From: a bacterium
Lineage (GTDB): Bacteria; SAR324; NAC60-12
Assembly: GCA_965233585.1 (NCBI GenBank)
Contig: CBDDTI010000746.1
Coordinates: forward strand, 672,001 to 736,000
DNA: 64,000 nucleotides
Direction: 5' to 3'
The translations under genes were made by a program, and so were the position numbers. The notes under the pieces were generated by a model. It made no database searches. It had not been told where the DNA came from and saw nothing but the letters and a program-made list of their open reading frames with translations. Shown piece by piece: positions 1-64,000 of the stretch. Every line of letters starts with the position of its first letter. The stretch's first letter is position 1.

Positions 1-236
1 TCATCAGCTGTGCCAACACGAATCGCACCATGTCGTTCTTCTGACAAGCGATTCAGTTGGTTGGTTTCTTGTAGATGATTCTTGACTTTGGGATTTTGTT
101 CTAAAAATTTCTGATTGACTGATTCCACAAGTTGGATCAGTTGACCATAAGCGGGGACTTCTTCACGGTACATTTCAGACATCTTTTCAGCAAAATGCTG
201 TCTAATGTCGCTCGGTTTTGCAAATTCTGTTGACAT
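1..236 (-). CDS. hglS: 2-oxoadipate dioxygenase/decarboxylase (YdcJ/HglS, DUF1338), 5' part only; runs off the window edge
   Basis: Not in the ORF track. Manual translation from ATG at 236 gives MSTEFAKPSDIRQHFAEKMSEMYREEVPAYGQL...RLSEERHGAIRVGTAD. The MY..EVP.YG and ERHGAIRVGT motifs match the recalled E. coli YdcJ N-terminus. Confidence 0.85.
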   Translation of the reverse strand, partial: MSTEFAKPSDIRQHFAEKMSEMYREEVPAYGQLIQLVESVNQKFLEQNPKVKNHLQETNQLNRLSEERHGAIRVGTAD

Positions 237-389
237 ACTTTTTGACTTGAAAAATTTTTTGGTTACTTGAGTTTCAATGACCAAAAGATACAACACCTAT
301 CCTAAAGATTCCATTTAAAAAACTGGTTTCTGACCTCAAAACTTCCAATTTAATATCCTTTTAAAATTTTTATCAACACCAATCCTTTT

Positions 390-1301
390 TTAATGGTTTG
401 AGTGCTGGTAGATTAAGGGAATTTCATGGGTTTTGGGTGAACGTTTTTGACAAACTGCCTGATGAGAAGGAAAGCGACGTTTGATCATCCTCTGACCGAT
501 TGCACCTGAAAAAAGAGATTCCTGATAATATCCTTGCTTTGCCACAAGTTCGCATTGCTTTTGATTGGGAAATTGTAGAAGTGTGACATACTGTCCTTGA
601 TTGGCAGGAAAAGACCATGCTTTGAATAACTGCATAGAGGCAAGAGGTTCGTCTTTGTGCTTGTTGACAAAGGCATAGCGTGTCTCCACTTCTGCAAAGG
701 TAACCGATGCAGGAACACATCTTTTGAAATGGGGACGTTTAGGGATTTTTACCTGTTCGCTAGCATAGTAGAACGGGCTTGAGGCAACACGTCTGCACCA
801 TTCCAAATTGGGCATAACGAGTCGTTTGGACTGCTTCCCGCTTTGAACAGGTAAAACCCATGCGTTCATAGTTTGCTTTTGCCAGCGATAGTATTCCAAC
901 GTCTGACGCAAGTAACATTTGCCTGTTTTGTCAGGCGGTTTTTGCCTTTGACATTCTTCTAAGCTAGAAAATGCACCCTCCACTCCTACCACTGCAAATC
1001 CTTGCAGGACGTTGAAGTGCCAGCCTTCTTTTGCACCTTGAAACTCAAAGTAAGACTGTGCAAAAGCAAGGCTTGTAAGAAATTGAAAGGCAAGAATTAG
1101 GCAGAGAGATTGGCTTGCAAAACGCTTCTGCAACGTTCTCGCAAGATTTCCTTGCGTAATGCACGATTTGAAAATGACCAACGGCGAAATGCACGATTTA
1201 GTTTTGTGAGTAACATCATTCCTCCAAGAGTTAAAAAAAGAGATAGCACAAAATGAGCTTCTCAATGGACTTTGCAAAAAGATTGCCACTTTTTTTGTCA
1301 A
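390..1301 (-). CDS. Hypothetical exported Cys-containing protein with internal repeats; true start probably downstream of 1301
   Basis: 303-aa ORF with a signal-like segment (SLCLILAFQFLTSLAFAQ) and repeated AW..P...G...L..PN...C..VA units. Confidence 0.6.
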   Translation of the reverse strand: MTKKVAIFLQSPLRSSFCAISFFNSWRNDVTHKTKSCISPLVIFKSCITQGNLARTLQKRFASQSLCLILAFQFLTSLAFAQSYFEFQGAKEGWHFNVLQGFAVVGVEGAFSSLEECQRQKPPDKTGKCYLRQTLEYYRWQKQTMNAWVLPVQSGKQSKRLVMPNLEWCRRVASSPFYYASEQVKIPKRPHFKRCVPASVTFAEVETRYAFVNKHKDEPLASMQLFKAWSFPANQGQYVTLLQFPNQKQCELVAKQGYYQESLFSGAIGQRMIKRRFPSHQAVCQKRSPKTHEIPLIYQHSNH

Positions 1302-1303
1302 TG

Positions 1304-4300
1304 TCAGCCTTTTCTTACGGTTGAAGACATATATTGCTTGTAATGTGTTCGCACTTGCTGTCGCAGTTCCAGTAGAGTTTCCCCAAGATCTTTGGTCTCC
1401 AGTTCGTGGAATCCTTTCATTTTTTGGCTCAAAACAGGAAGTTCGCTTAACCGAACAGAATTGACTGAAGAATCCAATGAAAGTCTGGTGTAAATCTCAA
1501 GGGCTTGAAAGAAGCGATAGGCTTTTTTGAGTGTAACACAGGTGTCTTTTGGAAGAATGCCATGTTTGGCAAATTGGTTAATCGCTCCAAGTGTTTGCGT
1601 CGTTCGGACTGCGTGACAGGTTTTTCCATGAATGAGTTGGAGATATTGTGACAGATACTCAATATCCAAAATCCCACCGTAGCCTTCCTTGAGGTTCGCC
1701 ATGTCATATTCACTTTGACCTTGCTCTTTTTCTTTACGGAAACGCAAATAAGCAATGTCTTGTTGAAGGGTCTCAGGCAAAGGGAGTTCATAAGCAGTGG
1801 ACTCTGTCTGTTGTTTCACCTTTTGAATCCATGCAGTTTCACTTCCCAAATTCAAAACCCGTGCTTTAAGCAACGCCTGACGTTCCCAAACTTGCGAGGC
1901 TTTGTGATACTCCCAATATTTGTCAGCCAGTGTCACCAATGTCCCACCATAGCCTGAAGGTCTCAACCTAGTATCTAATTTATAAGCATAGCCATTGCGT
2001 GTGAAGGTAGAAAGTACAGAGATCAACCGCTGTACAAACTTGATGTAATATTGCTGATTGCTAATGGAAATCTTGCCGTCAGTTTGTCCTTCTGCAGAAT
2101 AAAGAAAGACTAAGTCAAGGTCTGAATAATAGTTTAATTCGCGTCCCCCCAATTTCCCCAAACCTAAAATTGCAAGTTCTGCAGGTTGTCCATCTTCTCC
2201 ATAAGGCAGACCAAAACTGTTCTGAAGGGCATCTTTGGCAATCTGACATGCCTCCCCCAAAACAGTTTCTGCCAGTTGACTTAAACGGTCTCTGGCTCTG
2301 TGGTATTGTAGAAATTCTTCAAGTTCTGCACTTCCAATCAAAAATGTCACCTCATGTGTAAATTCTCGTAACACCTCAAACTTTTCTTCTACTTGCGGGG
2401 TCTGCTTGAGTCGTTGATGAAGGTCAGCACGCCATTCATCAGGAGTGTGTAACTGCTCTTTTGCATCAAGTTGTTGAATCAAGGCAAGATGATTCAAGAG
2501 ATAGTTCCATAGCAATTCGCTGGTTTCAGCAATTCGCACTAGACGTCTCAACGAGGCAGGAGTTTTGAGTAAAAACTGATAGTATTCAATTTTGTTGTCA
2601 ATACTTTCCATCAAACGTTGAATACGGACAATCACTTTAGGTTCTTGATGGTTTTTGAAAATGGTGCAGAATTGCAAAGCAATTTCTTCTGCTAATTCGT
2701 CAAGTTTTTGCTGGGGGTAGTCTAATCCCTGCCATGACTGAAGCAAGGTTTCTTTGATGTTTTGATACTCCTGCTCAAACAAAGTGCTGAATTTAGTATG
2801 AACATTGGTAGTCTTGTCTTTGAGGTCTTGTAAAAAATGCCTTCTGGCACGGGTCAAAGAACGTTCAACGTAGCCTAATTGCCTTGAAAAGATCAGTTGC
2901 CTGTGTGTTTCTGATGGCAGAAGGTGTGTTTGATGCTCTTCTTTCATTTGTAAGCGATGTTCCACACGCCTTAAATAAGTATAAGCATCACTTAACATCT
3001 CTGCATCAGAAGATTTGATTAGTTGTTCTGCTTGTAACCTTTCTAATGCCTCCAGTGTATTTGATGTTTGCAAGACAGGTTTTCTACCACCATATAAAAG
3101 CTGAAAAATTTGGACAAAAAACTCAATTTCTCTGATGCCTCCCTCACCATGTTTGACGTCAAAGTGATCAGTTTTATGTTCCTGTTCTGAACGTCTTTTC
3201 ATCTCTTGAATCTCTGAAAACTGTGTGTCATCAATCCATTTGCTAAACACAAAAGACTCTAGCATCTTGTGAAATGCAGTGCCGATATTAGTGTTGCCTG
3301 TGATGAACTGGGCTTTGATCAATGCCTGCCTTTCCCAAAGTTTTCCGTCATTTTGATAATAATCACAAATGTATGACAAGCTCAAAAACAAGGGGGTTTG
3401 TTCATCGCCCGGACGGAGTCGCATGTCCACCCGTGCAATGAAGCCATCAGCAGTATATTCAGAAATGAACTGAATCAATTTTCTGGCAAATTTTTGACGC
3501 TTGCTTGCCTTTGAAAACCAATGTGAAGGCTCAAGCAATGTGTCATCATACACAAAAATTAAATCTACATCAGAAGAATAATTTAACTCATTCCCTCCTA
3601 ACTTTCCTAAACCCAAAAGAGCAATAGGAAACGATGGTTCATCAATGAAACGCAACCCTGAATGATGTTGTTCTTCCAAAGACCAAAGCACTTCTAGGGA
3701 GGCTTCTACACAAATCTCATTGACTGATGTAATTTCTGACCAAATGGCAGGTTGTAAATCCCAGTCATTGAGGTCACGTAGGGTGATTCGCAAATACTCC
3801 TCATACTTGTAAATCCTAATCAATGATGCAAGATTTTCATGTTGATAAGGCTTGCATTGTTTGATTTTTTGAAACAACTCTTGCCTCATGGTTGCCAAAG
3901 GTTTGACACAAAACAAATAATCAGACTGAAATAAATCTAAAACGACAGCAGGTTGTGAGATGAGAAAGCGGGAAAGAAAAGCAGAGCAGTCAAAAATTTT
4001 CAACAATCCTGCAAGAATTTTAGGAGATGCTGCAAGAGAAATCTTTTGTTTTGTACAAGCAACACAAAAATCGTGAAGATGCCAAAGGCTGTGTTCCAAA
4101 TCTCCATACAATGCTAGTTCAGCAAAACATTCTTGGGGCAGATTTTGAAAGTTGTCAAGTTGACGAAGTTGAGCAAGGCTTTTCAAGATTTGGTCAAAAT
4201 CACCTTCAAATCTTAATTCTTCTAAATGTTCTTGCCATGGCTCAATCCATTCTTCATTTTGCCAGCTTTGGGCAAGCTCAATCGCCCAGTCTGGATAGAG

Positions 4301-4312
4301 AATACAGTCCAT
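1304..4312 (-). CDS. glnE: Bifunctional glutamine synthetase adenylyltransferase/adenylyl-removing enzyme
   Basis: 1002 aa with two nucleotidyltransferase domains: GKLGGNELNYSSDVDL / RVDMRLRP and GKLGGRELNYYSDLDL / KLDTRLRP. WERQAL and GG.R/LD/EIE motifs present. Confidence 0.95.
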   Translation of the reverse strand: MDCILYPDWAIELAQSWQNEEWIEPWQEHLEELRFEGDFDQILKSLAQLRQLDNFQNLPQECFAELALYGDLEHSLWHLHDFCVACTKQKISLAASPKILAGLLKIFDCSAFLSRFLISQPAVVLDLFQSDYLFCVKPLATMRQELFQKIKQCKPYQHENLASLIRIYKYEEYLRITLRDLNDWDLQPAIWSEITSVNEICVEASLEVLWSLEEQHHSGLRFIDEPSFPIALLGLGKLGGNELNYSSDVDLIFVYDDTLLEPSHWFSKASKRQKFARKLIQFISEYTADGFIARVDMRLRPGDEQTPLFLSLSYICDYYQNDGKLWERQALIKAQFITGNTNIGTAFHKMLESFVFSKWIDDTQFSEIQEMKRRSEQEHKTDHFDVKHGEGGIREIEFFVQIFQLLYGGRKPVLQTSNTLEALERLQAEQLIKSSDAEMLSDAYTYLRRVEHRLQMKEEHQTHLLPSETHRQLIFSRQLGYVERSLTRARRHFLQDLKDKTTNVHTKFSTLFEQEYQNIKETLLQSWQGLDYPQQKLDELAEEIALQFCTIFKNHQEPKVIVRIQRLMESIDNKIEYYQFLLKTPASLRRLVRIAETSELLWNYLLNHLALIQQLDAKEQLHTPDEWRADLHQRLKQTPQVEEKFEVLREFTHEVTFLIGSAELEEFLQYHRARDRLSQLAETVLGEACQIAKDALQNSFGLPYGEDGQPAELAILGLGKLGGRELNYYSDLDLVFLYSAEGQTDGKISISNQQYYIKFVQRLISVLSTFTRNGYAYKLDTRLRPSGYGGTLVTLADKYWEYHKASQVWERQALLKARVLNLGSETAWIQKVKQQTESTAYELPLPETLQQDIAYLRFRKEKEQGQSEYDMANLKEGYGGILDIEYLSQYLQLIHGKTCHAVRTTQTLGAINQFAKHGILPKDTCVTLKKAYRFFQALEIYTRLSLDSSVNSVRLSELPVLSQKMKGFHELETKDLGETLLELRQQVRTHYKQYMSSTVRKG

Positions 4313-4318
4313 TTGACT

Positions 4319-4723
4319 TTAAACAGCTAATGAGAATCGTTCAATCAAACTCTTCCCCCAACTAATAATATTTGAGGCTTCTGTTGGTGAGATGTTGAGT
4401 TCTTTTGAGATTTTGTACAATTCGTCTTCCTCTTCTTTCACAAACTCACCATCAGAGACAGCAATGACTACCAAATCATAAAAGAGCATCAGTTTGGTTG
4501 AGTCAGAAATGTCTCCTATTTTGCGGGTGGGACTCACTCCAGATTTTAAGAGAGTGTTTAATCGCTTTCGGTCAGCAGTGTTTGGAAACATGGCAACAAT
4601 TTTTTGCAAAAAAGCTTCTTCGCTGCGATGCCTTTTGCCATCTGCCATGATGACTCTGACAACGGCTTCTCCATACCAAAGTCGTTGGTCAGAAGAAAGG
4701 GAGTTAAAAATGGCTGAATACAT
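4319..4723 (-). CDS. TerB-family (tellurite resistance-like) protein
   Basis: Two TerB motifs: IMADGKRHRSEEAFL and IAVSDGEFVKEEEDEL. Confidence 0.8.
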   Translation of the reverse strand: MYSAIFNSLSSDQRLWYGEAVVRVIMADGKRHRSEEAFLQKIVAMFPNTADRKRLNTLLKSGVSPTRKIGDISDSTKLMLFYDLVVIAVSDGEFVKEEEDELYKISKELNISPTEASNIISWGKSLIERFSLAV

Positions 4724-4849
4724 ACGTTCCTAATTTAATTTTTAAAATTTAAAATGTAAAAATAGCTGATTTTTTGACATTATACACCAAGCCAATGAGG
4801 ATATGAGAATGGCATAAAGTGAAGCAAGAAGTCAAACTATAGCCTCACT

Positions 4850-5533
4850 TCATTGTGTGTTTGACACGGAATCTCAAAAAACAAGAGTTGTTTGGGGAAA
4901 TGAAGAAATTAGAGGAAAAGAGAGAGATTGCGGGTCAAGGTGAGCAATGACAGGGGAATGAGGAAAAACAAAAGAGAGATTCCTGCTTTCGCAGAAATGA
5001 CAAAGAAAGAGGCAAGAATGACCAAATTCAACCTAGCAACCTCCCTTTGTCATTCCGTGCCTGATAAGGAATCTATCACCGAACCAAGCATGGATTCCTG
5101 CCCCTGTTTTCACAGGGGTGACGTTCTTTCGCTCCGAATGACCAAATGCAACCCAGCCAAATCCTCCTGTCATTCCGCACTTGATGCGGAATCTCAAAAG
5201 AAGTGAACGAAGAAAAAGAGAGATTGCGGGTCAAGCACGGAATGACTAAGTTCAAGTTGAGCGATGACGAAAAGACATGCTTGCAAAGTTTCTCAGTCAT
5301 TCCGCACTTGATACGGAATCCATCGTCAATATAGCGTGGATTCCTGCTTCCGCTCCGAATGACAAAGAAAGAGGAAGGAATGAAGGAAAAACAAAGCTCT
5401 CTGCTTGATGACTGTCATTCTGTTCTTGGCACGGAATCTCAAAAAAAAAAGTACGAACAGAGTGAAGAAAAATGAGATTGCGGATCAAGTCCGCAATGAC
5501 AGGTCTGTCATTGCGGACTTGATGCGGAATCTC
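4850..5533. repeat. Array of 12 REP-like palindromic repeats (~27 bp, consensus GTCATTCCGCACTTGATGCGGAATCTC) in mixed orientation
   Basis: Forward copies at ~4850, 5049, 5169, 5296, 5414 and 5507. Reverse copies at ~4924, 4976, 5091, 5220, 5337 and 5474. Each has an internal ATTCCG...CGGAAT-type palindrome. Confidence 0.9.
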
Positions 5534-5664
5534 AAAAACAAGAGTCGTTTGGGTAAGTGAAAGGAGGGAGAGGAAGAAGCGAGTTTTTTATTTTGTCATA
5601 AAAAATTGTTATTCGGTGGGTAAAGCTCGTTGTTTTTATGACAGCCTCGCTTGGAAAAGACGGC

Positions 5665-6768
5665 TTAACGTAAAAATTCTTGAAAATCAATGACTTGATG
5701 AGTTTTTGCAGATTCTTGCGCCGCTAATCCCATCGCAACTGCTTTGATTCCATCATCAAGGCTGACTTCTACTTTTCCTGACCCACGGACGACTTGTAAA
5801 AATTTTTCATGTTGATAAAAAGTGGAACCGTGATGGTCACCTGCTTCAAGTAATTTAGAGTCAAGGGGAATTTCTAACGTCCTAGGACCTGTGGGAAATC
5901 GTGGACTCACCACGATTTGAGGAGTCGGAGGTTCACCAAGGCTTGCATTCCAAAACCTCTGTGGGGCAGGCACAAAGCATTCTATTTTTCCCAACTCACC
6001 AACTGCTGACAGCTCTTCTTGATAGCGAGAACCTTCTGCAAACATACAAAGCTCCAACATGGCTCTTGCCTGATTCTCAAATTCTACAATCACGTATGCG
6101 TTATCCCAAATGTCTGGCGTTTCTCCTTGATAGCTCTCCTCTAAATGATTGACAGCCACCCCACCTGATGCCATCAATTTAACAGGTTCTGATTGCAAAA
6201 TATGCCGCATGAGGTCAAAGAAATGACAACACTTTTCAACAAGCGTCCCGCCTGTGTAACGATTGAACCTGTTCCAATGATTCACTTTTTCAAGAAAAGG
6301 AAAGCGATGTTCACGAATAGTGAGCATACGAATTGTGCCTGTGGCTTCTTGTATTTTTTGAATCAAGACAGCGATAGGGGGCATGTAACGATATTCCATT
6401 GCGACCCATACAGGCACGTCATAGTCTTCTTGGAGTTGTTTGATTCTTTGAATTTGTTCAAGGTCTGAGCAAAGTGGCTTTTCTACCAAAGTAGGCAATG
6501 GTCTCATCTGAAAGATGGTTTCCAGTTGTTCTACATGCAAAAAGTTGGGACTGGCAATGACTAAACAATCCAAGTTTTCATGCTTCAGTAACTCTTCAAG
6601 GCTGTTGGCAAAGTGAATATCAGCATCATACTCTGCAGCCTTCCTTTGCATGTCTAAATCAGGTTCATAAGCGGCAATAATTTTGGTTTCTTTGAGCAAT
6701 TTGATATTTCTTAAATGCTCTTGACCCATCATGCCTGTTCCTATCATTCCATAGCGTGTTTGACTCAT
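5665..6768 (-). CDS. Gfo/Idh/MocA family NAD(P)-dependent oxidoreductase
   Basis: GMIGTGMMG Rossmann motif, IASPNFLH, LVEKPL, GGTLVEKCCHFFDL. Confidence 0.9.
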   Translation of the reverse strand: MSQTRYGMIGTGMMGQEHLRNIKLLKETKIIAAYEPDLDMQRKAAEYDADIHFANSLEELLKHENLDCLVIASPNFLHVEQLETIFQMRPLPTLVEKPLCSDLEQIQRIKQLQEDYDVPVWVAMEYRYMPPIAVLIQKIQEATGTIRMLTIREHRFPFLEKVNHWNRFNRYTGGTLVEKCCHFFDLMRHILQSEPVKLMASGGVAVNHLEESYQGETPDIWDNAYVIVEFENQARAMLELCMFAEGSRYQEELSAVGELGKIECFVPAPQRFWNASLGEPPTPQIVVSPRFPTGPRTLEIPLDSKLLEAGDHHGSTFYQHEKFLQVVRGSGKVEVSLDDGIKAVAMGLAAQESAKTHQVIDFQEFLR

Positions 6769-6832
6769 ATCTTTTATACCGATTTAAAATTTAAAAAATG
6801 AGATTGTTCATCACTTTTTTGAAAAAACAATG

Positions 6833-6861
6833 TTGACAAATTTTGAGGTTTCCAGTATAAC
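6833..6861 (+). promoter_or_regulatory. sigma70-type promoter for the TRAP operon
   Basis: TTGACA (6833-6838), 17-bp spacer, TATAAC (6856-6861). Confidence 0.65.
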
Positions 6862-6993
6862 ATGTTCTGTTTCTGAATTTTTGTTTAAAAAGCTGAACGT
6901 TGAAAGTTTTTTTTGACTGAATTTCTGAGACATTGTTTGTCTTTTTTCGCTTTAGAAAAAGGCTTTTTTTAATTTATTCATGGAGAATAGTAT

Positions 6994-8049
6994 ATGATGA
7001 AAAAACTTTGCTCGTTCGCTTTGGCCTCTTCAATGGCAATAGCGGTGTTGGTGTCCATGTCTGCCGCGACTATGGCAGAACAAACTCTGAAAATTGGATT
7101 TTTGGGGTCAACTGATGATGAAGACCATGATGGCTCTTTAGTTTTTAAAAACTATGTAGAGTCTGCTTCCAACGGTTCTTTAAAGGTAGAAATCTACCCA
7201 AATGGTCGGTTTTGTTCCAATGCTGATGAATGTTCGGAAGCTCTGCTTGATGGCAGATTGGACATTTACATCACGACCAATGGTGGTTTGGCAGGCTGGT
7301 ATCCTCCTGCACAATTTTTAGACCTGCCCTATTTGTTCCCTAATGATGCAGTGGCAGAATGTGCTTTTGACTCAAGAATTACTGAAGCCCTTCGTAAAGC
7401 CGTTTTGGAAGAGGTAGGTGCTGCACGCCTGATGGCAATCTCTAATACTGGTGGCTGGAGAAATATTGCAACCACCAAAAAACAAGTCAAATCTCCTGAA
7501 GATGTCAAAGGATTGAAACTTCGCACGATTGGTGCAGAAATTCAAATTGAACTTGTGAAATCTATGGGGGGTAACCCAACCCCAATTCCTTGGCCTGAAG
7601 TTTACACTTCACTTGGAACAGGTGTTGTAGAAGGCACAAAAAATGGTATCACTGATATTGTCAATATGAAGTTTCAAGACCACCTGAACTATTTGGTGTT
7701 AGATGGTCATGCTTACATGGGAGCGATGTGGTGGATTAATGAAGACGTCTTTCAAGATTTAAGCAAAAATGAAAAACGTATCGTTTACCGAGGATTCCAA
7801 GAGTTAAAGTGGACGGCACGTCAAATGCCCAAACGTAAGTCTGTGGAAGCATATCAAGCCTTTCGTGATGCTAACGGAACAATTTACACCCCTACTGATG
7901 CACAGAAGGAAGAATTTAAAGCAGCCGCACGTCCTGTTTGGGCATGGTACGAAGATAAATTCGGAAGAGACTGGATTGATCTAGCTGAAGGTGCAGTCAA
8001 GTTCTGTCAAGCTCAACTTGAAATGGAATTTGAAAGAGCGACTCAATAA
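6994..8049 (+). CDS. dctP: TRAP transporter substrate-binding protein (DctP family)
   Basis: Signal peptide; LDLPYLF, KGLKLRT, NPTPIPWPEVYTSLGTGVVEG; GGAG RBS upstream. Confidence 0.9.
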   Translation: MMKKLCSFALASSMAIAVLVSMSAATMAEQTLKIGFLGSTDDEDHDGSLVFKNYVESASNGSLKVEIYPNGRFCSNADECSEALLDGRLDIYITTNGGLAGWYPPAQFLDLPYLFPNDAVAECAFDSRITEALRKAVLEEVGAARLMAISNTGGWRNIATTKKQVKSPEDVKGLKLRTIGAEIQIELVKSMGGNPTPIPWPEVYTSLGTGVVEGTKNGITDIVNMKFQDHLNYLVLDGHAYMGAMWWINEDVFQDLSKNEKRIVYRGFQELKWTARQMPKRKSVEAYQAFRDANGTIYTPTDAQKEEFKAAARPVWAWYEDKFGRDWIDLAEGAVKFCQAQLEMEFERATQ

Positions 8050-8063
8050 AGGCAGCAGCTAGC

Positions 8064-8687
8064 ATGTCCCTCACAAACACTTTGTTTCACCCTCTGATTT
8101 ATGTGTTGCAACAAATCAATTTGTTGGTGGAATATGTGTTGAAGCCTATCGTTACTTTATTGATGGCTCTCATGCTAGCAACGGTGGTGTTTGCTGTCTT
8201 TTCGCGAACAACAGGAATCATTGCTCCATGGACAGAAAAAGTGATGCTTGTCCTGTTGCCGTGTCTTGCATTTTTAGTCGCTCCTATCGCATATAGAAGA
8301 GCGGCTAATGTCTCGCTTAATTTCTTCCAAGAAATGCTTCCTTCCTCATTGCAAAAACTCCATCAGTTACTCATTCATCTTTTGATAGGAGTCATTTTGT
8401 TTATTGCTTTAGACCTAAGTTTACGCAAAATTGGTATCAATCCTCAGCTGTTAACTGAACTGATTGATTTCGTTTTTGGGATAGATTTGTCAGCAATTCG
8501 CCCTTTCAAAGCACGGATTAAAATCCCCATTCTTGGCATTGAATTGAAAACCGTTTACACCACTATCCCAATTTGTGTGTTTCTTATGATTTCAGTCAAT
8601 TTTGAAATGATCTTGCGTTCTTTCCTGAAAGACCATGAAAGAAACTTCACCTTGACCGATTTGAGAAATCACAAAAATAATCAATGA
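8064..8687 (+). CDS. dctQ: TRAP transporter small permease
   Basis: About 4 transmembrane segments, PWTE motif, located between dctP and dctM. Confidence 0.8.
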   Translation: MSLTNTLFHPLIYVLQQINLLVEYVLKPIVTLLMALMLATVVFAVFSRTTGIIAPWTEKVMLVLLPCLAFLVAPIAYRRAANVSLNFFQEMLPSSLQKLHQLLIHLLIGVILFIALDLSLRKIGINPQLLTELIDFVFGIDLSAIRPFKARIKIPILGIELKTVYTTIPICVFLMISVNFEMILRSFLKDHERNFTLTDLRNHKNNQ

Positions 8688-8722
8688 TTAATAGGTTGTT
8701 GACCTCAAATATTTAAAAAAAC

Positions 8723-10024
8723 ATGGTATCAGCGTTTTTATGGATTTTCTTAGCTTCATTGGCATTGGCTATTCCAGTTGTTTTTGGTTTGATTGGAACG
8801 TCTGGAATTGTCATTATCAATGAATGGGGGAATGCTTTTAAAATACGCGACCTTAATTCTATTCTTTCTCAAATCTTTTCGGGTATTTCATCAGTTCCAT
8901 TGCTTGCGCTGCCTATGTTTATTTTGGCAGGAGAGTTGATGAACACGGGGGGAATTACCCAACGTTTAGTGCAGTTTTCTCAGACGTTAATTGGTCATCT
9001 GCGGGGAGGATTAGCACAAGTCAATATTCTTTCTTCTGTCCTGTTTGCAGGTTTGTCTGGGTCTGCAGTGGCAGACACTTCAGCGCTGGGGTCTATGTTG
9101 ATTCCTGCAATGGAAAAACAAGGCTATACCAGACGTTTTGCAACTGCGGTAACAGCGGCGTCTTCTGTGATTGGTCCCATCATTCCTCCCAGTGGAATTA
9201 TGATTATTTATGCTTTTATCATGGGAGTTTCACCTGCTGCAATGTTTGCCGCTGGTATGATTCCCGGTTTGATGATTGCGGGGGGTTTGATGCTGTTAAC
9301 ATGGAGGCTTTCAATACGTTACGACTTTCCTGTTGCCAATCAACGTTCCAGCCTCAAAGAAATTTATAATGCAGGCAAGATGACATTCTGGCCCCTGCTG
9401 ACGCCTGTCATTTTATTAGGGGGGATTTTAACAGGAATTTTTACCCCAACAGAAGCTGCAGGTGTTGCCGCATTTTATGCCTTGATTGTTGCATTATTTG
9501 TGATTAACGCCTTGAAATTCAGAGAACTGCCTTCTATTTTTTATCGTGCCGCTGTTTCGTCAGGTGTGATTTTGATGTTGATAGGGGCATCTAAAGCGTT
9601 TTCTTGGATTGCAGACCAAGTGGGTGCGGCACAACTGATTGCAGAATTTGTCATGGGCATTAGTACCAACATGGCAGTTTTGCTCATTGCTCTGAATTTA
9701 ATGCTGTTTGTTGTGGGTATGTTCTTAGATGCAGGACCTGCTATTTTGATTCTTGGACCTATTTTAAGCAAAGTGTTTGTGACACAAATAGGCATGGATC
9801 CTCTTCACTTTGCAATCATCATGTGTGTCAATGTCACTGTGGGGCTAGCAACACCCCCTATGGGACTTGTTCTTTTTGTTGCCGCCTCTATTTCTAAAGA
9901 ACGTGTAGAAGTGATTGCCAAATCTATATTCCCTTTTCTTTTGGTAGAAGCGGGGGTGATTTTTCTCATTACCTTCGTGGAAGACCTCGTTCTTTTTGTC
10001 CCTCGCTTGTTGGGATTACACTAG
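8723..10024 (+). CDS. dctM: TRAP transporter large permease
   Basis: LALPMFILAGELM, GLSGSAVAD, GPIIPPS, TPTEAA, TPPMG. Confidence 0.93.
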   Translation: MVSAFLWIFLASLALAIPVVFGLIGTSGIVIINEWGNAFKIRDLNSILSQIFSGISSVPLLALPMFILAGELMNTGGITQRLVQFSQTLIGHLRGGLAQVNILSSVLFAGLSGSAVADTSALGSMLIPAMEKQGYTRRFATAVTAASSVIGPIIPPSGIMIIYAFIMGVSPAAMFAAGMIPGLMIAGGLMLLTWRLSIRYDFPVANQRSSLKEIYNAGKMTFWPLLTPVILLGGILTGIFTPTEAAGVAAFYALIVALFVINALKFRELPSIFYRAAVSSGVILMLIGASKAFSWIADQVGAAQLIAEFVMGISTNMAVLLIALNLMLFVVGMFLDAGPAILILGPILSKVFVTQIGMDPLHFAIIMCVNVTVGLATPPMGLVLFVAASISKERVEVIAKSIFPFLLVEAGVIFLITFVEDLVLFVPRLLGLH

Positions 10025-10071
10025 TTTGTCTCCATTTTTCTTTGATTTGTCTCAGTTAGAAGAGGTTACAA

Positions 10072-11127
10072 GTGTCTAAAATGATGCTGGGAGTTTACCT
10101 TCCCGGTGATTCAACTGCTGTCTTAAAAGAAGTTCCAATTCCCAAACCAGGTATTGGGGAGGTGTTGTTAAAAGTCAAAGCCAGTGGAATTTGTGGGTCT
10201 GATATACATTTCATTTACCACGAACACAAAGGACGCAAAGGTAAGGGAACTGCCTACTGGAATGTGATTGCTGGGCATGAACCCTGTGGTGAAATTGTTG
10301 AGCTGGGACAAGGCTGTCGTTTTTTTAAAGAAGGAGACAGGGTTGTTGTTTATCATGTCTCAGGCTGCGGATTTTGTCGTAACTGCAGAAGAGGCTTTCA
10401 AGTGTCTTGTTCAGAACCAACTAGAAAAGGATATGGTTGGCGGAGAGATGGAGGGCATGCTAATTATCTCCTTGCTGATGAGAAGGATTTAGTCAAACTT
10501 CCCAAAGAACTTTCATGGAAAGATGGTAGCTTTGTCGCATGTGGTGTTGGAACAGCCTATGAGGCAACGTTGCGAGCAAATATTTCTGGGGTGGATTGTG
10601 TCTTGGTTGTAGGTTTGGGACCTCTTGGTTCTGCTGTGTCTCTGCTTTCCAAAGGAAGAGGGGCAAAACTAGTCATAGGAGTAGATACTCAACCCCAACG
10701 AGTAGAATCTGCCAAAAATCAAGGTTTGGTTGATTTGGGGCTAGTTGTAGGAGATGAAACTTTGGAACAAATTGATGAAGTGACGAAAGGAGGTGCTTCT
10801 TGCACCATAGATTGTTCAGGCAATCCACATGGTCGTTTACTGGCTTTGCAAGCATGCCGTGAATGGGGACGCACTGTTTATGTTGGGGAAACAGGTCATG
10901 TGCAATTTGACGTCTCTGATGAACTTTTGCACAAACACCGAACAATCATTGGCTCTTGGGTCACCAGTTTAGCCAATATGGAAGATTGTTGTGACAACCT
11001 TGTCGCTTGGAATCTTCACCCAGAAGCTATTGTACAGGACGTCTTTCCTTTAGAAAAAGCCCCAGAAGCCTACCAAATGATGGCAGAAGGCAGCTGCGGA
11101 AAGATTGTAATTGACCCAGAACTCTAA
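10072..11127 (+). CDS. yphC: Zn-dependent (MDR family) dehydrogenase, YphC-like
   Basis: GICGSD, GHEPCG and structural-Zn CGFCRNC..C motifs. YLPGDST, GETG and IGSWVTSL match the recalled E. coli YphC. Confidence 0.8.
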   Translation: MSKMMLGVYLPGDSTAVLKEVPIPKPGIGEVLLKVKASGICGSDIHFIYHEHKGRKGKGTAYWNVIAGHEPCGEIVELGQGCRFFKEGDRVVVYHVSGCGFCRNCRRGFQVSCSEPTRKGYGWRRDGGHANYLLADEKDLVKLPKELSWKDGSFVACGVGTAYEATLRANISGVDCVLVVGLGPLGSAVSLLSKGRGAKLVIGVDTQPQRVESAKNQGLVDLGLVVGDETLEQIDEVTKGGASCTIDCSGNPHGRLLALQACREWGRTVYVGETGHVQFDVSDELLHKHRTIIGSWVTSLANMEDCCDNLVAWNLHPEAIVQDVFPLEKAPEAYQMMAEGSCGKIVIDPEL

Positions 11128-11157
11128 TCAATCAAAGTCAAACCAAGCTCCTCCTAA

Positions 11158-11175
11158 TCTAGCATTCTTGCTAGA
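11158..11175. terminator. Short hairpin between convergent genes (possible bidirectional terminator)
   Basis: TCTAGCA-TTCT-TGCTAGA between the stops at 11127 and 11179. Confidence 0.35.
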
Positions 11176-11178
11176 AAT

Positions 11179-12222
11179 TCAAAGTTTATCTTTTTTCGTG
11201 ATGGATTCACGGCAGAACCTTTTAACATTTTCCCAAAGCTTTGCCATGCCCAGTGGCTCGTAGATCATAAAAACGATAATCAAAACGCCAAAAACTATCT
11301 GCTCAACAGAAGAAATGATGGTCGCATCAATTCCACCGTGAAACACGTTATTGCCAATGCTATTAAGCAAGATGGGGAAAAGTAGAATAAATGCCGCTCC
11401 GATGAAAGCACCGTTTATGGTTCCCAGTCCACCAAGAATTGCCATGAAAAGCACTTTGAACGAAAGTTTGATGTCAAAAGCCACCGGCTCTAAAGACTTC
11501 AGGTAAGTAAACGCAAACAACGCGCCAGCTACTCCACAATAAAAGGCACTAATTGCAAATGCCTGAAGTTTCGTTTTCAGTAGGGATATTCCCATGGATT
11601 CTGCAGCAATGTCCATATCACGGACAGCCATCCACTTTCTGCCAGTGCTTCCCCTTGCCATATTCACTGCCAAGAGAGTCAGGACTGTCACAACGACCAC
11701 AATCACCAGAAACATTTCTACTGGTGTAGTAAATGATTTTCCCAAAATCACAATATCTTGTGCGGTGATGATCCCTGATGAATCGTAGTTTTTGAACCAA
11801 CCAAATTTATCAATCATCCAGATGATAAAAAATTGGGACGCCAAGGTGGCTACCATCAAGTAAATTCCCCTCACCCTCAGGCTTGGTAATCCAAACAGAA
11901 TCCCAAAAAAAGCGGCAATCAACCCCGACAAAATCAGTGCGCCAAAAAAAGGTAAGTGAGGAACACGAAGAATCAGGTTGAAACAAGCAAAGGCGCCAGC
12001 AGCCATGAAACCAGCAGCACCCAATGCAAGTTGCCCTGTGTAGCCCATCACAATTTGTTGTCCGATTGTGGCAAGAGCTAAACACAACCAAGGTATCAAA
12101 ATGGAAGTGTACCAATAATCACTTGTGACCAAAAATGGAATCGCAAGAAACGCTAAAACCATCAAAGCACAAAAGTTTCTAATATCTCTCTTTGAATATG
12201 TCCAAAAAATATATTTTTCCAT
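11179..12222 (-). CDS. livM: Branched-chain amino acid-type ABC transporter permease (LivM-like)
   Basis: GYTGQLALG, LRVRGIYL, GRKWMAVRD..IAAESMGI, ILGGLG. Confidence 0.88.
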   Translation of the reverse strand: MEKYIFWTYSKRDIRNFCALMVLAFLAIPFLVTSDYWYTSILIPWLCLALATIGQQIVMGYTGQLALGAAGFMAAGAFACFNLILRVPHLPFFGALILSGLIAAFFGILFGLPSLRVRGIYLMVATLASQFFIIWMIDKFGWFKNYDSSGIITAQDIVILGKSFTTPVEMFLVIVVVVTVLTLLAVNMARGSTGRKWMAVRDMDIAAESMGISLLKTKLQAFAISAFYCGVAGALFAFTYLKSLEPVAFDIKLSFKVLFMAILGGLGTINGAFIGAAFILLFPILLNSIGNNVFHGGIDATIISSVEQIVFGVLIIVFMIYEPLGMAKLWENVKRFCRESITKKDKL

Positions 12223-12243
12223 AGTATATTGTCTGTTTTGAAC

Positions 12244-13146
12244 TCACACTCTCTTAATGATCTTCTCACCAAATAACCCCTCAGGTCTGTACAATAAGAA
12301 GAAAATTGCTAATACGTAGGGTGCCCAGCCTTCAATCGCACCACCAAAATAAGGACCAATGTACACCTCTAGCACTTTTTCTGTTGCTCCAATGAGTAGT
12401 CCGCCAACAATCGCACCGGGTATTGAGGAAAACCCTCCTATGATTAAAACTGGCAAAGCCTTCAATGCCAGATCAACAAGTGCAAATTGAACTCCAGCCC
12501 TTGCGCCCCACATGCACCCAGCGACTAGTGCCACAACACCTGCTGAAGACCAAACTAGCAACATGATGTTTTTTAAAGGAATACCCACAGAACTTGCAGC
12601 GCCAGGGTCATCAGCAACAGCTCTCAGACCCAGACCCATTTTTGTGTACTTGAACAACAAAGCGAGTCCAATGATCATAGCAAAAGCAACCACCCCAGCA
12701 GTTAGGTCAAGTGCGCTGATAAATAACGATAAATTGTCAGCGATCCAAGGTATGGGAAAGTCACCAATGCCTAAATCCAATCTTCTAACTTCAACACCCC
12801 AAGCCGCTTGAGCTAGCCCTTCAAGCACAAATCCAAGACCAATCGTTGCCATTAACAAAGTGTCTTCACTTTGGTTAATCAGTGGTTCTAAAACCAATCT
12901 TTCAGTAAAGAAACCGACAAGAATCATCAGCACAATGGTCACGATGAATGCCAGAACAAAGGGGATCCCGAGTTCCATGAATCCGACAAAGGCAAGCACA
13001 GCAAAAAAGACCATGGCACCTTGTGCAAAGTTGAACGTTGATGAGGCTTTGTAGATCAATACAAAGCCCAGAGCAACTAATGAATACATCGTTCCAGCTA
13101 GCAACCCACCGACCACAACTTCAATAAAAAATAAGACTTCAGTCAT
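12244..13146 (-). CDS. livH: Branched-chain amino acid-type ABC transporter permease (LivH-like)
   Basis: YSLVALGFVLIYKAS..FNFAQG, GLRAVADD, RPEGLFG. ATG at 13146 has a GGAG RBS. Confidence 0.88.
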   Translation of the reverse strand: MTEVLFFIEVVVGGLLAGTMYSLVALGFVLIYKASSTFNFAQGAMVFFAVLAFVGFMELGIPFVLAFIVTIVLMILVGFFTERLVLEPLINQSEDTLLMATIGLGFVLEGLAQAAWGVEVRRLDLGIGDFPIPWIADNLSLFISALDLTAGVVAFAMIIGLALLFKYTKMGLGLRAVADDPGAASSVGIPLKNIMLLVWSSAGVVALVAGCMWGARAGVQFALVDLALKALPVLIIGGFSSIPGAIVGGLLIGATEKVLEVYIGPYFGGAIEGWAPYVLAIFFLLYRPEGLFGEKIIKRV

Positions 13147-13945
13147 GTGCAACTCCTAAGTATGCGTCTATGACGTCTTGGTTAGATCGGACTTCATCTG
13201 GTGGACCATCTGCAATCACTTTTCCATAGTCAAGCACGACTACGTTATCTGAAATATCCATCACGATTCCCATGTCGTGTTCAATTAACACTATGGCGGT
13301 GCCTAGTTCTTCGTTGACTTTGAGGATAAACCGACGCAGTTCCCTCTTTTCCTCAGTACTCATGCCTGCCATAGGCTCATCTAGTAAGAGTACCTCAGCT
13401 TCTGTTGCCAGCGCACGACCTAGCTCAACTTTCTTTTGCAGACCGTAGGGAAGTTTTCCAACTGGTGTATTCTGAATCCCTTCAATTTCCAGAAATTTGA
13501 CGATTTCTTCACATTTTGCCCGATTGACTTTCTCCTCATTCCTTGCCTTTGGCGTTTGGAAGGCAACCTGTAAAAAGTTAGCTTGAGTATGAAGTTTTCT
13601 ACCAACCAGAATATTATCCAGCACGGACATTCTTTTGAACAAAGCAAGATTTTGAAAAGTTCTTGAAATGCCTTTTTGTGCAATGAAATTCGGTTTGATT
13701 TTTTCCAAAACTTCGCCCTTGAACACTATCTTCCCCTCCTGAGGTCTATAAATTCCATTGATGCAATTCAGCATAGAACTTTTGCCAGCACCATTGGGAC
13801 CAATGATTGCTCTTACTTCATGTTCCAACAGACTGAAGGAAGTGTCAGTGATGGCTTTGACTCCACCAAAGCTTAGCGATATGTTTTTGACTTCTAGGAT
13901 TGGCTTGCCAATTAAAAATTTTCTTTCTCTTGTCATATCTGTCAA
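13139..13945 (-). CDS. livG: ABC ATP-binding protein (LivG-like)
   Basis: GPNGAGKS, RTFQN, LPYG, LLLDEP, IEHDM. Confidence 0.9.
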   Translation of the reverse strand: MTDMTRERKFLIGKPILEVKNISLSFGGVKAITDTSFSLLEHEVRAIIGPNGAGKSSMLNCINGIYRPQEGKIVFKGEVLEKIKPNFIAQKGISRTFQNLALFKRMSVLDNILVGRKLHTQANFLQVAFQTPKARNEEKVNRAKCEEIVKFLEIEGIQNTPVGKLPYGLQKKVELGRALATEAEVLLLDEPMAGMSTEEKRELRRFILKVNEELGTAIVLIEHDMGIVMDISDNVVVLDYGKVIADGPPDEVRSNQDVIDAYLGVAHD

Positions 13946-14739
13946 TCTCTGAGACCTTCCTCCTCTTTTGAAATGCCCAAGTACAATTCTTTGACCTTTT
14001 CATCGTTTGACAGACTTTTAGCAGTGCCATCTAACATCACTCTGCCTGTTTCAATAACGTAGCCATAGTCAGCATTTTTAAGAGCAATGTTTGTGTTCTG
14101 CTCTGCCAACAAAATTGAGACATTTTCTTTTTCATTGAGTTCTTTCACAATTCTAAAAATTTCAGCAACGAGTTGCGGTGCTAATCCCATTGACGGCTCA
14201 TCTAACAGCAGCATCCTTGGTTTTGCCATCATTGCCCTAGCGACTGCAATCATTTGCTGCTCACCACCAGAGGTATAACCTGCCTGCTTTTTTCTGCATA
14301 CTTTCAGCCGCTTGAAATAGTCATACATCTTTTCTAATTCCTGCTTAATTTCCTTCTTAGACAGCTTTCTTGAATAAGCCCCAGCAATGATGTTTTCCTC
14401 CACTGTTAAGTGTCCAAAACAACGTCTTCCTTCAAGAACTTGGACGACGCCTAAGCCGACCATCTTTGCTGGATTTAATCTTTCATCAACTTTTGTTCCG
14501 TCATACTCAATCGTACCCTTAGTCACCTTGCCTCTTTCGGTCATCAACATCGTTGAAATGGCTTTCAGTGTTGTACTTTTGCCAGCACCGTTGCCCCCCA
14601 AGAGGGCAACGATTTTTCCCTTTGGCACGTTGATAGAAACATCATGCAAAGCGACGATGACATTGTCATACGTCACCTCTATGTTTCTGACCTCAAGTAT
14701 GTTTTGTTGTTGAGAAGTCATTGAAGAAATGAAAGTCAA
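13942..14739 (-). CDS. livF: ABC ATP-binding protein (LivF-like)
   Basis: GGNGAGKS, SGGEQQM, LLLDEPSMGLAP, AEQN. Confidence 0.9.
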   Translation of the reverse strand: MTFISSMTSQQQNILEVRNIEVTYDNVIVALHDVSINVPKGKIVALLGGNGAGKSTTLKAISTMLMTERGKVTKGTIEYDGTKVDERLNPAKMVGLGVVQVLEGRRCFGHLTVEENIIAGAYSRKLSKKEIKQELEKMYDYFKRLKVCRKKQAGYTSGGEQQMIAVARAMMAKPRMLLLDEPSMGLAPQLVAEIFRIVKELNEKENVSILLAEQNTNIALKNADYGYVIETGRVMLDGTAKSLSNDEKVKELYLGISKEEEGLRD

Positions 14740-15935
14740 GATTTTGTGTATTGCTCTGCTTCTTCTGACCCTTTAGTTGCATCGCCCTTGCTGTAAGAAT
14801 GTTTTCCCATTCCTGCAAGAGACCCATCTTTCACGATAAAGTATTCATCGCGAATGGGTTGGTTGTTGAAAAATCCCTCTAGGATTTCTCTTGTCCCAGC
14901 AGCATACCTTGTTTGTGCGGAAAGTGTTGTTCCTGATGTATGGGGGGTCATGCCATGGTGGGGCATGGTTCTCCAGATGTGGTCATTAGGAGCAGGTTGT
15001 GGAAACCAAACATCTCCAGCGTAGCCACTCAGTTGTCCCGATTTTAAGGCTTGTGCAACAGCTTCTTTGTTACAAATTTTGCCTCTGGCAGTATTGATTA
15101 AATAAGCACCTTTTTTCATTTGACTGATTAGGTCTGCATTAAATAAATTTTCAGTTTCAGGGTGTAAAGGGCAATTAATCGTCACAACATCACACACAGA
15201 AACCATAGATTTAACCGAGTCGTGAAAGACCAACCCTAGTTCTTGTTCAATAGACTCTGGCAGTCTGTGCCTGTCAAAATAATGCAAATGGACATCGAAA
15301 GGCTTCATTTTTCTCAATACGGATAGTCCAATACGACCTGCCGCCACTGTTCCTATGTGCATTCCTTCCACATCATAAGAACGTTTCACTGCATCAGCAA
15401 TATTCCAACCTCCAGACTTGGCAATCGCATACTGATTATGATAGTCACGGACTAAGGACAGAATCATCATCACCACATGTTCAGAGACAGAAATAGAGTT
15501 GCAATAAGTTACTTCTACAACGTCTACTTTGTGTTCCATGGCAGCTTGTAAATCCACATGGTCTGACCCAATACCTGCTGTAATTGCCAGCTTCAATTTG
15601 GGAGCTTTTTCCATTCTTTCTCTCGTCAGATAGAAGGGCCAAAAAGGCTGAGAAATGACCACATCAGCATCAACTAACTCTTTGTCTGCTTCTGAATCAG
15701 TTCCATCTTTATCCGAAGTCACTACAAGAGTATGTCCCTGCGATTCTAAAAACTTTCGCAATCCCAGTTCCCCAGAAACACAACCTAAAAGTTCCCCTGA
15801 CTTAAAATCTACATCACTTGGATTAGGCAGTGTCATTCCATCTGGATACTTCTCCAGCTTTGGCAATTCATCTAAAGGATAAGAGCTTGGCATTCCACCT
15901 TGAGGGTCATCGTACAAGACGCATAGTATTTTCAT
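14736..15935 (-). CDS. fdh: NAD-dependent (metal-independent) formate dehydrogenase
   Basis: KILCVLYDDP..G.P, LLGCVSGELGLRKFLE, ISQPFWP, TAGIGSDHVDL, YCNS, AAGRIG, FDRHRL (NAD-type Asp), NTARG, GDVWFPQP, TPHTSG. Confidence 0.96.
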   Translation of the reverse strand: MKILCVLYDDPQGGMPSSYPLDELPKLEKYPDGMTLPNPSDVDFKSGELLGCVSGELGLRKFLESQGHTLVVTSDKDGTDSEADKELVDADVVISQPFWPFYLTRERMEKAPKLKLAITAGIGSDHVDLQAAMEHKVDVVEVTYCNSISVSEHVVMMILSLVRDYHNQYAIAKSGGWNIADAVKRSYDVEGMHIGTVAAGRIGLSVLRKMKPFDVHLHYFDRHRLPESIEQELGLVFHDSVKSMVSVCDVVTINCPLHPETENLFNADLISQMKKGAYLINTARGKICNKEAVAQALKSGQLSGYAGDVWFPQPAPNDHIWRTMPHHGMTPHTSGTTLSAQTRYAAGTREILEGFFNNQPIRDEYFIVKDGSLAGMGKHSYSKGDATKGSEEAEQYTKS

Positions 15936-15964
15936 TTGATTTTTCTCCTAGACATTTGATAATT

Positions 15965-16003
15965 AAAAAAAGACGGCAACGCCTCCCAATTTATGGGAAG
16001 CGT
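15965..16003 (-). terminator. Intercistronic stem-loop with downstream T-tract between the SBP gene and fdh (partial terminator or mRNA stabiliser)
   Basis: Minus strand ACGCTTCCCA-TAAAT-TGGGAGGCGT, then TGCCGTC and T7. Confidence 0.5.
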
Positions 16004-16045
16004 CAATGTGACCACATTGTGCTGGTCAACTTGTTTGTTAAAACT

Positions 16046-17383
16046 TTATCCACACTTCTTCGGTGTGATGTTGTTCTCTCTGGCAAATTTTGCGGCTGAT
16101 TGCTCAACCAAACCTCTGATGTAAGCAGGGTCAAGAGGGGCTTCCCAACCTGTAATCTGCTTGAACTGCTTCCCGTCCCATTGCATGACGGCAAACTTAC
16201 CAGCTCCCTCATGGTTTTCACACGAGATTGCAAAAGGGGCAACCATTCCTTTAATGCCAATTTCTGCAAGACGACTTTCCGTCATGTTGAGTGCTTCATA
16301 ACCGTCTCTAAATTCTGCACCTGTGACTGCTTTACCTTCTTTGTTATGTATCCTTTGTGCGTTTTTCAGGGCTTCTATCCACATCACAGCGGCACCTAAT
16401 CCACGGTTCCAGTAAACTGAACCAAGACGACTCTCATCTGCTAGATTCCCTTTGCCTGCACCATACACTTGGTCTTTAATTTTTTTCACCAAAGGAAAGT
16501 TGTCTCCGGGCAAAGCATTGGCAACGGCATAAGTCCCAACTGCAGATTTGCCAGCAGGATACATATCTTCTTCTGCTGCACCAAAAGTGACGTAAATCAT
16601 GCGATCTCTTGGGAAACCAACACGAGCGGCATTGGTCATTGCAGTAGAGTTCATACCTGAACCTGCTCCCCAGAACGTAACCCAATCAGGTCGTTCTCTT
16701 CTGATTTGCAACCATTGAGATTGCTGTTCTAGTCCAGGTGGAGGAATAGAAATTTCAACCAATTTGACGCCCCAATCAGAAGTGATTTTTCTCATGGCTG
16801 GCAAAGGTTCGCGACCGTAGGCAGAATCAATGTGAAGGTGGACAATTTTTTTGCCTTTCATCTTATCCACTCCTCCTTCAATTTCAGCCATGAACTTTAA
16901 CTTGACTGCAATTTGAGACCAGTAATGACTAGCGGCATTAAAAACCCAAGGCCAGACCCTGCCGTCAGCGCCATCTGTCCTACCATATCCGTATTGTGCC
17001 AAAACGACATTGTCCTCTGCCATACGATTGATGACAGCATAAGCCCCCGGTGTGCCAAGAGTGTCAAAGACCACAATTCTTTGTCCATCTTTTTCAAGCA
17101 AACGTTGATAGCATTCAACTGTCTTGACAGCGTTGTACTCAGTTTCACATTCCTGCCATGTGAGCATCACACCATTGACTCCACCATTCATGTTGATGTA
17201 GTTCATGTAGTCTATTTGGGCACCATAATACCCAGTCCCCATCGCTGAATAAGGACCAACCCGACTACTGGCTATTGGGAAGTATTGCACCTCTTCACCA
17301 AAGGTGACGGGTGTTAATACGAAAGCAGGACACCCTACCATCGCAAGCATTGAAAACAGGTAACGAAAAGATCTTTTAATCAT
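16046..17383 (-). CDS. ABC transporter substrate-binding protein (type I PBP, Liv-like family)
   Basis: Signal peptide; NGGVNGV, ECETEYN, GYGRTDGADGRVWPWVF, SAYGREP, QWLQIRR. Confidence 0.9.
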   Translation of the reverse strand: MIKRSFRYLFSMLAMVGCPAFVLTPVTFGEEVQYFPIASSRVGPYSAMGTGYYGAQIDYMNYINMNGGVNGVMLTWQECETEYNAVKTVECYQRLLEKDGQRIVVFDTLGTPGAYAVINRMAEDNVVLAQYGYGRTDGADGRVWPWVFNAASHYWSQIAVKLKFMAEIEGGVDKMKGKKIVHLHIDSAYGREPLPAMRKITSDWGVKLVEISIPPPGLEQQSQWLQIRRERPDWVTFWGAGSGMNSTAMTNAARVGFPRDRMIYVTFGAAEEDMYPAGKSAVGTYAVANALPGDNFPLVKKIKDQVYGAGKGNLADESRLGSVYWNRGLGAAVMWIEALKNAQRIHNKEGKAVTGAEFRDGYEALNMTESRLAEIGIKGMVAPFAISCENHEGAGKFAVMQWDGKQFKQITGWEAPLDPAYIRGLVEQSAAKFARENNITPKKCG

Positions 17384-17477
17384 GGTCTAACTCCTTAAAG
17401 TATGTTTGAAAGACGACGCAATCCACTGGTTTTTTCATATTTATTTGCTCCTATAAATGATGATTTTGATGTGGCAA

Positions 17478-17935
17478 CCACTGCCATTCTGTTTTTTCAT
17501 ATTCACTCTCTCCCCAGTCAAGAATCAAGTCCATGAAAAAAACTGGGTGCAGTCTGACACTCATCTTGAAACCTGTCAAGGTTTTTTTAAGCCCAAGAAC
17601 AAATCAAGTTTTTTTAAGTTCAAGAACAGAAGTGCCAAGAGACCACTGCCTCCATTTTGTTTTTCCACACGCACCCCCTCCCTAGTCAAGAATCAAGTCT
17701 ATGAAAAAAACTGGGCGTAGTCTGACACTCATCTTGAAACCTGTCAAGGTTTTTTTAAGCCCAAGAACAAATCAAGTTTTTTCAAGTTCAAGAACAGAAG
17801 TGCCAAGAGACCACTGCCTCCATTTTGTTTTTCCACACGCACTCTTTCCCTAGTCAAGAATCAAGTCCATGAAAAAAACTGGGTGCAGTCTGACACTTAT
17901 CTCAAAACCTGTCAAGTTTTTTTTAAGCCCAAGAA
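17478..17935. repeat. Tandem repeat with a 168-bp unit, ~2.7 copies, in a divergent intergenic region
   Basis: GTCAAGAATCAAGTC recurs at 17517, 17685 and 17853 (period 168). The copies differ by a few substitutions. Confidence 0.95.
17551..17915 (-). promoter_or_regulatory. Three copies of a sigma70-like promoter (TTGACA-N17-CAGACT with TG extension) facing the SBP-fdh-liv operon
   Basis: Copies at 17551-17579, 17719-17747 and 17887-17915. Minus strand reads TTGACA ggtttcaagatgagtgt CAGACT. Confidence 0.5.
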
Positions 17936-18129
17936 TAAAAGGGGGTAAGAAGTGGGTTTGATATAGATGAGAAGATTGTTGGTGTTATTGGTAAAAACAA
18001 GAGAGGCACTAGCTTTTGCAAGGAGATACCCAAAATCTCTGAACATATTTTTTTGGATTATTGACTTGACAATGATTTCTAAATGTTGAAAATATAGCGT
18101 TTTTGTCTCACTCTCAACTAAAGGTTATT

Positions 18130-19221
18130 ATGAAAAGAAGAGATTTTTTGAAAAAGGCAGGTGTGGGGTCTGCTGTGGCAGGTGTGGCTCTTTCTGCAGC
18201 TCCTGCTGTTCATGCCAAAAAAACACGTCGTTGGAAAATGGTGACGACTTGGCCTAAAAACTTTCCAGGTCTAGGCACAGGTGCAAACCACCTTGCAAAG
18301 CTCATTACGGAGCTGACGGGTGGTGAAATTAAGGTCAAAGTTTATGGAGCAGGTGAGCTTGTTCCCGCACTTGGTATCTTTGACGCTGTTTCGCAAGGGA
18401 CTGCACAAATGGGGCATGGTGCTTCTTACTATTGGAAGGGCAAGCACCCTGCGACACAGTTTTTTGCAACAGTCCCTTTCGGTCTAAATGCTGATGAAAT
18501 GATTGGCTGGATCAAGCACGGCGGTGCTCAAAAACTCTGGGACGAACTTTACGCTGATTTTAATTTGAAACCTTTTGCAGTAGGTAACACAGGCGTTCAA
18601 ATGGGAGGCTGGTTTAATAAAGAAATCAACTCTGTTTCAGATTATAAGGGTTTGAAGATGCGCATGCCTGGACTTGGTGGGGAAGTCATCAAAAGAGCTG
18701 GAGCCACTGTTGTTTTATTGCCCGGTGGTGAACTGTTTCAAGCATTACAATCGGGAACGATAGATGCGACAGAATGGGTCGGACCTTATAATGATCTGGC
18801 TTTTGGGTTTCATAAAGCTGCAAAGTATTATTATTGGCCCGGGTGGCATGAACCGGGAACTGTGCTTGAAGCATTTGTGAACCGTGAAGCATACGAAGAC
18901 CTTCCCAAAAATCTGCAAGCAATCGTTTCTGCTGCATGTGATTCTGCTTACTTAGACATGTTTGCAGACTTCACAGCACGTAACAATTCCTCTCTTGAGA
19001 CGCTCGTTAATAAACATGGCGTGCAACTCAGAGAATTTTCTGACGATATTCTTAAAACAATGGGAGAACTCAGTAGAGATGTGGTGGCAGAAGCTGGAGA
19101 ATATGACTCACTTAGTAAAAAAGTCTATGACTCTTTTGCTAAGTTTCAAGTGGATTCTGTCGCATGGAATCGCCTTGGGGATCAAGGATTTTCCATAGCT
19201 CGTGCTTTGACATACATCTGA
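18130..19221 (+). CDS. takP: TRAP substrate-binding protein, TakP-like (alpha-keto acid/monocarboxylate type), Tat-exported
   Basis: Tat signal MKRRDFLKK; WKMVTTWPKNFPGLG, GNTGVQMGGWF, EWVGPYND, PGWHEP. Confidence 0.82.
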   Translation: MKRRDFLKKAGVGSAVAGVALSAAPAVHAKKTRRWKMVTTWPKNFPGLGTGANHLAKLITELTGGEIKVKVYGAGELVPALGIFDAVSQGTAQMGHGASYYWKGKHPATQFFATVPFGLNADEMIGWIKHGGAQKLWDELYADFNLKPFAVGNTGVQMGGWFNKEINSVSDYKGLKMRMPGLGGEVIKRAGATVVLLPGGELFQALQSGTIDATEWVGPYNDLAFGFHKAAKYYYWPGWHEPGTVLEAFVNREAYEDLPKNLQAIVSAACDSAYLDMFADFTARNNSSLETLVNKHGVQLREFSDDILKTMGELSRDVVAEAGEYDSLSKKVYDSFAKFQVDSVAWNRLGDQGFSIARALTYI

Positions 19222-19239
19222 TAGCTGTGCTAAACAGAC

Positions 19240-19268
19240 ACCAGATGACTGCTTTTCAGTCATCTGGT
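19240..19268 (+). terminator. 12-bp perfect stem-loop downstream of the TRAP SBP gene
   Basis: ACCAGATGACTG-CTTTT-CAGTCATCTGGT. Confidence 0.55.
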
Positions 19269-19360
19269 CTAGTGTGCGGTGTTCACCCTTGATTGTTGTC
19301 AATCAAAAATAAGTTACCAATCAAAATAAGATGACTCACCTTTTTCAAATTCATTAATTT

Positions 19361-19990
19361 ATGTTGCAGGCAGCGGCCAGTTCTAAGATGCCCTCTTCGT
19401 TTGTCATCAATTTGGACAGATACATCATCAAAGACGTCTGTTCCAAGATTGATCGTGTGAATGAAAAGCTGGGAGAGTTTCTTTCGTGGTGTCTCTTGGC
19501 GATGATTATCATCACGTTTATCGTGGTGCTTTTCCGTTATTTTTTGAATACGGGTTGGGTGTGGATGCAGGAGTCTGTCATGTATTTACACGGCATCGCC
19601 TTCACGATTCCTGCTGCTTATTCTTTTTTAAAGGAGGCACACGTTCGTGTTGATGTGCTATACAGCCAAGTTGATTTTGAAAAACGTGCGTTTTGCAACA
19701 TTGCAGGGACGGTTTTGTTTCTCATTCCAACTTGTCTGCTGACCATCTACTACGGATTCCCTTACGTCTTAGATTCGTGGCTTAATTTGGAAGACTCGCA
19801 GGAGGCAGGAGGGATTCCAGCAGTCTTTCTTTTGAAGTCACTCACCATCATTTTTCCTTTCTTTTTGATGTTGCAAGGGATTTCTAAACTTTTAAATAAT
19901 GTCTTTTATTTGCTTTGTTCTCGTAGCTTCCCAGATGAAGAAAAAGTTAACAGAGCATGCACAGCAGGAATTATAAAAGATGAAAAATAG
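19361..19990 (+). CDS. dctQ: TRAP small permease
   Basis: VVLFRYF, WMQE, HVRVDVLY. The start may lie further downstream. Confidence 0.88.
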   Translation: MLQAAASSKMPSSFVINLDRYIIKDVCSKIDRVNEKLGEFLSWCLLAMIIITFIVVLFRYFLNTGWVWMQESVMYLHGIAFTIPAAYSFLKEAHVRVDVLYSQVDFEKRAFCNIAGTVLFLIPTCLLTIYYGFPYVLDSWLNLEDSQEAGGIPAVFLLKSLTIIFPFFLMLQGISKLLNNVFYLLCSRSFPDEEKVNRACTAGIIKDEK

Positions 19991-21455
19991 CCTCTTCATC
20001 GCTTTTGCGGCGATTAGTGCATTGACTATCTTTGCAGTTTTGCCATTGGGTTTTCATTTTGCTGAAGATGAGTTTTATCCCTTCGTGGCAATTATCATGT
20101 TTTTTGTGGCATTTTTCATTGTCTTGCTGGGTTACCCTGTTGCCTTTAGTCTTGCAGGAACAGGAGTTCTTTTTGCTTTGGTCGGAAGCGTTTTTGACGT
20201 CTTTGATTTAAGTATTCTTGCTGCATTTCCGCAACGGGTGATGGGAGTCATTGGAAATGGACCTTTGATGGCAATCCCTCTTTTTATTTTCATGGGAGTT
20301 GTCCTAGAACGTTCTGACATATCAACTGAATTGTTAGAATCTATGGGGACGTTGTTCGGGAAGGTGAGAGGAGGATTAGGAATTTCTGTTTGTGTGGTTG
20401 GGGCATTATTGGCGGCATCAACTGGCATTGTGGGTGCAACGGTGGTAACGATGGGGTTGATTTCACTACCAACCATGTTGCGCTATCGTTACAATCCCAT
20501 TCTGGCAAGTGGGATTATTACGGCATCAGGAACTTTGGGGCAAATCATTCCGCCCAGTATTGTCTTGATTGTTTTAAGTGATGTTGTCAACTCTGCTTAT
20601 CAGCAAGCACAGTTGAATGCGGGAAACTTTTCACCTCGTTCCATTTCTGTTGGTGATTTGTTTGTCGGGGCATTGGTGCCGGGCTTAGTGCTAGTCTCTT
20701 TGTACATTTTGTATGTGGTTCTTGTCGCAATCTTTTTTCCCAAATCTGCACCTCCTGTTGAAGAATCTGAGAAACTAGACAAAGCCTTAATTGTCAAGTT
20801 ACTGAAGGGGCTGGTTCCTTCCTTGCTTTTAATTGTTGGAGTTTTAGGGTCAATTTTACTTGGGATTGCAACTCCGACAGAAGCCGCATCGGTTGGCTGT
20901 GTGGGGGCATTGTTGCTTGCCTTTTTAAAGAAAAAGCTGACATACGAAATGATTCAAAGTGTTCTCAAATCAACACTCAATGTGAACTGCATGGTGTTCA
21001 TCATCATTTTGGGTAGTAGTATGTTCTCGCTTGTTTTCAGGGGGTATGAGGGAGAAGAATACGTGACAGAGCTTTTGCAATCATTACCCGGTGGGGTCTT
21101 TGCGGCATTGTTGGGAGTGATGTTGCTCATTTTTATTATGGGCTTTTTCCTAGATTTTTTTGAGATTATCTTTGTTGTGATTCCTGTAGTTGGTCCTGTT
21201 CTGCTAGCAATGGACATTGACCCAATTTGGTTTGCGATTCTGATTGCAGTGAATCTACAAACGTCTTTTTTGACCCCTCCTTTTGGCTTTTCTCTTTTTT
21301 ATTTGAGGGGTGTTGCACCGCCTAGTGTAACAACAGCCCATATTTACTTAGGAGCCGTCCCCTTCATCATCATTCAGATTCTTGTCATTTGTCTTTTGTG
21401 GAATGTGCCAGAACTGGCAACATGGCTACCTGAATTGATTTATGGGAAGTCATGA
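19980..21455 (+). CDS. dctM: TRAP large permease
   Basis: GYPVAFSLAG, AASTGIVGATVV, GTLGQIIPPS, NLQTSFLTPPFG. Confidence 0.93.
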   Translation: MKNSLFIAFAAISALTIFAVLPLGFHFAEDEFYPFVAIIMFFVAFFIVLLGYPVAFSLAGTGVLFALVGSVFDVFDLSILAAFPQRVMGVIGNGPLMAIPLFIFMGVVLERSDISTELLESMGTLFGKVRGGLGISVCVVGALLAASTGIVGATVVTMGLISLPTMLRYRYNPILASGIITASGTLGQIIPPSIVLIVLSDVVNSAYQQAQLNAGNFSPRSISVGDLFVGALVPGLVLVSLYILYVVLVAIFFPKSAPPVEESEKLDKALIVKLLKGLVPSLLLIVGVLGSILLGIATPTEAASVGCVGALLLAFLKKKLTYEMIQSVLKSTLNVNCMVFIIILGSSMFSLVFRGYEGEEYVTELLQSLPGGVFAALLGVMLLIFIMGFFLDFFEIIFVVIPVVGPVLLAMDIDPIWFAILIAVNLQTSFLTPPFGFSLFYLRGVAPPSVTTAHIYLGAVPFIIIQILVICLLWNVPELATWLPELIYGKS

Positions 21456-22861
21456 CGTTTGCGTATTCTCTTCTTGAGATTGCACAAGCCCTTCATAGCC
21501 CAACCAAAGTTATTGACAATTCCCAAGTCATCACTAGTTTTGCCATTGATTCACGTCAAGTGAGTCAGGGCGGGTTGTTTTTTTGTATCAAAGGTGACAG
21601 AACTGATGGACATCTCTACGCCAAACAAGCCATGCAGAATGGAGCAAGCTACTGCGTTGCAAATCCAAATGTGCTTAAACAATACTTCCCTAATCTTGAA
21701 TTACCCTGCATCTCGGTTGATGACCCAAATCAAGCTCTCATGGAATTTGGAGCATTTCATCGCAATCATTTAAAAGATTCTGCCCAAGTTGTTGGAATTA
21801 CAGGGAGTGCAGGCAAAACAAGCATGAAAAATACATTGATGAGCTTGTGTAAGAACTTACCTGTCAGTGGAACACTTAAAAACTTCAACAATTTTGTTGG
21901 CACACCCATTTCAATCCTTCATGCGAAATTAGATGATGATTTTTGGTTTGTTGAAATGGGGACAAATCAGCATGGCGAGATTGCAACCCTTTCAAAGATG
22001 GTCAAACCTCATTTTTGCATCATTACAAGCATTGGAGAGGCTCATTTAGAGTTTTTGGGAAACACCGAAAATGTTGCTAGAGAAAAGGCATCAATCATTG
22101 AGGGAATGGCATCAGATGGAATCCTTCTTGTTCCTGAAGACCTCAAGCATCTTGACCTTGTCAAAGAGATTGCTAGTGCCAGAACAGTTGATACTTACGG
22201 AAAATCTCCCCAAGCTGATTATCAAATAGAACATTTGCAAACCAACAAAGAAAGCACCACTTTTAAGATTTCTGGGCAACATTTTATCACTCCAGCTACA
22301 AATCCTCTTGCACTTGAAAATTTGGTTGGGGCATTGGCAGCGCTACGTTCATTGGGACTTTCTTGGCAAGACCTGAAACATCAAGCACAAAATTTCAACA
22401 TTCAAGAACAAGGCAGAATGCACTCCATGCAGATTGGACACTGGACTGTGATTGATAGCACTTACAATTCCAATCCTTGTTCATTGAAAAAAGTTGTTGA
22501 TAGTCTCAAAGCCATGTATCCTCAACGCAGATTGATTGCCATTTTAGGAGAGATGGCAGAATTAGGAGAACAAGCAGTTACTTTGCATCAAGAATGCGGG
22601 GATTACCTTGCAAAGCATGATGTTGCCATTTTGGCATTGGGTCAGGATTTGGCTGAGGCGTATATCAAAGGACAATCTCAAGCTCAACAAAAAGCACCTG
22701 CAAAATTTTTTCAGAAGCTAGAAGATTTGACAGAATACCTTTTACAACTCTCACCACCTACATCAAAAAATGACATCATTCTTGTCAAAGGGTCTCTGTC
22801 CTCATCAATGGACAGAGTGATTGAGTCGCTCAGTCATATTGCAGAGTCAATAGACAAATAG
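21452..22861 (+). CDS. murF: UDP-N-acetylmuramoyl-tripeptide--D-Ala-D-Ala ligase
   Basis: IDSR, DGH, GITGSAGKTS, NFNN..G.P, EMG, AHLE, DSTYNSNP, LGEMAELG, LVKGS. Confidence 0.93.
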   Translation: MTFAYSLLEIAQALHSPTKVIDNSQVITSFAIDSRQVSQGGLFFCIKGDRTDGHLYAKQAMQNGASYCVANPNVLKQYFPNLELPCISVDDPNQALMEFGAFHRNHLKDSAQVVGITGSAGKTSMKNTLMSLCKNLPVSGTLKNFNNFVGTPISILHAKLDDDFWFVEMGTNQHGEIATLSKMVKPHFCIITSIGEAHLEFLGNTENVAREKASIIEGMASDGILLVPEDLKHLDLVKEIASARTVDTYGKSPQADYQIEHLQTNKESTTFKISGQHFITPATNPLALENLVGALAALRSLGLSWQDLKHQAQNFNIQEQGRMHSMQIGHWTVIDSTYNSNPCSLKKVVDSLKAMYPQRRLIAILGEMAELGEQAVTLHQECGDYLAKHDVAILALGQDLAEAYIKGQSQAQQKAPAKFFQKLEDLTEYLLQLSPPTSKNDIILVKGSLSSSMDRVIESLSHIAESIDK

Positions 22862-22921
22862 CCGAAGGACTCAAATAACCTTGAATTTATTGATAATTTC
22901 TTGTTTGAAGACGTTTTGAAG

Positions 22922-23683
22922 ATGAAAAAGAATTTGAAGAATTTGACGTTCGGACTCTTGCTTGTTTGGGGTTTCGTTGTTCCTCAAACGGTGTCAGCTC
23001 AATTGATGGCAGTTTTACAGCAAGACATAGGGCAACAAGCACTTTATGATTTGCAACATGTTGACCCTCAAAAGCGAATTGTTGCCATGCAAATTTTTTT
23101 AGACCGACCACAGCTTTTAGCACCATGGATCCGTTTAGCACTTGGCAAGGCAGAGCATCAACCTTCTCATCTCAAATTATTGTGGCTACTTGGCATGACA
23201 GGGAATGTCAACGATGTTCCTAAATTGCTTAAATTGAAACCTGAAAGGGAAAATTCATACGAATTTCGCATTTGGAAGGGAGCAATGCAAAGGCTTTCAC
23301 AGATTCAAAGAGGGCAGTCTGAACTTGGCATCAGCATTCAAGAAATGACATTCACCCCTTATTCTCAAGGCAATCAACAAAATTCTTACAAAGGTCAACT
23401 GACTTATCAACTGAGCAACGAACTTACAGAAGGACGTCTCATTCAGGTGCAAATGAGAGTCTGGTACGCCAAGCTGGAAAAAAAGAGACCTATGTTTTTT
23501 TTGTGGCTTCCCAAGCAAGGTAAGCTCAAGCAGGATTTGCCTGTTCATCTCATTTTTGAGCCAAACCAAACACAGCAACCAGTCAATCCAACTCGTCAGT
23601 TTCGTATAGATTTAAGCGTTGGAGAAGTCGGCTACCCTGAAAATGTCGTGCATCAAAAGCTATGGAAAACCGTGCCGTTTTGA
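22922..23683 (+). CDS. Hypothetical exported protein
   Basis: MKK-type signal peptide from ATG 22922. No family recognised. Confidence 0.6.
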   Translation: MKKNLKNLTFGLLLVWGFVVPQTVSAQLMAVLQQDIGQQALYDLQHVDPQKRIVAMQIFLDRPQLLAPWIRLALGKAEHQPSHLKLLWLLGMTGNVNDVPKLLKLKPERENSYEFRIWKGAMQRLSQIQRGQSELGISIQEMTFTPYSQGNQQNSYKGQLTYQLSNELTEGRLIQVQMRVWYAKLEKKRPMFFLWLPKQGKLKQDLPVHLIFEPNQTQQPVNPTRQFRIDLSVGEVGYPENVVHQKLWKTVPF

Positions 23684-24420
23684 ATTTTGAGTCAAAAATT
23701 GCACTCATCACGGGTGCAAGCCAACGGATTGGTCAAGCCATTGCTGTGACTCTTGCTCACTTTGGAATGCGAGTAGCCATTCATTATTGCCATTCCAAAA
23801 AACAAGCAAACCAGACGTTGGACTCTTTAGCTGCTGCTGAAAATTTTCATCAGATTTTTCAAGCAGATTTGTCTCAAGTTTGTCAAATCAAAAATTTAGT
23901 CACTGACATTGAATCAAAAATGGGGTGCATCTCTGTTTTGGTAAACAATGCCGCAGTTTTTTATCCAACACCTTTTGAAGAAACGACACAAGAGCAGTGG
24001 GAGCATTTTCAAAACGTCAATTTAAAAGCACCATTCTTTTTAGCACAGGCTGTGGCAAAGTCCATGCTTGCAATAGATGGTGGGCAAATCATTAACATTG
24101 CTGACTGCAACCTTCAAAGACCTGCCAAACGTTTCATTCCCTATGCTGTTTCAAAGTCAGGGTTGCTCACTCTCAATGCGGGATTAGCCAAAGTTTTAGC
24201 CCCAAAAATCAAAGTGAATGCCATTGCCCCGGGGCCTTCTACTGCTGAATCTTCATGTGCGGAACAGTTAAACGAGCTTCCAAATACACGAGCTGAGCAA
24301 ACTCTACTTCAAAAAGTAGGTTCTCCCCAAAACATTGCAAATGCCGTATTATATTTGCTACAAAATGATTTCATCACAGGTTCTGTTTTGACAGTTGATG
24401 GTGGTGCTTCTTTAAAATAG
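23662..24420 (+). CDS. SDR oxidoreductase, pteridine reductase/FolM-like
   Basis: TGASQRIG (Arg typical of pteridine reductases), VNNAA, YAVSK, VNAIAPG, VDGG. Confidence 0.8.
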   Translation: MENRAVLNFESKIALITGASQRIGQAIAVTLAHFGMRVAIHYCHSKKQANQTLDSLAAAENFHQIFQADLSQVCQIKNLVTDIESKMGCISVLVNNAAVFYPTPFEETTQEQWEHFQNVNLKAPFFLAQAVAKSMLAIDGGQIINIADCNLQRPAKRFIPYAVSKSGLLTLNAGLAKVLAPKIKVNAIAPGPSTAESSCAEQLNELPNTRAEQTLLQKVGSPQNIANAVLYLLQNDFITGSVLTVDGGASLK

Positions 24421-24430
24421 GGAAAAACTT

Positions 24431-25807
24431 ATGCTTTGCAGTGTTTTTGAGATTTTTAAGATAGGGGTAGGACCTTCCAGCTCTCACACCATGGGTCCAA
24501 TGAGTGCGTCCGTTAGATTTTTAGAGGAACTGAAACAATTCAAGCTATTTGAAAGTGTCACAAAAATAAAAGTGACGCTTTATGGGTCGCTAGCATGCAC
24601 AGGACGAGGTCATGCAACAGACATTGCAATTTTAATAGGGCTTTTGGGATTCCTGCCAAAAACAGCACCGATTGACCAAATTCCCAAATTGATTGCAACC
24701 ATACGAAAATCTAAAACTCTTCAACTAAACTCTGAAAAATGGATTGAATTTTCAGAAAAATCAGATTTAATTTTCGCAGAAACAGAGTTTTTAGAAGGAC
24801 ACCCCAACGGTATGTGCTTCACAGCATTTTGTGAAAAGCAACAAAAGTTGTATTCCTGTATTTATTATTCTATCGGTGGGGGTTTTGTCGTTTCTGAAGA
24901 AGAGTTAAAACAGGACAAGACAGGGCAGGAACAACATGACGTCCGCTTGCCTTATCCATTCAAAAATGGAAAAGACATTTTAGAAACAGGTCAAAGGTTT
25001 GGCAAAAGTCTTTTGGAAATGGCTTTGGAAAACGAACTAACTTTAAGACCTCAAGAGCAAATCAATCAGATGCTTGATGAGATTTGGCAAGCGATGAGTC
25101 AGTGTATTCAGAGGGGAATCAAGCAAGAAGGTATTTTGCCGGGGGGGCTAGGAATACCAAGACGGGCGCCTACACTACTGAAAAAACTACAAGAAGAAGT
25201 CAACCTTCTACTTCCTAAACAGATGGATTGGCTCAGCCTATATGCCATCGCAGTCAACGAAGAAAATGCAGGTGGCGGACGGGTTGTGACATCACCAACG
25301 AATGGTGCTGCTGGAGTTGTGCCTGCAACCTTGCAATATTACATGAATTTTTGTGAGTCGGCATCAGCTGAAAAGGCTCGTGAATTTTTACTTGTTGCAG
25401 GAGTGATTGGGGCATTGATCAAGCTCAATGGCTCTATTTCTGGTGCAGAGGTTGGTTGTCAAGGAGAAGTTGGGTCTGCAAGTGCGATGGCGGCGGCTGG
25501 GTTGACTCATGTGTTGGGTGGCTCAAACGAACAAATTGAAAATGCAGCTGAAATTGCATTGGAGCATCATCTAGGTATGACTTGCGACCCAATCGGTGGA
25601 CTGGTGCAAGCACCTTGTATTGAACGCAATGCAATGGGTGCTGTCAAGGCAGTTAATGCGGTCTCGCTGGCTTTAAAAGGGGGAGGGGTTCATCTTGTCC
25701 CTCTTGACGTTGCCATCAAAACGATGATGGACGTGGGAAAAGACATGCAAACAAAGTATAAAGAAACTTCACAAGGTGGGCTGGCTGTTAATATTATTGA
25801 ATGTTGA
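24431..25807 (+). CDS. sdaA: L-serine ammonia-lyase (Fe-S type)
   Basis: GVGPSSSHTMGPM, YGSLACTGRGH, VNEENA, GAEVGCQGEVG, TCDPIGGLVQAPCIERN, YKETS.GGLA. Confidence 0.96.
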   Translation: MLCSVFEIFKIGVGPSSSHTMGPMSASVRFLEELKQFKLFESVTKIKVTLYGSLACTGRGHATDIAILIGLLGFLPKTAPIDQIPKLIATIRKSKTLQLNSEKWIEFSEKSDLIFAETEFLEGHPNGMCFTAFCEKQQKLYSCIYYSIGGGFVVSEEELKQDKTGQEQHDVRLPYPFKNGKDILETGQRFGKSLLEMALENELTLRPQEQINQMLDEIWQAMSQCIQRGIKQEGILPGGLGIPRRAPTLLKKLQEEVNLLLPKQMDWLSLYAIAVNEENAGGGRVVTSPTNGAAGVVPATLQYYMNFCESASAEKAREFLLVAGVIGALIKLNGSISGAEVGCQGEVGSASAMAAAGLTHVLGGSNEQIENAAEIALEHHLGMTCDPIGGLVQAPCIERNAMGAVKAVNAVSLALKGGGVHLVPLDVAIKTMMDVGKDMQTKYKETSQGGLAVNIIEC

Positions 25808-25897
25808 CCAAAACTTTCTTCAAACTAAAGACAATTAATCTTTTAATTTAGATTTTTCAAGTGACAAGATGAGATTGGGAAAAATATTTAAATACTT

Positions 25898-27535
25898 ATG
25901 AAAATAGAGCAAAAGTTATTAGAAGAACTACAAGTTAAATGGGACTCCAAAAAAACATTAAATGCCCTTAATGACTGTGATGAAGTTTATGAAAAGCTTC
26001 TGACTCTACTTGCTGAAAAACTAAATAGCTATCATCAAGAAGCCTTATCTATTCAGTTTTACCGCCTGACTTTAGGATTTTGGTTGCAAAGTTTTATTCA
26101 TATCGTGTACGACCATTTTTTGGGAATCCAGCAAACAAATTCTCAGCAACAACTTGCACAAATAGAACTCACTGAACAGGTGGTTTCTTGGCATCATCTT
26201 GATCAAGTAAAACACCATTGCGGTTATCCATCTGATACATGGCAACGTCAACTTTATGTTTCTGTTGCTCGTGAAATGCTAAAACTAGGAAGCACAAGAC
26301 AAAACGCTTTTTTTTCTAATGAATTGCAAAATTTTTCTCATCAAGCCATTGAATTAAATTCTTTGAAATGGAGAGTATGGAAGAAGCTACAAAAATTGTT
26401 TAATCCTCAAATCACAATTTGTAATCCTTACATGAAAATAAGTGGAAGATGGAATTTGATGTTATTTCATCTGCTGACCTTTAGAAGCTGGATTTGGGAT
26501 AACTTTGAAAGACCTTATTCTGTGAACTATGCTATTGATTCAGAATTTAGAAAGCATCACTTTTTGAAAGCAGAAGAAGAGTTTACAACTATTGTAGGAC
26601 AATTAATTTTTTTGTATTTACCTGCAATTTTCTTAGAAGGTTTTCAAGAGTTTAGACAAAAAGTTAAACAGATGGAACTACCCAAAACTCAAGTTTACTA
26701 TTCAGCAAATAGTATTCTTTTTGATTCTATTTTCCAGTTTCATGTTGCGGAACATAGAAGCCAGTGTCGTTTATTACTTCATCAACATGGAGGACATTAT
26801 GGAACTTCAAAGTTTCTTATTCTTGAAGAGCATGAAAGGTCTGTTTGTGATTATTTTTATACATGGGGTTGGAAAGACCAAACAAATGACAAAGTGAAGC
26901 ATTTGCCCCCACCAACATTTCACATAGTCCACAGCAAGAATAAAAGAGGTATTTTGTTTATGTTGGGAAGGACCCCACGGTTTACTTATCGTTTGCACTT
27001 AGAATTTAATCCCATCAAACAAAAAAAAGATTATGAAAATAGCATTCTGTTTCTTCAAAAGATTCCTGATGATTTTGACCTTTTAATTAGACCATGGCCA
27101 GCAGATATGGGCTGGAATTTTTCAAAGATGTTGCAAGATGCAAAGATTCAGTTTGCTGTTGATGACTTTTCTCAAAAATCTTTATTTCACATGGGACAAA
27201 GAAAACTTGTTGTGATGAATGAAGCATGTACGGGGTTTTTGGAGACACTGGCATCTAATGTTCCAACAATAGTGTTTCACAGTATAGAACCCCATGCGTT
27301 TCGTAAGGAGGCATTGCCATACATTCAACAACTTGAATCTGTTGGCATTTTTTACACAAGCCCTATTTCAGCGGCAGAACAGGTGAAGCAAGTTTATCCT
27401 GATGTAGAAAGTTGGTGGAATCAGCCTGAAATTCAAAAGGCAAGGCAAGAGTTCATCTATCAATATGCACGTCTCAGTCAAAACTGGTTGAAAGACTGGA
27501 AGCAAGAGTTTTGCAGAGTTCTTAAAGAAAATTGA
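25898..27535 (+). CDS. LIC12162-family putative (glyco)transferase
   Basis: LP..FLEGF, QHGGHYG, FYTWGW, TGFLETL, L..VGIF and WW.QP.IQ motifs. AT-rich. Confidence 0.65.
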   Translation: MKIEQKLLEELQVKWDSKKTLNALNDCDEVYEKLLTLLAEKLNSYHQEALSIQFYRLTLGFWLQSFIHIVYDHFLGIQQTNSQQQLAQIELTEQVVSWHHLDQVKHHCGYPSDTWQRQLYVSVAREMLKLGSTRQNAFFSNELQNFSHQAIELNSLKWRVWKKLQKLFNPQITICNPYMKISGRWNLMLFHLLTFRSWIWDNFERPYSVNYAIDSEFRKHHFLKAEEEFTTIVGQLIFLYLPAIFLEGFQEFRQKVKQMELPKTQVYYSANSILFDSIFQFHVAEHRSQCRLLLHQHGGHYGTSKFLILEEHERSVCDYFYTWGWKDQTNDKVKHLPPPTFHIVHSKNKRGILFMLGRTPRFTYRLHLEFNPIKQKKDYENSILFLQKIPDDFDLLIRPWPADMGWNFSKMLQDAKIQFAVDDFSQKSLFHMGQRKLVVMNEACTGFLETLASNVPTIVFHSIEPHAFRKEALPYIQQLESVGIFYTSPISAAEQVKQVYPDVESWWNQPEIQKARQEFIYQYARLSQNWLKDWKQEFCRVLKEN

Positions 27536-29940
27536 TGATTGTTGAAGTTGTTTTCAATATTCCTTTGCAACAGGCTTACGATTATTTATGGTCTCAAGAT
27601 TTAGATTACCAGCCCAAATTGGGACTTCGTGTGTTAGTGCCTTTTGGCATGCAAAAAAAGGTTGGAGTTGTTGTTAAAATCAAAGACTCGTCTGACTTTG
27701 AAAAGCTCAAAGATGTAGAAAGTCTTTTAGATGACACGGCAACTTTTGATAAAAACTTGCTTGAGCTGACTCAATGGGCGGCACACTATTATTTTGCAAG
27801 TTGGGGGGAAGTGCTGGCTTGTGCCGTTCCCGGTGGACTGAACATTAAAATCAAACGCACTTATTGGGTAGAAAATCCGCAATTAGATTTGTGGAACGCA
27901 CAACGTCCTGAAATATTGAATTTGTTTCAAAAAAAATTTTGGAATCCTACCGATTGGAAAAAGGTCAATCCCACCCCTAAAGAACAAAAGCTACTTCAAT
28001 CTTGGATAAAACAAGGTTGGATTCAAGAGTCTGTTGAAGTTGAAGAAAACCGATTGAAACCTAAACTTGAACGTTGGGTGAGGCTGGTTGAAGCCCCTGC
28101 GATGTTGCCTTCTAAAAATCCACGCAAGCAAACCAAGCGGGATAAAATCCTCAAATTACTCCATGAAGAAAAAGAAATCGCCTCTTACCAGATTAAAAAT
28201 CACGTGCCTGCCCCTTCCAACATTCTCAAACAGCTCAAAGAGCAAGGAATCATTGAGTTTTTTGAAAAAGAAGCGACGCGTACAATCACCAAAGTCAATC
28301 ACTCAGAACCTGAGGCATTTCAAGATTTAAATCCAGAACAAACCCTAGCTTTTGACAAAATACAAGAGGCTGTCAAAACTCAAAAATATCATGCGTTTTT
28401 GTTGCAAGGCATCACAGGCAGTGGCAAAACAGAAGTTTACTTACATGCTACAAAATGGGTTTTGGAACATGGAAAAACATGTTTGGTGCTTGTTCCTGAA
28501 ATTCCCTTAACTTACACGTTTGTCCATCGTTTTCAAGCAAGGTTTGGTTCACAAGTTGCCGTCTTGCACAGTGGCATGAGTGATAGAGAACGATTTGATG
28601 AATGGTACAAGGTCAAGACAGCCAGATGTCCCATTGTGATTGGCACTCGGAGTGCCATTTTTGCACCATTAGAACAAATCGGTTTGGTCATTGTTGATGA
28701 AGAACATGACCCCTCTTACAAGCAGAATGATTCCCCTCGCTACAATGCCAGAGACCTTGCCGTCGTCCGTGCTAAGTCTTGCAATGCAACCTTAGTGCTT
28801 GGTTCAGCAACGCCTTCTTTGGAAAGCTATCACAATACAGTTCAAAACAAATATCAAAGGCTTTTGTTGCCAAATCGTGTCAGTCATGCAACGTTGCCTG
28901 AAGTGGTGTTGTTGAATTTAAAACAAGAACTTCGTCAAGAAGGCTGTTATTTTTTTTCTAAAAAATTGGTAGAAGCCATTCGTGAAAGGCTGAATCGGAA
29001 TGAACAAAGTTTGCTGTTTCTCAACAGACGGGGTTTTTCTCCTTTGTTAGAATGCCGTGAATGTGCATGGACTGCCACTTGTGAGAATTGCTCACTTGCC
29101 TTGATTTATCATCAAAGCGACTTTTCTATCCAGTGCCATCAATGTCAATACAAGCAACGCCTGCCCCAATTTTGCCCGCAGTGCCAATCTTCTCATTTAA
29201 GGCAGGTTGGCACAGGCACAGAACAAATTGAAGAAAAAATCCGCATCATGTTTCCAGAAGCCAGATTATTGCGTATGGACAGGGATTCTTTGCGTGGTAA
29301 AGGAATTTTGGAAAAAGCGATTGAAAAAATTAAAAGGCTGGAAGTAGATATTATTGTAGGAACACAGATTGTGACCAAAGGGCATGACTTTCCAAATTTA
29401 ACTTTGGTTGGTGTCTTGTTGGCAGATATGTCTTTGAACTTTCCAGATTTTCGTTCAGCAGAGCGGACATTTCAAATCATTGCACAGGTTTCAGGTAGGG
29501 CAGGCAGGGCAGAAAAAAAAGGCGTGGCACTGATTCAAACATACAATCCAGAACATCACAGCTTGCAATATGCCAGACAGCACGATGTGGAATCTTTTTT
29601 GAAGCAAGAGTTAGATTTTCGTAGTGTTTTACAACGTCCCCCTTTTCATCGTATAGCGTTAGCTTTGGTCTCTAGCACTGATGAAAGACAAGCAGAACAC
29701 CTTTGCAAGATGTTTTGCCACGCACTAGCCGTGCCTCAAAATCCCCATGTGCAAATTTCTCAACCCATTCCAGCACCGATTGCTAAAATCAAAAATCGTT
29801 TTCGTTGGCAACTTTTCTTGACAGCATCTCGTCCTTTTGAAATTCAAAATTTACTTGCTCAAATCTGGACGAAGTTTTTACCTTCCATCAAAAAACAAGA
29901 CCGCATCAACATTGACATAGACCCATACCATTTGTTGTAA
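27532..29940 (+). CDS. priA: Primosomal protein N' (replication restart helicase)
   Basis: GITGSGKTEVY, LVPEI, VDEEHD.SYKQ, GSATPSLES, LNRRG, four CxxC pairs, KGHDFP, QVSGRAGR. Confidence 0.97.
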   Translation: MMIVEVVFNIPLQQAYDYLWSQDLDYQPKLGLRVLVPFGMQKKVGVVVKIKDSSDFEKLKDVESLLDDTATFDKNLLELTQWAAHYYFASWGEVLACAVPGGLNIKIKRTYWVENPQLDLWNAQRPEILNLFQKKFWNPTDWKKVNPTPKEQKLLQSWIKQGWIQESVEVEENRLKPKLERWVRLVEAPAMLPSKNPRKQTKRDKILKLLHEEKEIASYQIKNHVPAPSNILKQLKEQGIIEFFEKEATRTITKVNHSEPEAFQDLNPEQTLAFDKIQEAVKTQKYHAFLLQGITGSGKTEVYLHATKWVLEHGKTCLVLVPEIPLTYTFVHRFQARFGSQVAVLHSGMSDRERFDEWYKVKTARCPIVIGTRSAIFAPLEQIGLVIVDEEHDPSYKQNDSPRYNARDLAVVRAKSCNATLVLGSATPSLESYHNTVQNKYQRLLLPNRVSHATLPEVVLLNLKQELRQEGCYFFSKKLVEAIRERLNRNEQSLLFLNRRGFSPLLECRECAWTATCENCSLALIYHQSDFSIQCHQCQYKQRLPQFCPQCQSSHLRQVGTGTEQIEEKIRIMFPEARLLRMDRDSLRGKGILEKAIEKIKRLEVDIIVGTQIVTKGHDFPNLTLVGVLLADMSLNFPDFRSAERTFQIIAQVSGRAGRAEKKGVALIQTYNPEHHSLQYARQHDVESFLKQELDFRSVLQRPPFHRIALALVSSTDERQAEHLCKMFCHALAVPQNPHVQISQPIPAPIAKIKNRFRWQLFLTASRPFEIQNLLAQIWTKFLPSIKKQDRINIDIDPYHLL

Positions 29941-30006
29941 AGAACAGATTACTTGGGGACTCTGACAATGACCAAAAACTGAAATTATAAGACGGAAAAA
30001 AGAGAA

Positions 30007-30035
30007 TGCAGAACGTGACGAACGTCACGCCTGCA
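30007..30035. terminator. Hairpin between convergent priA and the lipoprotein gene
   Basis: TGCAG-AA-CGTGACG-AA-CGTCACG-C-CTGCA. Confidence 0.4.
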
Positions 30036-30051
30036 AGATTTAAGAATGAAT

Positions 30052-31203
30052 TTAGGGACGAGGGGAGGGATTGGCAATGCAGTACATGTAGTATGGTCCA
30101 GAGGTAAAAGAGGTGCTACTTCTAACGGTGGATCTGGTGGTATGTACTCTATATTCGTCACCTGAAAAACCAATGATTTGATCGTCTCGGAGATGAGATT
30201 GGTAGATTCTCATTTTCTCATTAGCAAGATTCTGATAATCAGAGTACCATGAAAAACACCTGCCTTTGATGGCAGAAAGGTCAGAAGGTTGGAGAGAAGC
30301 GTACCGTGCTTCTGTCAGATAGACTCCGTTTTGTGCTAATTTCAAATCTGTCCCCATGTCTAATCTATTAAATCTATCATGAGTTAAGCTACCAGTTGTA
30401 AAGGAGACATCTGCACCAGATTTTTTAAACTTAGAGACGTTGCCAGAAGCCAAGCGGACACCAATTTTGTAAGTGGTAGAAGTTTTCCATTCTGCTTTGG
30501 GAATCAACCATTTATTGTTACTTCCACCTGAATCCACATGCACTGCCTCACAATTCACAAAATCATCTGATGAAATCAACAACGTTCCTGCTGTGGTAGA
30601 ACATGCCCCAAGTGTATCATGGCTAGAGATTGCCTGTGTTGTTTGCAAATTTAGGATTCCCCGTGTATAAGTTTTGCCTCTATTGCTTTTCATAGAATCA
30701 AAAGAGAGTGCGGAAACAACCCCTCCCGAATTTGAATTTCCAGAACCTGCCCGAACAGCAGTGTATTCCCACTTGGATTTAACTCCCAAAATTCTGATAC
30801 CCAAATGACTCGCACCTGCGGTTGAGGCAGTCAATTTAACTTTGGCATCAAAGGTAGGTTTTGCAGGTAATTTATAGATAATTTTACTGTTTTGCCCTTC
30901 TTGTTCTTCTTCACCAACCACCAATTTCAAAGAATTGATATTCTGTCCGTAGCTGATTTGTAGCTTCTTACCCTGATAAATACCGGGCAACTTACAGCTC
31001 AAATCAGCAGTGTATTCAGAACCAACCTGAACATTACCACTGGCAGAGACCTCACAAGACGCTTTGGCGACAGTCCCTGACTCTTCATTTTCTTCTGCTG
31101 GTGGGGTACAAGCAACTAGAAAGGCAAACCCCAAAGCTAAATATGGCTTGCAAGAAAAATCCACCCCCCTGACAAAATTCTCTGACGATATGACATTTGA
31201 CAT
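30052..31203 (-). CDS. Putative surface lipoprotein with an Ig-like region
   Basis: Lipobox FLVA-C; Ser/Gly/Thr-rich; C...GTLLISSDDFVNC and STTYKI...SFTT resemble bacterial Ig-like modules; GGAG RBS. Confidence 0.6.
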   Translation of the reverse strand: MSNVISSENFVRGVDFSCKPYLALGFAFLVACTPPAEENEESGTVAKASCEVSASGNVQVGSEYTADLSCKLPGIYQGKKLQISYGQNINSLKLVVGEEEQEGQNSKIIYKLPAKPTFDAKVKLTASTAGASHLGIRILGVKSKWEYTAVRAGSGNSNSGGVVSALSFDSMKSNRGKTYTRGILNLQTTQAISSHDTLGACSTTAGTLLISSDDFVNCEAVHVDSGGSNNKWLIPKAEWKTSTTYKIGVRLASGNVSKFKKSGADVSFTTGSLTHDRFNRLDMGTDLKLAQNGVYLTEARYASLQPSDLSAIKGRCFSWYSDYQNLANEKMRIYQSHLRDDQIIGFSGDEYRVHTTRSTVRSSTSFTSGPYYMYCIANPSPRP

Positions 31204-31341
31204 AATAGACTCCTAATAATGATGGATTAAATAAAACTGGAACCATTCCAGTTTCAAGGCTTGTCATTGTCTCACAATCTATAAAAAATGCAAATTTTTA
31301 ATTCAATCATTGCTCATTTAAGTTGTCAAACAACAAATCTA

Positions 31342-31370
31342 TTGACAACATCTTTGGTTTACTTCAAAAT
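31342..31370 (+). promoter_or_regulatory. sigma70-like promoter for the PAP2 gene
   Basis: TTGACA-N17-CAAAAT. Confidence 0.4.
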
Positions 31371-31401
31371 TTTAAGTTTTATAGGAACAGATATTGGGGG
31401 C

Positions 31402-31965
31402 ATGATGTCTAAAAAGTTAACGATTTTGGGTTTGGTAGGTTTGTTGTTTGCTTCAGTTGTTTTTGCACAAGAATCTGAAGAAGATGAAGAGAAAGAATAT
31501 GATGACACACAACGTGCAGGTGATGTGTTGGTTGTGACTTTGCCACTTTGGACGATTAGTAGCAGTTTGTTAAGTGGGGATTCAGAAGGGGGTTTGATGT
31601 GGTTTCGGTCTTTGGGAGTGAATGCCCTCTTGACTTTTGGCTTGAAAAAAAGCACTGAAAAAGAGCGACCAGACAAATCAGACAAAGAATCGTTTCCTTC
31701 TGCACATGCTTCTATGACTTTTCACAGCGCCGCGTACCTCCATACGCGTTATGGATTCCAAGCGGCGTGGTTTCCTTATCTTGCCGCTACTTTTACAGCT
31801 TACAGCCGTGTCCACTCCAAAAAGCACTTTACTGAAGATGTTGTCGCGGGGGCATTCATCGGTTCACTGTCTGCATACTTTCTCACAGATTCCACCTCAC
31901 AATATTCGTTCATTCCTGACATTGGCAAAAATCATATTGCTTTCAATTTGAACGCAAAGTTTTAA
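31402..31965 (+). CDS. PAP2-family phosphatase
   Basis: K.....ERP, SFPSAH and SRVHSKKHF.EDV motifs; signal peptide from ATG 31402. Confidence 0.88.
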   Translation: MMSKKLTILGLVGLLFASVVFAQESEEDEEKEYDDTQRAGDVLVVTLPLWTISSSLLSGDSEGGLMWFRSLGVNALLTFGLKKSTEKERPDKSDKESFPSAHASMTFHSAAYLHTRYGFQAAWFPYLAATFTAYSRVHSKKHFTEDVVAGAFIGSLSAYFLTDSTSQYSFIPDIGKNHIAFNLNAKF

Positions 31966-32011
31966 AGTTTGGGTCTGTTCATTTTTAACTCTGCCCTTGT
32001 TCCTTTGTAGC

Positions 32012-32668
32012 ATGCTTCAACGTACCTCTAAAAACCTGATTCCAATTCGTCAATATCTTTCAGCAGGTATTTCTGACGAAGTGGCTCTTTTCCTACAACT
32101 TTGCCACTACTTATTTCAATCTGGCTTTTTATTTGATGATGCCACACCTGATGAAATCAAGGCAGGTGAGGAAATCATCACCTCCTTCATTGACCAAGAA
32201 TCAAGTTTGTTAGAAGGAATAGTTGACCATCAAGTTTGCCAGCACTTCATGGCTTATATTCAAAGCCACGCTTGGGATAGTGAGAAACAAAAAAAGAAGG
32301 TGAGGCTGAAAGTCAGCCGTGAATTTGAAAAACTGCTTGGGGGAGGTCGTTCGGCAGGAAGTATTGAACGCAATGTGCATCTTGGGTTAACGTCAGGGTT
32401 GCAAACTTTTTCAGACTTTAGCAACTATCTTTACTCTTACTACCAATTCTTTTTGGAAGAGGGGCTACCAACAGGAGAAGAACGTTATAGTCCTGAAGAT
32501 TTATTGCAAATGCGTTCGCAACTTTTGGAACGTTTGGAAGGAAAAAAGTTTGTAGATTGGTTATTGGGAGCGATTGAGTCTAAACATGATGGCAAGTTGC
32601 CAACAGACTTGAGCGATGTGAGAGGAACTCATCAAAAAATCCAATTTGTCAGACCTTCACAACATTAG
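32012..32668 (+). CDS. Hypothetical protein
   Basis: Long ORF filling the gap between PAP2 and hldE. No family recognised. Confidence 0.6.
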   Translation: MLQRTSKNLIPIRQYLSAGISDEVALFLQLCHYLFQSGFLFDDATPDEIKAGEEIITSFIDQESSLLEGIVDHQVCQHFMAYIQSHAWDSEKQKKKVRLKVSREFEKLLGGGRSAGSIERNVHLGLTSGLQTFSDFSNYLYSYYQFFLEEGLPTGEERYSPEDLLQMRSQLLERLEGKKFVDWLLGAIESKHDGKLPTDLSDVRGTHQKIQFVRPSQH

Positions 32669-32672
32669 TCTT

Positions 32673-34070
32673 TTAGTATTCAGGAAGATATTCTAATCTT
32701 GCACCCACAGCTTGAATTTCAGAGAGTTCCGCAATGGGTTGATGGCGGTAACCAGCACCTTTGACAACAACTGATGGCTTCAATTCCAAAATCAGTTTGG
32801 CAGGGCTGGGTTCATCAAACATGACGACCCAATCCACACTTTCCAAAGCCGCAACTAAAGCCGCACGTTCTCTTTCGTTGACAGTAGGAGGAGTGTTTTT
32901 TTGGGAAGCCACAGAAAAATCACTATTGAGTGCTACGACATGTTCCCCTTCAAATGCTGCTAAACCTTGTAAAAACTTTAACTGTCCTGAAGAAAGACGG
33001 TCAAAATAACCACTTGCAAAAATGATGGGCTTGCTGGTTTGGTCAAGATGCTGTTGAAGTGTCTCCAATGAAACTACTTTGTCAGAGACCGTTCCACGTT
33101 CCAGCTTTTGTAATAACTGACTTTTAGACAACGGCACAACTCCAACATGCTCAATTTCCATACCTGCCGCAAAATTTGCCCAAAATGCCGCTTGTTCTAT
33201 TTTAGCACCTCCTCCCAACATGAAAGCCAAAACGCTGGTTGCCATGTCTCCTGCACCCACCACATCAAAAACTGCTTTGGCTTCTGATTCAAAAAGCTGT
33301 GAAGAATCTTTGCCAGAAAGAAGCATTCCATCTTGGTCTAAACTCAAAACGACATATTGAAAGCCATACTTATCTCTCAACATTTTTGCCGCTTTTTCCG
33401 CATCGCCAAGACTTTCAATGGTTATACCTGTTGCAAGCTGTGCTTCATAGCGATTGGGTTTCACGAGGTAAAAACCTTTGTATGCTGAATAGTCCGAAGT
33501 CAAAGGTGGATCCAGTAAGACCAGACTACCTTGCTCTGACGCTTTTTGTAATTCTTGAAGAATGGCATTTTGAAAAAATCCTTTCGCATAGTCTGAAGCC
33601 ACAACAGCAGAACAACGAGGTATGTTCTGCCTAAGAAAGTCAAGGATTTTAGAGATTTGTGTCAAGTTCCAATGGCTTTTGGGGTCAAAGTCCATACGCA
33701 ACAAATGATGATGCCCTGACAGCATACGATGCTTGCAAATGGTGCGGAGTTCTGGCTCAATGACAATCCCCTCAGCTGATGCTCCACAAGTTTTGACCAG
33801 TGAGACCAGCTCTTGACCTGCTTCATCAAGACCGACTGCCCCACATGCAATAGATTGACTGCCCAGTTTGGACAAATTAGCAACCACATTTGCGGCACCT
33901 CCAAGACGTGAGTCTTCCTTTTTGATTTTGAGAATCGGAATAGGGGCTTCTGGTGAAATACGTTCAACATCTCCCCATGAATAACGATCTAGCATCAAAT
34001 CTCCTATGGTTAAAATGCAAGGCGAGGCAATACGACGCAACGCCCCTGCTAAACCTAGTGACTCTTGCAT
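32673..34070 (-). CDS. hldE: Bifunctional ADP-heptose synthase (PfkB kinase plus adenylyltransferase-like domain)
   Basis: GDLMLDRY..G.VERISPEAP, LGGAANV, SDYAKG, KPNR.EA, DVVGAGD; C-terminal LNSD.SV and VD.VV.FDE. Confidence 0.9.
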   Translation of the reverse strand: MQESLGLAGALRRIASPCILTIGDLMLDRYSWGDVERISPEAPIPILKIKKEDSRLGGAANVVANLSKLGSQSIACGAVGLDEAGQELVSLVKTCGASAEGIVIEPELRTICKHRMLSGHHHLLRMDFDPKSHWNLTQISKILDFLRQNIPRCSAVVASDYAKGFFQNAILQELQKASEQGSLVLLDPPLTSDYSAYKGFYLVKPNRYEAQLATGITIESLGDAEKAAKMLRDKYGFQYVVLSLDQDGMLLSGKDSSQLFESEAKAVFDVVGAGDMATSVLAFMLGGGAKIEQAAFWANFAAGMEIEHVGVVPLSKSQLLQKLERGTVSDKVVSLETLQQHLDQTSKPIIFASGYFDRLSSGQLKFLQGLAAFEGEHVVALNSDFSVASQKNTPPTVNERERAALVAALESVDWVVMFDEPSPAKLILELKPSVVVKGAGYRHQPIAELSEIQAVGARLEYLPEY

Positions 34071-34078
34071 AAAGCAGT

Positions 34079-35095
34079 TTATTGACTTTGGGTGAGGTAT
34101 TTTAGAATTAAATCTTCAAAGACATGAAAAGGTTGCGCACCTGAAAGGGTTTCGCCTTGCACCGTCTGGCTTTCAGTGTCATACAGACCAATGACAAAAC
34201 CCGGAGTTCCTCTGAAACCTGCTGAAACTGCTGCCTGAATGTCATCATTGACACGTTGGCGATATTTTTGGGAGGTTAAGCACGCATCAAATGTCTTGAG
34301 ATTGGGAATTTTGACAGCACGTGCATAGTTTTTGAGGTCTGGAATGAATTGGGCTTTTTGATTTTGGTAAAGGATTTGATGGTAGTCTTCAAACTTGCCT
34401 TGGTCTCTTGCACATTCTGCTGCCAGTGCCGCCTCATCGGCTTCTTTGTGAAACTCCAACGGGAAATGCCGATAAGCAAACAACACATCTTTTTGGTATT
34501 TTTCAAACAAGGTTTGAACAGTTTGCTGGACACGACTACAAAATGGGCATTGATAGTCAGAAAATTCCAGCACCAGCACTTTGGCTTTTCTATTCCCTCT
34601 CTGATACGCATTGCTCATTTTCACTGTTGGAAGGAATGGGTCTGGCTTGGACAGATGGACGGTCACCATTCCTTTTTGAATTGCCTGCTCAAGTTTTTGC
34701 ATCTCAAACATGAGTTTCCCTTGTTCCTGCAAATAAGAGCGAATTTTGGGGGCAAAATCTTCATAAGTGCCACGATTCCTAAAATTAGCTTGATAGATGG
34801 CTCGCACCTGCGATTCATCAGTTTCAAGGTTGGGAAACTCTCTGATGTCAGGGTGTTGCTCATAGAGCTTAGACAATCCTTTCCTGTTCATCTTCTTCAA
34901 AATCAACGAATGCAGTTCTTTTCTCAATTCATAGATTTGTTGGTCCTGAATGTCATTGAGCCTCAACTCTTCTTCTCCAATACTCATCAAAACAGGGTTG
35001 TTTGAATACACTTGAGCCGTTAATGTAGAAGGCAACAAAAGACTTGACAAAACCAAGAAACAAGTTAAAAACTTTTGAGTTGTTTTCAATCCCAT
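34079..35095 (-). CDS. DsbA-like thioredoxin-fold protein
   Basis: EFSDYQCPFC, RHFPL..H, CARDQGKF, GTP, SGAQP; signal peptide. Confidence 0.9.
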   Translation of the reverse strand: MGLKTTQKFLTCFLVLSSLLLPSTLTAQVYSNNPVLMSIGEEELRLNDIQDQQIYELRKELHSLILKKMNRKGLSKLYEQHPDIREFPNLETDESQVRAIYQANFRNRGTYEDFAPKIRSYLQEQGKLMFEMQKLEQAIQKGMVTVHLSKPDPFLPTVKMSNAYQRGNRKAKVLVLEFSDYQCPFCSRVQQTVQTLFEKYQKDVLFAYRHFPLEFHKEADEAALAAECARDQGKFEDYHQILYQNQKAQFIPDLKNYARAVKIPNLKTFDACLTSQKYRQRVNDDIQAAVSAGFRGTPGFVIGLYDTESQTVQGETLSGAQPFHVFEDLILKYLTQSQ

Positions 35096-35296
35096 ACTCC
35101 TTTTGAATCAAATTAAATAAAAACGGACTATCCTACATTTGAATTGCAAAAATAGGCAAGTGTATTCCCATTTGAGACAAAAATTGACAATTTTTAAAAA
35201 TTTTTTTACTCTCCTCAAAACTCCAACAAATGAAAGACTTCCAATACAGAGAGTCGTTGAGATATTTAAAAAGTTTACAAACATGAAAAAAATATC

Positions 35297-35325
35297 TTGA
35301 CTTGAAAAAGATTGCAATTTACAAT
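35297..35325 (+). promoter_or_regulatory. sigma70 promoter of the polyol operon
   Basis: TTGACT-N17-TACAAT, 40 bp upstream of eryD. Confidence 0.6.
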
Positions 35326-35365
35326 GCTGGGTTTCGCTTTAAATGTGAGGTGACGCAGAATTTAG

Positions 35366-36304
35366 ATGAGTAAAAGAGACGAAACGTCCCTAGCTTTAAG
35401 AGCAGTGTGGCTTCACTTAATCGGGGGCTTAACACAGCTAGAAGTTTCTGCACGGCTGGGGATTTCAAAGTTGAAGGCACACCGCTTGATTAGTCATGCC
35501 ATGAGTGCAGGCATTGTCAAAGTTTTTATAGAGGGAGAAGTCGCAGAGTGTGTGCGTTTGGAAAATCAGCTCATGGACAAATACAGTTTGAGTTATTGCA
35601 GTGTGAACCCTTGCATAGACACAGAACCCTTACCGGTCAAAACTTTAGGATATGCTGGGGCAAAGTACCTGAACTCACTTTTGGAAAAACCTGATGAATG
35701 TCTCATCGGTATAGGGCATGGGCGCACCTTAGCCTCTGTCTCAGAATATTTGCCCAAGAAAAAGATTACTCATAAAAAATTTGTATCATTGCTTGGTGGT
35801 TTGAGTAGAAAATTTATTGCAACACCCTACGATGTCATTCATCAGCTGGCAAGTAAAACAGAGGCAGATGCGTTTGTCATGCCCCTGCCTATCGTTGCAA
35901 ATTCCACTGAAGACAAATCGGTTTTGATGTCTCAACGAGGAGTCAGCGAAATTTTTCAAATCATGCAAAAGTCAGATGTGATGCTTGCTGGGATTGGAAG
36001 CACAGCCCCCACCGCTTATCTGATTCAAAGTTCTATTTTTACAGAAACAGAATTTGAAGAGATTCGCTCAGCAGGTGGAGAAGGCGAGTTGCTTGGCAGT
36101 TTTTTTTCAAGTGAAGGACAGATCGTTAGAACTGCCTTGACAGATCGCATCATTTCTCTGGATTTTGAATCCATGAAAAACCAAAGAATTATTGGCATTG
36201 CAGGTGGAGTGAGAAAAGCACATGGCATCAAGGCTGTGTTAAAAAGCTCTATCTTGCAAGGTCTTATCACTGACGAGCAAACTGCCAATCTGCTTGTGAG
36301 TTAA
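35366..36304 (+). CDS. eryD: SorC/DeoR-type sugar-binding transcriptional regulator, EryD-like
   Basis: SLALRAVWLH...LTQ HTH, GIGHGRTL, FVSLLGGL, IAGG..K, LITDEQTA. Resembles the recalled Brucella EryD. Confidence 0.75.
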   Translation: MSKRDETSLALRAVWLHLIGGLTQLEVSARLGISKLKAHRLISHAMSAGIVKVFIEGEVAECVRLENQLMDKYSLSYCSVNPCIDTEPLPVKTLGYAGAKYLNSLLEKPDECLIGIGHGRTLASVSEYLPKKKITHKKFVSLLGGLSRKFIATPYDVIHQLASKTEADAFVMPLPIVANSTEDKSVLMSQRGVSEIFQIMQKSDVMLAGIGSTAPTAYLIQSSIFTETEFEEIRSAGGEGELLGSFFSSEGQIVRTALTDRIISLDFESMKNQRIIGIAGGVRKAHGIKAVLKSSILQGLITDEQTANLLVS

Positions 36305-36332
36305 TTTTTAATCTCAATTTTAGGAGTTCATT

Positions 36333-37772
36333 ATGAGCCAAAAAGAAGACGATGTCTTTGAAAAATATGTGAAAGGTCAAATGCCCAGAAGGGAGTTTTT
36401 GCACAAAACAGCAAAGTTGGGTCTGACAGCAGGTGCTGCCCATTTGATGATGACACAAGCGGCAACTAGCTTATTTGCAGGGAATTTTGATTGGATGAAG
36501 TTTAAAGGGAAGACCTTAAAGCTTTTACTCAACAAGCACCCCTACACTGATGCAATGATTGCCAATCTCAACACTTTCAAAAAGTTGACAGGCATGGACG
36601 TCAAATATGATGTCTTCCCTGAAGATGTTTATTTTGACAAAGTGACCGCCGCGCTCTCTTCTAGGTCAAAAGAATATGATGCTTTTATGACGGGAGCATA
36701 CCAAACATGGACTTACGGACCAGCAGGCTGGATTGAAGATTTGAGTGAATGGATTGAAGACTCTGACAAAACCGCCCCTGATTATAACTGGAAGGATATG
36801 CTACCCGGGTTGCGTGCCTCTACTGCTTGGAACGGTGTGCCGGGTTCTGAACTTGGAACAGCAGGTTCAAAGCAATGGTGTATCCCTTGGGGCTATGAGC
36901 TGAACAGCATTTCTTACAACCGAAGGCTTCTGGACAAAGCAGGTGTTGAACCCCCCAGAGATTTGGACGATTTAATAGACGTCGCTCAAAAATTAAAAAA
37001 AGATTTAGGAGGTCCTTATGGCATTGGTGTTCGTGGTTCTCGTTCTTGGGCAACCATTCACCCGGGCTTTTTATCAGCTTATGCCAACTATGGACAAAAG
37101 GATTTCACCATTGACAATGGCATGTTGAAAGCGGCAATGAATACGAGAGGCTCAAAAAACTTTCATAGGAAATGGGTCAAAATGATTCAAGATTCTGGTC
37201 CTAAAAACTGGTCAACTTACACTTGGTATCAGGTGGGAACAGACCTAGGAGCAGGTGCTTCTGCCATGATTTATGATGCTGACATTCTAGGATATTTTAT
37301 GAATGGAGAAGACAATAAAGAGTCTGGCAATTTGGGATACATGCCGTTTACTCCCAATCCTAATGCTGAGGCTCCCACCCCTAACGTGTGGATTTGGTCT
37401 CTTGCCATGTCTCGTTTTTCTCGTCAAAAAGATGCCGCTTGGTATTTTATGCAATGGGCATCAGGGCTAGAACATGGGTTATTTGGTGCAAGAAAAATGG
37501 ACTTTGTGAACCCTGTGCGTCAGACAGTTTGGGACGACAGAATGTTCCGAAATCGCATTGCTGATTCTTACCCCGGGTACTTGAAACAGCACGATCAATC
37601 AGCACCAGGGGCTAAAATTCACTTCACTCCACAACCTCTCTTCTTTGACCTCACAACACAATGGGCAGAGACGCTACAAAAAATGGTAGCCAATTCTGTT
37701 TCTGTTGATGAAGGATTGGATCAACTTGCAGAAAGTGTGGACAAACAACTCAAAGATGCTGGTTTGGCATAA
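36333..37772 (+). CDS. Polyol ABC transporter substrate-binding protein (MptA-like), Tat signal
   Basis: PRREFL twin-arginine motif; LLLNKHPY, RGSRSWATIHPG, WYFMQWA. Confidence 0.85.
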   Translation: MSQKEDDVFEKYVKGQMPRREFLHKTAKLGLTAGAAHLMMTQAATSLFAGNFDWMKFKGKTLKLLLNKHPYTDAMIANLNTFKKLTGMDVKYDVFPEDVYFDKVTAALSSRSKEYDAFMTGAYQTWTYGPAGWIEDLSEWIEDSDKTAPDYNWKDMLPGLRASTAWNGVPGSELGTAGSKQWCIPWGYELNSISYNRRLLDKAGVEPPRDLDDLIDVAQKLKKDLGGPYGIGVRGSRSWATIHPGFLSAYANYGQKDFTIDNGMLKAAMNTRGSKNFHRKWVKMIQDSGPKNWSTYTWYQVGTDLGAGASAMIYDADILGYFMNGEDNKESGNLGYMPFTPNPNAEAPTPNVWIWSLAMSRFSRQKDAAWYFMQWASGLEHGLFGARKMDFVNPVRQTVWDDRMFRNRIADSYPGYLKQHDQSAPGAKIHFTPQPLFFDLTTQWAETLQKMVANSVSVDEGLDQLAESVDKQLKDAGLA

Positions 37773-37779
37773 TTCAAAA

Positions 37780-37812
37780 GTCATGGAAGAGATTTTGAAT
37801 TTCCTCCATGAC
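37780..37812 (+). terminator. Stem-loop after the SBP gene
   Basis: GTCATGGA...TCCATGAC inverted repeat just after the stop codon. Confidence 0.45.
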
Positions 37813-38048
37813 ACAGCATCATTTGAAAAATAGACTTGTCGTTGTTGCGTTTGGTGAGGAATCTGTCACCAGTCAGATGATGGGTTCATGCCTTTGTAAA
37901 AAAGGCAAGTCAAGCCACGTTTTTCACTGATATTTGTCCGTTTGTTCAATCAGATAACTTTGAAGACGTGTAAAAGCGTGGAGTGAAATTTAACGAAAAC
38001 GAGTCTTCTTTTTCAGATGTCAGAACCCCGAAGGATTGTTGAAATTCA

Positions 38049-38507
38049 GTGCTGATTTTTCGCCGTGCCACCAAAGAGGATTTACCTGTTTTGGTGCAAA
38101 TGCTTGCAGACGATGAGCTTGGTTCAAAAAGAGAAGACTCTTCTCAACCTTTGAATCCAAGGTATTCTTCTGCATTTGACCAGATTGATTCTGACAGCCA
38201 TAACGAACTCATTGTTGCTGAAAATGAAAAACAATCTATTGTTGGCATGTTGCAATTAACTTTTATTCCATACTTAACTCATCAAGGTTCTTGGCGCTGC
38301 TTGATTGAGGGGGTCAGAGTGCATCACCATTTTAGAGGAAAACAGATAGGCTCAAAACTGATTCAGCATGCCATTCAGTGCGCCAAACAGAGGAAGTGCC
38401 AAATCGTTCAGCTGACCACAGACAAGCAAAGACCTGATGCGATTCGTTTTTATCAGCAATTAGGCTTCCAAGCCACACATGAAGGGTTTAAATTGAAACT
38501 ACTATGA
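38049..38507 (+). CDS. GNAT family acetyltransferase
   Basis: FRRAT..DL, IEGVRV...FRGKQIG, VQLTTDK.R.DA.RFYQQLGF. Confidence 0.9.
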   Translation: MLIFRRATKEDLPVLVQMLADDELGSKREDSSQPLNPRYSSAFDQIDSDSHNELIVAENEKQSIVGMLQLTFIPYLTHQGSWRCLIEGVRVHHHFRGKQIGSKLIQHAIQCAKQRKCQIVQLTTDKQRPDAIRFYQQLGFQATHEGFKLKLL

Positions 38508-39379
38508 CGAAACAAAGATTTTTACCTTACCTTCTCAGTCTGCCTGCATTGTTAGTCTGCATTGGAATTTTGATTCCGTTTGCCACAGCAGCTTATTATT
38601 CTACTTTGCGATTCCGACTGAACCTTCCCTTTCTAAAAGGCTTCATCTGGTTTGACAACTACATCAATTTGTTCACAGATAGTGCTTTTTGGAACACCTT
38701 GCAAATTTCTTTGGTCTATGCAGGATTGACAGTGGTCATTGAGCTGTTGCTGGGGCTTGGGATTGCCTTGCTTCTCCAAGAATCTAATCGCTTGAACAAT
38801 ACCATTTCTATTCTGTTGATGCTTCCTTTGATGACTGCACCAGCTTTGGCATCGTTGATGTGGAAGTTGATGACAAACCCCAATTTTGGGATTTTAAGTT
38901 ATTTGATTGGTCAACTGGGTTTCACTGATTTTCGTTGGGCATCTGACCCTTCTACTGCTCTTTTGACTGTCGTTTTGGTAGATGTTTGGGTGTACACACC
39001 ATTTATGATGATTTTGTTACTGGCAGGTTTGCGTTCTTTGCCTCAACAACCTTTTGAAGCGGCTGCATTAGATGGAGTCCCTTATTCTTTCATCTTCTTC
39101 AAAATTACTTTGCCAATGCTCATGCCCTATATCTTAACGGCAGTTCTTTTTCGGTTACTTGAGTCTATTCAACAATTTGACATCATTTATTCCATGACAC
39201 AAGGTGGTCCGGGAGACAAGCTGTTGGTGTTCCAAGTGCAAGCCTATTTGGAATTTTTCCAATACACCAATGTTGGAAAATCTGCGGCATTGATGATGAT
39301 TTTATGGGCAATGACGTTCTTTTTGTCTAACCTTTTTATTAAGCAATGGCTTCGTTTAAGGACAGCAACACATAGTTAA
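38504..39379 (+). CDS. Carbohydrate ABC transporter permease
   Basis: DVW..TPF, LAGL.SLP, EAAALDG, MTQGGPG. Confidence 0.92.
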   Translation: MTKQRFLPYLLSLPALLVCIGILIPFATAAYYSTLRFRLNLPFLKGFIWFDNYINLFTDSAFWNTLQISLVYAGLTVVIELLLGLGIALLLQESNRLNNTISILLMLPLMTAPALASLMWKLMTNPNFGILSYLIGQLGFTDFRWASDPSTALLTVVLVDVWVYTPFMMILLLAGLRSLPQQPFEAAALDGVPYSFIFFKITLPMLMPYILTAVLFRLLESIQQFDIIYSMTQGGPGDKLLVFQVQAYLEFFQYTNVGKSAALMMILWAMTFFLSNLFIKQWLRLRTATHS

Positions 39380-39391
39380 CTTAAAATTCAA

Positions 39392-40237
39392 ATGACAGGC
39401 TTAAAATTAGCAAGAGGTCTTGCATTGACACTGATTTTGTTATTTTTTCTTTTTCCTATTTTTTGGATCTTTCTCATGTCTTTTCAGACCAATGAACAGA
39501 TTTTAAGAATCCCTCCAAGCCTTTTTTTTGAGCCAACTTTAATCAACTACAAAGGTCTCATCACAGGACAGCTAGAAACATCAGCAGGCACGTTAGAAAT
39601 TGATTTTTTACAAAATTTATTCAACAGCGTGATTTTGTCAGTTTTGGCAGTGGGACTTTCATTAATTTTAGGCGTGCCAGCTGCCTATGCTTTTGCAAGG
39701 TTCAAATTTAAAATGAAAGAGGATATTGCTTTTACGATCTTGTCATTCAAATTTGCACCACCTTTGTTGGTTTTGCTTCCGCTCAGTCTGTATTTTCAAG
39801 AGTTAGAAATTGCAGACACTTATTTTGGGCTAATCTGGGTTTATCAGCTGATTTCTTTGCCCTTCATTTTATGGATTACCAGAGGCTACTTTGAAGACAT
39901 TAATCCTGACATTGAACATGCGTTCCGTTTGGCAGGAAATTCATGGATTCAATCCTTTTTCAAAATTGCTATTCCATTGGCACGTCCGGGAATTGCAGCA
40001 GCAGGGTTGCTTTCCTTCATTTTTACTTGGAATAACTTTGTTTTTGCTTTGGTGCTGGCTTCTGCTGACAAACAACCTGTCACGGTAGGTGCTTTGGCAT
40101 TTGTGACGGCATCAGGGATTCAATATGGTCAAGTTGCGGCAGGGATTATTTTGTCTATCGCTCCTACTTTGATGATTGCTCTCTACGCACAAAAGTATCT
40201 TGTAGAAGGCTTATCACTTGGGGCAGTGAAGGGGTAA
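39392..40237 (+). CDS. Carbohydrate ABC transporter permease
   Basis: NSVIL, AAYAFAR, FIFTWNNF, GAVKG terminus. Confidence 0.92.
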   Translation: MTGLKLARGLALTLILLFFLFPIFWIFLMSFQTNEQILRIPPSLFFEPTLINYKGLITGQLETSAGTLEIDFLQNLFNSVILSVLAVGLSLILGVPAAYAFARFKFKMKEDIAFTILSFKFAPPLLVLLPLSLYFQELEIADTYFGLIWVYQLISLPFILWITRGYFEDINPDIEHAFRLAGNSWIQSFFKIAIPLARPGIAAAGLLSFIFTWNNFVFALVLASADKQPVTVGALAFVTASGIQYGQVAAGIILSIAPTLMIALYAQKYLVEGLSLGAVKG

Positions 40238-40238
40238 C

Positions 40239-41315
40239 ATGTCGCATCTTAAACTCAATCAGCTCAGTTTGTCATTCAAAGACCATCAAATTTTCAAAGA
40301 GATTTGTCTTGAGGTGAATCAAGGCGAGTTTGTTGTAGTCTTTGGTCATTCTGGTTGTGGCAAGACTGTGCTACTTCGTGCGATTGCAGGATTGCAAGAA
40401 CTGGACAGCGGAACCATTCACTTTGACAACCAAGACGTCACTCATGTTGCCCCTGAAAAACGTCAGATTGGCATGGCATTCCAGAACTTTGCGCTCTATC
40501 CTCATTTTTCTGCATTTCAAAACATTGCAAGTCCCTTAGTGGCTCAAAAGCTAAGCACTTCACAGATTGAAGAAAAAGTCTTTCAAATTGCTGAACATTT
40601 AAAAGTCCAACACGTTCTGAAACACATGCCCAAAGCATTATCTAACGGACAAAAGCAAAGAGTGGCATTGGCACGTGCTTTAATTGTTGAACCTAAATTG
40701 CTTTTGCTTGATGACCCATTAAGAAATGTTGATGCAAAACTTCGTTTTGAAATGAGGTTAAGCCTGCCTGAATTGTTGCAAAAGTTTCAAGCTACAACCA
40801 TTCATGTCACTCAAGATTACAAGGAGGCAATGGCATTGGCTGACAGGATTGCCATTTTGCATGAAGGGGAGGTGATTCAGTTTGACACCCCTGAGACCAT
40901 CTACATTAAACCTGCTTCTTTGACTGTTGCTAAACTTTTTGGAGACCCACCTATCAATCTGCTCCATGTTTCTATGCAACAAATGCAATCTCTTATTGTG
41001 GACACAGAGCGAGTGTTTCAGCAAAAAGAAGTGGGATTAGATTCTTACATTTTAGGCATACGTCCTGAACATCTTCAGTTTTGCCAACCTCACGAGCAAG
41101 GGGTTTTTGAGGCTGATATTCTCACAATCACCCCTTTAAATGAAAGAAATATTGTCTTTTTGAAAACGGAACATGGACATGAATTGCTTTCATCACACCC
41201 TTTTGATGAATCCCTGCCTAACGTAGGACAGAAGATCAGTATGAATTTTGACCTTGAAAATGTTTTTTTGTTTCACCCTCAAAATCAAAAAACTCTCAAT
41301 CTGAAAGAAGGCTAA
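40239..41315 (+). CDS. Sugar ABC ATP-binding protein
   Basis: GHSGCGKT, FQNFALYPH, LSNGQKQR, LLLDDPL. Confidence 0.9.
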   Translation: MSHLKLNQLSLSFKDHQIFKEICLEVNQGEFVVVFGHSGCGKTVLLRAIAGLQELDSGTIHFDNQDVTHVAPEKRQIGMAFQNFALYPHFSAFQNIASPLVAQKLSTSQIEEKVFQIAEHLKVQHVLKHMPKALSNGQKQRVALARALIVEPKLLLLDDPLRNVDAKLRFEMRLSLPELLQKFQATTIHVTQDYKEAMALADRIAILHEGEVIQFDTPETIYIKPASLTVAKLFGDPPINLLHVSMQQMQSLIVDTERVFQQKEVGLDSYILGIRPEHLQFCQPHEQGVFEADILTITPLNERNIVFLKTEHGHELLSSHPFDESLPNVGQKISMNFDLENVFLFHPQNQKTLNLKEG

Positions 41316-41321
41316 AGCCGT

Positions 41322-42428
41322 ATGTCTCACTTACTTTTAAAGCAAGTCAACAAAATTTATGAGTTACAAGGGTCTTCAGGTGTTCATGCTGTCAAAGACC
41401 TTTCGTTGGAAGTCAAACATGGGGAAATCATTGCATTGCTTGGGTCTTCAGGTTGTGGCAAAACTTCTACTTTAAGAATGGTTGCAGGTTTTGAGTCTGT
41501 CAGTAGTGGAGTGATTGAGTTGAACAGTCGGCAGATTCATACCTTGCTACCTGCCCAAAGAAAAGTCGCTATGGCGTTTGAAGGGTATTCTCTCTATCCT
41601 CCTCTTTCTGTTAAAGAAAATATTGTTTTTGCTTTAAAATCAAGCCAGTTTTCCAAAAAAGAAATTGAAAAGACAGTCGGACACGTCACAGAGCTTTTGG
41701 AGATTCAGGATTTGTTAGATTCACGCCCAGCTTCTCTTTCAGGAGGTCAGCAACAAAGAGTCAGCCTAGCCCGAGCATTGGTCAAGCCAGCAGACGTGTA
41801 CTTGCTTGATGAACCGATGGGACAGTTAGAACCTCAACTTAGGTCACTTCTGCGTGTGCGAATCAAACAATACCTTAAAGAAGAACACAAAACTGCCATC
41901 ATGGTGACCCACAATCAGACAGAAGCCAATGCACTGGCAGACAGAATTGCTGTCATGGAAGGTGGCATTTTACAAGATTACAACACATCAAAACACCTTC
42001 AAGATACTCCTGCCAATCTTTTTGTGGGGACATTTTTGGGAGAACCTCCTATGAATGTGATTGAGGCAAAATTGAGTATAGAAAACAATGAGCTGAAACT
42101 TTTTCTTCAAGGAAGTCAAGACGTTTTAAAATATGACCTCTCCAATTTCTCATCAGAGCAACTGAAACAAATTGAGAAAAACACCGAAGTCATTTTGGGA
42201 GTGCGCCCTCATTTTCTTCAGTTAGGAAGTGGTGATTTAAAGGCAAAGCTGATTTCTAATCAATGGTTGGGAGACCAAGTCCATTTAGCTACAAAATTTT
42301 GCCAAAATTCATTAGTGATTGTGTCTCACACCAGACAACCTTATCAGTATGGTGAGATGGTCCCTTTTTCTATTCCTCATCATGCACTCCATTTTTTTGA
42401 CACAGAAACCCAAAATCTCATTTTTTAG
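41322..42428 (+). CDS. Sugar ABC ATP-binding protein
   Basis: GSSGCGKT, LSGGQQQR, LLDEP. Confidence 0.92.
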   Translation: MSHLLLKQVNKIYELQGSSGVHAVKDLSLEVKHGEIIALLGSSGCGKTSTLRMVAGFESVSSGVIELNSRQIHTLLPAQRKVAMAFEGYSLYPPLSVKENIVFALKSSQFSKKEIEKTVGHVTELLEIQDLLDSRPASLSGGQQQRVSLARALVKPADVYLLDEPMGQLEPQLRSLLRVRIKQYLKEEHKTAIMVTHNQTEANALADRIAVMEGGILQDYNTSKHLQDTPANLFVGTFLGEPPMNVIEAKLSIENNELKLFLQGSQDVLKYDLSNFSSEQLKQIEKNTEVILGVRPHFLQLGSGDLKAKLISNQWLGDQVHLATKFCQNSLVIVSHTRQPYQYGEMVPFSIPHHALHFFDTETQNLIF

Positions 42429-42430
42429 AG

Positions 42431-44002
42431 ATGGACAAAGACATTTTAATTGGAATTGATGCAGGAACGTCTGTGATTAAATCCGTTGCATTTGACCTAG
42501 CAGGTCAGCAACTGGCTTATACTTCAAAAAAAAATCAATACATCAGCCTCCCTGATGGAAAAGTAGAGCAAGATATGGAGCAAACGTGGCTTGATACTTT
42601 TGCAACACTTCAGGAATTGGTGCGACAAATCCCTCATGCTGAAACTCGCATCAAAGGGATTGCAATTACGGGTCAAGGTAGCGGAAATTGGTTGATTGAC
42701 AAGCAGGGAAATTCTGTTGCCCCTGCTTCTCTTTGGCTTGATGCACGCGCTGCTAGCTTGGTTGATGACTTCCGCAAATCACCAAAAGAAGCCAAACGTT
42801 TTCAAATCGTGGGGACAGGTTTTGCAGCTTGCGACCAAGCCCCCCAATGGTTGTGGTTGAAACAACACCAAGCTGAACAATTACAACAAGCCACCACTGC
42901 CTTTCATTGTAAAGACTGGCTTTACTTCAAAATGACAGGGCAACGTGCGACTGACCCCTCAGAAGCTGTTTTTAGTTTTGGAGACTTTAGAACGGGACAG
43001 TACAGCGAGGAAGTTTTTGAGCTACTAGGCTTGCAGAACGAAAAACACCTACTTCCCCCTATTGTTAACGGAGTGAAGACGCATCACCCTCTCAAACCAA
43101 ACATTGCCAATGAACTTGGGATTCCATCGGGCGTGCCTGTGGTTTTGGGATATGTAGATGTCGTTTGTAGTTTGTTAGGGTCTGGATTTTATGATGAAGC
43201 TGTCAATGTGGGTTGTTCTATTGTTGGGTCAACTGGAATGCACGCTGTCCTCAAACGTCATGCAAGCCAAGTGTTGCTCAATCCAGAACAAACAGGCTAT
43301 ACGATGTTGTTGCCAATTCCTCAGCATTTTGCACAAGCTCAATCCAATCTTTCAGGCACTATCAATTTTGACTGGATTCTCAATGCCATGATGCCATTGA
43401 TGAAAAATCAAGGTGTAGAATTTTCTGCATCAAAGTTTTATGAAACGTTAGATGAAAATATGATGCAAGCCGTCTCTGGCGAGATTTTATTTTTCCCTTA
43501 TATTTCAGAAGCAGGCGAACGAGGTCCTTTTATAGAATCATCGGCACGTGCAGGATTTATTGGCTTGAATACACGTCATGATTATTACGACATGGTACGA
43601 AGCATTTTTGAAGGACTGTGTTTAGCCACTAAAGACTGTTATCAGACCATTGGTGAACTTCCTGCTGAAATCCGTCTGACTGGGGGGGCATCTAAAAGCC
43701 GTGTCTTGAGGCTTTTGTTATCCTCCATGCTCAACACTCCCGTTCGTGTTGCCAACCGAGAAGAAGCTGGTGCAACAGGGGCTGCCATGATTGCCGCAGT
43801 GTCATTGGGAATTTTCCCCAGCATGCAAGAATGCGTGAAACAATGGATTGCACCATGTTTAGGTGAGTTAGAGCAACCTGACTCTGAATTGGCTAAGACT
43901 TATCAACAGCTTTATCCCATCTATCAAGAAGCACGTCAAAATCAAAGATCTGTATGGCGTGCTTTGCAAAAACAGTCGCACGATAGACAATTCAATGAAT
44001 GA
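42431..44002 (+). CDS. eryA: FGGY carbohydrate kinase, erythritol kinase-like
   Basis: GIDAGTSVIK, HCKDWLY..MTG.RATDPSEA.FSFG, PYISEAGERGPF, REEAGA. Resembles the recalled Brucella EryA. Confidence 0.8.
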   Translation: MDKDILIGIDAGTSVIKSVAFDLAGQQLAYTSKKNQYISLPDGKVEQDMEQTWLDTFATLQELVRQIPHAETRIKGIAITGQGSGNWLIDKQGNSVAPASLWLDARAASLVDDFRKSPKEAKRFQIVGTGFAACDQAPQWLWLKQHQAEQLQQATTAFHCKDWLYFKMTGQRATDPSEAVFSFGDFRTGQYSEEVFELLGLQNEKHLLPPIVNGVKTHHPLKPNIANELGIPSGVPVVLGYVDVVCSLLGSGFYDEAVNVGCSIVGSTGMHAVLKRHASQVLLNPEQTGYTMLLPIPQHFAQAQSNLSGTINFDWILNAMMPLMKNQGVEFSASKFYETLDENMMQAVSGEILFFPYISEAGERGPFIESSARAGFIGLNTRHDYYDMVRSIFEGLCLATKDCYQTIGELPAEIRLTGGASKSRVLRLLLSSMLNTPVRVANREEAGATGAAMIAAVSLGIFPSMQECVKQWIAPCLGELEQPDSELAKTYQQLYPIYQEARQNQRSVWRALQKQSHDRQFNE

Positions 44003-44173
44003 AATACCGAATCGCACAGACAACAAACCGATGTTTCTTTTGAAAGGGACAAAGGCATTGGTCTCCACTTTGGAGAGAGGGATAAACGAAATCACTGAAA
44101 CAAATTTGTCAAAATATCTTAAAATGTCATCAAGCAATGTTTTGATGGTCTCACACTTTAATCAAGCAAAAAA

Positions 44174-45229
44174 ATGTCAAAAAAAATAGCCGTCATTGGA
44201 GACCGCTTTATGCTCCCTGATGTGTTTGTCAACGCCATTAAAAAGGCTTGTGAGCCTGCATTCACCATAGAGTTTGCCACGTTACAACTACCTTGGCCTG
44301 ATGAACCAATGGAACATGGCTACTTGCAAGCAGGTTTAGCAGGACTGAAAGAGTATCAAGGAGACCCTGAACAGATTGTTAAATTTTTACAAGGGGCAGA
44401 AATTTGGGTGAACCACTTAGCGCCTCTTTCTAAAGACATGATGGCGCAGTTGCCTGATTTGAAATTCATTGCAGTCGGACGAGGTGGACCTGTCAATATT
44501 GAGTCTGATGCACTTGAGTCTTTTGGAATCCAAATGGTCAATGTGCCGGGCAGGAACTCTACTGCTGTTGCAGAGTTTACGATTGGGGCAATCCTTGCTG
44601 AAACAAGGTTAATTCGTGCAGGACATGAGGCATTGCGTCAAGGCAACTGGAGGGGAGATTTGTACCGTGCAGATTTGACCGGAAGTGAGCTTTCAGAATT
44701 GACTGTCGGTCTGGTTGGCTATGGTGAAGTGGGAACAAAAGTTGTCAAACTCCTCAAAGTTTTTGGCTGTCAAATCTTGGTTTGTGACCCTTATGTAAAA
44801 CTTTCAGAAGATGATGCTCAATCAGGAGTGAAGCAAGTCCAGTTAGATGACTTGTTGCAACAATCTGATGTGGTCAGTCTGCATGCTAGGGTTTCCCAAG
44901 AAACAACTCATTTGATGAATGCCAGCACCCTGTCTAAAATGAAGCAAGGTAGTTTTTTGATCAACACTGCCAGAGGTCCAATCGTCAACTATGATGACCT
45001 CTACCAAACGTTAAAATCGGGACACTTACGGGGTGCAATGTTAGAGACATTTGCTGTTGAACCTCCCCCCGAAGATTGGGATTTATTGAAATTACCAAAC
45101 GTCACCTTGACTCCTCATATTGCAGGGGCATCTACTAAAACTGTGAGTTACACTGCTGAATGTCTTGCAAAGGAGATTCAGCATTATTTGCATGGGAAAC
45201 CTCCCATCAATCCTTTTCCTCTTTCTTAA
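44174..45229 (+). CDS. D-isomer-specific 2-hydroxyacid dehydrogenase family protein (RbtA-like position)
   Basis: PGRNSTAVAE, GLVGYGEVG, SLHAR, INTARG, TPHIAGAS. Confidence 0.85.
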   Translation: MSKKIAVIGDRFMLPDVFVNAIKKACEPAFTIEFATLQLPWPDEPMEHGYLQAGLAGLKEYQGDPEQIVKFLQGAEIWVNHLAPLSKDMMAQLPDLKFIAVGRGGPVNIESDALESFGIQMVNVPGRNSTAVAEFTIGAILAETRLIRAGHEALRQGNWRGDLYRADLTGSELSELTVGLVGYGEVGTKVVKLLKVFGCQILVCDPYVKLSEDDAQSGVKQVQLDDLLQQSDVVSLHARVSQETTHLMNASTLSKMKQGSFLINTARGPIVNYDDLYQTLKSGHLRGAMLETFAVEPPPEDWDLLKLPNVTLTPHIAGASTKTVSYTAECLAKEIQHYLHGKPPINPFPLS

Positions 45230-45252
45230 CGAACACTTAACCTAAAAACCTA

Positions 45253-45927
45253 ATGAATGTAGAAGAATACCAAATTCGTGAAAATATTGTTAAAAAATGC
45301 CGTTTGATGAATGACAGTGGCTTGAATCAAGGGACATCAGGCAATATTTCTGTTTTGTATGAAGACAGAATGTTGATCACTCCAAGTGGCACTCCGTATG
45401 ACACCATGACCCCCGAAATGATTGCTTCGGTAGAGATGAACTCAGAAGTAGGAACATTTACAGGTCCGCTCAAACCTTCTAGCGAATGGAGGTTTCACCG
45501 CTATCTTTTAAGGGACAACGACAACGTATCTGCCATTGTTCATGCTCATTCTACTTACTGTACAACTTTGGCGATTGCTAGAAAGTCTATTCCTGCATGC
45601 CATTACATGATTGCCGCTTTTGGTGGCAGTGATGTAAGATGTTCTGAATATGCACGTTACGGGACAGAAGAATTGGCTCAACATGCCATCAAAGCACTGG
45701 AAGGTCGCATGGGCTGTTTGCTTGCCAACCATGGCATGATTGCTCTTGGCGAAAATTTGGACAAAGCGATGTGGCGTGCTGTAGAATTAGAGACCATTGC
45801 CAAACAATACTATCTTTCTCTTCAGATTGAAGGAGGTCCTTTGATTCTCAACGAAGCACAAATTCAAGAGACACTGGACAGTTTTGCAACTTATGGTCTT
45901 CAAGATGGAAATCCTTCTTGTTGCTGA
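45253..45927 (+). CDS. fucA: Class II aldolase (L-fuculose-phosphate aldolase-like)
   Basis: GTSGNIS, ITPSG, PSSEWRFH, VHAHS, LLANHG. Confidence 0.8.
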   Translation: MNVEEYQIRENIVKKCRLMNDSGLNQGTSGNISVLYEDRMLITPSGTPYDTMTPEMIASVEMNSEVGTFTGPLKPSSEWRFHRYLLRDNDNVSAIVHAHSTYCTTLAIARKSIPACHYMIAAFGGSDVRCSEYARYGTEELAQHAIKALEGRMGCLLANHGMIALGENLDKAMWRAVELETIAKQYYLSLQIEGGPLILNEAQIQETLDSFATYGLQDGNPSCC

Positions 45928-45962
45928 ATTTTATTTTATTTGAATCACTATTTTGAAAAGTT

Positions 45963-47468
45963 ATGAAATCAATCAGAACAGTTGATCTGTTGGTCGTTGG
46001 CGGTGGAGTCAATGGGGCAGGAATTGCCCGAGATGCCTCAGGTCGTGGGTTAAGTGTGCTTTTGTGTGAAAAAGATGACCTTGCTCAAGGGACAAGCTCA
46101 AGGTCTGGCAAGCTGATTCATGGGGGCTTGCGTTATTTGGAATATTATGAGTTCCGTCTGGTCAGAGAAGCCTTGAAGGAAAGGGAGGTGCTTTTAGAAG
46201 TTGCTCCGCATTTGGTCTTTCCCATGCGATTCGTCTTGCCCCACTCTCCAGAACAACGTCCTGTGTGGCTCATTCGTCTGGGGCTTTTTCTTTATGACAA
46301 TCTTGGAGGTAGAAAAAGGCTACCTGCTACTAGACATCTCAATTTACAAAATGTGCCAGAAGGCAAGGGAATTGAAGCACAATTCACACAAGCCTTTGAA
46401 TATTCTGATTGTGGAGTAGATGATGCCAAACTGGTCTCGTTGAATGCGCTTGATGCGAAGGAACATGGTGCAGAGGTTTTGACTCATACCAAATTTGAAA
46501 GTGCAGAACAAGAGCAAGGTGTTTGGAAAGTGACGTTGCGAAACCAAAAATCTCAAGAAAGTCTTCAAGTCCATGCCAAAGCCATCATCAATACAGCAGG
46601 ACCTTGGGTGGATCAAGTCATTCCATCTATCAAAGGTGCTTCTTCTAAATATAAAATTCGTCTGGTCAAGGGGAGTCATCTTGTTGTCAAGAAGTTCTGG
46701 GAAGGGTCTCATGCTTACCTTTTACAAAACACGGACAAGCGAGTGATTTTTGTCATTCCTTACCAAGAAGACCTTTGTGTCATTGGGACAACAGACATTC
46801 CATTTGAAGGCAATGCTGATGATGTGGTCATAGACCAAGCAGAAATTGACTATCTGTTTGGAGTGACAAATCGCTATTTTCAGCAAAAACTCACAGACCA
46901 AGACATTGTTGACACTTATTCTGGCGTCAGACCTTTGTTTGATGACGATTCAGGGAATCCAAGTGCTGTCACACGAGATTATCAAATTGAACTCAATCAA
47001 CAAGGGGGAGCGATTTTGCTTTCATTGTTTGGTGGCAAAATCACTGCTTACCGTGAAATTGCAGAAGCAGTCGTTGAAAGACTTCAACCTTTTTTCCCAA
47101 AGATGAAACCCGCTTGGACGTCAAAGCAACCCTTGCCCGGTGGGAATATTCCAGATGCTGACTTTGATGTCTTCCTTCAAACGTTGAGGCAAAGACACCC
47201 ATGGTTAGGAGACAGACTTTCTTATCACCTTGTCAGATTTTATGGGACACGCACATTCATTCTGCTTGATGATGCAGAATCTCTTGAAGACTTGGGAGAA
47301 CATTTTGGCGGAGAGTTTTATGAAAAAGAAGCACGTTACCTCATCAAATACGAATGGGCAACTTCAGTCGCAGACATTTTAGAAAGACGCACCAAACATG
47401 GACTCTTTCTTGATGCTAAACAAAAAGAACATTTTGCAAAATGGCTAGAACAAATTAATCAACAATAA
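45963..47468 (+). CDS. eryB: FAD-dependent erythritol-phosphate dehydrogenase (GlpD family)
   Basis: GGGVNG, GTSSRSGKLIHGGLRYLE, SGVRPL, GNPSAVTRDY, GGKIT; sits in the same operon as eryA. Confidence 0.78.
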   Translation: MKSIRTVDLLVVGGGVNGAGIARDASGRGLSVLLCEKDDLAQGTSSRSGKLIHGGLRYLEYYEFRLVREALKEREVLLEVAPHLVFPMRFVLPHSPEQRPVWLIRLGLFLYDNLGGRKRLPATRHLNLQNVPEGKGIEAQFTQAFEYSDCGVDDAKLVSLNALDAKEHGAEVLTHTKFESAEQEQGVWKVTLRNQKSQESLQVHAKAIINTAGPWVDQVIPSIKGASSKYKIRLVKGSHLVVKKFWEGSHAYLLQNTDKRVIFVIPYQEDLCVIGTTDIPFEGNADDVVIDQAEIDYLFGVTNRYFQQKLTDQDIVDTYSGVRPLFDDDSGNPSAVTRDYQIELNQQGGAILLSLFGGKITAYREIAEAVVERLQPFFPKMKPAWTSKQPLPGGNIPDADFDVFLQTLRQRHPWLGDRLSYHLVRFYGTRTFILLDDAESLEDLGEHFGGEFYEKEARYLIKYEWATSVADILERRTKHGLFLDAKQKEHFAKWLEQINQQ

Positions 47469-47498
47469 AGGCATCTCAAACTCCTCAAAAATACCCAA

Positions 47499-48392
47499 AT
47501 GTCAAACCCAACTTCATTGAAGAGTAAGTTTCTTTTATCAGACCACCCTTTGCCTTGGCTTTTACCAATGGTGTCAATGTTGTTGGTTTTCACAGTCTAT
47601 CCTTTCTTTTACAACATTTGGTTGAGCTTCCATGAATATTCTGTGTTCAAAAGGCGTTTAGTCTATGTTGGGGGAGAAAACTGGCAAAAGCTGTTGAGCG
47701 ATGAAAGGCTTTGGGAGGCAATGAGCATTACCATGACCTACTTTCTGGTGGTTTTGGTGGTGCAGTTGGTTTTGGGAATGTTGATTGCTTTGCTGCTGGA
47801 TTCTGATGAAAAAACTTTTGGCTTCCTGAGGAGTCTTTTGACGTTGACATTGGTCATTCCCCCTGCAATTACAGGAATGATGTTTTTGTTGATGCAAGAC
47901 CCGGAGTTTGGAATCTTAACCTACCTCTTGGAAACACTTGGTCTTTTAAGCAAAGAAAATCCGATCCTTTCTACTCCCTCTACTGCTTTGATAGGGGTGA
48001 TGATTGCTGACATATGGCAATGGACGCCATTTGTAGTGTTAATTTTCATAGCAGGTCTACGTTCTTTACCAACAGAACCTTATGAAGCGGCAATTTTAGA
48101 TGGGGCTTCTGGAGTTCAAATTTTCTTTCGCATCACATTGCCATTGATGGGACGCGTGATTGCTGTTGTGGTCTTGATTCGGGGAATTGACATTTTTCGT
48201 ATGTTTGACTACGTCTTTGTGATGACGTCAGGAGGTCCAGGGACTTCCACTTATACGCTCAGTCTTTACATTTGGCAGCAAACGTTTAGTTTCATCAAAT
48301 GGGGTTATGGGGCAACCATTAGCCTTGTCTCTCTTCTGGTTGTTCTGTTTGTCTGCAACTTGTTCATTAAAGTGACCAAAGTCAAATGGTAA
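47499..48392 (+). CDS. Carbohydrate ABC transporter permease
   Basis: DIWQWTPF, EAAILDGA, MTSGGPG. Confidence 0.9.
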   Translation: MSNPTSLKSKFLLSDHPLPWLLPMVSMLLVFTVYPFFYNIWLSFHEYSVFKRRLVYVGGENWQKLLSDERLWEAMSITMTYFLVVLVVQLVLGMLIALLLDSDEKTFGFLRSLLTLTLVIPPAITGMMFLLMQDPEFGILTYLLETLGLLSKENPILSTPSTALIGVMIADIWQWTPFVVLIFIAGLRSLPTEPYEAAILDGASGVQIFFRITLPLMGRVIAVVVLIRGIDIFRMFDYVFVMTSGGPGTSTYTLSLYIWQQTFSFIKWGYGATISLVSLLVVLFVCNLFIKVTKVKW

Positions 48393-48434
48393 AAAATTGA
48401 TCACACAAATCCAACAAATAAAAATAGGCAAAAA

Positions 48435-49304
48435 ATGATTGTTCAATCGTATTCCAAAAGAATGATGAGAGTGGTCTTGGCATGGTTTGTTGTGCTGATT
48501 TCTGCATTTCCAATTTTTTATTGGGTTTCAGTCGCTTTTAAACATGCCAAAGATATTTTTCACATTCCTCCCAAATTGCTAGATTTTGATCCAACTTTGA
48601 AAAACTTTTATGAAGTCTTCGGTTTTTCATTTGGAGGGCAGGTAGATTTTGGAGGGGGTGCAGATTGGTTCATGCTGCCAAGATTGTGGGACTCAATTAT
48701 CATTGCACTAGGTTCTACTGCGTTGGCAGTGGTGGTGTCTGTTCTGGCAGCTTATGCTTTGAGCCGTATGAACTTTACAGGACGTCATCATTTTGTCAAC
48801 TGGGTGCTTTCAACTCGTATGCTTCCACCTGTTGCTGTGGCATTGCCAATGTTTTTGATGTTTCGTGATTTTGGTTTGATGGACACACACATTGGCATCA
48901 TTTTAATTCATGCCTTGATGAATCTGCCGCTTGGTGTGCTGTTGCTGAAAAGTTTTTTTGATGACATTCCCCAAGAAATTGACGAAAGCGCTCTCATAGA
49001 TGGGGCGTCACGGTGGGTAATTTTTCGCCGCGTTGTCTTCCCAATGGCAAAAGGAGGTGTTGCCGCAACTGCTGTGCTGTGCTTCATTTTTTCTTGGACA
49101 GAATTTTTATTTGTTCTCACACTCACCCAGACAGGATTAAAAACTGTTCCTGTTGTCTCTTCTACCTTTGTCACTTCCACAGGCACGGCATGGGGGAATA
49201 TGGCAGCACTTGGAGCAGCCGCCATCATTCCTGCTTTTCTATTCATTTTGATTGTTCAAAAACAGCTAGTCAGAGGTTTAACGTTAGGTTCACTGAAACA
49301 ATAG
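48435..49304 (+). CDS. Carbohydrate ABC transporter permease
   Basis: AAYALSR, ESALIDGA, FIFSWTEF, LVRGLT.GS.K. Confidence 0.9.
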   Translation: MIVQSYSKRMMRVVLAWFVVLISAFPIFYWVSVAFKHAKDIFHIPPKLLDFDPTLKNFYEVFGFSFGGQVDFGGGADWFMLPRLWDSIIIALGSTALAVVVSVLAAYALSRMNFTGRHHFVNWVLSTRMLPPVAVALPMFLMFRDFGLMDTHIGIILIHALMNLPLGVLLLKSFFDDIPQEIDESALIDGASRWVIFRRVVFPMAKGGVAATAVLCFIFSWTEFLFVLTLTQTGLKTVPVVSSTFVTSTGTAWGNMAALGAAAIIPAFLFILIVQKQLVRGLTLGSLKQ

Positions 49305-49537
49305 TCATTTTTTTAAAAAAATGACGTTTCTCATTTCACTAAGTCCGTAAAACTCATGTCATTGAAAAAAGTGACAAATGATGGTAATGTGAAGAAACTG
49401 ACAATAGGTCTAAAAAATTTGATACAAAAAGGCAGTCAAAGCAAATAGACTATCAAAATTGACTAAATCAACAGTTTTCAGAAAGTTGAATTTTTGAAAA
49501 CTATGAGCTTGTCAAACGTTTTGAAACCACCTCAGGC

Positions 49538-51397
49538 ATGCCCCTTTCTTTTAAAGCACTTCAAGCGATTCTTTCCACGAATCCTGATTATCTCAATCAA
49601 GATGGCAGCTTAGACAGCAGTAAACTACACAAGTTGGTTCAAAGCAGTGATGCCTCATTGATTGCTTTGTTATTAAGTCATCAAGAAACCAAAGCTACGT
49701 TCTTCATTCAACAAGGCAATCATAGTGTCTTCCTAAGGGACAAGCTGATTGATTACATATCGCACAAGGATTTTTTAGCCAATTCTTATACGCGTTATAA
49801 AAATAAAATCGGCTTGCATGATGGAACAAACTATCTGAAAAAAACCAATGATGTTGTTCTAAACTTTCCTTTTAAAGATTGCATCTTAGAAGGTGGACAA
49901 ATCAAAGATGATGACAAACAAGGAGAAGTTTATTTGAATGAAGTGTTAGCTTACATAGAAATAGACAGGCTATTTGATAAAAAAGTCTTCACTTCTGCCA
50001 AAAAATACACTTCAAAAGGACAACAAAGCATCGCAACGTTCAACAGAGATGAAAACGGAGTTATCAAAGATAATCTTATCATCAAAGGGAACAATTTAAT
50101 CGCTTTACATAGCATCAAACATCAGTTTAGAGGCAAAGTTAAACTGATTTACATTGACCCACCTTACAACACAGGCAATGACAGCTTTAACTATAATGAC
50201 CATTTTAACCATTCTACTTGGTTAGTTTTTATGAAAAATCGTTTGGAAGTTGCCAAAGAATTGCTAAGAGATGATGGCGTCATTTTTGTCAGCTGTGACC
50301 ACCATGAACAAGCCTATTTAAAAGTTTTGATGGACGAAGTTTTTGGAAGGGAGAATTTTATTGTCAATTTTGTTTGGGAGACTAAAAAGGGAGCGCAAGG
50401 GATTGTGACTAAAAATATGGTTGTTAACAACCATGAAAATTTAATTGTCTTTTCAAAAACAGAAAATGCTTTTTCTTTTAGGGGATTAGAAAGAGAGGAG
50501 GCTGATTTTGCAAATCCTGACCATGACCCAAGGGGAAAATGGAAAAGGCAATACCTTCAAAGGTTTGGACAAAACTTTAGTCAAAAAACTATTGTCAATC
50601 CCCAAAATAAAATGACCTTTACTTTTGAAACACCCTATTCACAAGAAAAATTAGACCAATGGATCACAGAAGGTTACATCATCTTTCCTGACTCACCAGA
50701 CCAATACCCTGCAAGAAAAGAGTTTTTGAAAGATTATAAAAATAAAAAGCAATGTGTGTCTTCATTAGGTTTGTATTCTACAAAAGCAGGTACTGAAGAA
50801 TTGTATAAACTTTTTGACAATCAAAAAGTTTTTAAGAATCCAAAGCCAGAAAAACTTATTTCTTTTATTATTGAGCAATCTACTCTACCCAATGACATTG
50901 TTTTGGATTTTCATTTAGGAAGTGGTACAACTGCTGCTGTGGCTCATAAGATGGGGAGGCAATACATTGGAATTGAGCAGATGGATTACATAGAACAAGT
51001 TGCAGTGGAGCGACTTAGAAAAGTGATTGATGGTGAACAAGGAGCAGTTTCTAAAAGTGTAGAATGGCAAGGAGGAGGTGAGTTTATTTATTTAGAGTTA
51101 AAAAAATACAATCAACATTTTGTAGAGCAAATTCAACAGGCACAAACGACAAAAGAATTGTTAGAGATTAGAAAAGTTCTTTTAGAAAAAGGTTTTATAG
51201 ACTATCGTTTGAATGTTGAGGCAATCAAAGCAAATGACCAAGAATTTAAAAAGATCACATTAGAACAACAAAAACAAATCTTATTTGAGTTTTTAGATAA
51301 AAATCAGTTGTATGTCAATTATTCTGAAAGAAAAGATGAAACGCACAGTTGCACTGACGAAGAAAAAGAACTTTCAAAAAAATTTTATGAGGAGTAA
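49538..51397 (+). CDS. mod: Type III R-M modification methylase, copy 1
   Basis: NLIIKGNNL, VKLIYIDPPYN (motif IV), PKPE, VLDFHLGSGTT (motif I), WQGGGEF. Confidence 0.92.
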   Translation: MPLSFKALQAILSTNPDYLNQDGSLDSSKLHKLVQSSDASLIALLLSHQETKATFFIQQGNHSVFLRDKLIDYISHKDFLANSYTRYKNKIGLHDGTNYLKKTNDVVLNFPFKDCILEGGQIKDDDKQGEVYLNEVLAYIEIDRLFDKKVFTSAKKYTSKGQQSIATFNRDENGVIKDNLIIKGNNLIALHSIKHQFRGKVKLIYIDPPYNTGNDSFNYNDHFNHSTWLVFMKNRLEVAKELLRDDGVIFVSCDHHEQAYLKVLMDEVFGRENFIVNFVWETKKGAQGIVTKNMVVNNHENLIVFSKTENAFSFRGLEREEADFANPDHDPRGKWKRQYLQRFGQNFSQKTIVNPQNKMTFTFETPYSQEKLDQWITEGYIIFPDSPDQYPARKEFLKDYKNKKQCVSSLGLYSTKAGTEELYKLFDNQKVFKNPKPEKLISFIIEQSTLPNDIVLDFHLGSGTTAAVAHKMGRQYIGIEQMDYIEQVAVERLRKVIDGEQGAVSKSVEWQGGGEFIYLELKKYNQHFVEQIQQAQTTKELLEIRKVLLEKGFIDYRLNVEAIKANDQEFKKITLEQQKQILFEFLDKNQLYVNYSERKDETHSCTDEEKELSKKFYEE

Positions 51398-51400
51398 AAA

Positions 51401-51817
51401 ATGATTATTTATCTTGATAATTGTTGTTTTAACAGACCTTTTGATGATCAAAGGTATTTATCTATTAAAATAGAAACTGAATGTAAATTGTTTATACAAC
51501 AAGCCATTAAAGAAGGAAAATTGATTTTATGTTGGTCATACATTCTTGATTTTGAAAATCATCAAAACCCTTTTTTAGAAAGAAAAATACAAATCCAAGA
51601 ATGGAAAAATATAGCTCTTAAAGACACTGAAGAAACAACAGAAATTTTAAAAATAGTGAAGACTTTCACTGCACTTGGATTCAAACCTTTAGATGCTTTA
51701 CATTTAGCTTGTGCCGTAGAAATGAAATCAGATTATTTTATCACGGTTGATAAAGGTATTTTAAAAGTATCTGAAAAATATTATCTCTTAAAATTATATC
51801 TCCTGTTGATTTTGTAA
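51401..51817 (+). CDS. PIN-domain (VapC-like) toxin; C-terminus apparently frameshifted
   Basis: IYLDNCCFNRPFDD, DALHLACA, FITVD. The alternative frame after the A5 tract at 51774 gives KIISPVDF. Confidence 0.8.
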   Translation: MIIYLDNCCFNRPFDDQRYLSIKIETECKLFIQQAIKEGKLILCWSYILDFENHQNPFLERKIQIQEWKNIALKDTEETTEILKIVKTFTALGFKPLDALHLACAVEMKSDYFITVDKGILKVSEKYYLLKLYLLLIL

Positions 51818-51833
51818 AATTATTAGAAAAAAC

Positions 51834-52046
51834 ATGATGACTGATACCGAATTGAAAATCCATGCTTTTGAAGTGTTGAATCAACATCTTGGTCTTGTAG
51901 AAATGGAAAGGTTTATTGCTTTGATTCAGCAAGAACAGTTTGATTATACGCATTGGAGAACAACTTTATTCCAAGGGCTTGATGGTCAAACAATTAGCCA
52001 ATTAGCAATGGATTATAAGAAAAATCAAAATACACAAATTGAATAA
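51834..52046 (+). CDS. Small partner protein of the PIN toxin (putative antitoxin)
   Basis: 70 aa with a LG.VE.ERFI......FDYT.WR motif, a family I recall as commonly adjacent to this PIN type. Confidence 0.7.
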   Translation: MMTDTELKIHAFEVLNQHLGLVEMERFIALIQQEQFDYTHWRTTLFQGLDGQTISQLAMDYKKNQNTQIE

Positions 52047-52108
52047 TTTTTTATTCCTATTTAGCTCTATCCGTATTTTCAACAAACAAGTTTTAAAACT
52101 ATTGCAAC

Positions 52109-54016
52109 ATGTCTCTTTCTTTTAAAGAATTAAAAACTATTCTTTCTCAAAATTCGGAATATCTCAATCAAGATGGCAGTTTGAACATTATCAAACTGCA
52201 CAAACTGGCTCAACAATGCGATACCAATTTGATCGCTTTATTGGTGAAGCATCAAAACACTAGATCCAGCTTTTTCATGCAACATGAAGGTTATCATGTT
52301 TTTATGAGAGATAAATTTATAGATTATATTTCACATAAAGAGTTTTTAGCCAATTCTTACACCAGATATAAGAATAAAATCGGCTTGCATGATGGAACAA
52401 ACTATCTGAAAAAAACCAATGATGTTGTTCTAAACTTTCCGTTTAAAGATTGCATCTTAGAAGGTGGACAAACCAAAGATGATGACAAACGGGGAGAAGT
52501 TTACTTGAATGAAGTACTGGCAGGGTTTGAAATAGACAGGCTTCTTGATAAAAAAGTTTTAACTAATTTCAAACGCTTTGGAAGCAATCCCCCTTTATCT
52601 CCCTTTGAAAAGGGGGAAGCAATGGAATTGCAGGGGGATTTCCAACGAGATGAAAACGGAGTTATCAAAGATAATCTCATCATCAAAGGGAACAATCTAA
52701 TCGCTTTACATAGCATCAAACATCAGTTTAGAGGCAAAGTTAAACTGATTTACATTGACCCGCCTTACAACACAGGCAATGACAGCTTTAACTATAATGA
52801 CCACTTTAACCATTCTACTTGGTTAGTTTTTATGAAAAATCGTTTGGAAGTTGCCAAAGAATTGCTAAGAGATGATGGCGTCATTTTTGTACAATGTGAT
52901 GATAACGAACAAGCCTATTTAAAAGTTTTAATGGATGAAGTTTTTGGAAGAGAGAATTTTGTTGCCAATTTTATATGGAATCATAGAAAATCTAGCCAGA
53001 ATGACATTGATGTTTCTCTTTCACATAACTATACATTTACATTTTCTAAAAATAGAGATTTTTTTAAATTAAACTCTTTAAAAATTGATCATAGTAAATT
53101 TTCTAACATAGACAATGATCCTAGAGGAGATTGGATAGCTGACCCTTTTGATGCACCAAACATTCGTCCTAATTTGACATATAAAATAGTCAACCCGAAT
53201 ACAGGTCAAGAGTTTCTACCTCCACAGGGAAGATGCTGGAGAATGACAGAAGAAAAATTTGAAGAAGCTCTAAAAGATAATCGTATTGTTTTTGGTAAGG
53301 CTGGAAAATCCAAACCGCAATTAAAAAGATTGAAATTTGAGGCAGAATTAAAAGGGACAAATCCCTTTACAATATGGGATGGAAATGAAGTAGGGACTTC
53401 CACTGAAGGAACAAAAGAGATTATAAAACTCATGGGAAGGAAAGGAGTCTTTGCCACTCCAAAGCCAGAAAGACTTTTGGAAAGAATTATAAAACTAGCA
53501 ACTCAACCAAATGACATTGTTTTAGATTTTCATTTAGGAAGTGGAACGACGGCAGCCGTTGCTCATAAGATGGGGAGGCAATACATTGGAATTGAGCAAA
53601 TGGATTACATAGAACAAATTGCAGTAGAACGCTTAAAAAAAGTGATTGATGGTGAACAAGGAGGAGTTTCTGAAAGTGTAGAATGGCGAGGAGGAGGTGA
53701 GTTTATTTATTTAGAGTTAAAGAAATACAATCAACATTTTGTAGAACAAATTCAACAGGCACAAACGACAAAAGAATTGTTAGAGATTAGAAAAGTTCTT
53801 TTAGAAAAAGGTTTTATAGATTATCGTTTGAATGTTGAGGCAATCAAAGCAAATGACCAAGAATTTAAAAAGCTAACATTAGAACAACAAAAACAAATCT
53901 TATTTGAGTTTTTAGATAAAAATCAGTTGTATGTCAATTATTCTGAAAGAAAAGATGAAACGCACAGTTGTACTGACGAAGAAAAAGAACTTTCAAAAAA
54001 ATTTTATGAGGAGTAA
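52109..54016 (+). CDS. mod: Type III R-M modification methylase, copy 2 (different target-recognition domain)
   Basis: Same DPPY and FHLGSGTT motifs as copy 1. The region between ENF and PKPE differs. Confidence 0.92.
   Translation: MSLSFKELKTILSQNSEYLNQDGSLNIIKLHKLAQQCDTNLIALLVKHQNTRSSFFMQHEGYHVFMRDKFIDYISHKEFLANSYTRYKNKIGLHDGTNYLKKTNDVVLNFPFKDCILEGGQTKDDDKRGEVYLNEVLAGFEIDRLLDKKVLTNFKRFGSNPPLSPFEKGEAMELQGDFQRDENGVIKDNLIIKGNNLIALHSIKHQFRGKVKLIYIDPPYNTGNDSFNYNDHFNHSTWLVFMKNRLEVAKELLRDDGVIFVQCDDNEQAYLKVLMDEVFGRENFVANFIWNHRKSSQNDIDVSLSHNYTFTFSKNRDFFKLNSLKIDHSKFSNIDNDPRGDWIADPFDAPNIRPNLTYKIVNPNTGQEFLPPQGRCWRMTEEKFEEALKDNRIVFGKAGKSKPQLKRLKFEAELKGTNPFTIWDGNEVGTSTEGTKEIIKLMGRKGVFATPKPERLLERIIKLATQPNDIVLDFHLGSGTTAAVAHKMGRQYIGIEQMDYIEQIAVERLKKVIDGEQGGVSESVEWRGGGEFIYLELKKYNQHFVEQIQQAQTTKELLEIRKVLLEKGFIDYRLNVEAIKANDQEFKKLTLEQQKQILFEFLDKNQLYVNYSERKDETHSCTDEEKELSKKFYEE
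52586..52640. repeat. Palindromic element inserted in frame in mod2
   Basis: AATCCCCCT...AGGGGGATT outer inverted repeat enclosing two hairpins; absent from mod1. Confidence 0.75.
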
Positions 54017-54019
54017 AAA

Positions 54020-54241
54020 ATGAGACAAATTGTAATTTACCCAGACATTTGTAATGGTAAGCCTGTTATTGAAGGAACACGAATCACCGTCCAAACGATT
54101 TTAGAATTTTTAGGAGCAGGAGATTCAGTAGAAGAAGTATTAGAGGCTTATCCTAGTTTAACTAGGGAAGACATCTATGTTTGTATTCAATATGCTTCAA
54201 AAATCATGGCAAATTGTTATCAAAATAAAATAACGATATGA
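54020..54241 (+). CDS. DUF433 family antitoxin
   Basis: PDICNGKPVIEGTRITV..IL...G.S.EE.LE.YP.L..EDI..C..YA. Confidence 0.9.
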   Translation: MRQIVIYPDICNGKPVIEGTRITVQTILEFLGAGDSVEEVLEAYPSLTREDIYVCIQYASKIMANCYQNKITI

Positions 54242-54579
54242 AAGGCTTTCTTTTTGATGAAAACCTTCCTATCAATTTAGATTTAGAATCACCTTTTTCC
54301 ATCATTCATGCTTCTCATTTAGGAGAAAGCCTATCAGATACTCAAATATGGGAATATGCAAAACAAAATGATTTAGTGATTGTTACAAAAGATACAGATT
54401 TTTCATATAGAATTTTGGAAATTTCACCACCACCAAGAGTCATTCATTTACGTATTGGAAATTTAAAAAGAAAAGAGTTTAATACTTTGCTTTGTCAAAT
54501 TTGGAGACAATTAGAAAATTTATGCTCTTGTCATAAATTAATCAATGTCTATATTAACCAAATTGACACCCTTGCCTAA
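54238..54579 (+). CDS. DUF5615 PIN-like toxin (VapC45-type)
   Basis: FLFDENLP, SD..IWEYA....VIVTKDTDF, PPRVIHLRIGN; ATGA overlap with DUF433. Confidence 0.88.
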   Translation: MKGFLFDENLPINLDLESPFSIIHASHLGESLSDTQIWEYAKQNDLVIVTKDTDFSYRILEISPPPRVIHLRIGNLKRKEFNTLLCQIWRQLENLCSCHKLINVYINQIDTLA

Positions 54580-54648
54580 TCAAAAAATTTAAAATAACTC
54601 TCTCTTTTGAAAAATTGATGATTCTTTTATTTATAATGAAATTCCTCA

Positions 54649-54703
54649 TTGCACTGATGAAGAAAAAGAACTTTCAGAAAACTTTTATGAGGAATAAAAA
54701 ATG
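54649..54703 (+). repeat. Third, stand-alone copy of the mod 3' end plus RBS (55 bp)
   Basis: 4 mismatches over 55 nt versus 51349-51403; also matches 53968-54022. Confidence 0.9.
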
Positions 54704-55123
54704 ATAGAAACAACTTATTTAAAGCATTGTCTTTTGGTTTTGGAAGCGGCATACATCAAGCTAAAAAATTGTAACCCTCAAGAAATAGAATATGACATCT
54801 ATCGTTTAGCAGTAGTCAAAGAGTTTGAAATTGTTTTAGAGCAAGCAGGGAAGTTATTAAAAAAATGTATGAAACCATACTTTCACAGTCCTAAAGCAGT
54901 CAATCAACTGACTTTCAAAGATATTTTTAGAGAAGCAGGAAAGTTTGGCATACTAGAAATTGACGAACTACAACGTTGGCTAGATTACAGAGATAGTCGC
55001 AATGAAACTTCGCATGAATACGGAGAAAGTTTAGCCAATCAAACATTAGAATTAATAGAACAATTTCTTATAGATTCAAAAAATTTGGTGGATAAACTAG
55101 AACGGTTTAACAAACATCATTGA
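54701..55123 (+). CDS. HEPN-like nucleotidyltransferase substrate-binding protein (HI0074 family; HepT-like toxin)
   Basis: VKEFE..LEQ.GKLLK, KDIFREA...G, and RNETSHEY (Rx4H plus xY). Confidence 0.85.
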   Translation: MIETTYLKHCLLVLEAAYIKLKNCNPQEIEYDIYRLAVVKEFEIVLEQAGKLLKKCMKPYFHSPKAVNQLTFKDIFREAGKFGILEIDELQRWLDYRDSRNETSHEYGESLANQTLELIEQFLIDSKNLVDKLERFNKHH

Positions 55124-55434
55124 ACATGCTTATCATTAGAGAACAAGACAAACAGGCAATCGTTCAAATTGCAAAAAAAGTCTTACAAACAAAGCTAGAG
55201 ATTTGGGCTTTTGGTAGTCGTGTCAATGGAAATTGTCATAGCACAAGTGATTTGGATTTAGTCTTAAAAACAACAGATCAAACACCATTGCCAATGAACG
55301 AACTTAATCAATTTAAAGAAGCATTAAGGGATTCTAACATTCCAATTATTGTACAAGTGTTAGATTGGAATAGAATCCCAAAATCTTTTTGCCAAAATAT
55401 TATGAAAAAATATGAAGTATTGACCCAAATTTAA
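55120..55434 (+). CDS. Minimal nucleotidyltransferase (MNT; MntA/HI0073-like antitoxin)
   Basis: FGSRVNGNCHSTSDLDL fits GSx10DxD; overlaps the HEPN stop codon. Confidence 0.88.
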   Translation: MNMLIIREQDKQAIVQIAKKVLQTKLEIWAFGSRVNGNCHSTSDLDLVLKTTDQTPLPMNELNQFKEALRDSNIPIIVQVLDWNRIPKSFCQNIMKKYEVLTQI

Positions 55435-55451
55435 CAAAAGACCAAGCACCA

Positions 55452-58004
55452 ATGAACAAACAATTTTTATTTGAGAAGTATCAAGCATTAGAAGACATGG
55501 GTTGTTTGCAAACAGAAGTACCTGACTTAATCACTAAAAATCTTAAACATACGTTAAGACCTTATCAAGAAAAAGCAATCAAACGTTTTGTACATTATCA
55601 CGAAAATTATCCCAATAAAAATGGTAATCAACATTTGCTTTTTGAGATGGCAACAGGTACAGGCAAGACTTTAATGATGGCGGCTTTGATGCTCTATTTA
55701 TACTCAAAGAATCACCGAAATTTTATCTTCTTTGTCAATTCTACAAACGTTTTAGAAAAGACCAAACAGAACTTTATTGCACAAGGAACAAGCAAATATC
55801 TTTTTACAGATTCTATTGAAATCACAGGAGACAAAGTAGAAATTAAAGCCATTGATTCAATAGAAGACTCTAATCCTCATTGCATTAATATTTTATTTAC
55901 CACCATACAAGGCTTACATTCACAACTCAATACACCCAAAGAAAATGGTTTAACTTTGTCAGATTTTACAGAATACCAAGTCGTTTTGCTCGCAGATGAA
56001 GCACATCACAACAACACACAAACTAAAGTACAAAAAGAGTTATTTGATTCTTGGGAAAACAGTGTTTTAGCAATTTTTCAACAACATTCAGATAATCATT
56101 TATTAGAATTTACAGCCACTGCAGAATTAGACAAGCCTGCATTAAAAGATAAATACTTAGAGAAAGCAATCATTCAATATGGTCTAAGAGAGTTTAGAAG
56201 TGATGGATATTCTAAAAATATTTTCTTAGCACAAACTCAAACAGATGAGATAAAAAATCGCTTTTTGTTAGCATTGATAGTGAGTCAATACCGTATGGAA
56301 GTTGCCGCAAAATATAAAATCCCTTTAAAACCTGTCATTCTCTTTAAATCTAAAACAATTAAAGAAAGCAGAGACAATCAAAAATCTTTTGAAGAGATGA
56401 TAGAACATTTGACAAAAGAAGAAATCCATGAACTTTTTGATTTAATAGGCAGATATAGAAATCAAACCCCAATCTATCACAAAATTTATTATTTTTTTAG
56501 AGAAGATGAGTTTTTTGCTCAACATCTTGTAGAACGACTAAAAATTGAATTTTTACCAGAAAAAATCATCAATGCCAATGATGACCAAGACGTCAAAACG
56601 ATGCAAATTAAACTCAATACACTGGAGGACGTCAACAACCGATATAGAGTGATTTTTGCAGTGGATAAGCTCAATGAAGGTTGGGACGTCTTGAATTTGT
56701 ATGACATTGTCAAATTGTATGAAACACCTAGCACTAAATATCACCCACCAACTACCAAAGAAATCCAGTTGATTGGCAGAGGAGCAAGGCTTTATCCCTA
56801 CAAAAGAGATGACAACCAAGATTTATACAAACGAAAATGTGATGACGATTTAGACCATGAATCTATCGTTTTGGAACAACTTCATTTCCATACTTCTGAT
56901 GGCTCAAAATTCATTGAACAATTAGATAAAGATTTAGCAGAAATAGGCTTAAAAGATTCTGACTTAACTGAGGTAGAAATCAAATTGAAAGATGATTTTA
57001 CAAAATCAAACATTTATAAATATGGTGTCATTTACCTCAACCAAAGAAAGCTCAGAGAATCTAGTCATATGACTTTAAACAAAAACTTATTTGGCAATTA
57101 TGTTTTAGATGATGTTTTTAAAAAAGAATTTGAATCCGTAACAGGACACTATCAAATCAAAGTGGATCTTGATGAGTATGAATTAGGAGAAGAACAACAT
57201 TCAAAAAATCATTTATATACCCAAAAAAAGACTTTGAAAATTCAAGATATTCCTAAACAGATTTTCTTAAAAGCATGTTCCAGAAATAAATATTTTTTCT
57301 TTGATAACCTAGAATATAAACTTGGCTTAAATTGTATCACTGATTTACAAAAAATCTTTCAAGACAATCTTCTCACCATTGAACACCCAAAAACACACTC
57401 CGAAGCAGAAGTACAAAAACCTGAACACTTACTTAAAGTCTGTGATAGTTTTTTAGCAAATCTGTCTCATCAAATGACTAAAATCTGCACAAACTATGAG
57501 GGAACAAAAGAGCTTATTCCCAAGCCGATTCAAGATGTTTTTAGGAATAAAAGAATTATTTTAACTAAAGAACAAGAAAGAAATTTGTTAGACGGCTTTC
57601 AATTTCAATATCTTGCACAAGAAAAGTTAAAAATTAATTCTTATGAACAGCAGTTAATTGCTGACATTTGTGATTTTTTTCAAGGGAAGGGGTTAGAACC
57701 TGTTTGGTTGATGAGGAATGAACGTTTTTTTCAGATTTATAATTTTTCTAATGGAGAAGGCTTTGAACCCGATTTTTTATTGATGCTTCATCAAAAAGAT
57801 GAAAATGAAAATCATCTTTGTTACCAAATTTTTGTTGAACCCAAAGGGGAACATTTACAACAATTTGACCAGTGGAAAGAAGATTTAATGCACAATTTTG
57901 AGAAAATTGAACTCAAGGACACTCAACAAAAAATCATTGCTTTGCCTTTCTATACTCCAGACTCACAGCAATCTTTTTTGAGTGACTTAAACAAAAAATT
58001 GTGA
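55452..58004 (+). CDS. res: Type III restriction endonuclease subunit (SF2 helicase plus PD-(D/E)xK nuclease)
   Basis: LRPYQ, MATGTGKT, LADEAHH, EFTAT, EGWDV, QLIGRGAR, EPDF...FVEPKG. Confidence 0.92.
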   Translation: MNKQFLFEKYQALEDMGCLQTEVPDLITKNLKHTLRPYQEKAIKRFVHYHENYPNKNGNQHLLFEMATGTGKTLMMAALMLYLYSKNHRNFIFFVNSTNVLEKTKQNFIAQGTSKYLFTDSIEITGDKVEIKAIDSIEDSNPHCINILFTTIQGLHSQLNTPKENGLTLSDFTEYQVVLLADEAHHNNTQTKVQKELFDSWENSVLAIFQQHSDNHLLEFTATAELDKPALKDKYLEKAIIQYGLREFRSDGYSKNIFLAQTQTDEIKNRFLLALIVSQYRMEVAAKYKIPLKPVILFKSKTIKESRDNQKSFEEMIEHLTKEEIHELFDLIGRYRNQTPIYHKIYYFFREDEFFAQHLVERLKIEFLPEKIINANDDQDVKTMQIKLNTLEDVNNRYRVIFAVDKLNEGWDVLNLYDIVKLYETPSTKYHPPTTKEIQLIGRGARLYPYKRDDNQDLYKRKCDDDLDHESIVLEQLHFHTSDGSKFIEQLDKDLAEIGLKDSDLTEVEIKLKDDFTKSNIYKYGVIYLNQRKLRESSHMTLNKNLFGNYVLDDVFKKEFESVTGHYQIKVDLDEYELGEEQHSKNHLYTQKKTLKIQDIPKQIFLKACSRNKYFFFDNLEYKLGLNCITDLQKIFQDNLLTIEHPKTHSEAEVQKPEHLLKVCDSFLANLSHQMTKICTNYEGTKELIPKPIQDVFRNKRIILTKEQERNLLDGFQFQYLAQEKLKINSYEQQLIADICDFFQGKGLEPVWLMRNERFFQIYNFSNGEGFEPDFLLMLHQKDENENHLCYQIFVEPKGEHLQQFDQWKEDLMHNFEKIELKDTQQKIIALPFYTPDSQQSFLSDLNKKL

Positions 58005-58666
58005 GACGATTGCGTTGTCTTAAACTGATGAAAAGGATACCTATGCCAACATCTACCGCACCAGAACATTCTTTTTTGCATGATGTGTATGCCTTGTTGA
58101 TTGGTAGCAGCTTGATTGCAGTTGGGTTGGCTATGTTCAAATCTGCTGGGATTGTGACATCAGGTTTGAGCGGCTGGGCATTTTTGTTGTCTGAAGTCAC
58201 AGGATATTCGTTTGGCGTCTTGTTGTTTATTATCAGTTTACCATTTTATATTTTCGCTTATCGTTTGTTGGGTTTTTGGTTTACATTACGGACAGTTGTT
58301 TTGGTGACGGTGGTTTCTGTTTCTGTGGACATGATAGGTGTGATGATGACAATCAACGTGCATCATTCCTTGATGGGCAGTCTCACTGGTGGTGTTCTTT
58401 GTGGCATGGGGTTACTGTCAATCATGCGTCATGGCATGAGTATGGGAGGATTTGGCGTGCTAGGCGCCTTTTTACAACATAAAAACATCATACGTGCAGG
58501 TATTGTGATGATGAGTGCTGATGGAATTTTGGTGGTGTTATCCGCATTTGTCTTTCCATGGGAAAGCATTTTGTTTTCTTTGGCATCTATGGTCAGCGTG
58601 AATCTCATACTTATCGTCAATCATAAATCTGAATGGTATGTCTCCACTAGCTACGGCATGGGATAA
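58001..58666 (+). CDS. YitT family membrane protein (start probably at ATG 58028 or 58043)
   Basis: HS...DVYAL..G, G..TSG.SG, SLPFY, RHG.S.GG, NHK..WY. Confidence 0.82.
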   Translation: MRRLRCLKLMKRIPMPTSTAPEHSFLHDVYALLIGSSLIAVGLAMFKSAGIVTSGLSGWAFLLSEVTGYSFGVLLFIISLPFYIFAYRLLGFWFTLRTVVLVTVVSVSVDMIGVMMTINVHHSLMGSLTGGVLCGMGLLSIMRHGMSMGGFGVLGAFLQHKNIIRAGIVMMSADGILVVLSAFVFPWESILFSLASMVSVNLILIVNHKSEWYVSTSYGMG

Positions 58667-58788
58667 ACCGCATTAATCTTTACAAAAAATTTGAATAGGC
58701 TTGGTAAAAGTCAAAAGAAAACTTATCGTTTTTGTCGTGAAACATTTGTAAAAACATCAAAAGATAAAATGTTTATAACATTTTATGA

Positions 58789-58930
58789 ATATGCTTAAAA
58801 AAGACATCGTCATCGGTCTTGATAGTTTCACGCAATCCACAAAAGCGATTGCATGGACTTGTGAAGGAGAAAATGTGAAGGGCGTGCAGATATTCCCATG
58901 CAAACACCCCAAGCAGGTTGTGTTAAGCAA
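58789..58930 (+). pseudogene. Frameshifted 5' relic of an FGGY (xylulokinase-like) kinase
   Basis: DIVIGLDSFTQSTKAIAW in one frame continues as EGRADIPMQTPQAGCVKQ in another; similarity then stops. Confidence 0.7.
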
Positions 58931-59012
58931 ACTATCTTCAAAATATATCTTCTTGCTAATGGGTGTTTATGACTTTGTCTTGTTTGAAGTCCTACATTCT
59001 ATGAAAAATGTC

Positions 59013-59042
59013 TTGACTTCAAATAAATCAGAAATGTAGAAT
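59013..59042 (+). promoter_or_regulatory. Possible sigma70 promoter flanked by an imperfect inverted repeat
   Basis: TTGACT-N18-TAGAAT; CTACATTCT (~58992) and AGAAATGTAG (~59030). Confidence 0.35.
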
Positions 59043-59307
59043 GCCAACGGTCTTTAGTAATGGTGTTGAATTTTGAACAATTCAGTCCACAAATTGTCTG
59101 AGATTCGCTTTTGTTTTTTAACCTCGTTCGTGAGTTGCCTATGAACTATTTTTGAAACTGAATTTGTTGATACAACTCTTGTGAGTCAAGATGGCTTTGT
59201 TTCTATCATCTAGTAATAGGTATATTTGAAATTTTGTGTGAACTGTTCGCCTTTCAAAGTCTTGGCTTCTTTTTATTTAACTTAAACTCCCAATTCAAAA
59301 AATAATT

Positions 59308-60624
59308 ATGAAAAAATATCTTAAAAAATGTTTAGCTTCTGCTGGATTTTTGGTGTTATCAAACATCGCTTTGGCTGATTTACCCTATCAACTCAAGGAA
59401 GGCAAGCCTTATGACGGTGCAACCGTTAAGGTGATGGTGGTTGTCACTCCTCAATTCAAAGGAATTGAACTTCGTGATGAAGAATTTACTGCTCTGACAG
59501 GTATCAATGTAGAATGGACAGAAGTCCCTTTTACTTCTTTACAAGAAAAAGTAGCAAGTGTAGGTGTGGCAGGCAATGGAAACTTTGATGTAGTGAACTA
59601 TTTGGACAGCTGGGGTCCTTCTTATGCACATTGGTTAGTGCCGATTGACGATTGGCTCAAACGCGATGGAATTTCTATGGAACGTTATCCTGCCGCTTTT
59701 GCTAAAAGTGCATCTTATCAAGGAAAAACTTTGGGCTTTCCTTTGAGGGCACATCCACAACTCATGTTTTACAGAAAAGACATTTTTCAGGAGCTAGGCT
59801 TACCTGTTCCTCAAACTTGGGACGATGTGGTGCGTGCAGGAAAAAAGATCAAAGCTGAAAAAAATATGGGTGGGTTAGCCTGTTATTATGGGGCTGATGG
59901 CAATAAGCAAAACCTTTTCATCTGGTTGAACTTCCTATGGGCTAATGATGTTGATGTCTTTACAGACGATATGAAACCTGCATGGGATTCACCAAAAGCG
60001 ATTCAAGCTACTAAGGATTATGTGGCTTTAAACACTGAACATGACATTTGTGGGTCAGGAGCCATTTCTAATGTAGAACAAGATGCAAGGTTGCAGTTTC
60101 AACAAGGTAAAGCTGCGATGATTCCAGTCTGGTGGTGGGCATATGCTCCAATGACTGACCCCAAAGCCTCTGTTTTGAAAAAATCACAGATTGGGTTTGT
60201 TGGAATGCCATCATATCAAGGGAAAGTCGTGACTTACGCAATCTCAATGCCCTTTGCAATTTCTAAATACTCCAAAAATAAAGAGGCTTCTTGGGAATTT
60301 ATGAAGTGGTTATCTAATCCTGCAATGGACAAAAGAAATGCCATTGAACGAGAGGTGGACGGAAAACGAATTGTCAATAATGTTGTGACACACAAAACCA
60401 GTTTAGTTGATGAAGAAGTCAATGCTGCGAATGATAATATTCAAAAAGCTGCTGCTGAAAGTCTGGTAGATTCTAACATCATGCCCCAAATCCCAGAATG
60501 GCCTGAAGTTGGGGATCTGGTGGCTAATGCCATTCAAAAAGCGGCAAATGGTGGTGATGTTGAACAACTGATGAAAGATTCTGCCAAAAAAGCTAAAAGA
60601 ATTTTGCGCAGAGCAGGTTATTAA
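59308..60624 (+). CDS. Sugar ABC transporter substrate-binding protein
   Basis: Signal peptide; TGINVEW, MFYRKD, PQTWDD, SKNKEASWEFMKW. Confidence 0.9.
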   Translation: MKKYLKKCLASAGFLVLSNIALADLPYQLKEGKPYDGATVKVMVVVTPQFKGIELRDEEFTALTGINVEWTEVPFTSLQEKVASVGVAGNGNFDVVNYLDSWGPSYAHWLVPIDDWLKRDGISMERYPAAFAKSASYQGKTLGFPLRAHPQLMFYRKDIFQELGLPVPQTWDDVVRAGKKIKAEKNMGGLACYYGADGNKQNLFIWLNFLWANDVDVFTDDMKPAWDSPKAIQATKDYVALNTEHDICGSGAISNVEQDARLQFQQGKAAMIPVWWWAYAPMTDPKASVLKKSQIGFVGMPSYQGKVVTYAISMPFAISKYSKNKEASWEFMKWLSNPAMDKRNAIEREVDGKRIVNNVVTHKTSLVDEEVNAANDNIQKAAAESLVDSNIMPQIPEWPEVGDLVANAIQKAANGGDVEQLMKDSAKKAKRILRRAGY

Positions 60625-60728
60625 ATTGTTTTCAACAAAGTGTTTTTTCAAAGTGTTGCAGTCTCTTTTGATGTTCCAGAGTCCAGTCAAAGTGTCTTAA
60701 AAGAGTGAGTTCAAAAAGTTGATGATGA

Positions 60729-61643
60729 GTGATGCAAGATAAATATCTTAGATATATTTTTTTATTGCCGGGTATTTCTGTTGTGTTTTTGGTCACAATT
60801 TGGCCAATCAGTGAAGCGTTTCAAATCAGTTTCATGGAATGGAAGCTGAGCCGTTCCAATGAACCTGTCCCTTTGTGGAGCTTGGAAGATGATGGCTTTG
60901 CAGAAATCACATACTTATTTGATAACTTCATCAACTCTGTTGAAGACTCTCTAGCCTTAAACTCTATCCAAGTGACTGCTGTGTTCACTTTCTTTTCTGT
61001 GCTGTTCACCATTGTTTTTTCAATGGGATTGGCATTGATTTTATTTAAAGGAGGTTGGTTTAGAAGTTTCACACGGTCTATTCTGTTACTTCCTTTTGCC
61101 ATGAGTCCAGCATTAGTTGGGGTGTCTTGGCGGTTCATGTTTAATGCAGATTTTGGAATCTTTCATGCGTTTTTAGGTTTGTTCAGTTCAGACCTTGCAA
61201 CAGTAGATTGGCTTGGGCATGAAACCTTAGCCATGGTGGTTCTTGTCGCTTGTGATGTCTGGCACTGGACACCCTACATGACGTTGCTTTTAATCGGTGC
61301 GCTGACCTCTGTCCCAAAAGAAGTTTTAGAAGCATCGTTTATTGATGGAGCGGGAAGTGTGAGAACTTTTTTTGACGTTACTTTGCCAATCATTTTGCCT
61401 TCACTGGGGGTGGCAGTCATTTTAAAAACCATCTTTTCTCTGAAAATGTTTGACCAAGTCTATATGCTTACGGACGGAGGACCAAGCCATGCGACACAGA
61501 CTCTAGCTCATTATATCTATGTACAAGGATTTAAGTATTACGACATGGGCTATGCGTCTGCTCTTTCTTATTGGTTAATTATTCCCCTTTTGTTTTTGGC
61601 ATTTGCGTACATTAAAATCCTTTTTCCAAAAAAAGAATCTTGA
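60729..61643 (+). CDS. Carbohydrate ABC transporter permease
   Basis: DVWHWTP, EASFIDGA, LTDGGP. Confidence 0.9.
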   Translation: MMQDKYLRYIFLLPGISVVFLVTIWPISEAFQISFMEWKLSRSNEPVPLWSLEDDGFAEITYLFDNFINSVEDSLALNSIQVTAVFTFFSVLFTIVFSMGLALILFKGGWFRSFTRSILLLPFAMSPALVGVSWRFMFNADFGIFHAFLGLFSSDLATVDWLGHETLAMVVLVACDVWHWTPYMTLLLIGALTSVPKEVLEASFIDGAGSVRTFFDVTLPIILPSLGVAVILKTIFSLKMFDQVYMLTDGGPSHATQTLAHYIYVQGFKYYDMGYASALSYWLIIPLLFLAFAYIKILFPKKES

Positions 61644-62458
61644 GTAAGAAGCAAGCACTAGAAATTTTTGAAAAGAGCATCATTGTCATTGTAACGGTCA
61701 TCATTTTAAGCCCAATCTTTTGGATTGTTTCAGGTGCATTTAAAGATCAAGTGGATTTATTTGCCATTAAAGTTTTTTTTACTCCAACACTGGACAACTT
61801 CAAAACTATTTTTGAAGACCCGTATGAGATTCAAAATAAACTGTCTAACTCTGTTACTGTTTCTGTCTTAACTGTTCTCCTGACAATTCCATTAGCTACT
61901 TTATCAGCTTATAGTTTTTCACGATTCAAGTTATTTGCAGGTCAGCCTCTTTTTCTTTTAGTCTTAGCGACTCAATTTGTACCAGCAGTTGCGATTGTCT
62001 TGCCCTTCTTTGTTTTGTTTAGAGACTTACAGCTTCTTGACACCAAAATTGCCCTCATTGTCATCAATTTTACTTTAACCATGCCATTTGCAATCTGGAT
62101 GCTGAAAAGTTTCATTGATGCCATTCCATTAGAAACAGAAGAAGCTGCTATGATTGATGGTTCTACACGTTTTCAAGTTGTCAAAAATATTGTGCTACCA
62201 ATGGCTTTGCCCGGTATCATTACTACATCTATTTTCTGCTTTATTTTAAGTTGGAATGAATTTTTGTTTGCTTTGATTCTTACTTCCAGAGACACGGTCA
62301 CCTTGCCTGTTGGTTTGGCTTTATTTAAAGGAGAACAAGGAACATTATGGCATCTTGTCAGTGCTGCAGGTATTTTGATTATGATCCCAATGTTCATTCT
62401 AGCTGTCATCATTCAAAAGCATCTTGTCAGAGGGGTCAGTGCAGGAGCCATTAAATAA
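61640..62458 (+). CDS. Carbohydrate ABC transporter permease
   Basis: AYSFSR, EEAAMIDG, FILSWNEF, GAIK. Confidence 0.9.
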   Translation: MSKKQALEIFEKSIIVIVTVIILSPIFWIVSGAFKDQVDLFAIKVFFTPTLDNFKTIFEDPYEIQNKLSNSVTVSVLTVLLTIPLATLSAYSFSRFKLFAGQPLFLLVLATQFVPAVAIVLPFFVLFRDLQLLDTKIALIVINFTLTMPFAIWMLKSFIDAIPLETEEAAMIDGSTRFQVVKNIVLPMALPGIITTSIFCFILSWNEFLFALILTSRDTVTLPVGLALFKGEQGTLWHLVSAAGILIMIPMFILAVIIQKHLVRGVSAGAIK

Positions 62459-62543
62459 TTGAAACTTGTGATGCCTCCAAATCACTTATGTTGAAAACAA
62501 TTTGACTCTAATCCATTAAAAATAGCTCGTTCAAATCAAGATT

Positions 62544-63608
62544 ATGGCGAAAGTAGTTCTCAAAAACCTTGTGAAACGTTGGACGAATTTCACAGCAGTT
62601 GACTCTATCTCACTAGAAATTGAAGACAGTGAGTTTTTTGTCTTTTTAGGTCCATCAGGTTGTGGCAAAACAACGACGATGCGAATGATTGCGGGATTGG
62701 AAGACATCACCTCTGGAGAAATTTACATCGGTGATAGACTCGTCAATCAGCTGCTTCCTAAAGACAGAGATATTGCAATGGTGTTTCAAAATTATGGGCT
62801 TTATCCTCATATGAACATCAGAAATAACATTGCTTATCCTCTCAAAATCAGGAAAATTCCTAAAGATCAGCATGATGCACTCATTCAAAAAGCAGCATCA
62901 AAAGTCAAGATGGAGCATCTTCTGCACAAAAAACCGCAAGAACTTTCAGGAGGACAGAGACAACGTGTCGCATTAGCAAGAGCCATTGTCAGAGAACCAA
63001 ACTGCTTTTTGATGGACGAACCTCTGTCTAATTTAGATGCAAAACTTCGTGCCTCTACGCGTGTAGAAATTAAAAGATTACAAAGGGAGCTTCAAGTAAC
63101 AACCATTTATGTGACACATGATCAAGTAGAAGCAATGACGATGGCAGACCGTGTTGCTGTGATGAAAGATGGCAAAATTGCACAGCTTGGTCAGCCCCAA
63201 GACATTTATAACGCACCTTCTAACATCTTTGTTGCAGGATTCATTGGCTCACCACCTATGAACATTGTCAAAGGCAATGTCGGTGCTGCAGGCATCTTTG
63301 AGTCAGAAGGCATCACGATTGCTGGAGCAACTCAATACTGCAATCGTGAATTGTATATCGGCTTTAGAGCTGAAGATGTAGATGTCAGTCGTGTGTTGAC
63401 TCAGCCGCAAATCTGCTCAAACATCTACAACGTAGAACTGCTTGGAGATTGCAAAATGATTGAATTAAAAATCAATGAAAGCATGATCACTATTAAAACA
63501 TCTAAAGACTTTGAGGCATCAATAGGAGACGCCTTTCAGGCAGGTCTAAAAATAGAACACTGTCATTTTTTTGATGTCAAAACTGGTGAACGTCTCTCTC
63601 AAATCTAA
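62544..63608 (+). CDS. Sugar ABC ATP-binding protein (MalK/UgpC-like)
   Basis: [44 protein letters not shown]. Confidence 0.93.
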
Positions 63609-63615
63609 AATCTGT

Positions 63616-64000
63616 ATGACTCAAAAAATAGCTCGCCCTCTCACCAGATCACACATGCCTAATCACTATGCCATTTCTTTGGATCAATATATTGGCAGAC
63701 AAGGGATAGGAGGAGGTTATCAAGACGGAGAACCTCGCATTCCTCAAGACTTTGGGCTCAAACAATCCATGAAAGGTTTTGAAGAAACTTATCAAAATAT
63801 CATTGACTACATCGTCAGAATTACCTACACCATCTGGGAAGATCGTCATGTGGAATACATTGGTCAAACTTATAGCCACGATTCACAAGTTTTTGATGAC
63901 TATGGCTTACAGATTGGAAGTCAAAAGATCATTTCAGACACCTACCATACGACGAAGGCATTTACAAACATTCAATTACTTGCTGATGAGGTCATTTGGG
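63616..64000 (+). CDS. SnoaL/NTF2-like ester cyclase family protein, 5' part; runs off the window edge
   Basis: Not in the ORF track. Manual translation MTQKIARP...SMKGFEETYQNIIDYIVRITYTIWEDR...AFTNIQLLADEVIW; the GF...DYI..IT..IWE and DEVIW motifs fit this family. Confidence 0.7.
   Translation, partial: MTQKIARPLTRSHMPNHYAISLDQYIGRQGIGGGYQDGEPRIPQDFGLKQSMKGFEETYQNIIDYIVRITYTIWEDRHVEYIGQTYSHDSQVFDDYGLQIGSQKIISDTYHTTKAFTNIQLLADEVIW

Follow-up and report, generated by a model that had tools for sequence, protein, structure and literature searches.

Organization of the operon

The window, meaning the whole stretch of 64,000 nt that was analysed, carries six ORFs on the minus strand, running from 17383 to 11179 in the order substrate-binding protein (SBP), NAD-dependent formate dehydrogenase (FDH), livF, livG, livH and livM (Table 1). 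This bears out the gene order proposed in an initial annotation of this DNA. Apart from the transporter, FDH is the only product that the operon encodes. An overlap of 4 nt joins livF and livG. The fdh stop codon, TGA (14738-14736), overlaps a TTG at 14739-14737 that is the first possible start of livF, and the annotated overlap of the two genes (14736-14739) holds with this start; an alternative ATG lies downstream at 14721-14719. As livF begins at one or other of these codons, the gap between fdh and livF is at most 14 nt.

Table 1. Features of the operon and its flanks (positions in the window)
Feature	Position	Strand	Details
Tandem repeat, intergenic, upstream of SBP gene	17484..17939		168 bp x 2.7 copies; 92% matches, score 786
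SBP (periplasmic substrate-binding protein), first operon gene	16046..17383	-	445 aa; Peripla_BP_6
Terminator-like hairpin and T run	15977..16005	-	Inside 110-nt SBP-fdh gap; 12 pairs, 6 G-C
NAD-dependent FDH, between SBP gene and livF	14736..15935	-	399 aa; NF005750
LivF-type ABC ATPase	13942..14739	-	ABC_tran; best NCBIfam match LivF 201.6 bits, under cut-off
LivG-type ABC ATPase	13139..13945	-	ABC_tran and BCA_ABC_TP_C; best NCBIfam match LivG 255 bits, under cut-off
LivH-type permease	12244..13152	-	BPD_transp_2, 100 bits
LivM-type permease, last operon gene	11179..12222	-	BPD_transp_2, 112.2 bits
Zn-dependent alcohol dehydrogenase gene, convergent with livM	10072-11127	+	

The region between the SBP gene and fdh (15936-16050) has a predicted folding energy of -29.7 kcal/mol (z -3.18), and the hairpin within it is a possible attenuator. 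No Rfam family matched positions 10900-18300 at E up to 0.1, and an alignment of this spacer with the SBP-livF spacers of four relatives revealed no shared conserved sequence. The 168-bp tandem repeat occurs at a single site in the 12-Mb genome. Both fdh junctions recurred with zero differences in the contigs of three samples from a single study (one of these samples may be the window's source), which shows that misassembly did not create the arrangement. Among RNA runs, none was listed that contains positions 13900-17400. The operon appears to have been acquired horizontally.

Predicted functions of the encoded proteins

The dehydrogenase scored 672.7 bits against NF005750, which has a curated equivalog cut-off of 329, and contains the 2-Hacid_dh and 2-Hacid_dh_C domains. 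Residues 2-398 align gap-free, end to end, with the solved NAD-FDH 2GSD (E 7.8e-196), and matches to the solved structures 2GSD, 3FN4, 2GO1 and 2NAC had E-values of 1e-192 to 1e-196. The stretches QPFWP, GIGSDHVD, YCNS, NTARGK, PQPAP and TPH, which contain the residues that we take to be catalytic, are identical in the alignment with 2GSD, in agreement with the earlier statement that the catalytic motifs are intact. On these matches the enzyme is a predicted NAD-dependent formate dehydrogenase (EC 1.17.1.9). NAD-FDHs are a low-affinity class of enzymes, with Km values in the millimolar range. Searches of the window's genome, which is 92.5% complete, detected no FDH other than the one in the operon, with no second NF005750 match and no Fdh-alpha match above the cut-offs. 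They also found no FNT (FocA-type) channel, HPP protein, formate-THF ligase (FTHFS) or FmdA/AmdA-type amidase (formamidase), and no oxalate pathway (frc was not found, and oxc had no match above the cut-off).

The transporter genes have the build of a Liv-type (HAAT) ABC importer, consisting of a Peripla_BP_6 SBP (PF13458, 127.9 bits, E 9.3e-37), two BPD_transp_2 permeases and two ATPases, one with a BCA_ABC_TP_C domain. None of the five proteins scored as an equivalent of the E. coli LivJ/H/M/G/F proteins with their amino-acid specificity, as all equivalog scores fell below the cut-offs (LivF 201.6 against 441, LivG 255 against 362, LivH 85.5 against 379 and LivM 97.3 against 366 bits) and the SBP matched no NCBIfam model, including those for LivJ and for urea or amide SBPs. 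The AMP-binding ligase of CoA-ligase-coupled carboxylate importers is also absent from the operon, and positions 6994-21455 of the window contained no AMP-binding gene. The SBP carries the motif given in the initial annotation, GYGR.D..DGRV.PWVF, and reads GYGRTDGADGRVWPWVF. Its AlphaFold2 model has a pLDDT of 86.7, with values below 50 for residues 1-28, which are probably a signal peptide. Foldseek matches were to cluster-B SBPs; the nearest include fatty-acid and aromatic-acid binders, urea- and amide-binding proteins are also among them, and the second-best match binds valine. Database names of homologues are generic ('branched-chain amino acid transport system substrate-binding protein'), and two 90%-identity clusters of the SBP hold 1349 and 1856 member sequences.

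The closest solved structure, 4RU0 (E 1.6e-100, Foldseek TMq 0.86), is a structural-genomics entry for an SBP from the Pseudomonas fluorescens group and the only close solved relative, at 40% identity. It resembles the window SBP in length class, in the GYGRT motif and in a C-terminal cysteine. Its title names no ligand, no paper on it appears among the matches listed (10 of 38), which come from materials science, and it may belong to a CoA-ligase-linked subfamily. Such a subfamily occurs in relatives of the window's genome, where all six loci examined have the order ligase-livG-livH-livM-SBP-livF and encode homologous SBPs (35-48% identity). These operons likewise combine a transporter with the first enzyme for the imported acid; however, gene order differs and the enzyme is an AMP-binding ligase rather than FDH. 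Several loops that line the cleft in relatives, and may do so in the window SBP, also differ in the alignment. The association of this SBP subfamily with acyl-CoA ligases stated in the initial annotation was found among distant relatives (6/6 loci); the window operon has FDH instead. Given these ligase-linked relatives and the fatty- and aromatic-acid-binding folds, a carboxylate ligand fits the family.

The high-affinity LivJ/LivK-LivHMGF branched-chain amino-acid importer is a HAAT family member against which this system can be compared. It has the same five-part build of Peripla_BP_6 SBP, two BPD_transp_2 permeases and LivG-/LivF-type ATPases, whereas the window components lie under the equivalog cut-offs, the operon includes FDH and the context points to formate. 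Another similar system is SAR11_1361 from Ca. P. ubique HTCC1062, described by Clifton et al. 2024 (PMC11485210) as a Liv-type ABC importer for C4/C5 dicarboxylates, whose SBP binds carboxylates with nanomolar affinity rather than amino acids and is abundant in marine bacteria. Its neighbours there are csiD-type genes, in contrast to the FDH found here. By eye, against the partial supplement sequence, the SAR11_1361 synthetic gene is shorter and its C-terminal end differs from that of the window SBP; together with the single match that the window SBP finds in each of two SAR11 genomes, an indirect test, this argues against orthology. SAR11_1290, an uncharacterised SBP encoded near fhs in HTCC1062, was rejected as an orthologue, as its authors call it a TRAP SBP. 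A literature search for a Liv-type D-lactate transporter of Phaeobacter found no paper.

Formate genes beside related transporters

The SBP subfamily is highly conserved and marine, occurring in SAR11, Rhodobacteraceae-like and other Pseudomonadota; across 160 related loci the SBP is 75-92% and LivFGHM 71-93% identical. The initial annotation took an absence of fdh from orthologous operons as counting against its proposal. Within the transporter operon fdh was indeed present at 0 of 160 loci, but a formate gene lay directly beside the operon at 78 of them. The neighbours were NAD-FDH (39), Fds-type metal FDH (20), formate-THF ligase (12) and HPP only (7). Among loci with full flanks (at least 3 kb upstream and at least 2 kb downstream, n=80), 53 had a formate neighbour and 27 had none, the latter counting against formate import.

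Formate genes adopt at least seven arrangements at the transporter. NAD-FDH is divergent from the SBP gene in the SAR11 clade, and the FDH-linked form also occurs in HIMB2226 (locus L011), a SAR11 isolate in culture whose SBP is 86% identical to that of the window. Elsewhere the HPP membrane protein accompanies NAD-FDH beside the transporter, or formate-THF ligase lies upstream. Molybdenum-type fdsGB-fdsA genes are found upstream, downstream or divergent in four further clades. They are co-directional and approximately 393 nt upstream in Rhodobacteraceae-like loci of 42% GC (in one, L030, fdsA scored 753 bits on TIGR01591, cut-off 666, with a LysR gene in front), approximately 190 nt downstream of livM in alphaproteobacterial loci of 32% GC, and divergent at L001 as fdsGB-fdsA-folD. 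At L245 the order is HPP-fdhD-fdsB-fdsA-SBP-livF, all co-directional (fdsA 798 bits). The neighbours include two non-homologous kinds of FDH, formate-THF ligase, FdhD and FolD, and formate is the sole metabolite common to all of the neighbouring enzymes.

In an SBP tree with rows labelled by NAD-FDH, HPP and FTHFS linkage, loci with these genes fell in one clade (SH-aLRT 98), and the window sequence paired with a locus without FDH. Fds-type loci occurred within that clade (L245, L248) as well as among the rows that this labelling had scored as unlinked. This placement, with the window beside an FDH-less locus, indicates that linkage arose more than once. SAR11 accessory genes tend to cluster in variable genome regions, so the many SAR11 loci count as few independent events, which weakens the case for formate import.

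Among 80 NAD-FDH loci, HPP (PF04982) was directly upstream of the enzyme gene in 15, and the transporter was within 7 kb in none, which counts against formate import. Of 32 transporter-bearing genomes without adjacent NAD-FDH, only four had NAD-FDH anywhere, a further point against it; Fdh-alpha was above the cut-off in 25 and FTHFS was found in 25 of these genomes, with transporter carriers alone counted.

Substrate of the transporter

Recurrent formate neighbours of unrelated types suggest that formate is the most likely substrate of the transporter, and from its genomic context we judge it to be probably an ABC importer for this compound. The window operon with nothing but a transporter and an FDH, the lack of any other FDH among the genes found in this genome, and the fit of a carboxylate ligand to the family point the same way. 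The proposal of such an importer in the initial annotation gains support from the neighbourhoods described above, with the substrate itself still deduced. The operon would then constitute a self-contained module for formate uptake and oxidation. The SBP would bind formate in the periplasm, perhaps along with a few other very small carboxylates, and LivHM-type permeases with LivG/LivF-type ATPases would pump it inward at the cost of ATP. Cytoplasmic NAD-dependent FDH, made from the same transcript, would then oxidize the formate, yielding CO2 and NADH. Co-transcription is inferred, as are the direction of the flux and its purpose. Seawater formate derives from photochemistry and phytoplankton and is present at trace levels only; primary active import would concentrate it to the level needed by a low-affinity NAD-FDH. 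Known formate transporters are FocA/FNT channels and OxlT-type exchangers, with which the proposed system would have its substrate in common, although the proteins are unrelated and work as channels or exchangers rather than as an ATP-driven pump with a binding protein. A literature search found no description of an ABC system for formate uptake. On a textbook energy balance, an ABC cycle costs approximately 2 ATP and one NADH yields approximately 2.5, a thin return that counts against formate import. In favour of formate import, formate gave no rise in the ATP content of Ca. P. ubique HTCC1062 although this strain has both FDH and fhs, and the authors' guess was a lack of formate transport (PMC3160333).

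A different small acid (acetate, pyruvate, glycolate, lactate or similar), or short monocarboxylates broadly, could instead be imported, with FDH adjacency reflecting co-regulated energy scavenging or a common variable genome region rather than a shared substrate. The full-flank loci without a formate gene are consistent with this, as are the metagenome loci L230-L233, which have none in their available flanks (L230, the one annotated, has PntAB transhydrogenase upstream). Proteins related to the SBP bind carboxylates of larger size, and the SAR11 Liv-type SBP for C4/C5 dicarboxylates is a precedent (PMC11485210). However, no CoA ligase or lactate, glycolate or pyruvate enzyme is beside the operon in the annotated neighbourhoods, three unrelated formate enzymes recur in their several arrangements, and the window operon has FDH as its sole enzyme, so we regard another acid as rather unlikely.

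Import of a compound that yields formate (oxalate, formamide or an N-formyl compound), with FDH clearing the formate, appears improbable. The Liv family does include urea and amide importers, such binders are among the fold matches of the SBP, and oxalate and formate metabolism is reported in offshore SAR11 (PMC12636525); against this, the window's genome lacks oxc above the cut-off, frc and FmdA/AmdA-type amidase, none of the annotated neighbourhoods contains such an enzyme next to the operon, and no urea or amide model of NCBIfam is matched by the SBP. An ordinary branched-chain amino-acid importer into which fdh was placed by chance would agree with the names that databases give to homologues and with the valine binder as second-best fold match. 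This is very improbable, given that all five transporter proteins are under the LivJ/F/G/H/M equivalog cut-offs, with no model matched by the SBP, that the SBP query retrieves its own orthologue alone in two SAR11 genomes, and that formate-gene linkage recurs across clades.

Beyond the window, we lean slightly towards the view that a highly conserved and very abundant Liv-type ABC system of marine bacterioplankton is a high-affinity, ATP-driven formate importer, of a class for which the literature searches found no description, with the small HPP membrane protein as a second, channel-type carrier, and that trace formate is widely harvested in the sea. Marine bacteria widely carry FDHs and, if formate import is correct, the transporter would name the missing step by which external formate enters the cell. 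It would also offer a marker gene by which formate use could be traced in ocean metagenomes, and the smallest carboxylate would join the ligands of Liv-type binding proteins.

Gene organization of the operon

The initial annotation had described an importer operon in which the gene for an NAD-dependent formate dehydrogenase (FDH) lies between those for a periplasmic substrate-binding protein (SBP) and four Liv-type transporter components. ORF listing and family scans bore out this order, SBP–fdh–livF–livG–livH–livM, with the six genes tightly packed, and the FDH–importer operon is confirmed as an observation. The fdh stop overlaps a TTG codon at the head of the livF frame, a possible start, with an alternative ATG 18 nt further on. 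The FDH aligned with the solved NAD-dependent enzyme 2GSD over residues 2–398 without gaps (E 7.8e-196), and matches to 3FN4, 2GO1 and 2NAC were nearly as strong. The SBP and fdh genes are separated by a 110 nt spacer with a strong hairpin and then a T run, a Zn-dependent alcohol dehydrogenase gene is convergent to livM, and two TRAP transporter operons flank the whole. Both fdh junctions were found without differences in contigs of three samples from one study (one possibly the source of the window), so the arrangement is no chimera of a single assembly.

In the genome to which the window belongs (92.5 % complete), the only NAD-dependent FDH is that of the SBP operon. No FNT channel, HPP membrane protein (PF04982), formate-tetrahydrofolate ligase (FTHFS), FmdA/AmdA amidase or frc was found in this genome, and neither Fdh-alpha nor oxc was above cut-off. 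The FDH would thus have arrived with, or into, an importer operon in a genome where no other recognized formate route turned up; oxalate and formamide routes to formate are likewise unsupported there.

The DctP-type SBP of the second flanking TRAP operon has a twin-arginine signal motif and matched a 'formate dehydrogenase region TAT target' model weakly (24.5 bits, below cut-off). Between a TRAP SBP gene and the divergent SBP gene lies a tandem repeat (2.7 copies, 92 % matches). Read by eye, each of its copies includes TTGACA words that resemble promoter elements, together with an inverted repeat that is imperfect; the tandem repeat had no second site in the 12-Mb genome and no Rfam family match. 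Small DUF5615 and nucleotidyltransferase-substrate-binding genes sit amid the type III restriction-modification genes.

Features of the window and of surveyed neighbourhood loci (L numbers)
Feature	Sequence	Position	Strand	Remark
SBP gene	window	16046–17383	−	Peripla_BP_6; no NCBIfam model
NAD-dependent FDH gene	window	14736–15935	−	NF005750, 672.7 bits (cut-off 329)
livF-like gene	window	13942–14739	−	ORF listing and family scan
livG-like gene	window	13139–13945	−	BCA_ABC_TP_C tail
livH-like gene	window	12244–13152	−	ORF listing and family scan
livM-like gene	window	11179–12222	−	ORF listing and family scan
TRAP operon (DctP, DctQ, DctM), complete	window	6994–10024		family scans
TRAP operon (DctP, DctQ, DctM), complete	window	18103–21455		family scans
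168-bp tandem repeat	window	17484–17939
87-aa ORF in repeat region	window	17457–17720	+	no family match
Type III restriction-modification locus	window	49538–58004
Methylase genes	window	49538–51397; 52109–54016
res helicase gene	window	55452–58004
FDH	L098	7001–8179	+
FTHFS	L098	9887–8205	−
HPP	L245	121–597
HPP	L244	2255–2728
Phage-type integrase	L236	2587–3882
pntA, pntB	L230	2532–5553
Reaction-centre L and M genes	L030	196–1621

Transporter subfamily and origin of the operon

Scanning a single genome for each species gave 342 SBP relatives, the best 80 of which were 83–92 % identical to the window SBP, with record titles naming Pelagibacteraceae, Rhodobacteraceae, Parvibaculaceae, Thalassobaculaceae, Denitrobaculum, Nitratireductor and one gammaproteobacterial MAG. 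Identity was 75–90 % in 80 metagenome loci, and 71–93 % for the four other transporter proteins in surveyed loci (same-component matches only, leaving out one livG-to-livF cross-match). Two 90 %-identity SBP protein clusters held 1349 and 1856 member sequences, with generic source names. The transporter forms a marine subfamily of its own and is very conserved.

The window's genome (12.0 Mb, 747 contigs) was compared with 40 relatives of 1.6–9.7 Mb, whose SBP homologues were just 31–48 % identical; 17 of the 40 had none at E 1e-30. Against operons from distant lineages the SBP operon shows 84–92 % identity, but nothing in its own genome's relatives exceeds 48 %, which suggests that the operon was acquired horizontally. 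In one metagenome locus (L236, GC 32 %) the SBP gene has a phage-type integrase gene ~2 kb upstream, which fits a mobile transporter operon. The expected association of this SBP subfamily with an acyl-CoA ligase held for the distant homologues in these relatives, where an AMP-binding CoA ligase heads an operon of different gene order (6/6 loci examined), but not for the window operon, which holds FDH instead.

Among solved structures only 4RU0 is close, and its title gives no ligand; further fold matches are binders of valine, fatty acid, aromatic acids, urea and amides. Clifton et al. catalogued 18 SBPs of strain HTCC1062, among which SAR11_1346 and SAR11_1361 were taken as the Liv-type members; the former binds amino acids and the latter C4/C5 dicarboxylates (PMC11485210). 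The same source assigns SAR11_1290, encoded near fhs, to the TRAP proteins, and hence not to the window type. The partial SAR11_1361 sequence from its supplement differs from the present SBP gene in being shorter and in not matching at its end (read by eye). Two SAR11 genomes with the present SBP gave one match each to the SBP query (E up to 0.001). The operon is carried by the SAR11 isolate HIMB2226 (L011), whereas strain HTCC1062 lacks it. Judged by sequence, the present SBP appears not to be among the characterized SAR11 binding proteins.

Formate genes beside the transporter

The initial annotation had proposed a neighbourhood survey for fdh linkage. Within the operon none was conserved: fdh lay between the SBP gene and livF in 0 of 160 loci, making the window arrangement unique among those surveyed. 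Full flanks, meaning no less than 3 kb on the upstream and 2 kb on the downstream side, were available for 80 loci; in 53 of these, formate genes nevertheless adjoined the operon.

Formate-related neighbours of the transporter operon (flanks are short in many of the 82 loci without such a neighbour)
Neighbour	All loci (n=160)	Full-flank loci (n=80)
NAD-dependent FDH	39	32
Metal-type (Fds) FDH	20	11
FTHFS	12	10
HPP only	7	0
None	82	27

Low-GC loci of Pelagibacteraceae type showed three layouts: the SBP gene and an NAD-dependent FDH gene diverging from each other, with HPP following livM; HPP and FDH together, likewise divergent from the SBP gene; or FTHFS and amidotransferase genes upstream of the SBP gene. 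Judged by annotation, these last two genes correspond to SAR11_1285 and SAR11_1286 as given in a figure legend of Sun et al. (PMC3160333). A search of whole genomes for metal-type FDH gave one match apparently on the contig of L001, where an fdsGB–fdsA–folD cluster is divergent, 777 nt from the SBP ORF (fdsA: TIGR01591, 752.6 bits, cut-off 666.25). Thirteen loci (GC 42–44 %) had fdsGB–fdsA co-directional and ~393 nt upstream of the SBP gene, in L030 preceded by a LysR gene (fdsA 753 bits). Four loci (GC 32 %) had fds genes ~190 nt downstream of livM (fdsGB 4/4, fdsA 3/4; the fourth ends before fdsA). Finally, fdsA of a divergent type lay ~120 nt upstream of the SBP gene in L245 and L248; in L245 the order HPP–fdhD–fdsB–fdsA–SBP–livF runs in one direction (fdsA 798.3 bits; FdhD above its cut-off).

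Two other neighbourhoods were observed. Photosynthetic reaction-centre genes just upstream of the L030 cluster (a Rhodobacteraceae SAG) indicate that its carrier is probably an aerobic anoxygenic phototroph. In L230, NAD(P) transhydrogenase genes are co-directional with and directly upstream of the SBP gene (gap ~380 nt), and L231–L233 have the same SBP.

An SBP tree (quick method, SH-aLRT support only) placed the NAD-dependent FDH, HPP and FTHFS loci together in one clade (support 98), so that the many SAR11 loci count as few events. The window's partner on the tree was L002, which comes from a gammaproteobacterial MAG and has no FDH (support 80). Fds-type loci fell both within the clade (L245, L248) and among rows labelled unlinked with respect to NAD-dependent FDH, HPP and FTHFS. 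Linkage was counted as having arisen independently five or more times, in at least seven arrangements.

With the window FDH as query, 80 loci were found (77–84 % identical; many phyla by title), and none had the transporter of the window type within 7 kb. This indicates that the FDH is independent of the transporter, as would follow if formate produced inside the cell is also one of its substrates. FTHFS was convergent and adjacent in 37 of the 80, all labelled Pelagibacteraceae or Pelagibacterales (falling in L093–L161, e.g. L098), and in 15 an HPP gene immediately precedes the FDH gene on its strand. The HPP–FDH spacing was ~80 nt in L086–L092, L096, L111, L135, L142, L146, L149–L151 and L160; titles of HPP–FDH loci name Rhodobiaceae, Hyphomicrobiales, a gammaproteobacterial MAG and Pelagibacteraceae. 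HPP also occurs in L244 and heads the fdhD–fdsB–fdsA–SBP array of L245. In L146, L149 and L151, the NAD-dependent FDH lies within ~1 kb of an fdsB–fdsA pair. HPP may be a formate channel; nothing on this appeared among the 10 papers listed of 475 that matched HPP and formate.

Formate uptake as an interpretation

The linked enzymes comprise two unrelated FDH types together with FTHFS, FolD and FdhD, and the sole metabolite that these neighbours share is formate. The most economical reading of these neighbourhoods would be SBP-dependent, ATP-driven formate uptake followed by immediate NAD-linked oxidation. NAD-dependent FDHs have a millimolar Km for formate, so pairing one with a concentrative pump would make sense. 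Against formate import, a third of the full-flank loci have no formate neighbour, the energy left is small once ABC transport is paid for, and SAR11 accessory genes are grouped in variable regions. Among 32 transporter-bearing genomes without an adjacent NAD-dependent FDH, this enzyme occurred elsewhere in four, Fdh-alpha above cut-off in 25 and FTHFS in 25, those lacking both of the latter being small partial assemblies; these counts are only consistent with formate import and do not test it.

Searches of the open-access and bioRxiv literature yielded no account of ABC-type import of formate or of the linkage seen here. In a 2025 paper, an fdh gene is reported to be confined to the offshore genera of SAR11 and to evolve under strong purifying selection (pN/pS 0.0127); term searches of that paper's text turned up neither an ABC transporter nor a substrate-binding protein (PMC12636525). 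The formate-uptake interpretation put forward in the initial annotation gains support from the recurrence of formate-gene linkage across lineages, and on this comparative genomic evidence the operon is likely to be a formate import and oxidation system. Supply of C1 units via FTHFS may be as important as energy.

Follow-up and report, generated by a model that had tools for sequence, protein, structure and literature searches.

A Type III restriction-modification operon with two predicted specificities and embedded toxin-antitoxin-like gene pairs at mod 3' ends

Overview

The best explanation for the locus described here is a two-specificity Type III restriction-modification (RM) operon with embedded accessory genes, in which three toxin-antitoxin (TA)-like pairs, TA1 to TA3, lie between two mod genes and a single res gene. 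It was probably generated by recombination that fused and trimmed mod-cargo-res alleles with different loads, the cargo inheriting the ribosome-binding site of res. The locus is part of the window, i.e. the whole stretch of 64,000 nucleotides that was analyzed. The gene order (mod1, PIN/partner, mod2, DUF433/DUF5615, a relic mod tail, HEPN/MNT and res), the single strand and the coordinates proposed in an earlier sequence-only reading were confirmed by the sequence and by Pfam domain calls (Table 1). The overall thesis of that reading is supported as regards recurrent capture at the mod 3' end and the lack of a nearby tyrosine recombinase, but not as regards a dedicated docking site or a cargo specific to TA modules.

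Table 1. Features of the locus, in coordinates of the window
Feature	Coordinates	Strand	Evidence
mod1, Type III methyltransferase, 619 aa	49538..51397	+	PF01555 and PF12564; PADLOC MTase_III 1e-188
55-nt copy 1: last mod1 codons, ribosome site GAGGAG, stop, ATG of PIN	51349..51403	+	
PIN-domain toxin candidate, 138 aa	51401..51817	+	Pfam PIN 21.2 bits, below the cut-off of 23.6
Partner, 70 aa, presumed antitoxin, no family name	51834..52046	+	pairing kept in homologs
mod2, Type III methyltransferase, 635 aa	52109..54016	+	Pfam, PADLOC, comparison with mod1
55-nt copy 2: mod2 end, ribosome site, ATG of DUF433	53968..54022	+	
DUF433 (COG2442-type) antitoxin candidate, 73 aa	54020..54241	+	PF04255 91.2 bits; PDB 2GA1
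DUF5615 PIN-like toxin candidate, 113 aa	54238..54579	+	PF18480 77.8 bits
Relic mod tail, leader of HEPN	54636..54703 (copy 3: 54649-54703)	+	homology to mod end
Predicted 9-bp helix, 54641-54649 with 54687-54695	54641..54695	+	covers HEPN ribosome site
HEPN (HI0074-type) toxin candidate, 140 aa	54701..55123	+	PF08780 72.1 bits; TIGR01987 above cut-off; PDB 1JOG 4e-14
MNT nucleotidyltransferase antitoxin candidate	55120..55434	+	PF18765 42.3 bits
res, Type III helicase-nuclease, 850 aa	55452..58004	+	PF04851; PADLOC REase_III 7e-119

Genes of the operon

Both Mod proteins possess the amino-methyltransferase motifs and the internal variable recognition region that characterize Type III Mods, and Res, encoded co-oriented after mod in an open frame, combines an SF2 helicase with a nuclease domain, with helicase and PD-(D/E)xK-type motifs. 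Mod1 has intact DPPY and FxGxG motifs and its own target-recognition region (codons about 271-454), while that of Mod2, which is 71% identical to it (436/615 aligned residues), is different. Judged from sequence, the operon would most likely restrict DNA at two different targets with a single Res. The two mod genes form a mosaic in which 27 of 59 conserved codons differ synonymously among the first 90, as against 4 of 104 among the last 105, a pattern consistent with a recent exchange in the 3' block. No phase-variation repeats (runs of at least 8, or 2-5-mers repeated four times) were found in mod1, mod2 or res.

The extra genes are co-oriented and lie inside a defense operon, the arrangement by which embedded defense genes are recognized. 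The PIN protein of TA1 keeps the acidic residues D6, E27, D98 and D117 in an alignment with 6 homologs. A frameshift near 51770 removes its conserved C-terminal (N/D)PxxF stretch, the other reading frame ending in overlap with the ATG of the partner, and the PIN sequence of the window is matched by contigs of 3 sequencing runs. Its 70-aa partner recovered no match in Pfam or NCBIfam, and the nearest Atlas clusters are unnamed; it is conserved pairing alone that marks it as an antitoxin, a similar gene of 68-77 aa following PIN in all 7 plasmid homologs examined and in 4 of the 5 best full-length homologs from the phylum. In TA2 the DUF433 gene overlaps the PIN-like gene and both score above the Pfam cut-offs, which defines a COG2442-PIN (vapBC10-like) arrangement. 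The adjacent genes of TA3 show the Type VII layout, with the motifs R100-X4-H105-X-Y107 in HEPN and G32-S33-X10-D44-X-D46 in MNT; HEPN scores above the cut-off of the HI0074 model TIGR01987, and the pair falls below the NCBIfam cut-offs for HepT and MntA (15.3 and 35 bits vs 60), and MNT has a weak match to PADLOC PDC-S09 (4e-7). The possibility that the host is simply rich in TA genes was rejected for two families, as its 12 Mb contain 1 DUF433 and 3 HI0074-type matches, the DUF433 gene of TA2 being the sole PF04255-type match. We infer that these RNase-type pairs would be either passengers or a second, growth-arresting line of phage defense.

A scan for promoters and terminators was uninformative, with 26 and 4 sites where shuffled sequence gave 34.1 and 4.1. 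By eye, a TATAAT was spotted at 54632 with a TTGAAA 19 nt upstream; it was not called by the scan.

The 55-nt repeat

All three pairs begin at a 55-nt stretch that ends in the ATG of the downstream gene (51401, 54020 and 54701), with GAGGA 8-12 nt upstream. The 34-nt core of this repeat has 3 matches in the window as against 0 in 100 shuffles and is not a product of chance. The sequence-only reading had the positions, final ATG and ribosome sites right; its first two copies, however, are not identical but differ at position 4, and copy 3 departs from copy 1 at 4 positions and from copy 2 at 5. The two mod genes share a 566-nt block (92.8% identity) whose final 55 nt are copies 1 and 2; being the ends of paralogous mod genes, these leave copy 3 as the only independent repeat. 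Its likeness to the mod end begins near 54636 and is broken by a 7-nt patch. No further copies of the tail were detected in the 12-Mb genome beyond these three. Between the tails and genes, the spacer from TA2 to the relic tail has no significant match to mod or res. That between TA1 and mod2 has a best res-head likeness of 14/15 (p about 0.007 in one of 17 comparisons) and also resembles the region upstream of mod1; no clear res relic was found within the window.

The mod-res junction in related clusters

In this Mod subfamily the mod stop codon and the res start are normally adjacent, and roughly one cluster in four has co-oriented extra genes between them. Among 128 related clusters, drawn from the best 80 loci per scan (many of them short, and none from the genus of the host), res directly follows mod in 96, an insert of more than 150 bp occupies the gap in 29 and the remaining 3 are intermediate. 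The cargo is co-oriented and varied, including RhuM, Abi, Shedu, Fic and MNT-HEPN as well as several genes without a Pfam family. The view of the sequence-only reading that the mod 3' end is a place of recurrent capture is supported by these diverse inserts. Specificity for TA modules is not: an MNT-HEPN pair is present in 2 of the 29 insert clusters, and TA-like cargo reaches about 7 of 29 when Fic, AAA-plus-partner and HTH-IrrE/DUF4411 are counted. On a 126-tip tree the insert state was gained or lost at least 22 times, and the other Type III locus of the host genome likewise carries an insert at the same gap. A reverse-oriented locus (L190 of G015), in which res directly follows mod, was excluded from the counts, as were 5 loci on viral contigs (3 with res directly after mod, 1 ending at the mod stop and 1 partial).

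An ATG lies within -25 to +15 of the mod stop in 93 of the 96 direct and 21 of the 29 insert clusters, with a Shine-Dalgarno (SD)-like word there in 48 of the 93. The cargo starts where res usually would in 21/29 (range -23 to +7). Remnants of both genes also recur. An extra copy of a cluster's own mod tail was found in 8 of 138 clusters (best 80 loci per scan); L107 and L135/L136 have relic mod tails with cargo genes on either side, and in L135 two cargo genes enclose a mod-tail relic fused to a res-head relic. A mod is preceded by a res-head relic in L076, L077, L078 and L150; inside inserts a res-head duplication is clearly above shuffles only in L135/L136.

Origin of the array

These observations can be accommodated by a model based on recombination. 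A gene landing in the mod-res gap would keep the ribosome site at the mod end and be co-inherited with the RM genes. Three such alleles, mod1-TA1, mod2-TA2 and mod3-TA3-res, would have become a tandem through recombination, homologous or by microhomology, in the conserved mod and res sequences, and later deletion would have eliminated the inner res copies and reduced mod3 to about 68 nt, now the translation start of TA3. Under this model the repetition of the 55-mer reflects its role as the anchor of each mod-cargo unit rather than targeting by an enzyme. In favor of the model are the direct junctions and diverse inserts of relatives, the repeated changes of insert state, the insert at the other Type III locus of the genome, the res-head and mod-tail relics of relatives, the mosaic mod genes and the occurrence of cargo homologs away from mod and res: homologs of the PIN and HEPN pairs showed no mod or res match in 18 loci tested (flanks of about 1.5 kb), and those of the PIN pair are also found in Type I operons, between hsdS and hsdR. 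Against it are the lack of a clear res relic in the window, the lack of an empty or partly filled allele among the relatives compared (none of the same genus), with the order of events being our inference, and the incidence of TA pairs, which is 3/3 here vs 2 to 7 of 29 in relatives. The model leaves this TA richness to chance or selection.

Maintenance and alternative explanations

The recombination model concerns origin and is compatible with a proposal on maintenance, namely that the TA pairs act as guards of the array: a mod1-mod2 recombination event, or one between tails 2 and 3, would delete a TA module and kill the segregant. All three cargo modules are indeed TA-like, any crossover between mod1 and mod2, which are identical over stretches of up to 95 nt, would lose TA1, and TA2 sits between tails 2 and 3; further, TA cassettes of Vibrio integrons are described as killing on excess excision in the available text of bioRxiv 10.1101/2022.08.03.502626. 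However, the PIN gene of TA1, the module that the long identical stretches of mod enclose, has a frameshift, tails 2 and 3 are identical over at most 18 bases in a row, and TA3 is not flanked by repeats. Moreover, no gene lies between the copies at all 5 tandem or relic mod junctions inspected in relatives (L076, L077, L078, L150 and L169, of which L077 and L150 are possibly one lineage). TA-enforced stabilization is hence weakly supported, and we consider it unlikely.

Fold prediction places a 9-bp helix at copy 3 that is absent from copies 1 and 2 and is predicted to hide the ribosome site of the HEPN toxin candidate, whose start is overlapped by a 22-codon upstream frame. Simple decay of a mod tail leaves this anti-SD helix unexplained, a point against the recombination model. 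Hiding of the ribosome site was rejected as a general property of mod-res junctions (mean accessibility 0.43 in 53 junctions vs 0.43 in shuffles), and a perfect anti-SD arm was present in 0 of the 53; similarly, a hairpin of mod2 was rejected as a genome-wide repeat, with only 1 strict and 3 core matches. A joint reading would make the mod 3' end an integrase-free capture-and-expression module, to which mod-tail-anchored cargo was added by homologous recombination to form an ordered array, with the TA pairs selected as a punishment for collapse and a backup for restriction, and with the mod-less tail retuned into a hairpin leader that silences the toxin-first HEPN until a ribosome from the 22-codon frame opens it. 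As a whole this composite appears rather doubtful.

Type III systems with a heterodimeric methylase exist, and the two mod genes per res, with conserved C-termini that would permit mixed dimers, might suggest that Mod1 and Mod2 are two subunits of one enzyme. But both genes encode the same complete set of DPPY and FxGxG motifs and, apart from the N-terminus and recognition region, are near-identical, and most relatives have one mod, a second Mod C-terminus being recovered by tblastn in 4 of 160 loci, which makes a heterodimer improbable.

The sequence-only reading had interpreted the 55-mer as a dedicated docking or recombination site. An integron-like version of this, with site-specific capture of interchangeable TA cassettes, could draw on the start of three modules at an identical position of the repeat and on the recurrence of a lone tail of 55-68 nt before a different gene in L107 and L078. 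Yet the 55-mer is ordinary coding sequence for the Mod C-terminus plus the native start signal of res, and its DNA is not conserved elsewhere: an exact search of a genome contig collection with 3 positions free, from which the host's own genome was possibly left out, gave 0 matches. The copies fold no better than shuffles (z 0.6, 0.6 and -1.5; on the bottom strand, copy 3 only), with no stable or attC-like structure, and relic lengths and junctions vary among loci, as does the start of the cargo. No IntI tyrosine recombinase lies beside the locus, in keeping with the earlier reading; of the genome's 11 PF00589 matches, the nearest is on the same contig at a distance of about 484 kb, although an integrase might act in trans. 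A docking site of this kind is very improbable.

Finally, an assembly artifact that joins strain alleles into a tandem is exceedingly improbable. The genome is in 747 contigs, short-read contigs break off at the repeats of mod1 and mod2, and none extends across the locus from end to end. In a comparison of 4 runs (at most 2 samples of 1 study, possibly identical with the source data), however, a 7,033-nt contig of a second sample matches 51827-58600 without a difference. It reaches from the TA1 partner to res and includes mod2, TA2, the relic tail and TA3. Contigs of three runs from another sample, broken at common repeats, contain both specificity regions and TA1, linking the tail, TA1 and mod2 start (51375-52402) and the upstream flank and mod1 start (48800-49831). 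No joint skipping TA2 is listed in the four contig sets; a mod1-mod2 collapse creates no new word and is invisible to this search. Run X4 was rejected as a shorter allele, the cover missing upstream of 51827, including the flanking gene, being a hole.

Comparison with known systems

In a literature search, mostly outside subscription papers, neither cargo arrays nor relic tails turned up for the mod-res junction of Type III systems. With 29 of 128 clusters loaded, this gap offers a cheap place for mining defense genes. The locus itself combines two specificities with three TA-like pairs and a leader that may have been retuned, which makes it a compact test case of TA stabilization.

Embedded defense genes are known for Type I RM, BREX, DISARM and Hma systems, and linkage, co-regulation and backup have been proposed as their benefits (Payne et al., bioRxiv 10.1101/2024.01.29.577857). 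As at the present locus, these are co-oriented extra genes in defense operons with diverse cargo, including PIN- and RelE-type genes. In the available passages, however, that account uses 'Type III' just once, for DRT, and does not treat mod-res embedding, tandem mods, relic tails or recombination; relic tails and res heads thus provide a sequence-level handle on the assembly of embedded arrays that these passages leave unaddressed. PrrC of EcoprrI is likewise an RNase gene inside an RM operon, but it is described as being kept inactive by the RM complex (PMC12707154, in the part available), whereas each RNase-type gene here has its own partner.

The putative TA3 pair has the same RX4HXY and GSX10DXD motifs as the HEPN-MNT type VII systems described in the available part of PMC11586414, but differs from HepT/MntA in its subthreshold NCBIfam scores and its HI0074 subfamily, and the putative TA2 pair joins a DUF433 with a PIN-like gene as does COG2442-PIN vapBC10 (PMC3834315, in part). 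Sedentary chromosomal integrons, in the text available (bioRxiv 10.1101/2022.08.03.502626), similarly hold TA cassettes in a repeat-punctuated array where they could punish deletion, but the present locus lacks a nearby integrase or an attC fold and its repeats are coding relics located 5' of the cargo. Recombination is also described for the Type III mod genes of Helicobacter pylori, in which, according to the accessible portion of PMC3467074, recombination in conserved mod sequence flanking the variable recognition region yields mosaics. There the moving unit is within mod, whereas the present locus stacks whole mod-plus-cargo units.

The Type III operon and its assembly

Gene calls bear out the order proposed in the sequence-only reading, mod1-PIN+partner-mod2-DUF433+DUF5615-HEPN+MNT-res on one strand, in which two Type III methyltransferase genes (mod1 and mod2) and a helicase-nuclease gene (res) enclose three candidate toxin-antitoxin pairs (TA1-3). 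The locus is a real, tidy case of embedded cargo (genes lying between a mod stop and the res start) stacked within a Type III operon. Its GC content (window 49500-58000) is 29-36%, whereas that of the neighbouring sugar-transport genes is mostly 38-47%, and no direct repeat flanking it was present among the 20 largest repeat families listed.

Genes of the Type III operon (window coordinates)
Feature	Positions	Strand
mod1	49538-51397	+
PIN (TA1)	51401-51817	+
70-aa partner (TA1)	51834-52046	+
mod2	52109-54016	+
DUF433 (TA2)	54020-54241	+
DUF5615 (TA2)	54238-54579	+
HEPN (TA3)	54701-55123	+
MNT (TA3)	55120-55434	+
res	55452-58004	+

The locus is present in four runs, representing at most two samples of one study and possibly the source data. 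A single 7,033-nt contig from the second sample matches 51827-58600 at every position; contigs from the other three runs cover the flank to the start of mod1, both recognition regions, the segment from the tail through TA1 to the start of mod2, and that from the second tail to res. Contig breaks in these three runs fall at the shared repeats and no single piece spans the whole locus; an assembly artefact is an unlikely source of the tandem structure, but the end of mod1 is not phased. An SD-like word is absent upstream of res (55435-55454), mod1 (49508-49540) and mod2 (52079-52111); in each cargo pair of the window, the leading gene does have one.

The mod-res junction as a slot for accessory genes

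The three 55-nt stretches (copies 1-3, at 51349-51403, 53968-54022 and 54649-54703) lie where they had been reported, and the ATG that closes each of them starts a different gene; their 34-nt core has three matches in the window against zero in 100 shuffles. Copy 2 differs from copy 1 by one mismatch, and copy 3 from copies 1 and 2 by 4 and 5 mismatches respectively. Since a 566-nt block, 92.8% identical between mod1 and mod2, terminates in copies 1 and 2, copy 3 alone counts as an independent repeat. No further copy was found across the 12-Mb genome. The 55-mer combines the coding sequence for a normal C-terminal end of Mod with the stop codon and with the start signal normally used by res.

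This arrangement was surveyed in loci sharing the Mod C-terminus, 79 from genomes and 80 from metagenomes (best 80 of 301 and best 80 of 468), the gap being measurable in 148 loci including a second Type III locus of the same genome. No more than 60 nt separate the mod stop from res in 109 of the 148, and more than 150 nt in 36; clustering at 95% leaves 96 direct, 29 insert-bearing and 3 intermediate clusters out of 128. An ATG lies within -25 to +15 of the mod stop in 93/96 direct and 21/29 insert clusters, preceded by an SD-like word in 48/93 and 5/21 of these. Hence the built-in translational coupling previously proposed is the native mod-to-res layout, inherited by any occupant. On a FastTree tree of 126 tips the insert state requires at least 22 changes (shuffled mean 27.2; 2/500 as low), and it is therefore weakly clustered yet gained or lost many times.

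With 29/128 related clusters loaded, the mod 3' end was rightly seen as a hotspot of gene capture. However, its interpretation as a dedicated cassette or docking site over-reads a coding tail: the closest tyrosine recombinase match is ~484 kb off, no attC-like fold was found in the 55-mer copies, a genome contig search recovered no DNA-level conservation of the 55-mer elsewhere, and relic tails (leftover mod 3' ends) vary in length among related loci.

Pfam typing of 49 ORFs from 32 loci identified RhuM as the commonest cargo (7/29 insert clusters: L038, L046, L053, L055, L130, L162 and L189), followed by PDDEXK_3 (4 clusters), MNT-HEPN, Fic, and an AAA ATPase plus partner (2 each), and Abi_2, Abi_C, Shedu, HTH-IrrE/DUF4411 and TIR-STAND (single clusters). 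Cargo lacking a Pfam match at E 1e-4 (L065, L088, L100, L145, L164, L168, L173 and L135:5244-5981) provides candidate defence genes. All 47 of 47 cargo ORFs (longest non-overlapping chosen) share the orientation of mod. The mod-res slot is thus a general one for defence and accessory genes. Since none of the relatives examined carries even two TA pairs, three are unusual in this sample. In the genome's other Type III locus (L191, G000:C747, 7473-10708), mod and res are separated by a TIR-STAND gene of 851 aa and by one of the Y1_Tnp family.

Tandem mods, relics and formation of the array

An extra copy of a locus's own mod tail occurs in at least 8/138 clusters, a lower bound because many loci are short. 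L107 displays the same tail-gene-relic tail-gene order as the window; at 762-1855 it has three short, seemingly truncated cargo frames (KilA-N, HTH and Bro-N matches), the first two separated by the relic tail. In L135/L136 the order is mod-gene A-res head relic-mod tail relic-gene B-res, a layout that would be the expected scar of fusion and trimming of two loaded alleles. Tandem mods or mod ends are found in L076, L077, L150 and L169, and a relic tail preceding a mod in L078; a leftover res 5' end marks the seam in L076, L077, L078 and L150, and none of these five has a gene at the seam between the mod copies. In L090 (6642-15160) mod-AAA ATPase-partner-res is directly followed by a second, broken mod copy.

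The mod1 and mod2 genes form a mosaic of blocks at 98-100% and at 44-74% identity, with synonymous differences at conserved codons in 27/59 cases at the start and 4/104 at the end. Sequence was thus probably exchanged recently within the 3' block, as has been described for the mod genes of H. pylori (PMC3467074). A GC-rich hairpin (52589-52616; z -2.8 as DNA) lies in frame in a variable loop of mod2, is absent from mod1, and has one strict copy in the genome.

The candidate toxin-antitoxin pairs

TA2, a DUF433 plus PIN-like pair, is of the same kind as a demonstrated TA system of Synechocystis (PMC3834315). TA3 carries the RX4HXY and GSX10DXD motifs, as given in PMC11586414, and matches HI0074, yet its scores do not reach the HepT and MntA cut-offs. 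The pair TA1 is conserved, with the toxin gene first; it stands alone in the same phylum and also lies within Type I operons of Planktothrix plasmids (L192 and L212, between hsdS and hsdR). In L192 an MNT-HEPN pair additionally lies immediately upstream of hsdS, and in L215 a TA1-type pair comes after a NurA gene and an ATPase gene. Across 18 loci with PIN and HEPN homologues no adjoining mod or res match was found. The TA1 PIN retains its acidic residues; a frameshift near 51770, with identical letters in the run contigs, deletes the (N/D)PxxF-type end present in all five full-length homologues aligned. The tail that replaces it is hydrophobic, so the PIN has not necessarily lost its activity.

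It had been suggested that the pairs stabilize the array by addiction, collapse of the array deleting a TA pair. The geometry permits this for TA1, with exact mod1/mod2 tracts of up to 95 nt, but hardly for TA2, where the exact tract is 18 nt; short identical tracts generally recombine poorly. Moreover, the best-placed pair, TA1, is the damaged one, and related tandem mods persist without any guard gene. TA-enforced stability is accordingly unlikely and not favoured.

At copy 3, likeness to the mod end starts near 54636 and is followed by a differing 7-nt patch, which turns 54641-54649 into the exact complement of 54687-54695, where the HEPN ribosome site sits. Predicted accessibility of the ribosome site is 0.00 here (0.21 for HEPN with a 57-nt leader), while copies 1 and 2 give 0.52 and 0.57, and none of 1,500 random patches hides it equally in a test picked post hoc, once the fold was seen. 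No such arm occurs in 53 related junctions, 5 of which fall below 0.05 through other pairings, and over its full length the leader has only a modest folding advantage over shuffles (z -1.35). The predicted helix may have been selected to restrain a toxin gene that comes first in its pair, or it may have arisen incidentally when the template switched at the deletion seam. A 22-codon frame (54636-54704) crosses it and extends into the HEPN start, the overlap being ATGA; as an equivalent frame is also present in copies 1 and 2, it may be incidental.

Comparison with known systems

Literature searches found no paper describing arrays of cargo, or relic tails, where mod meets res in Type III operons. 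That defence operons can carry extra genes inside them is itself already known: it has been published for Hma, BREX, DISARM and Type I R-M (bioRxiv 10.1101/2024.01.29.577857), and PrrC is the classic embedded case (PMC12707154).
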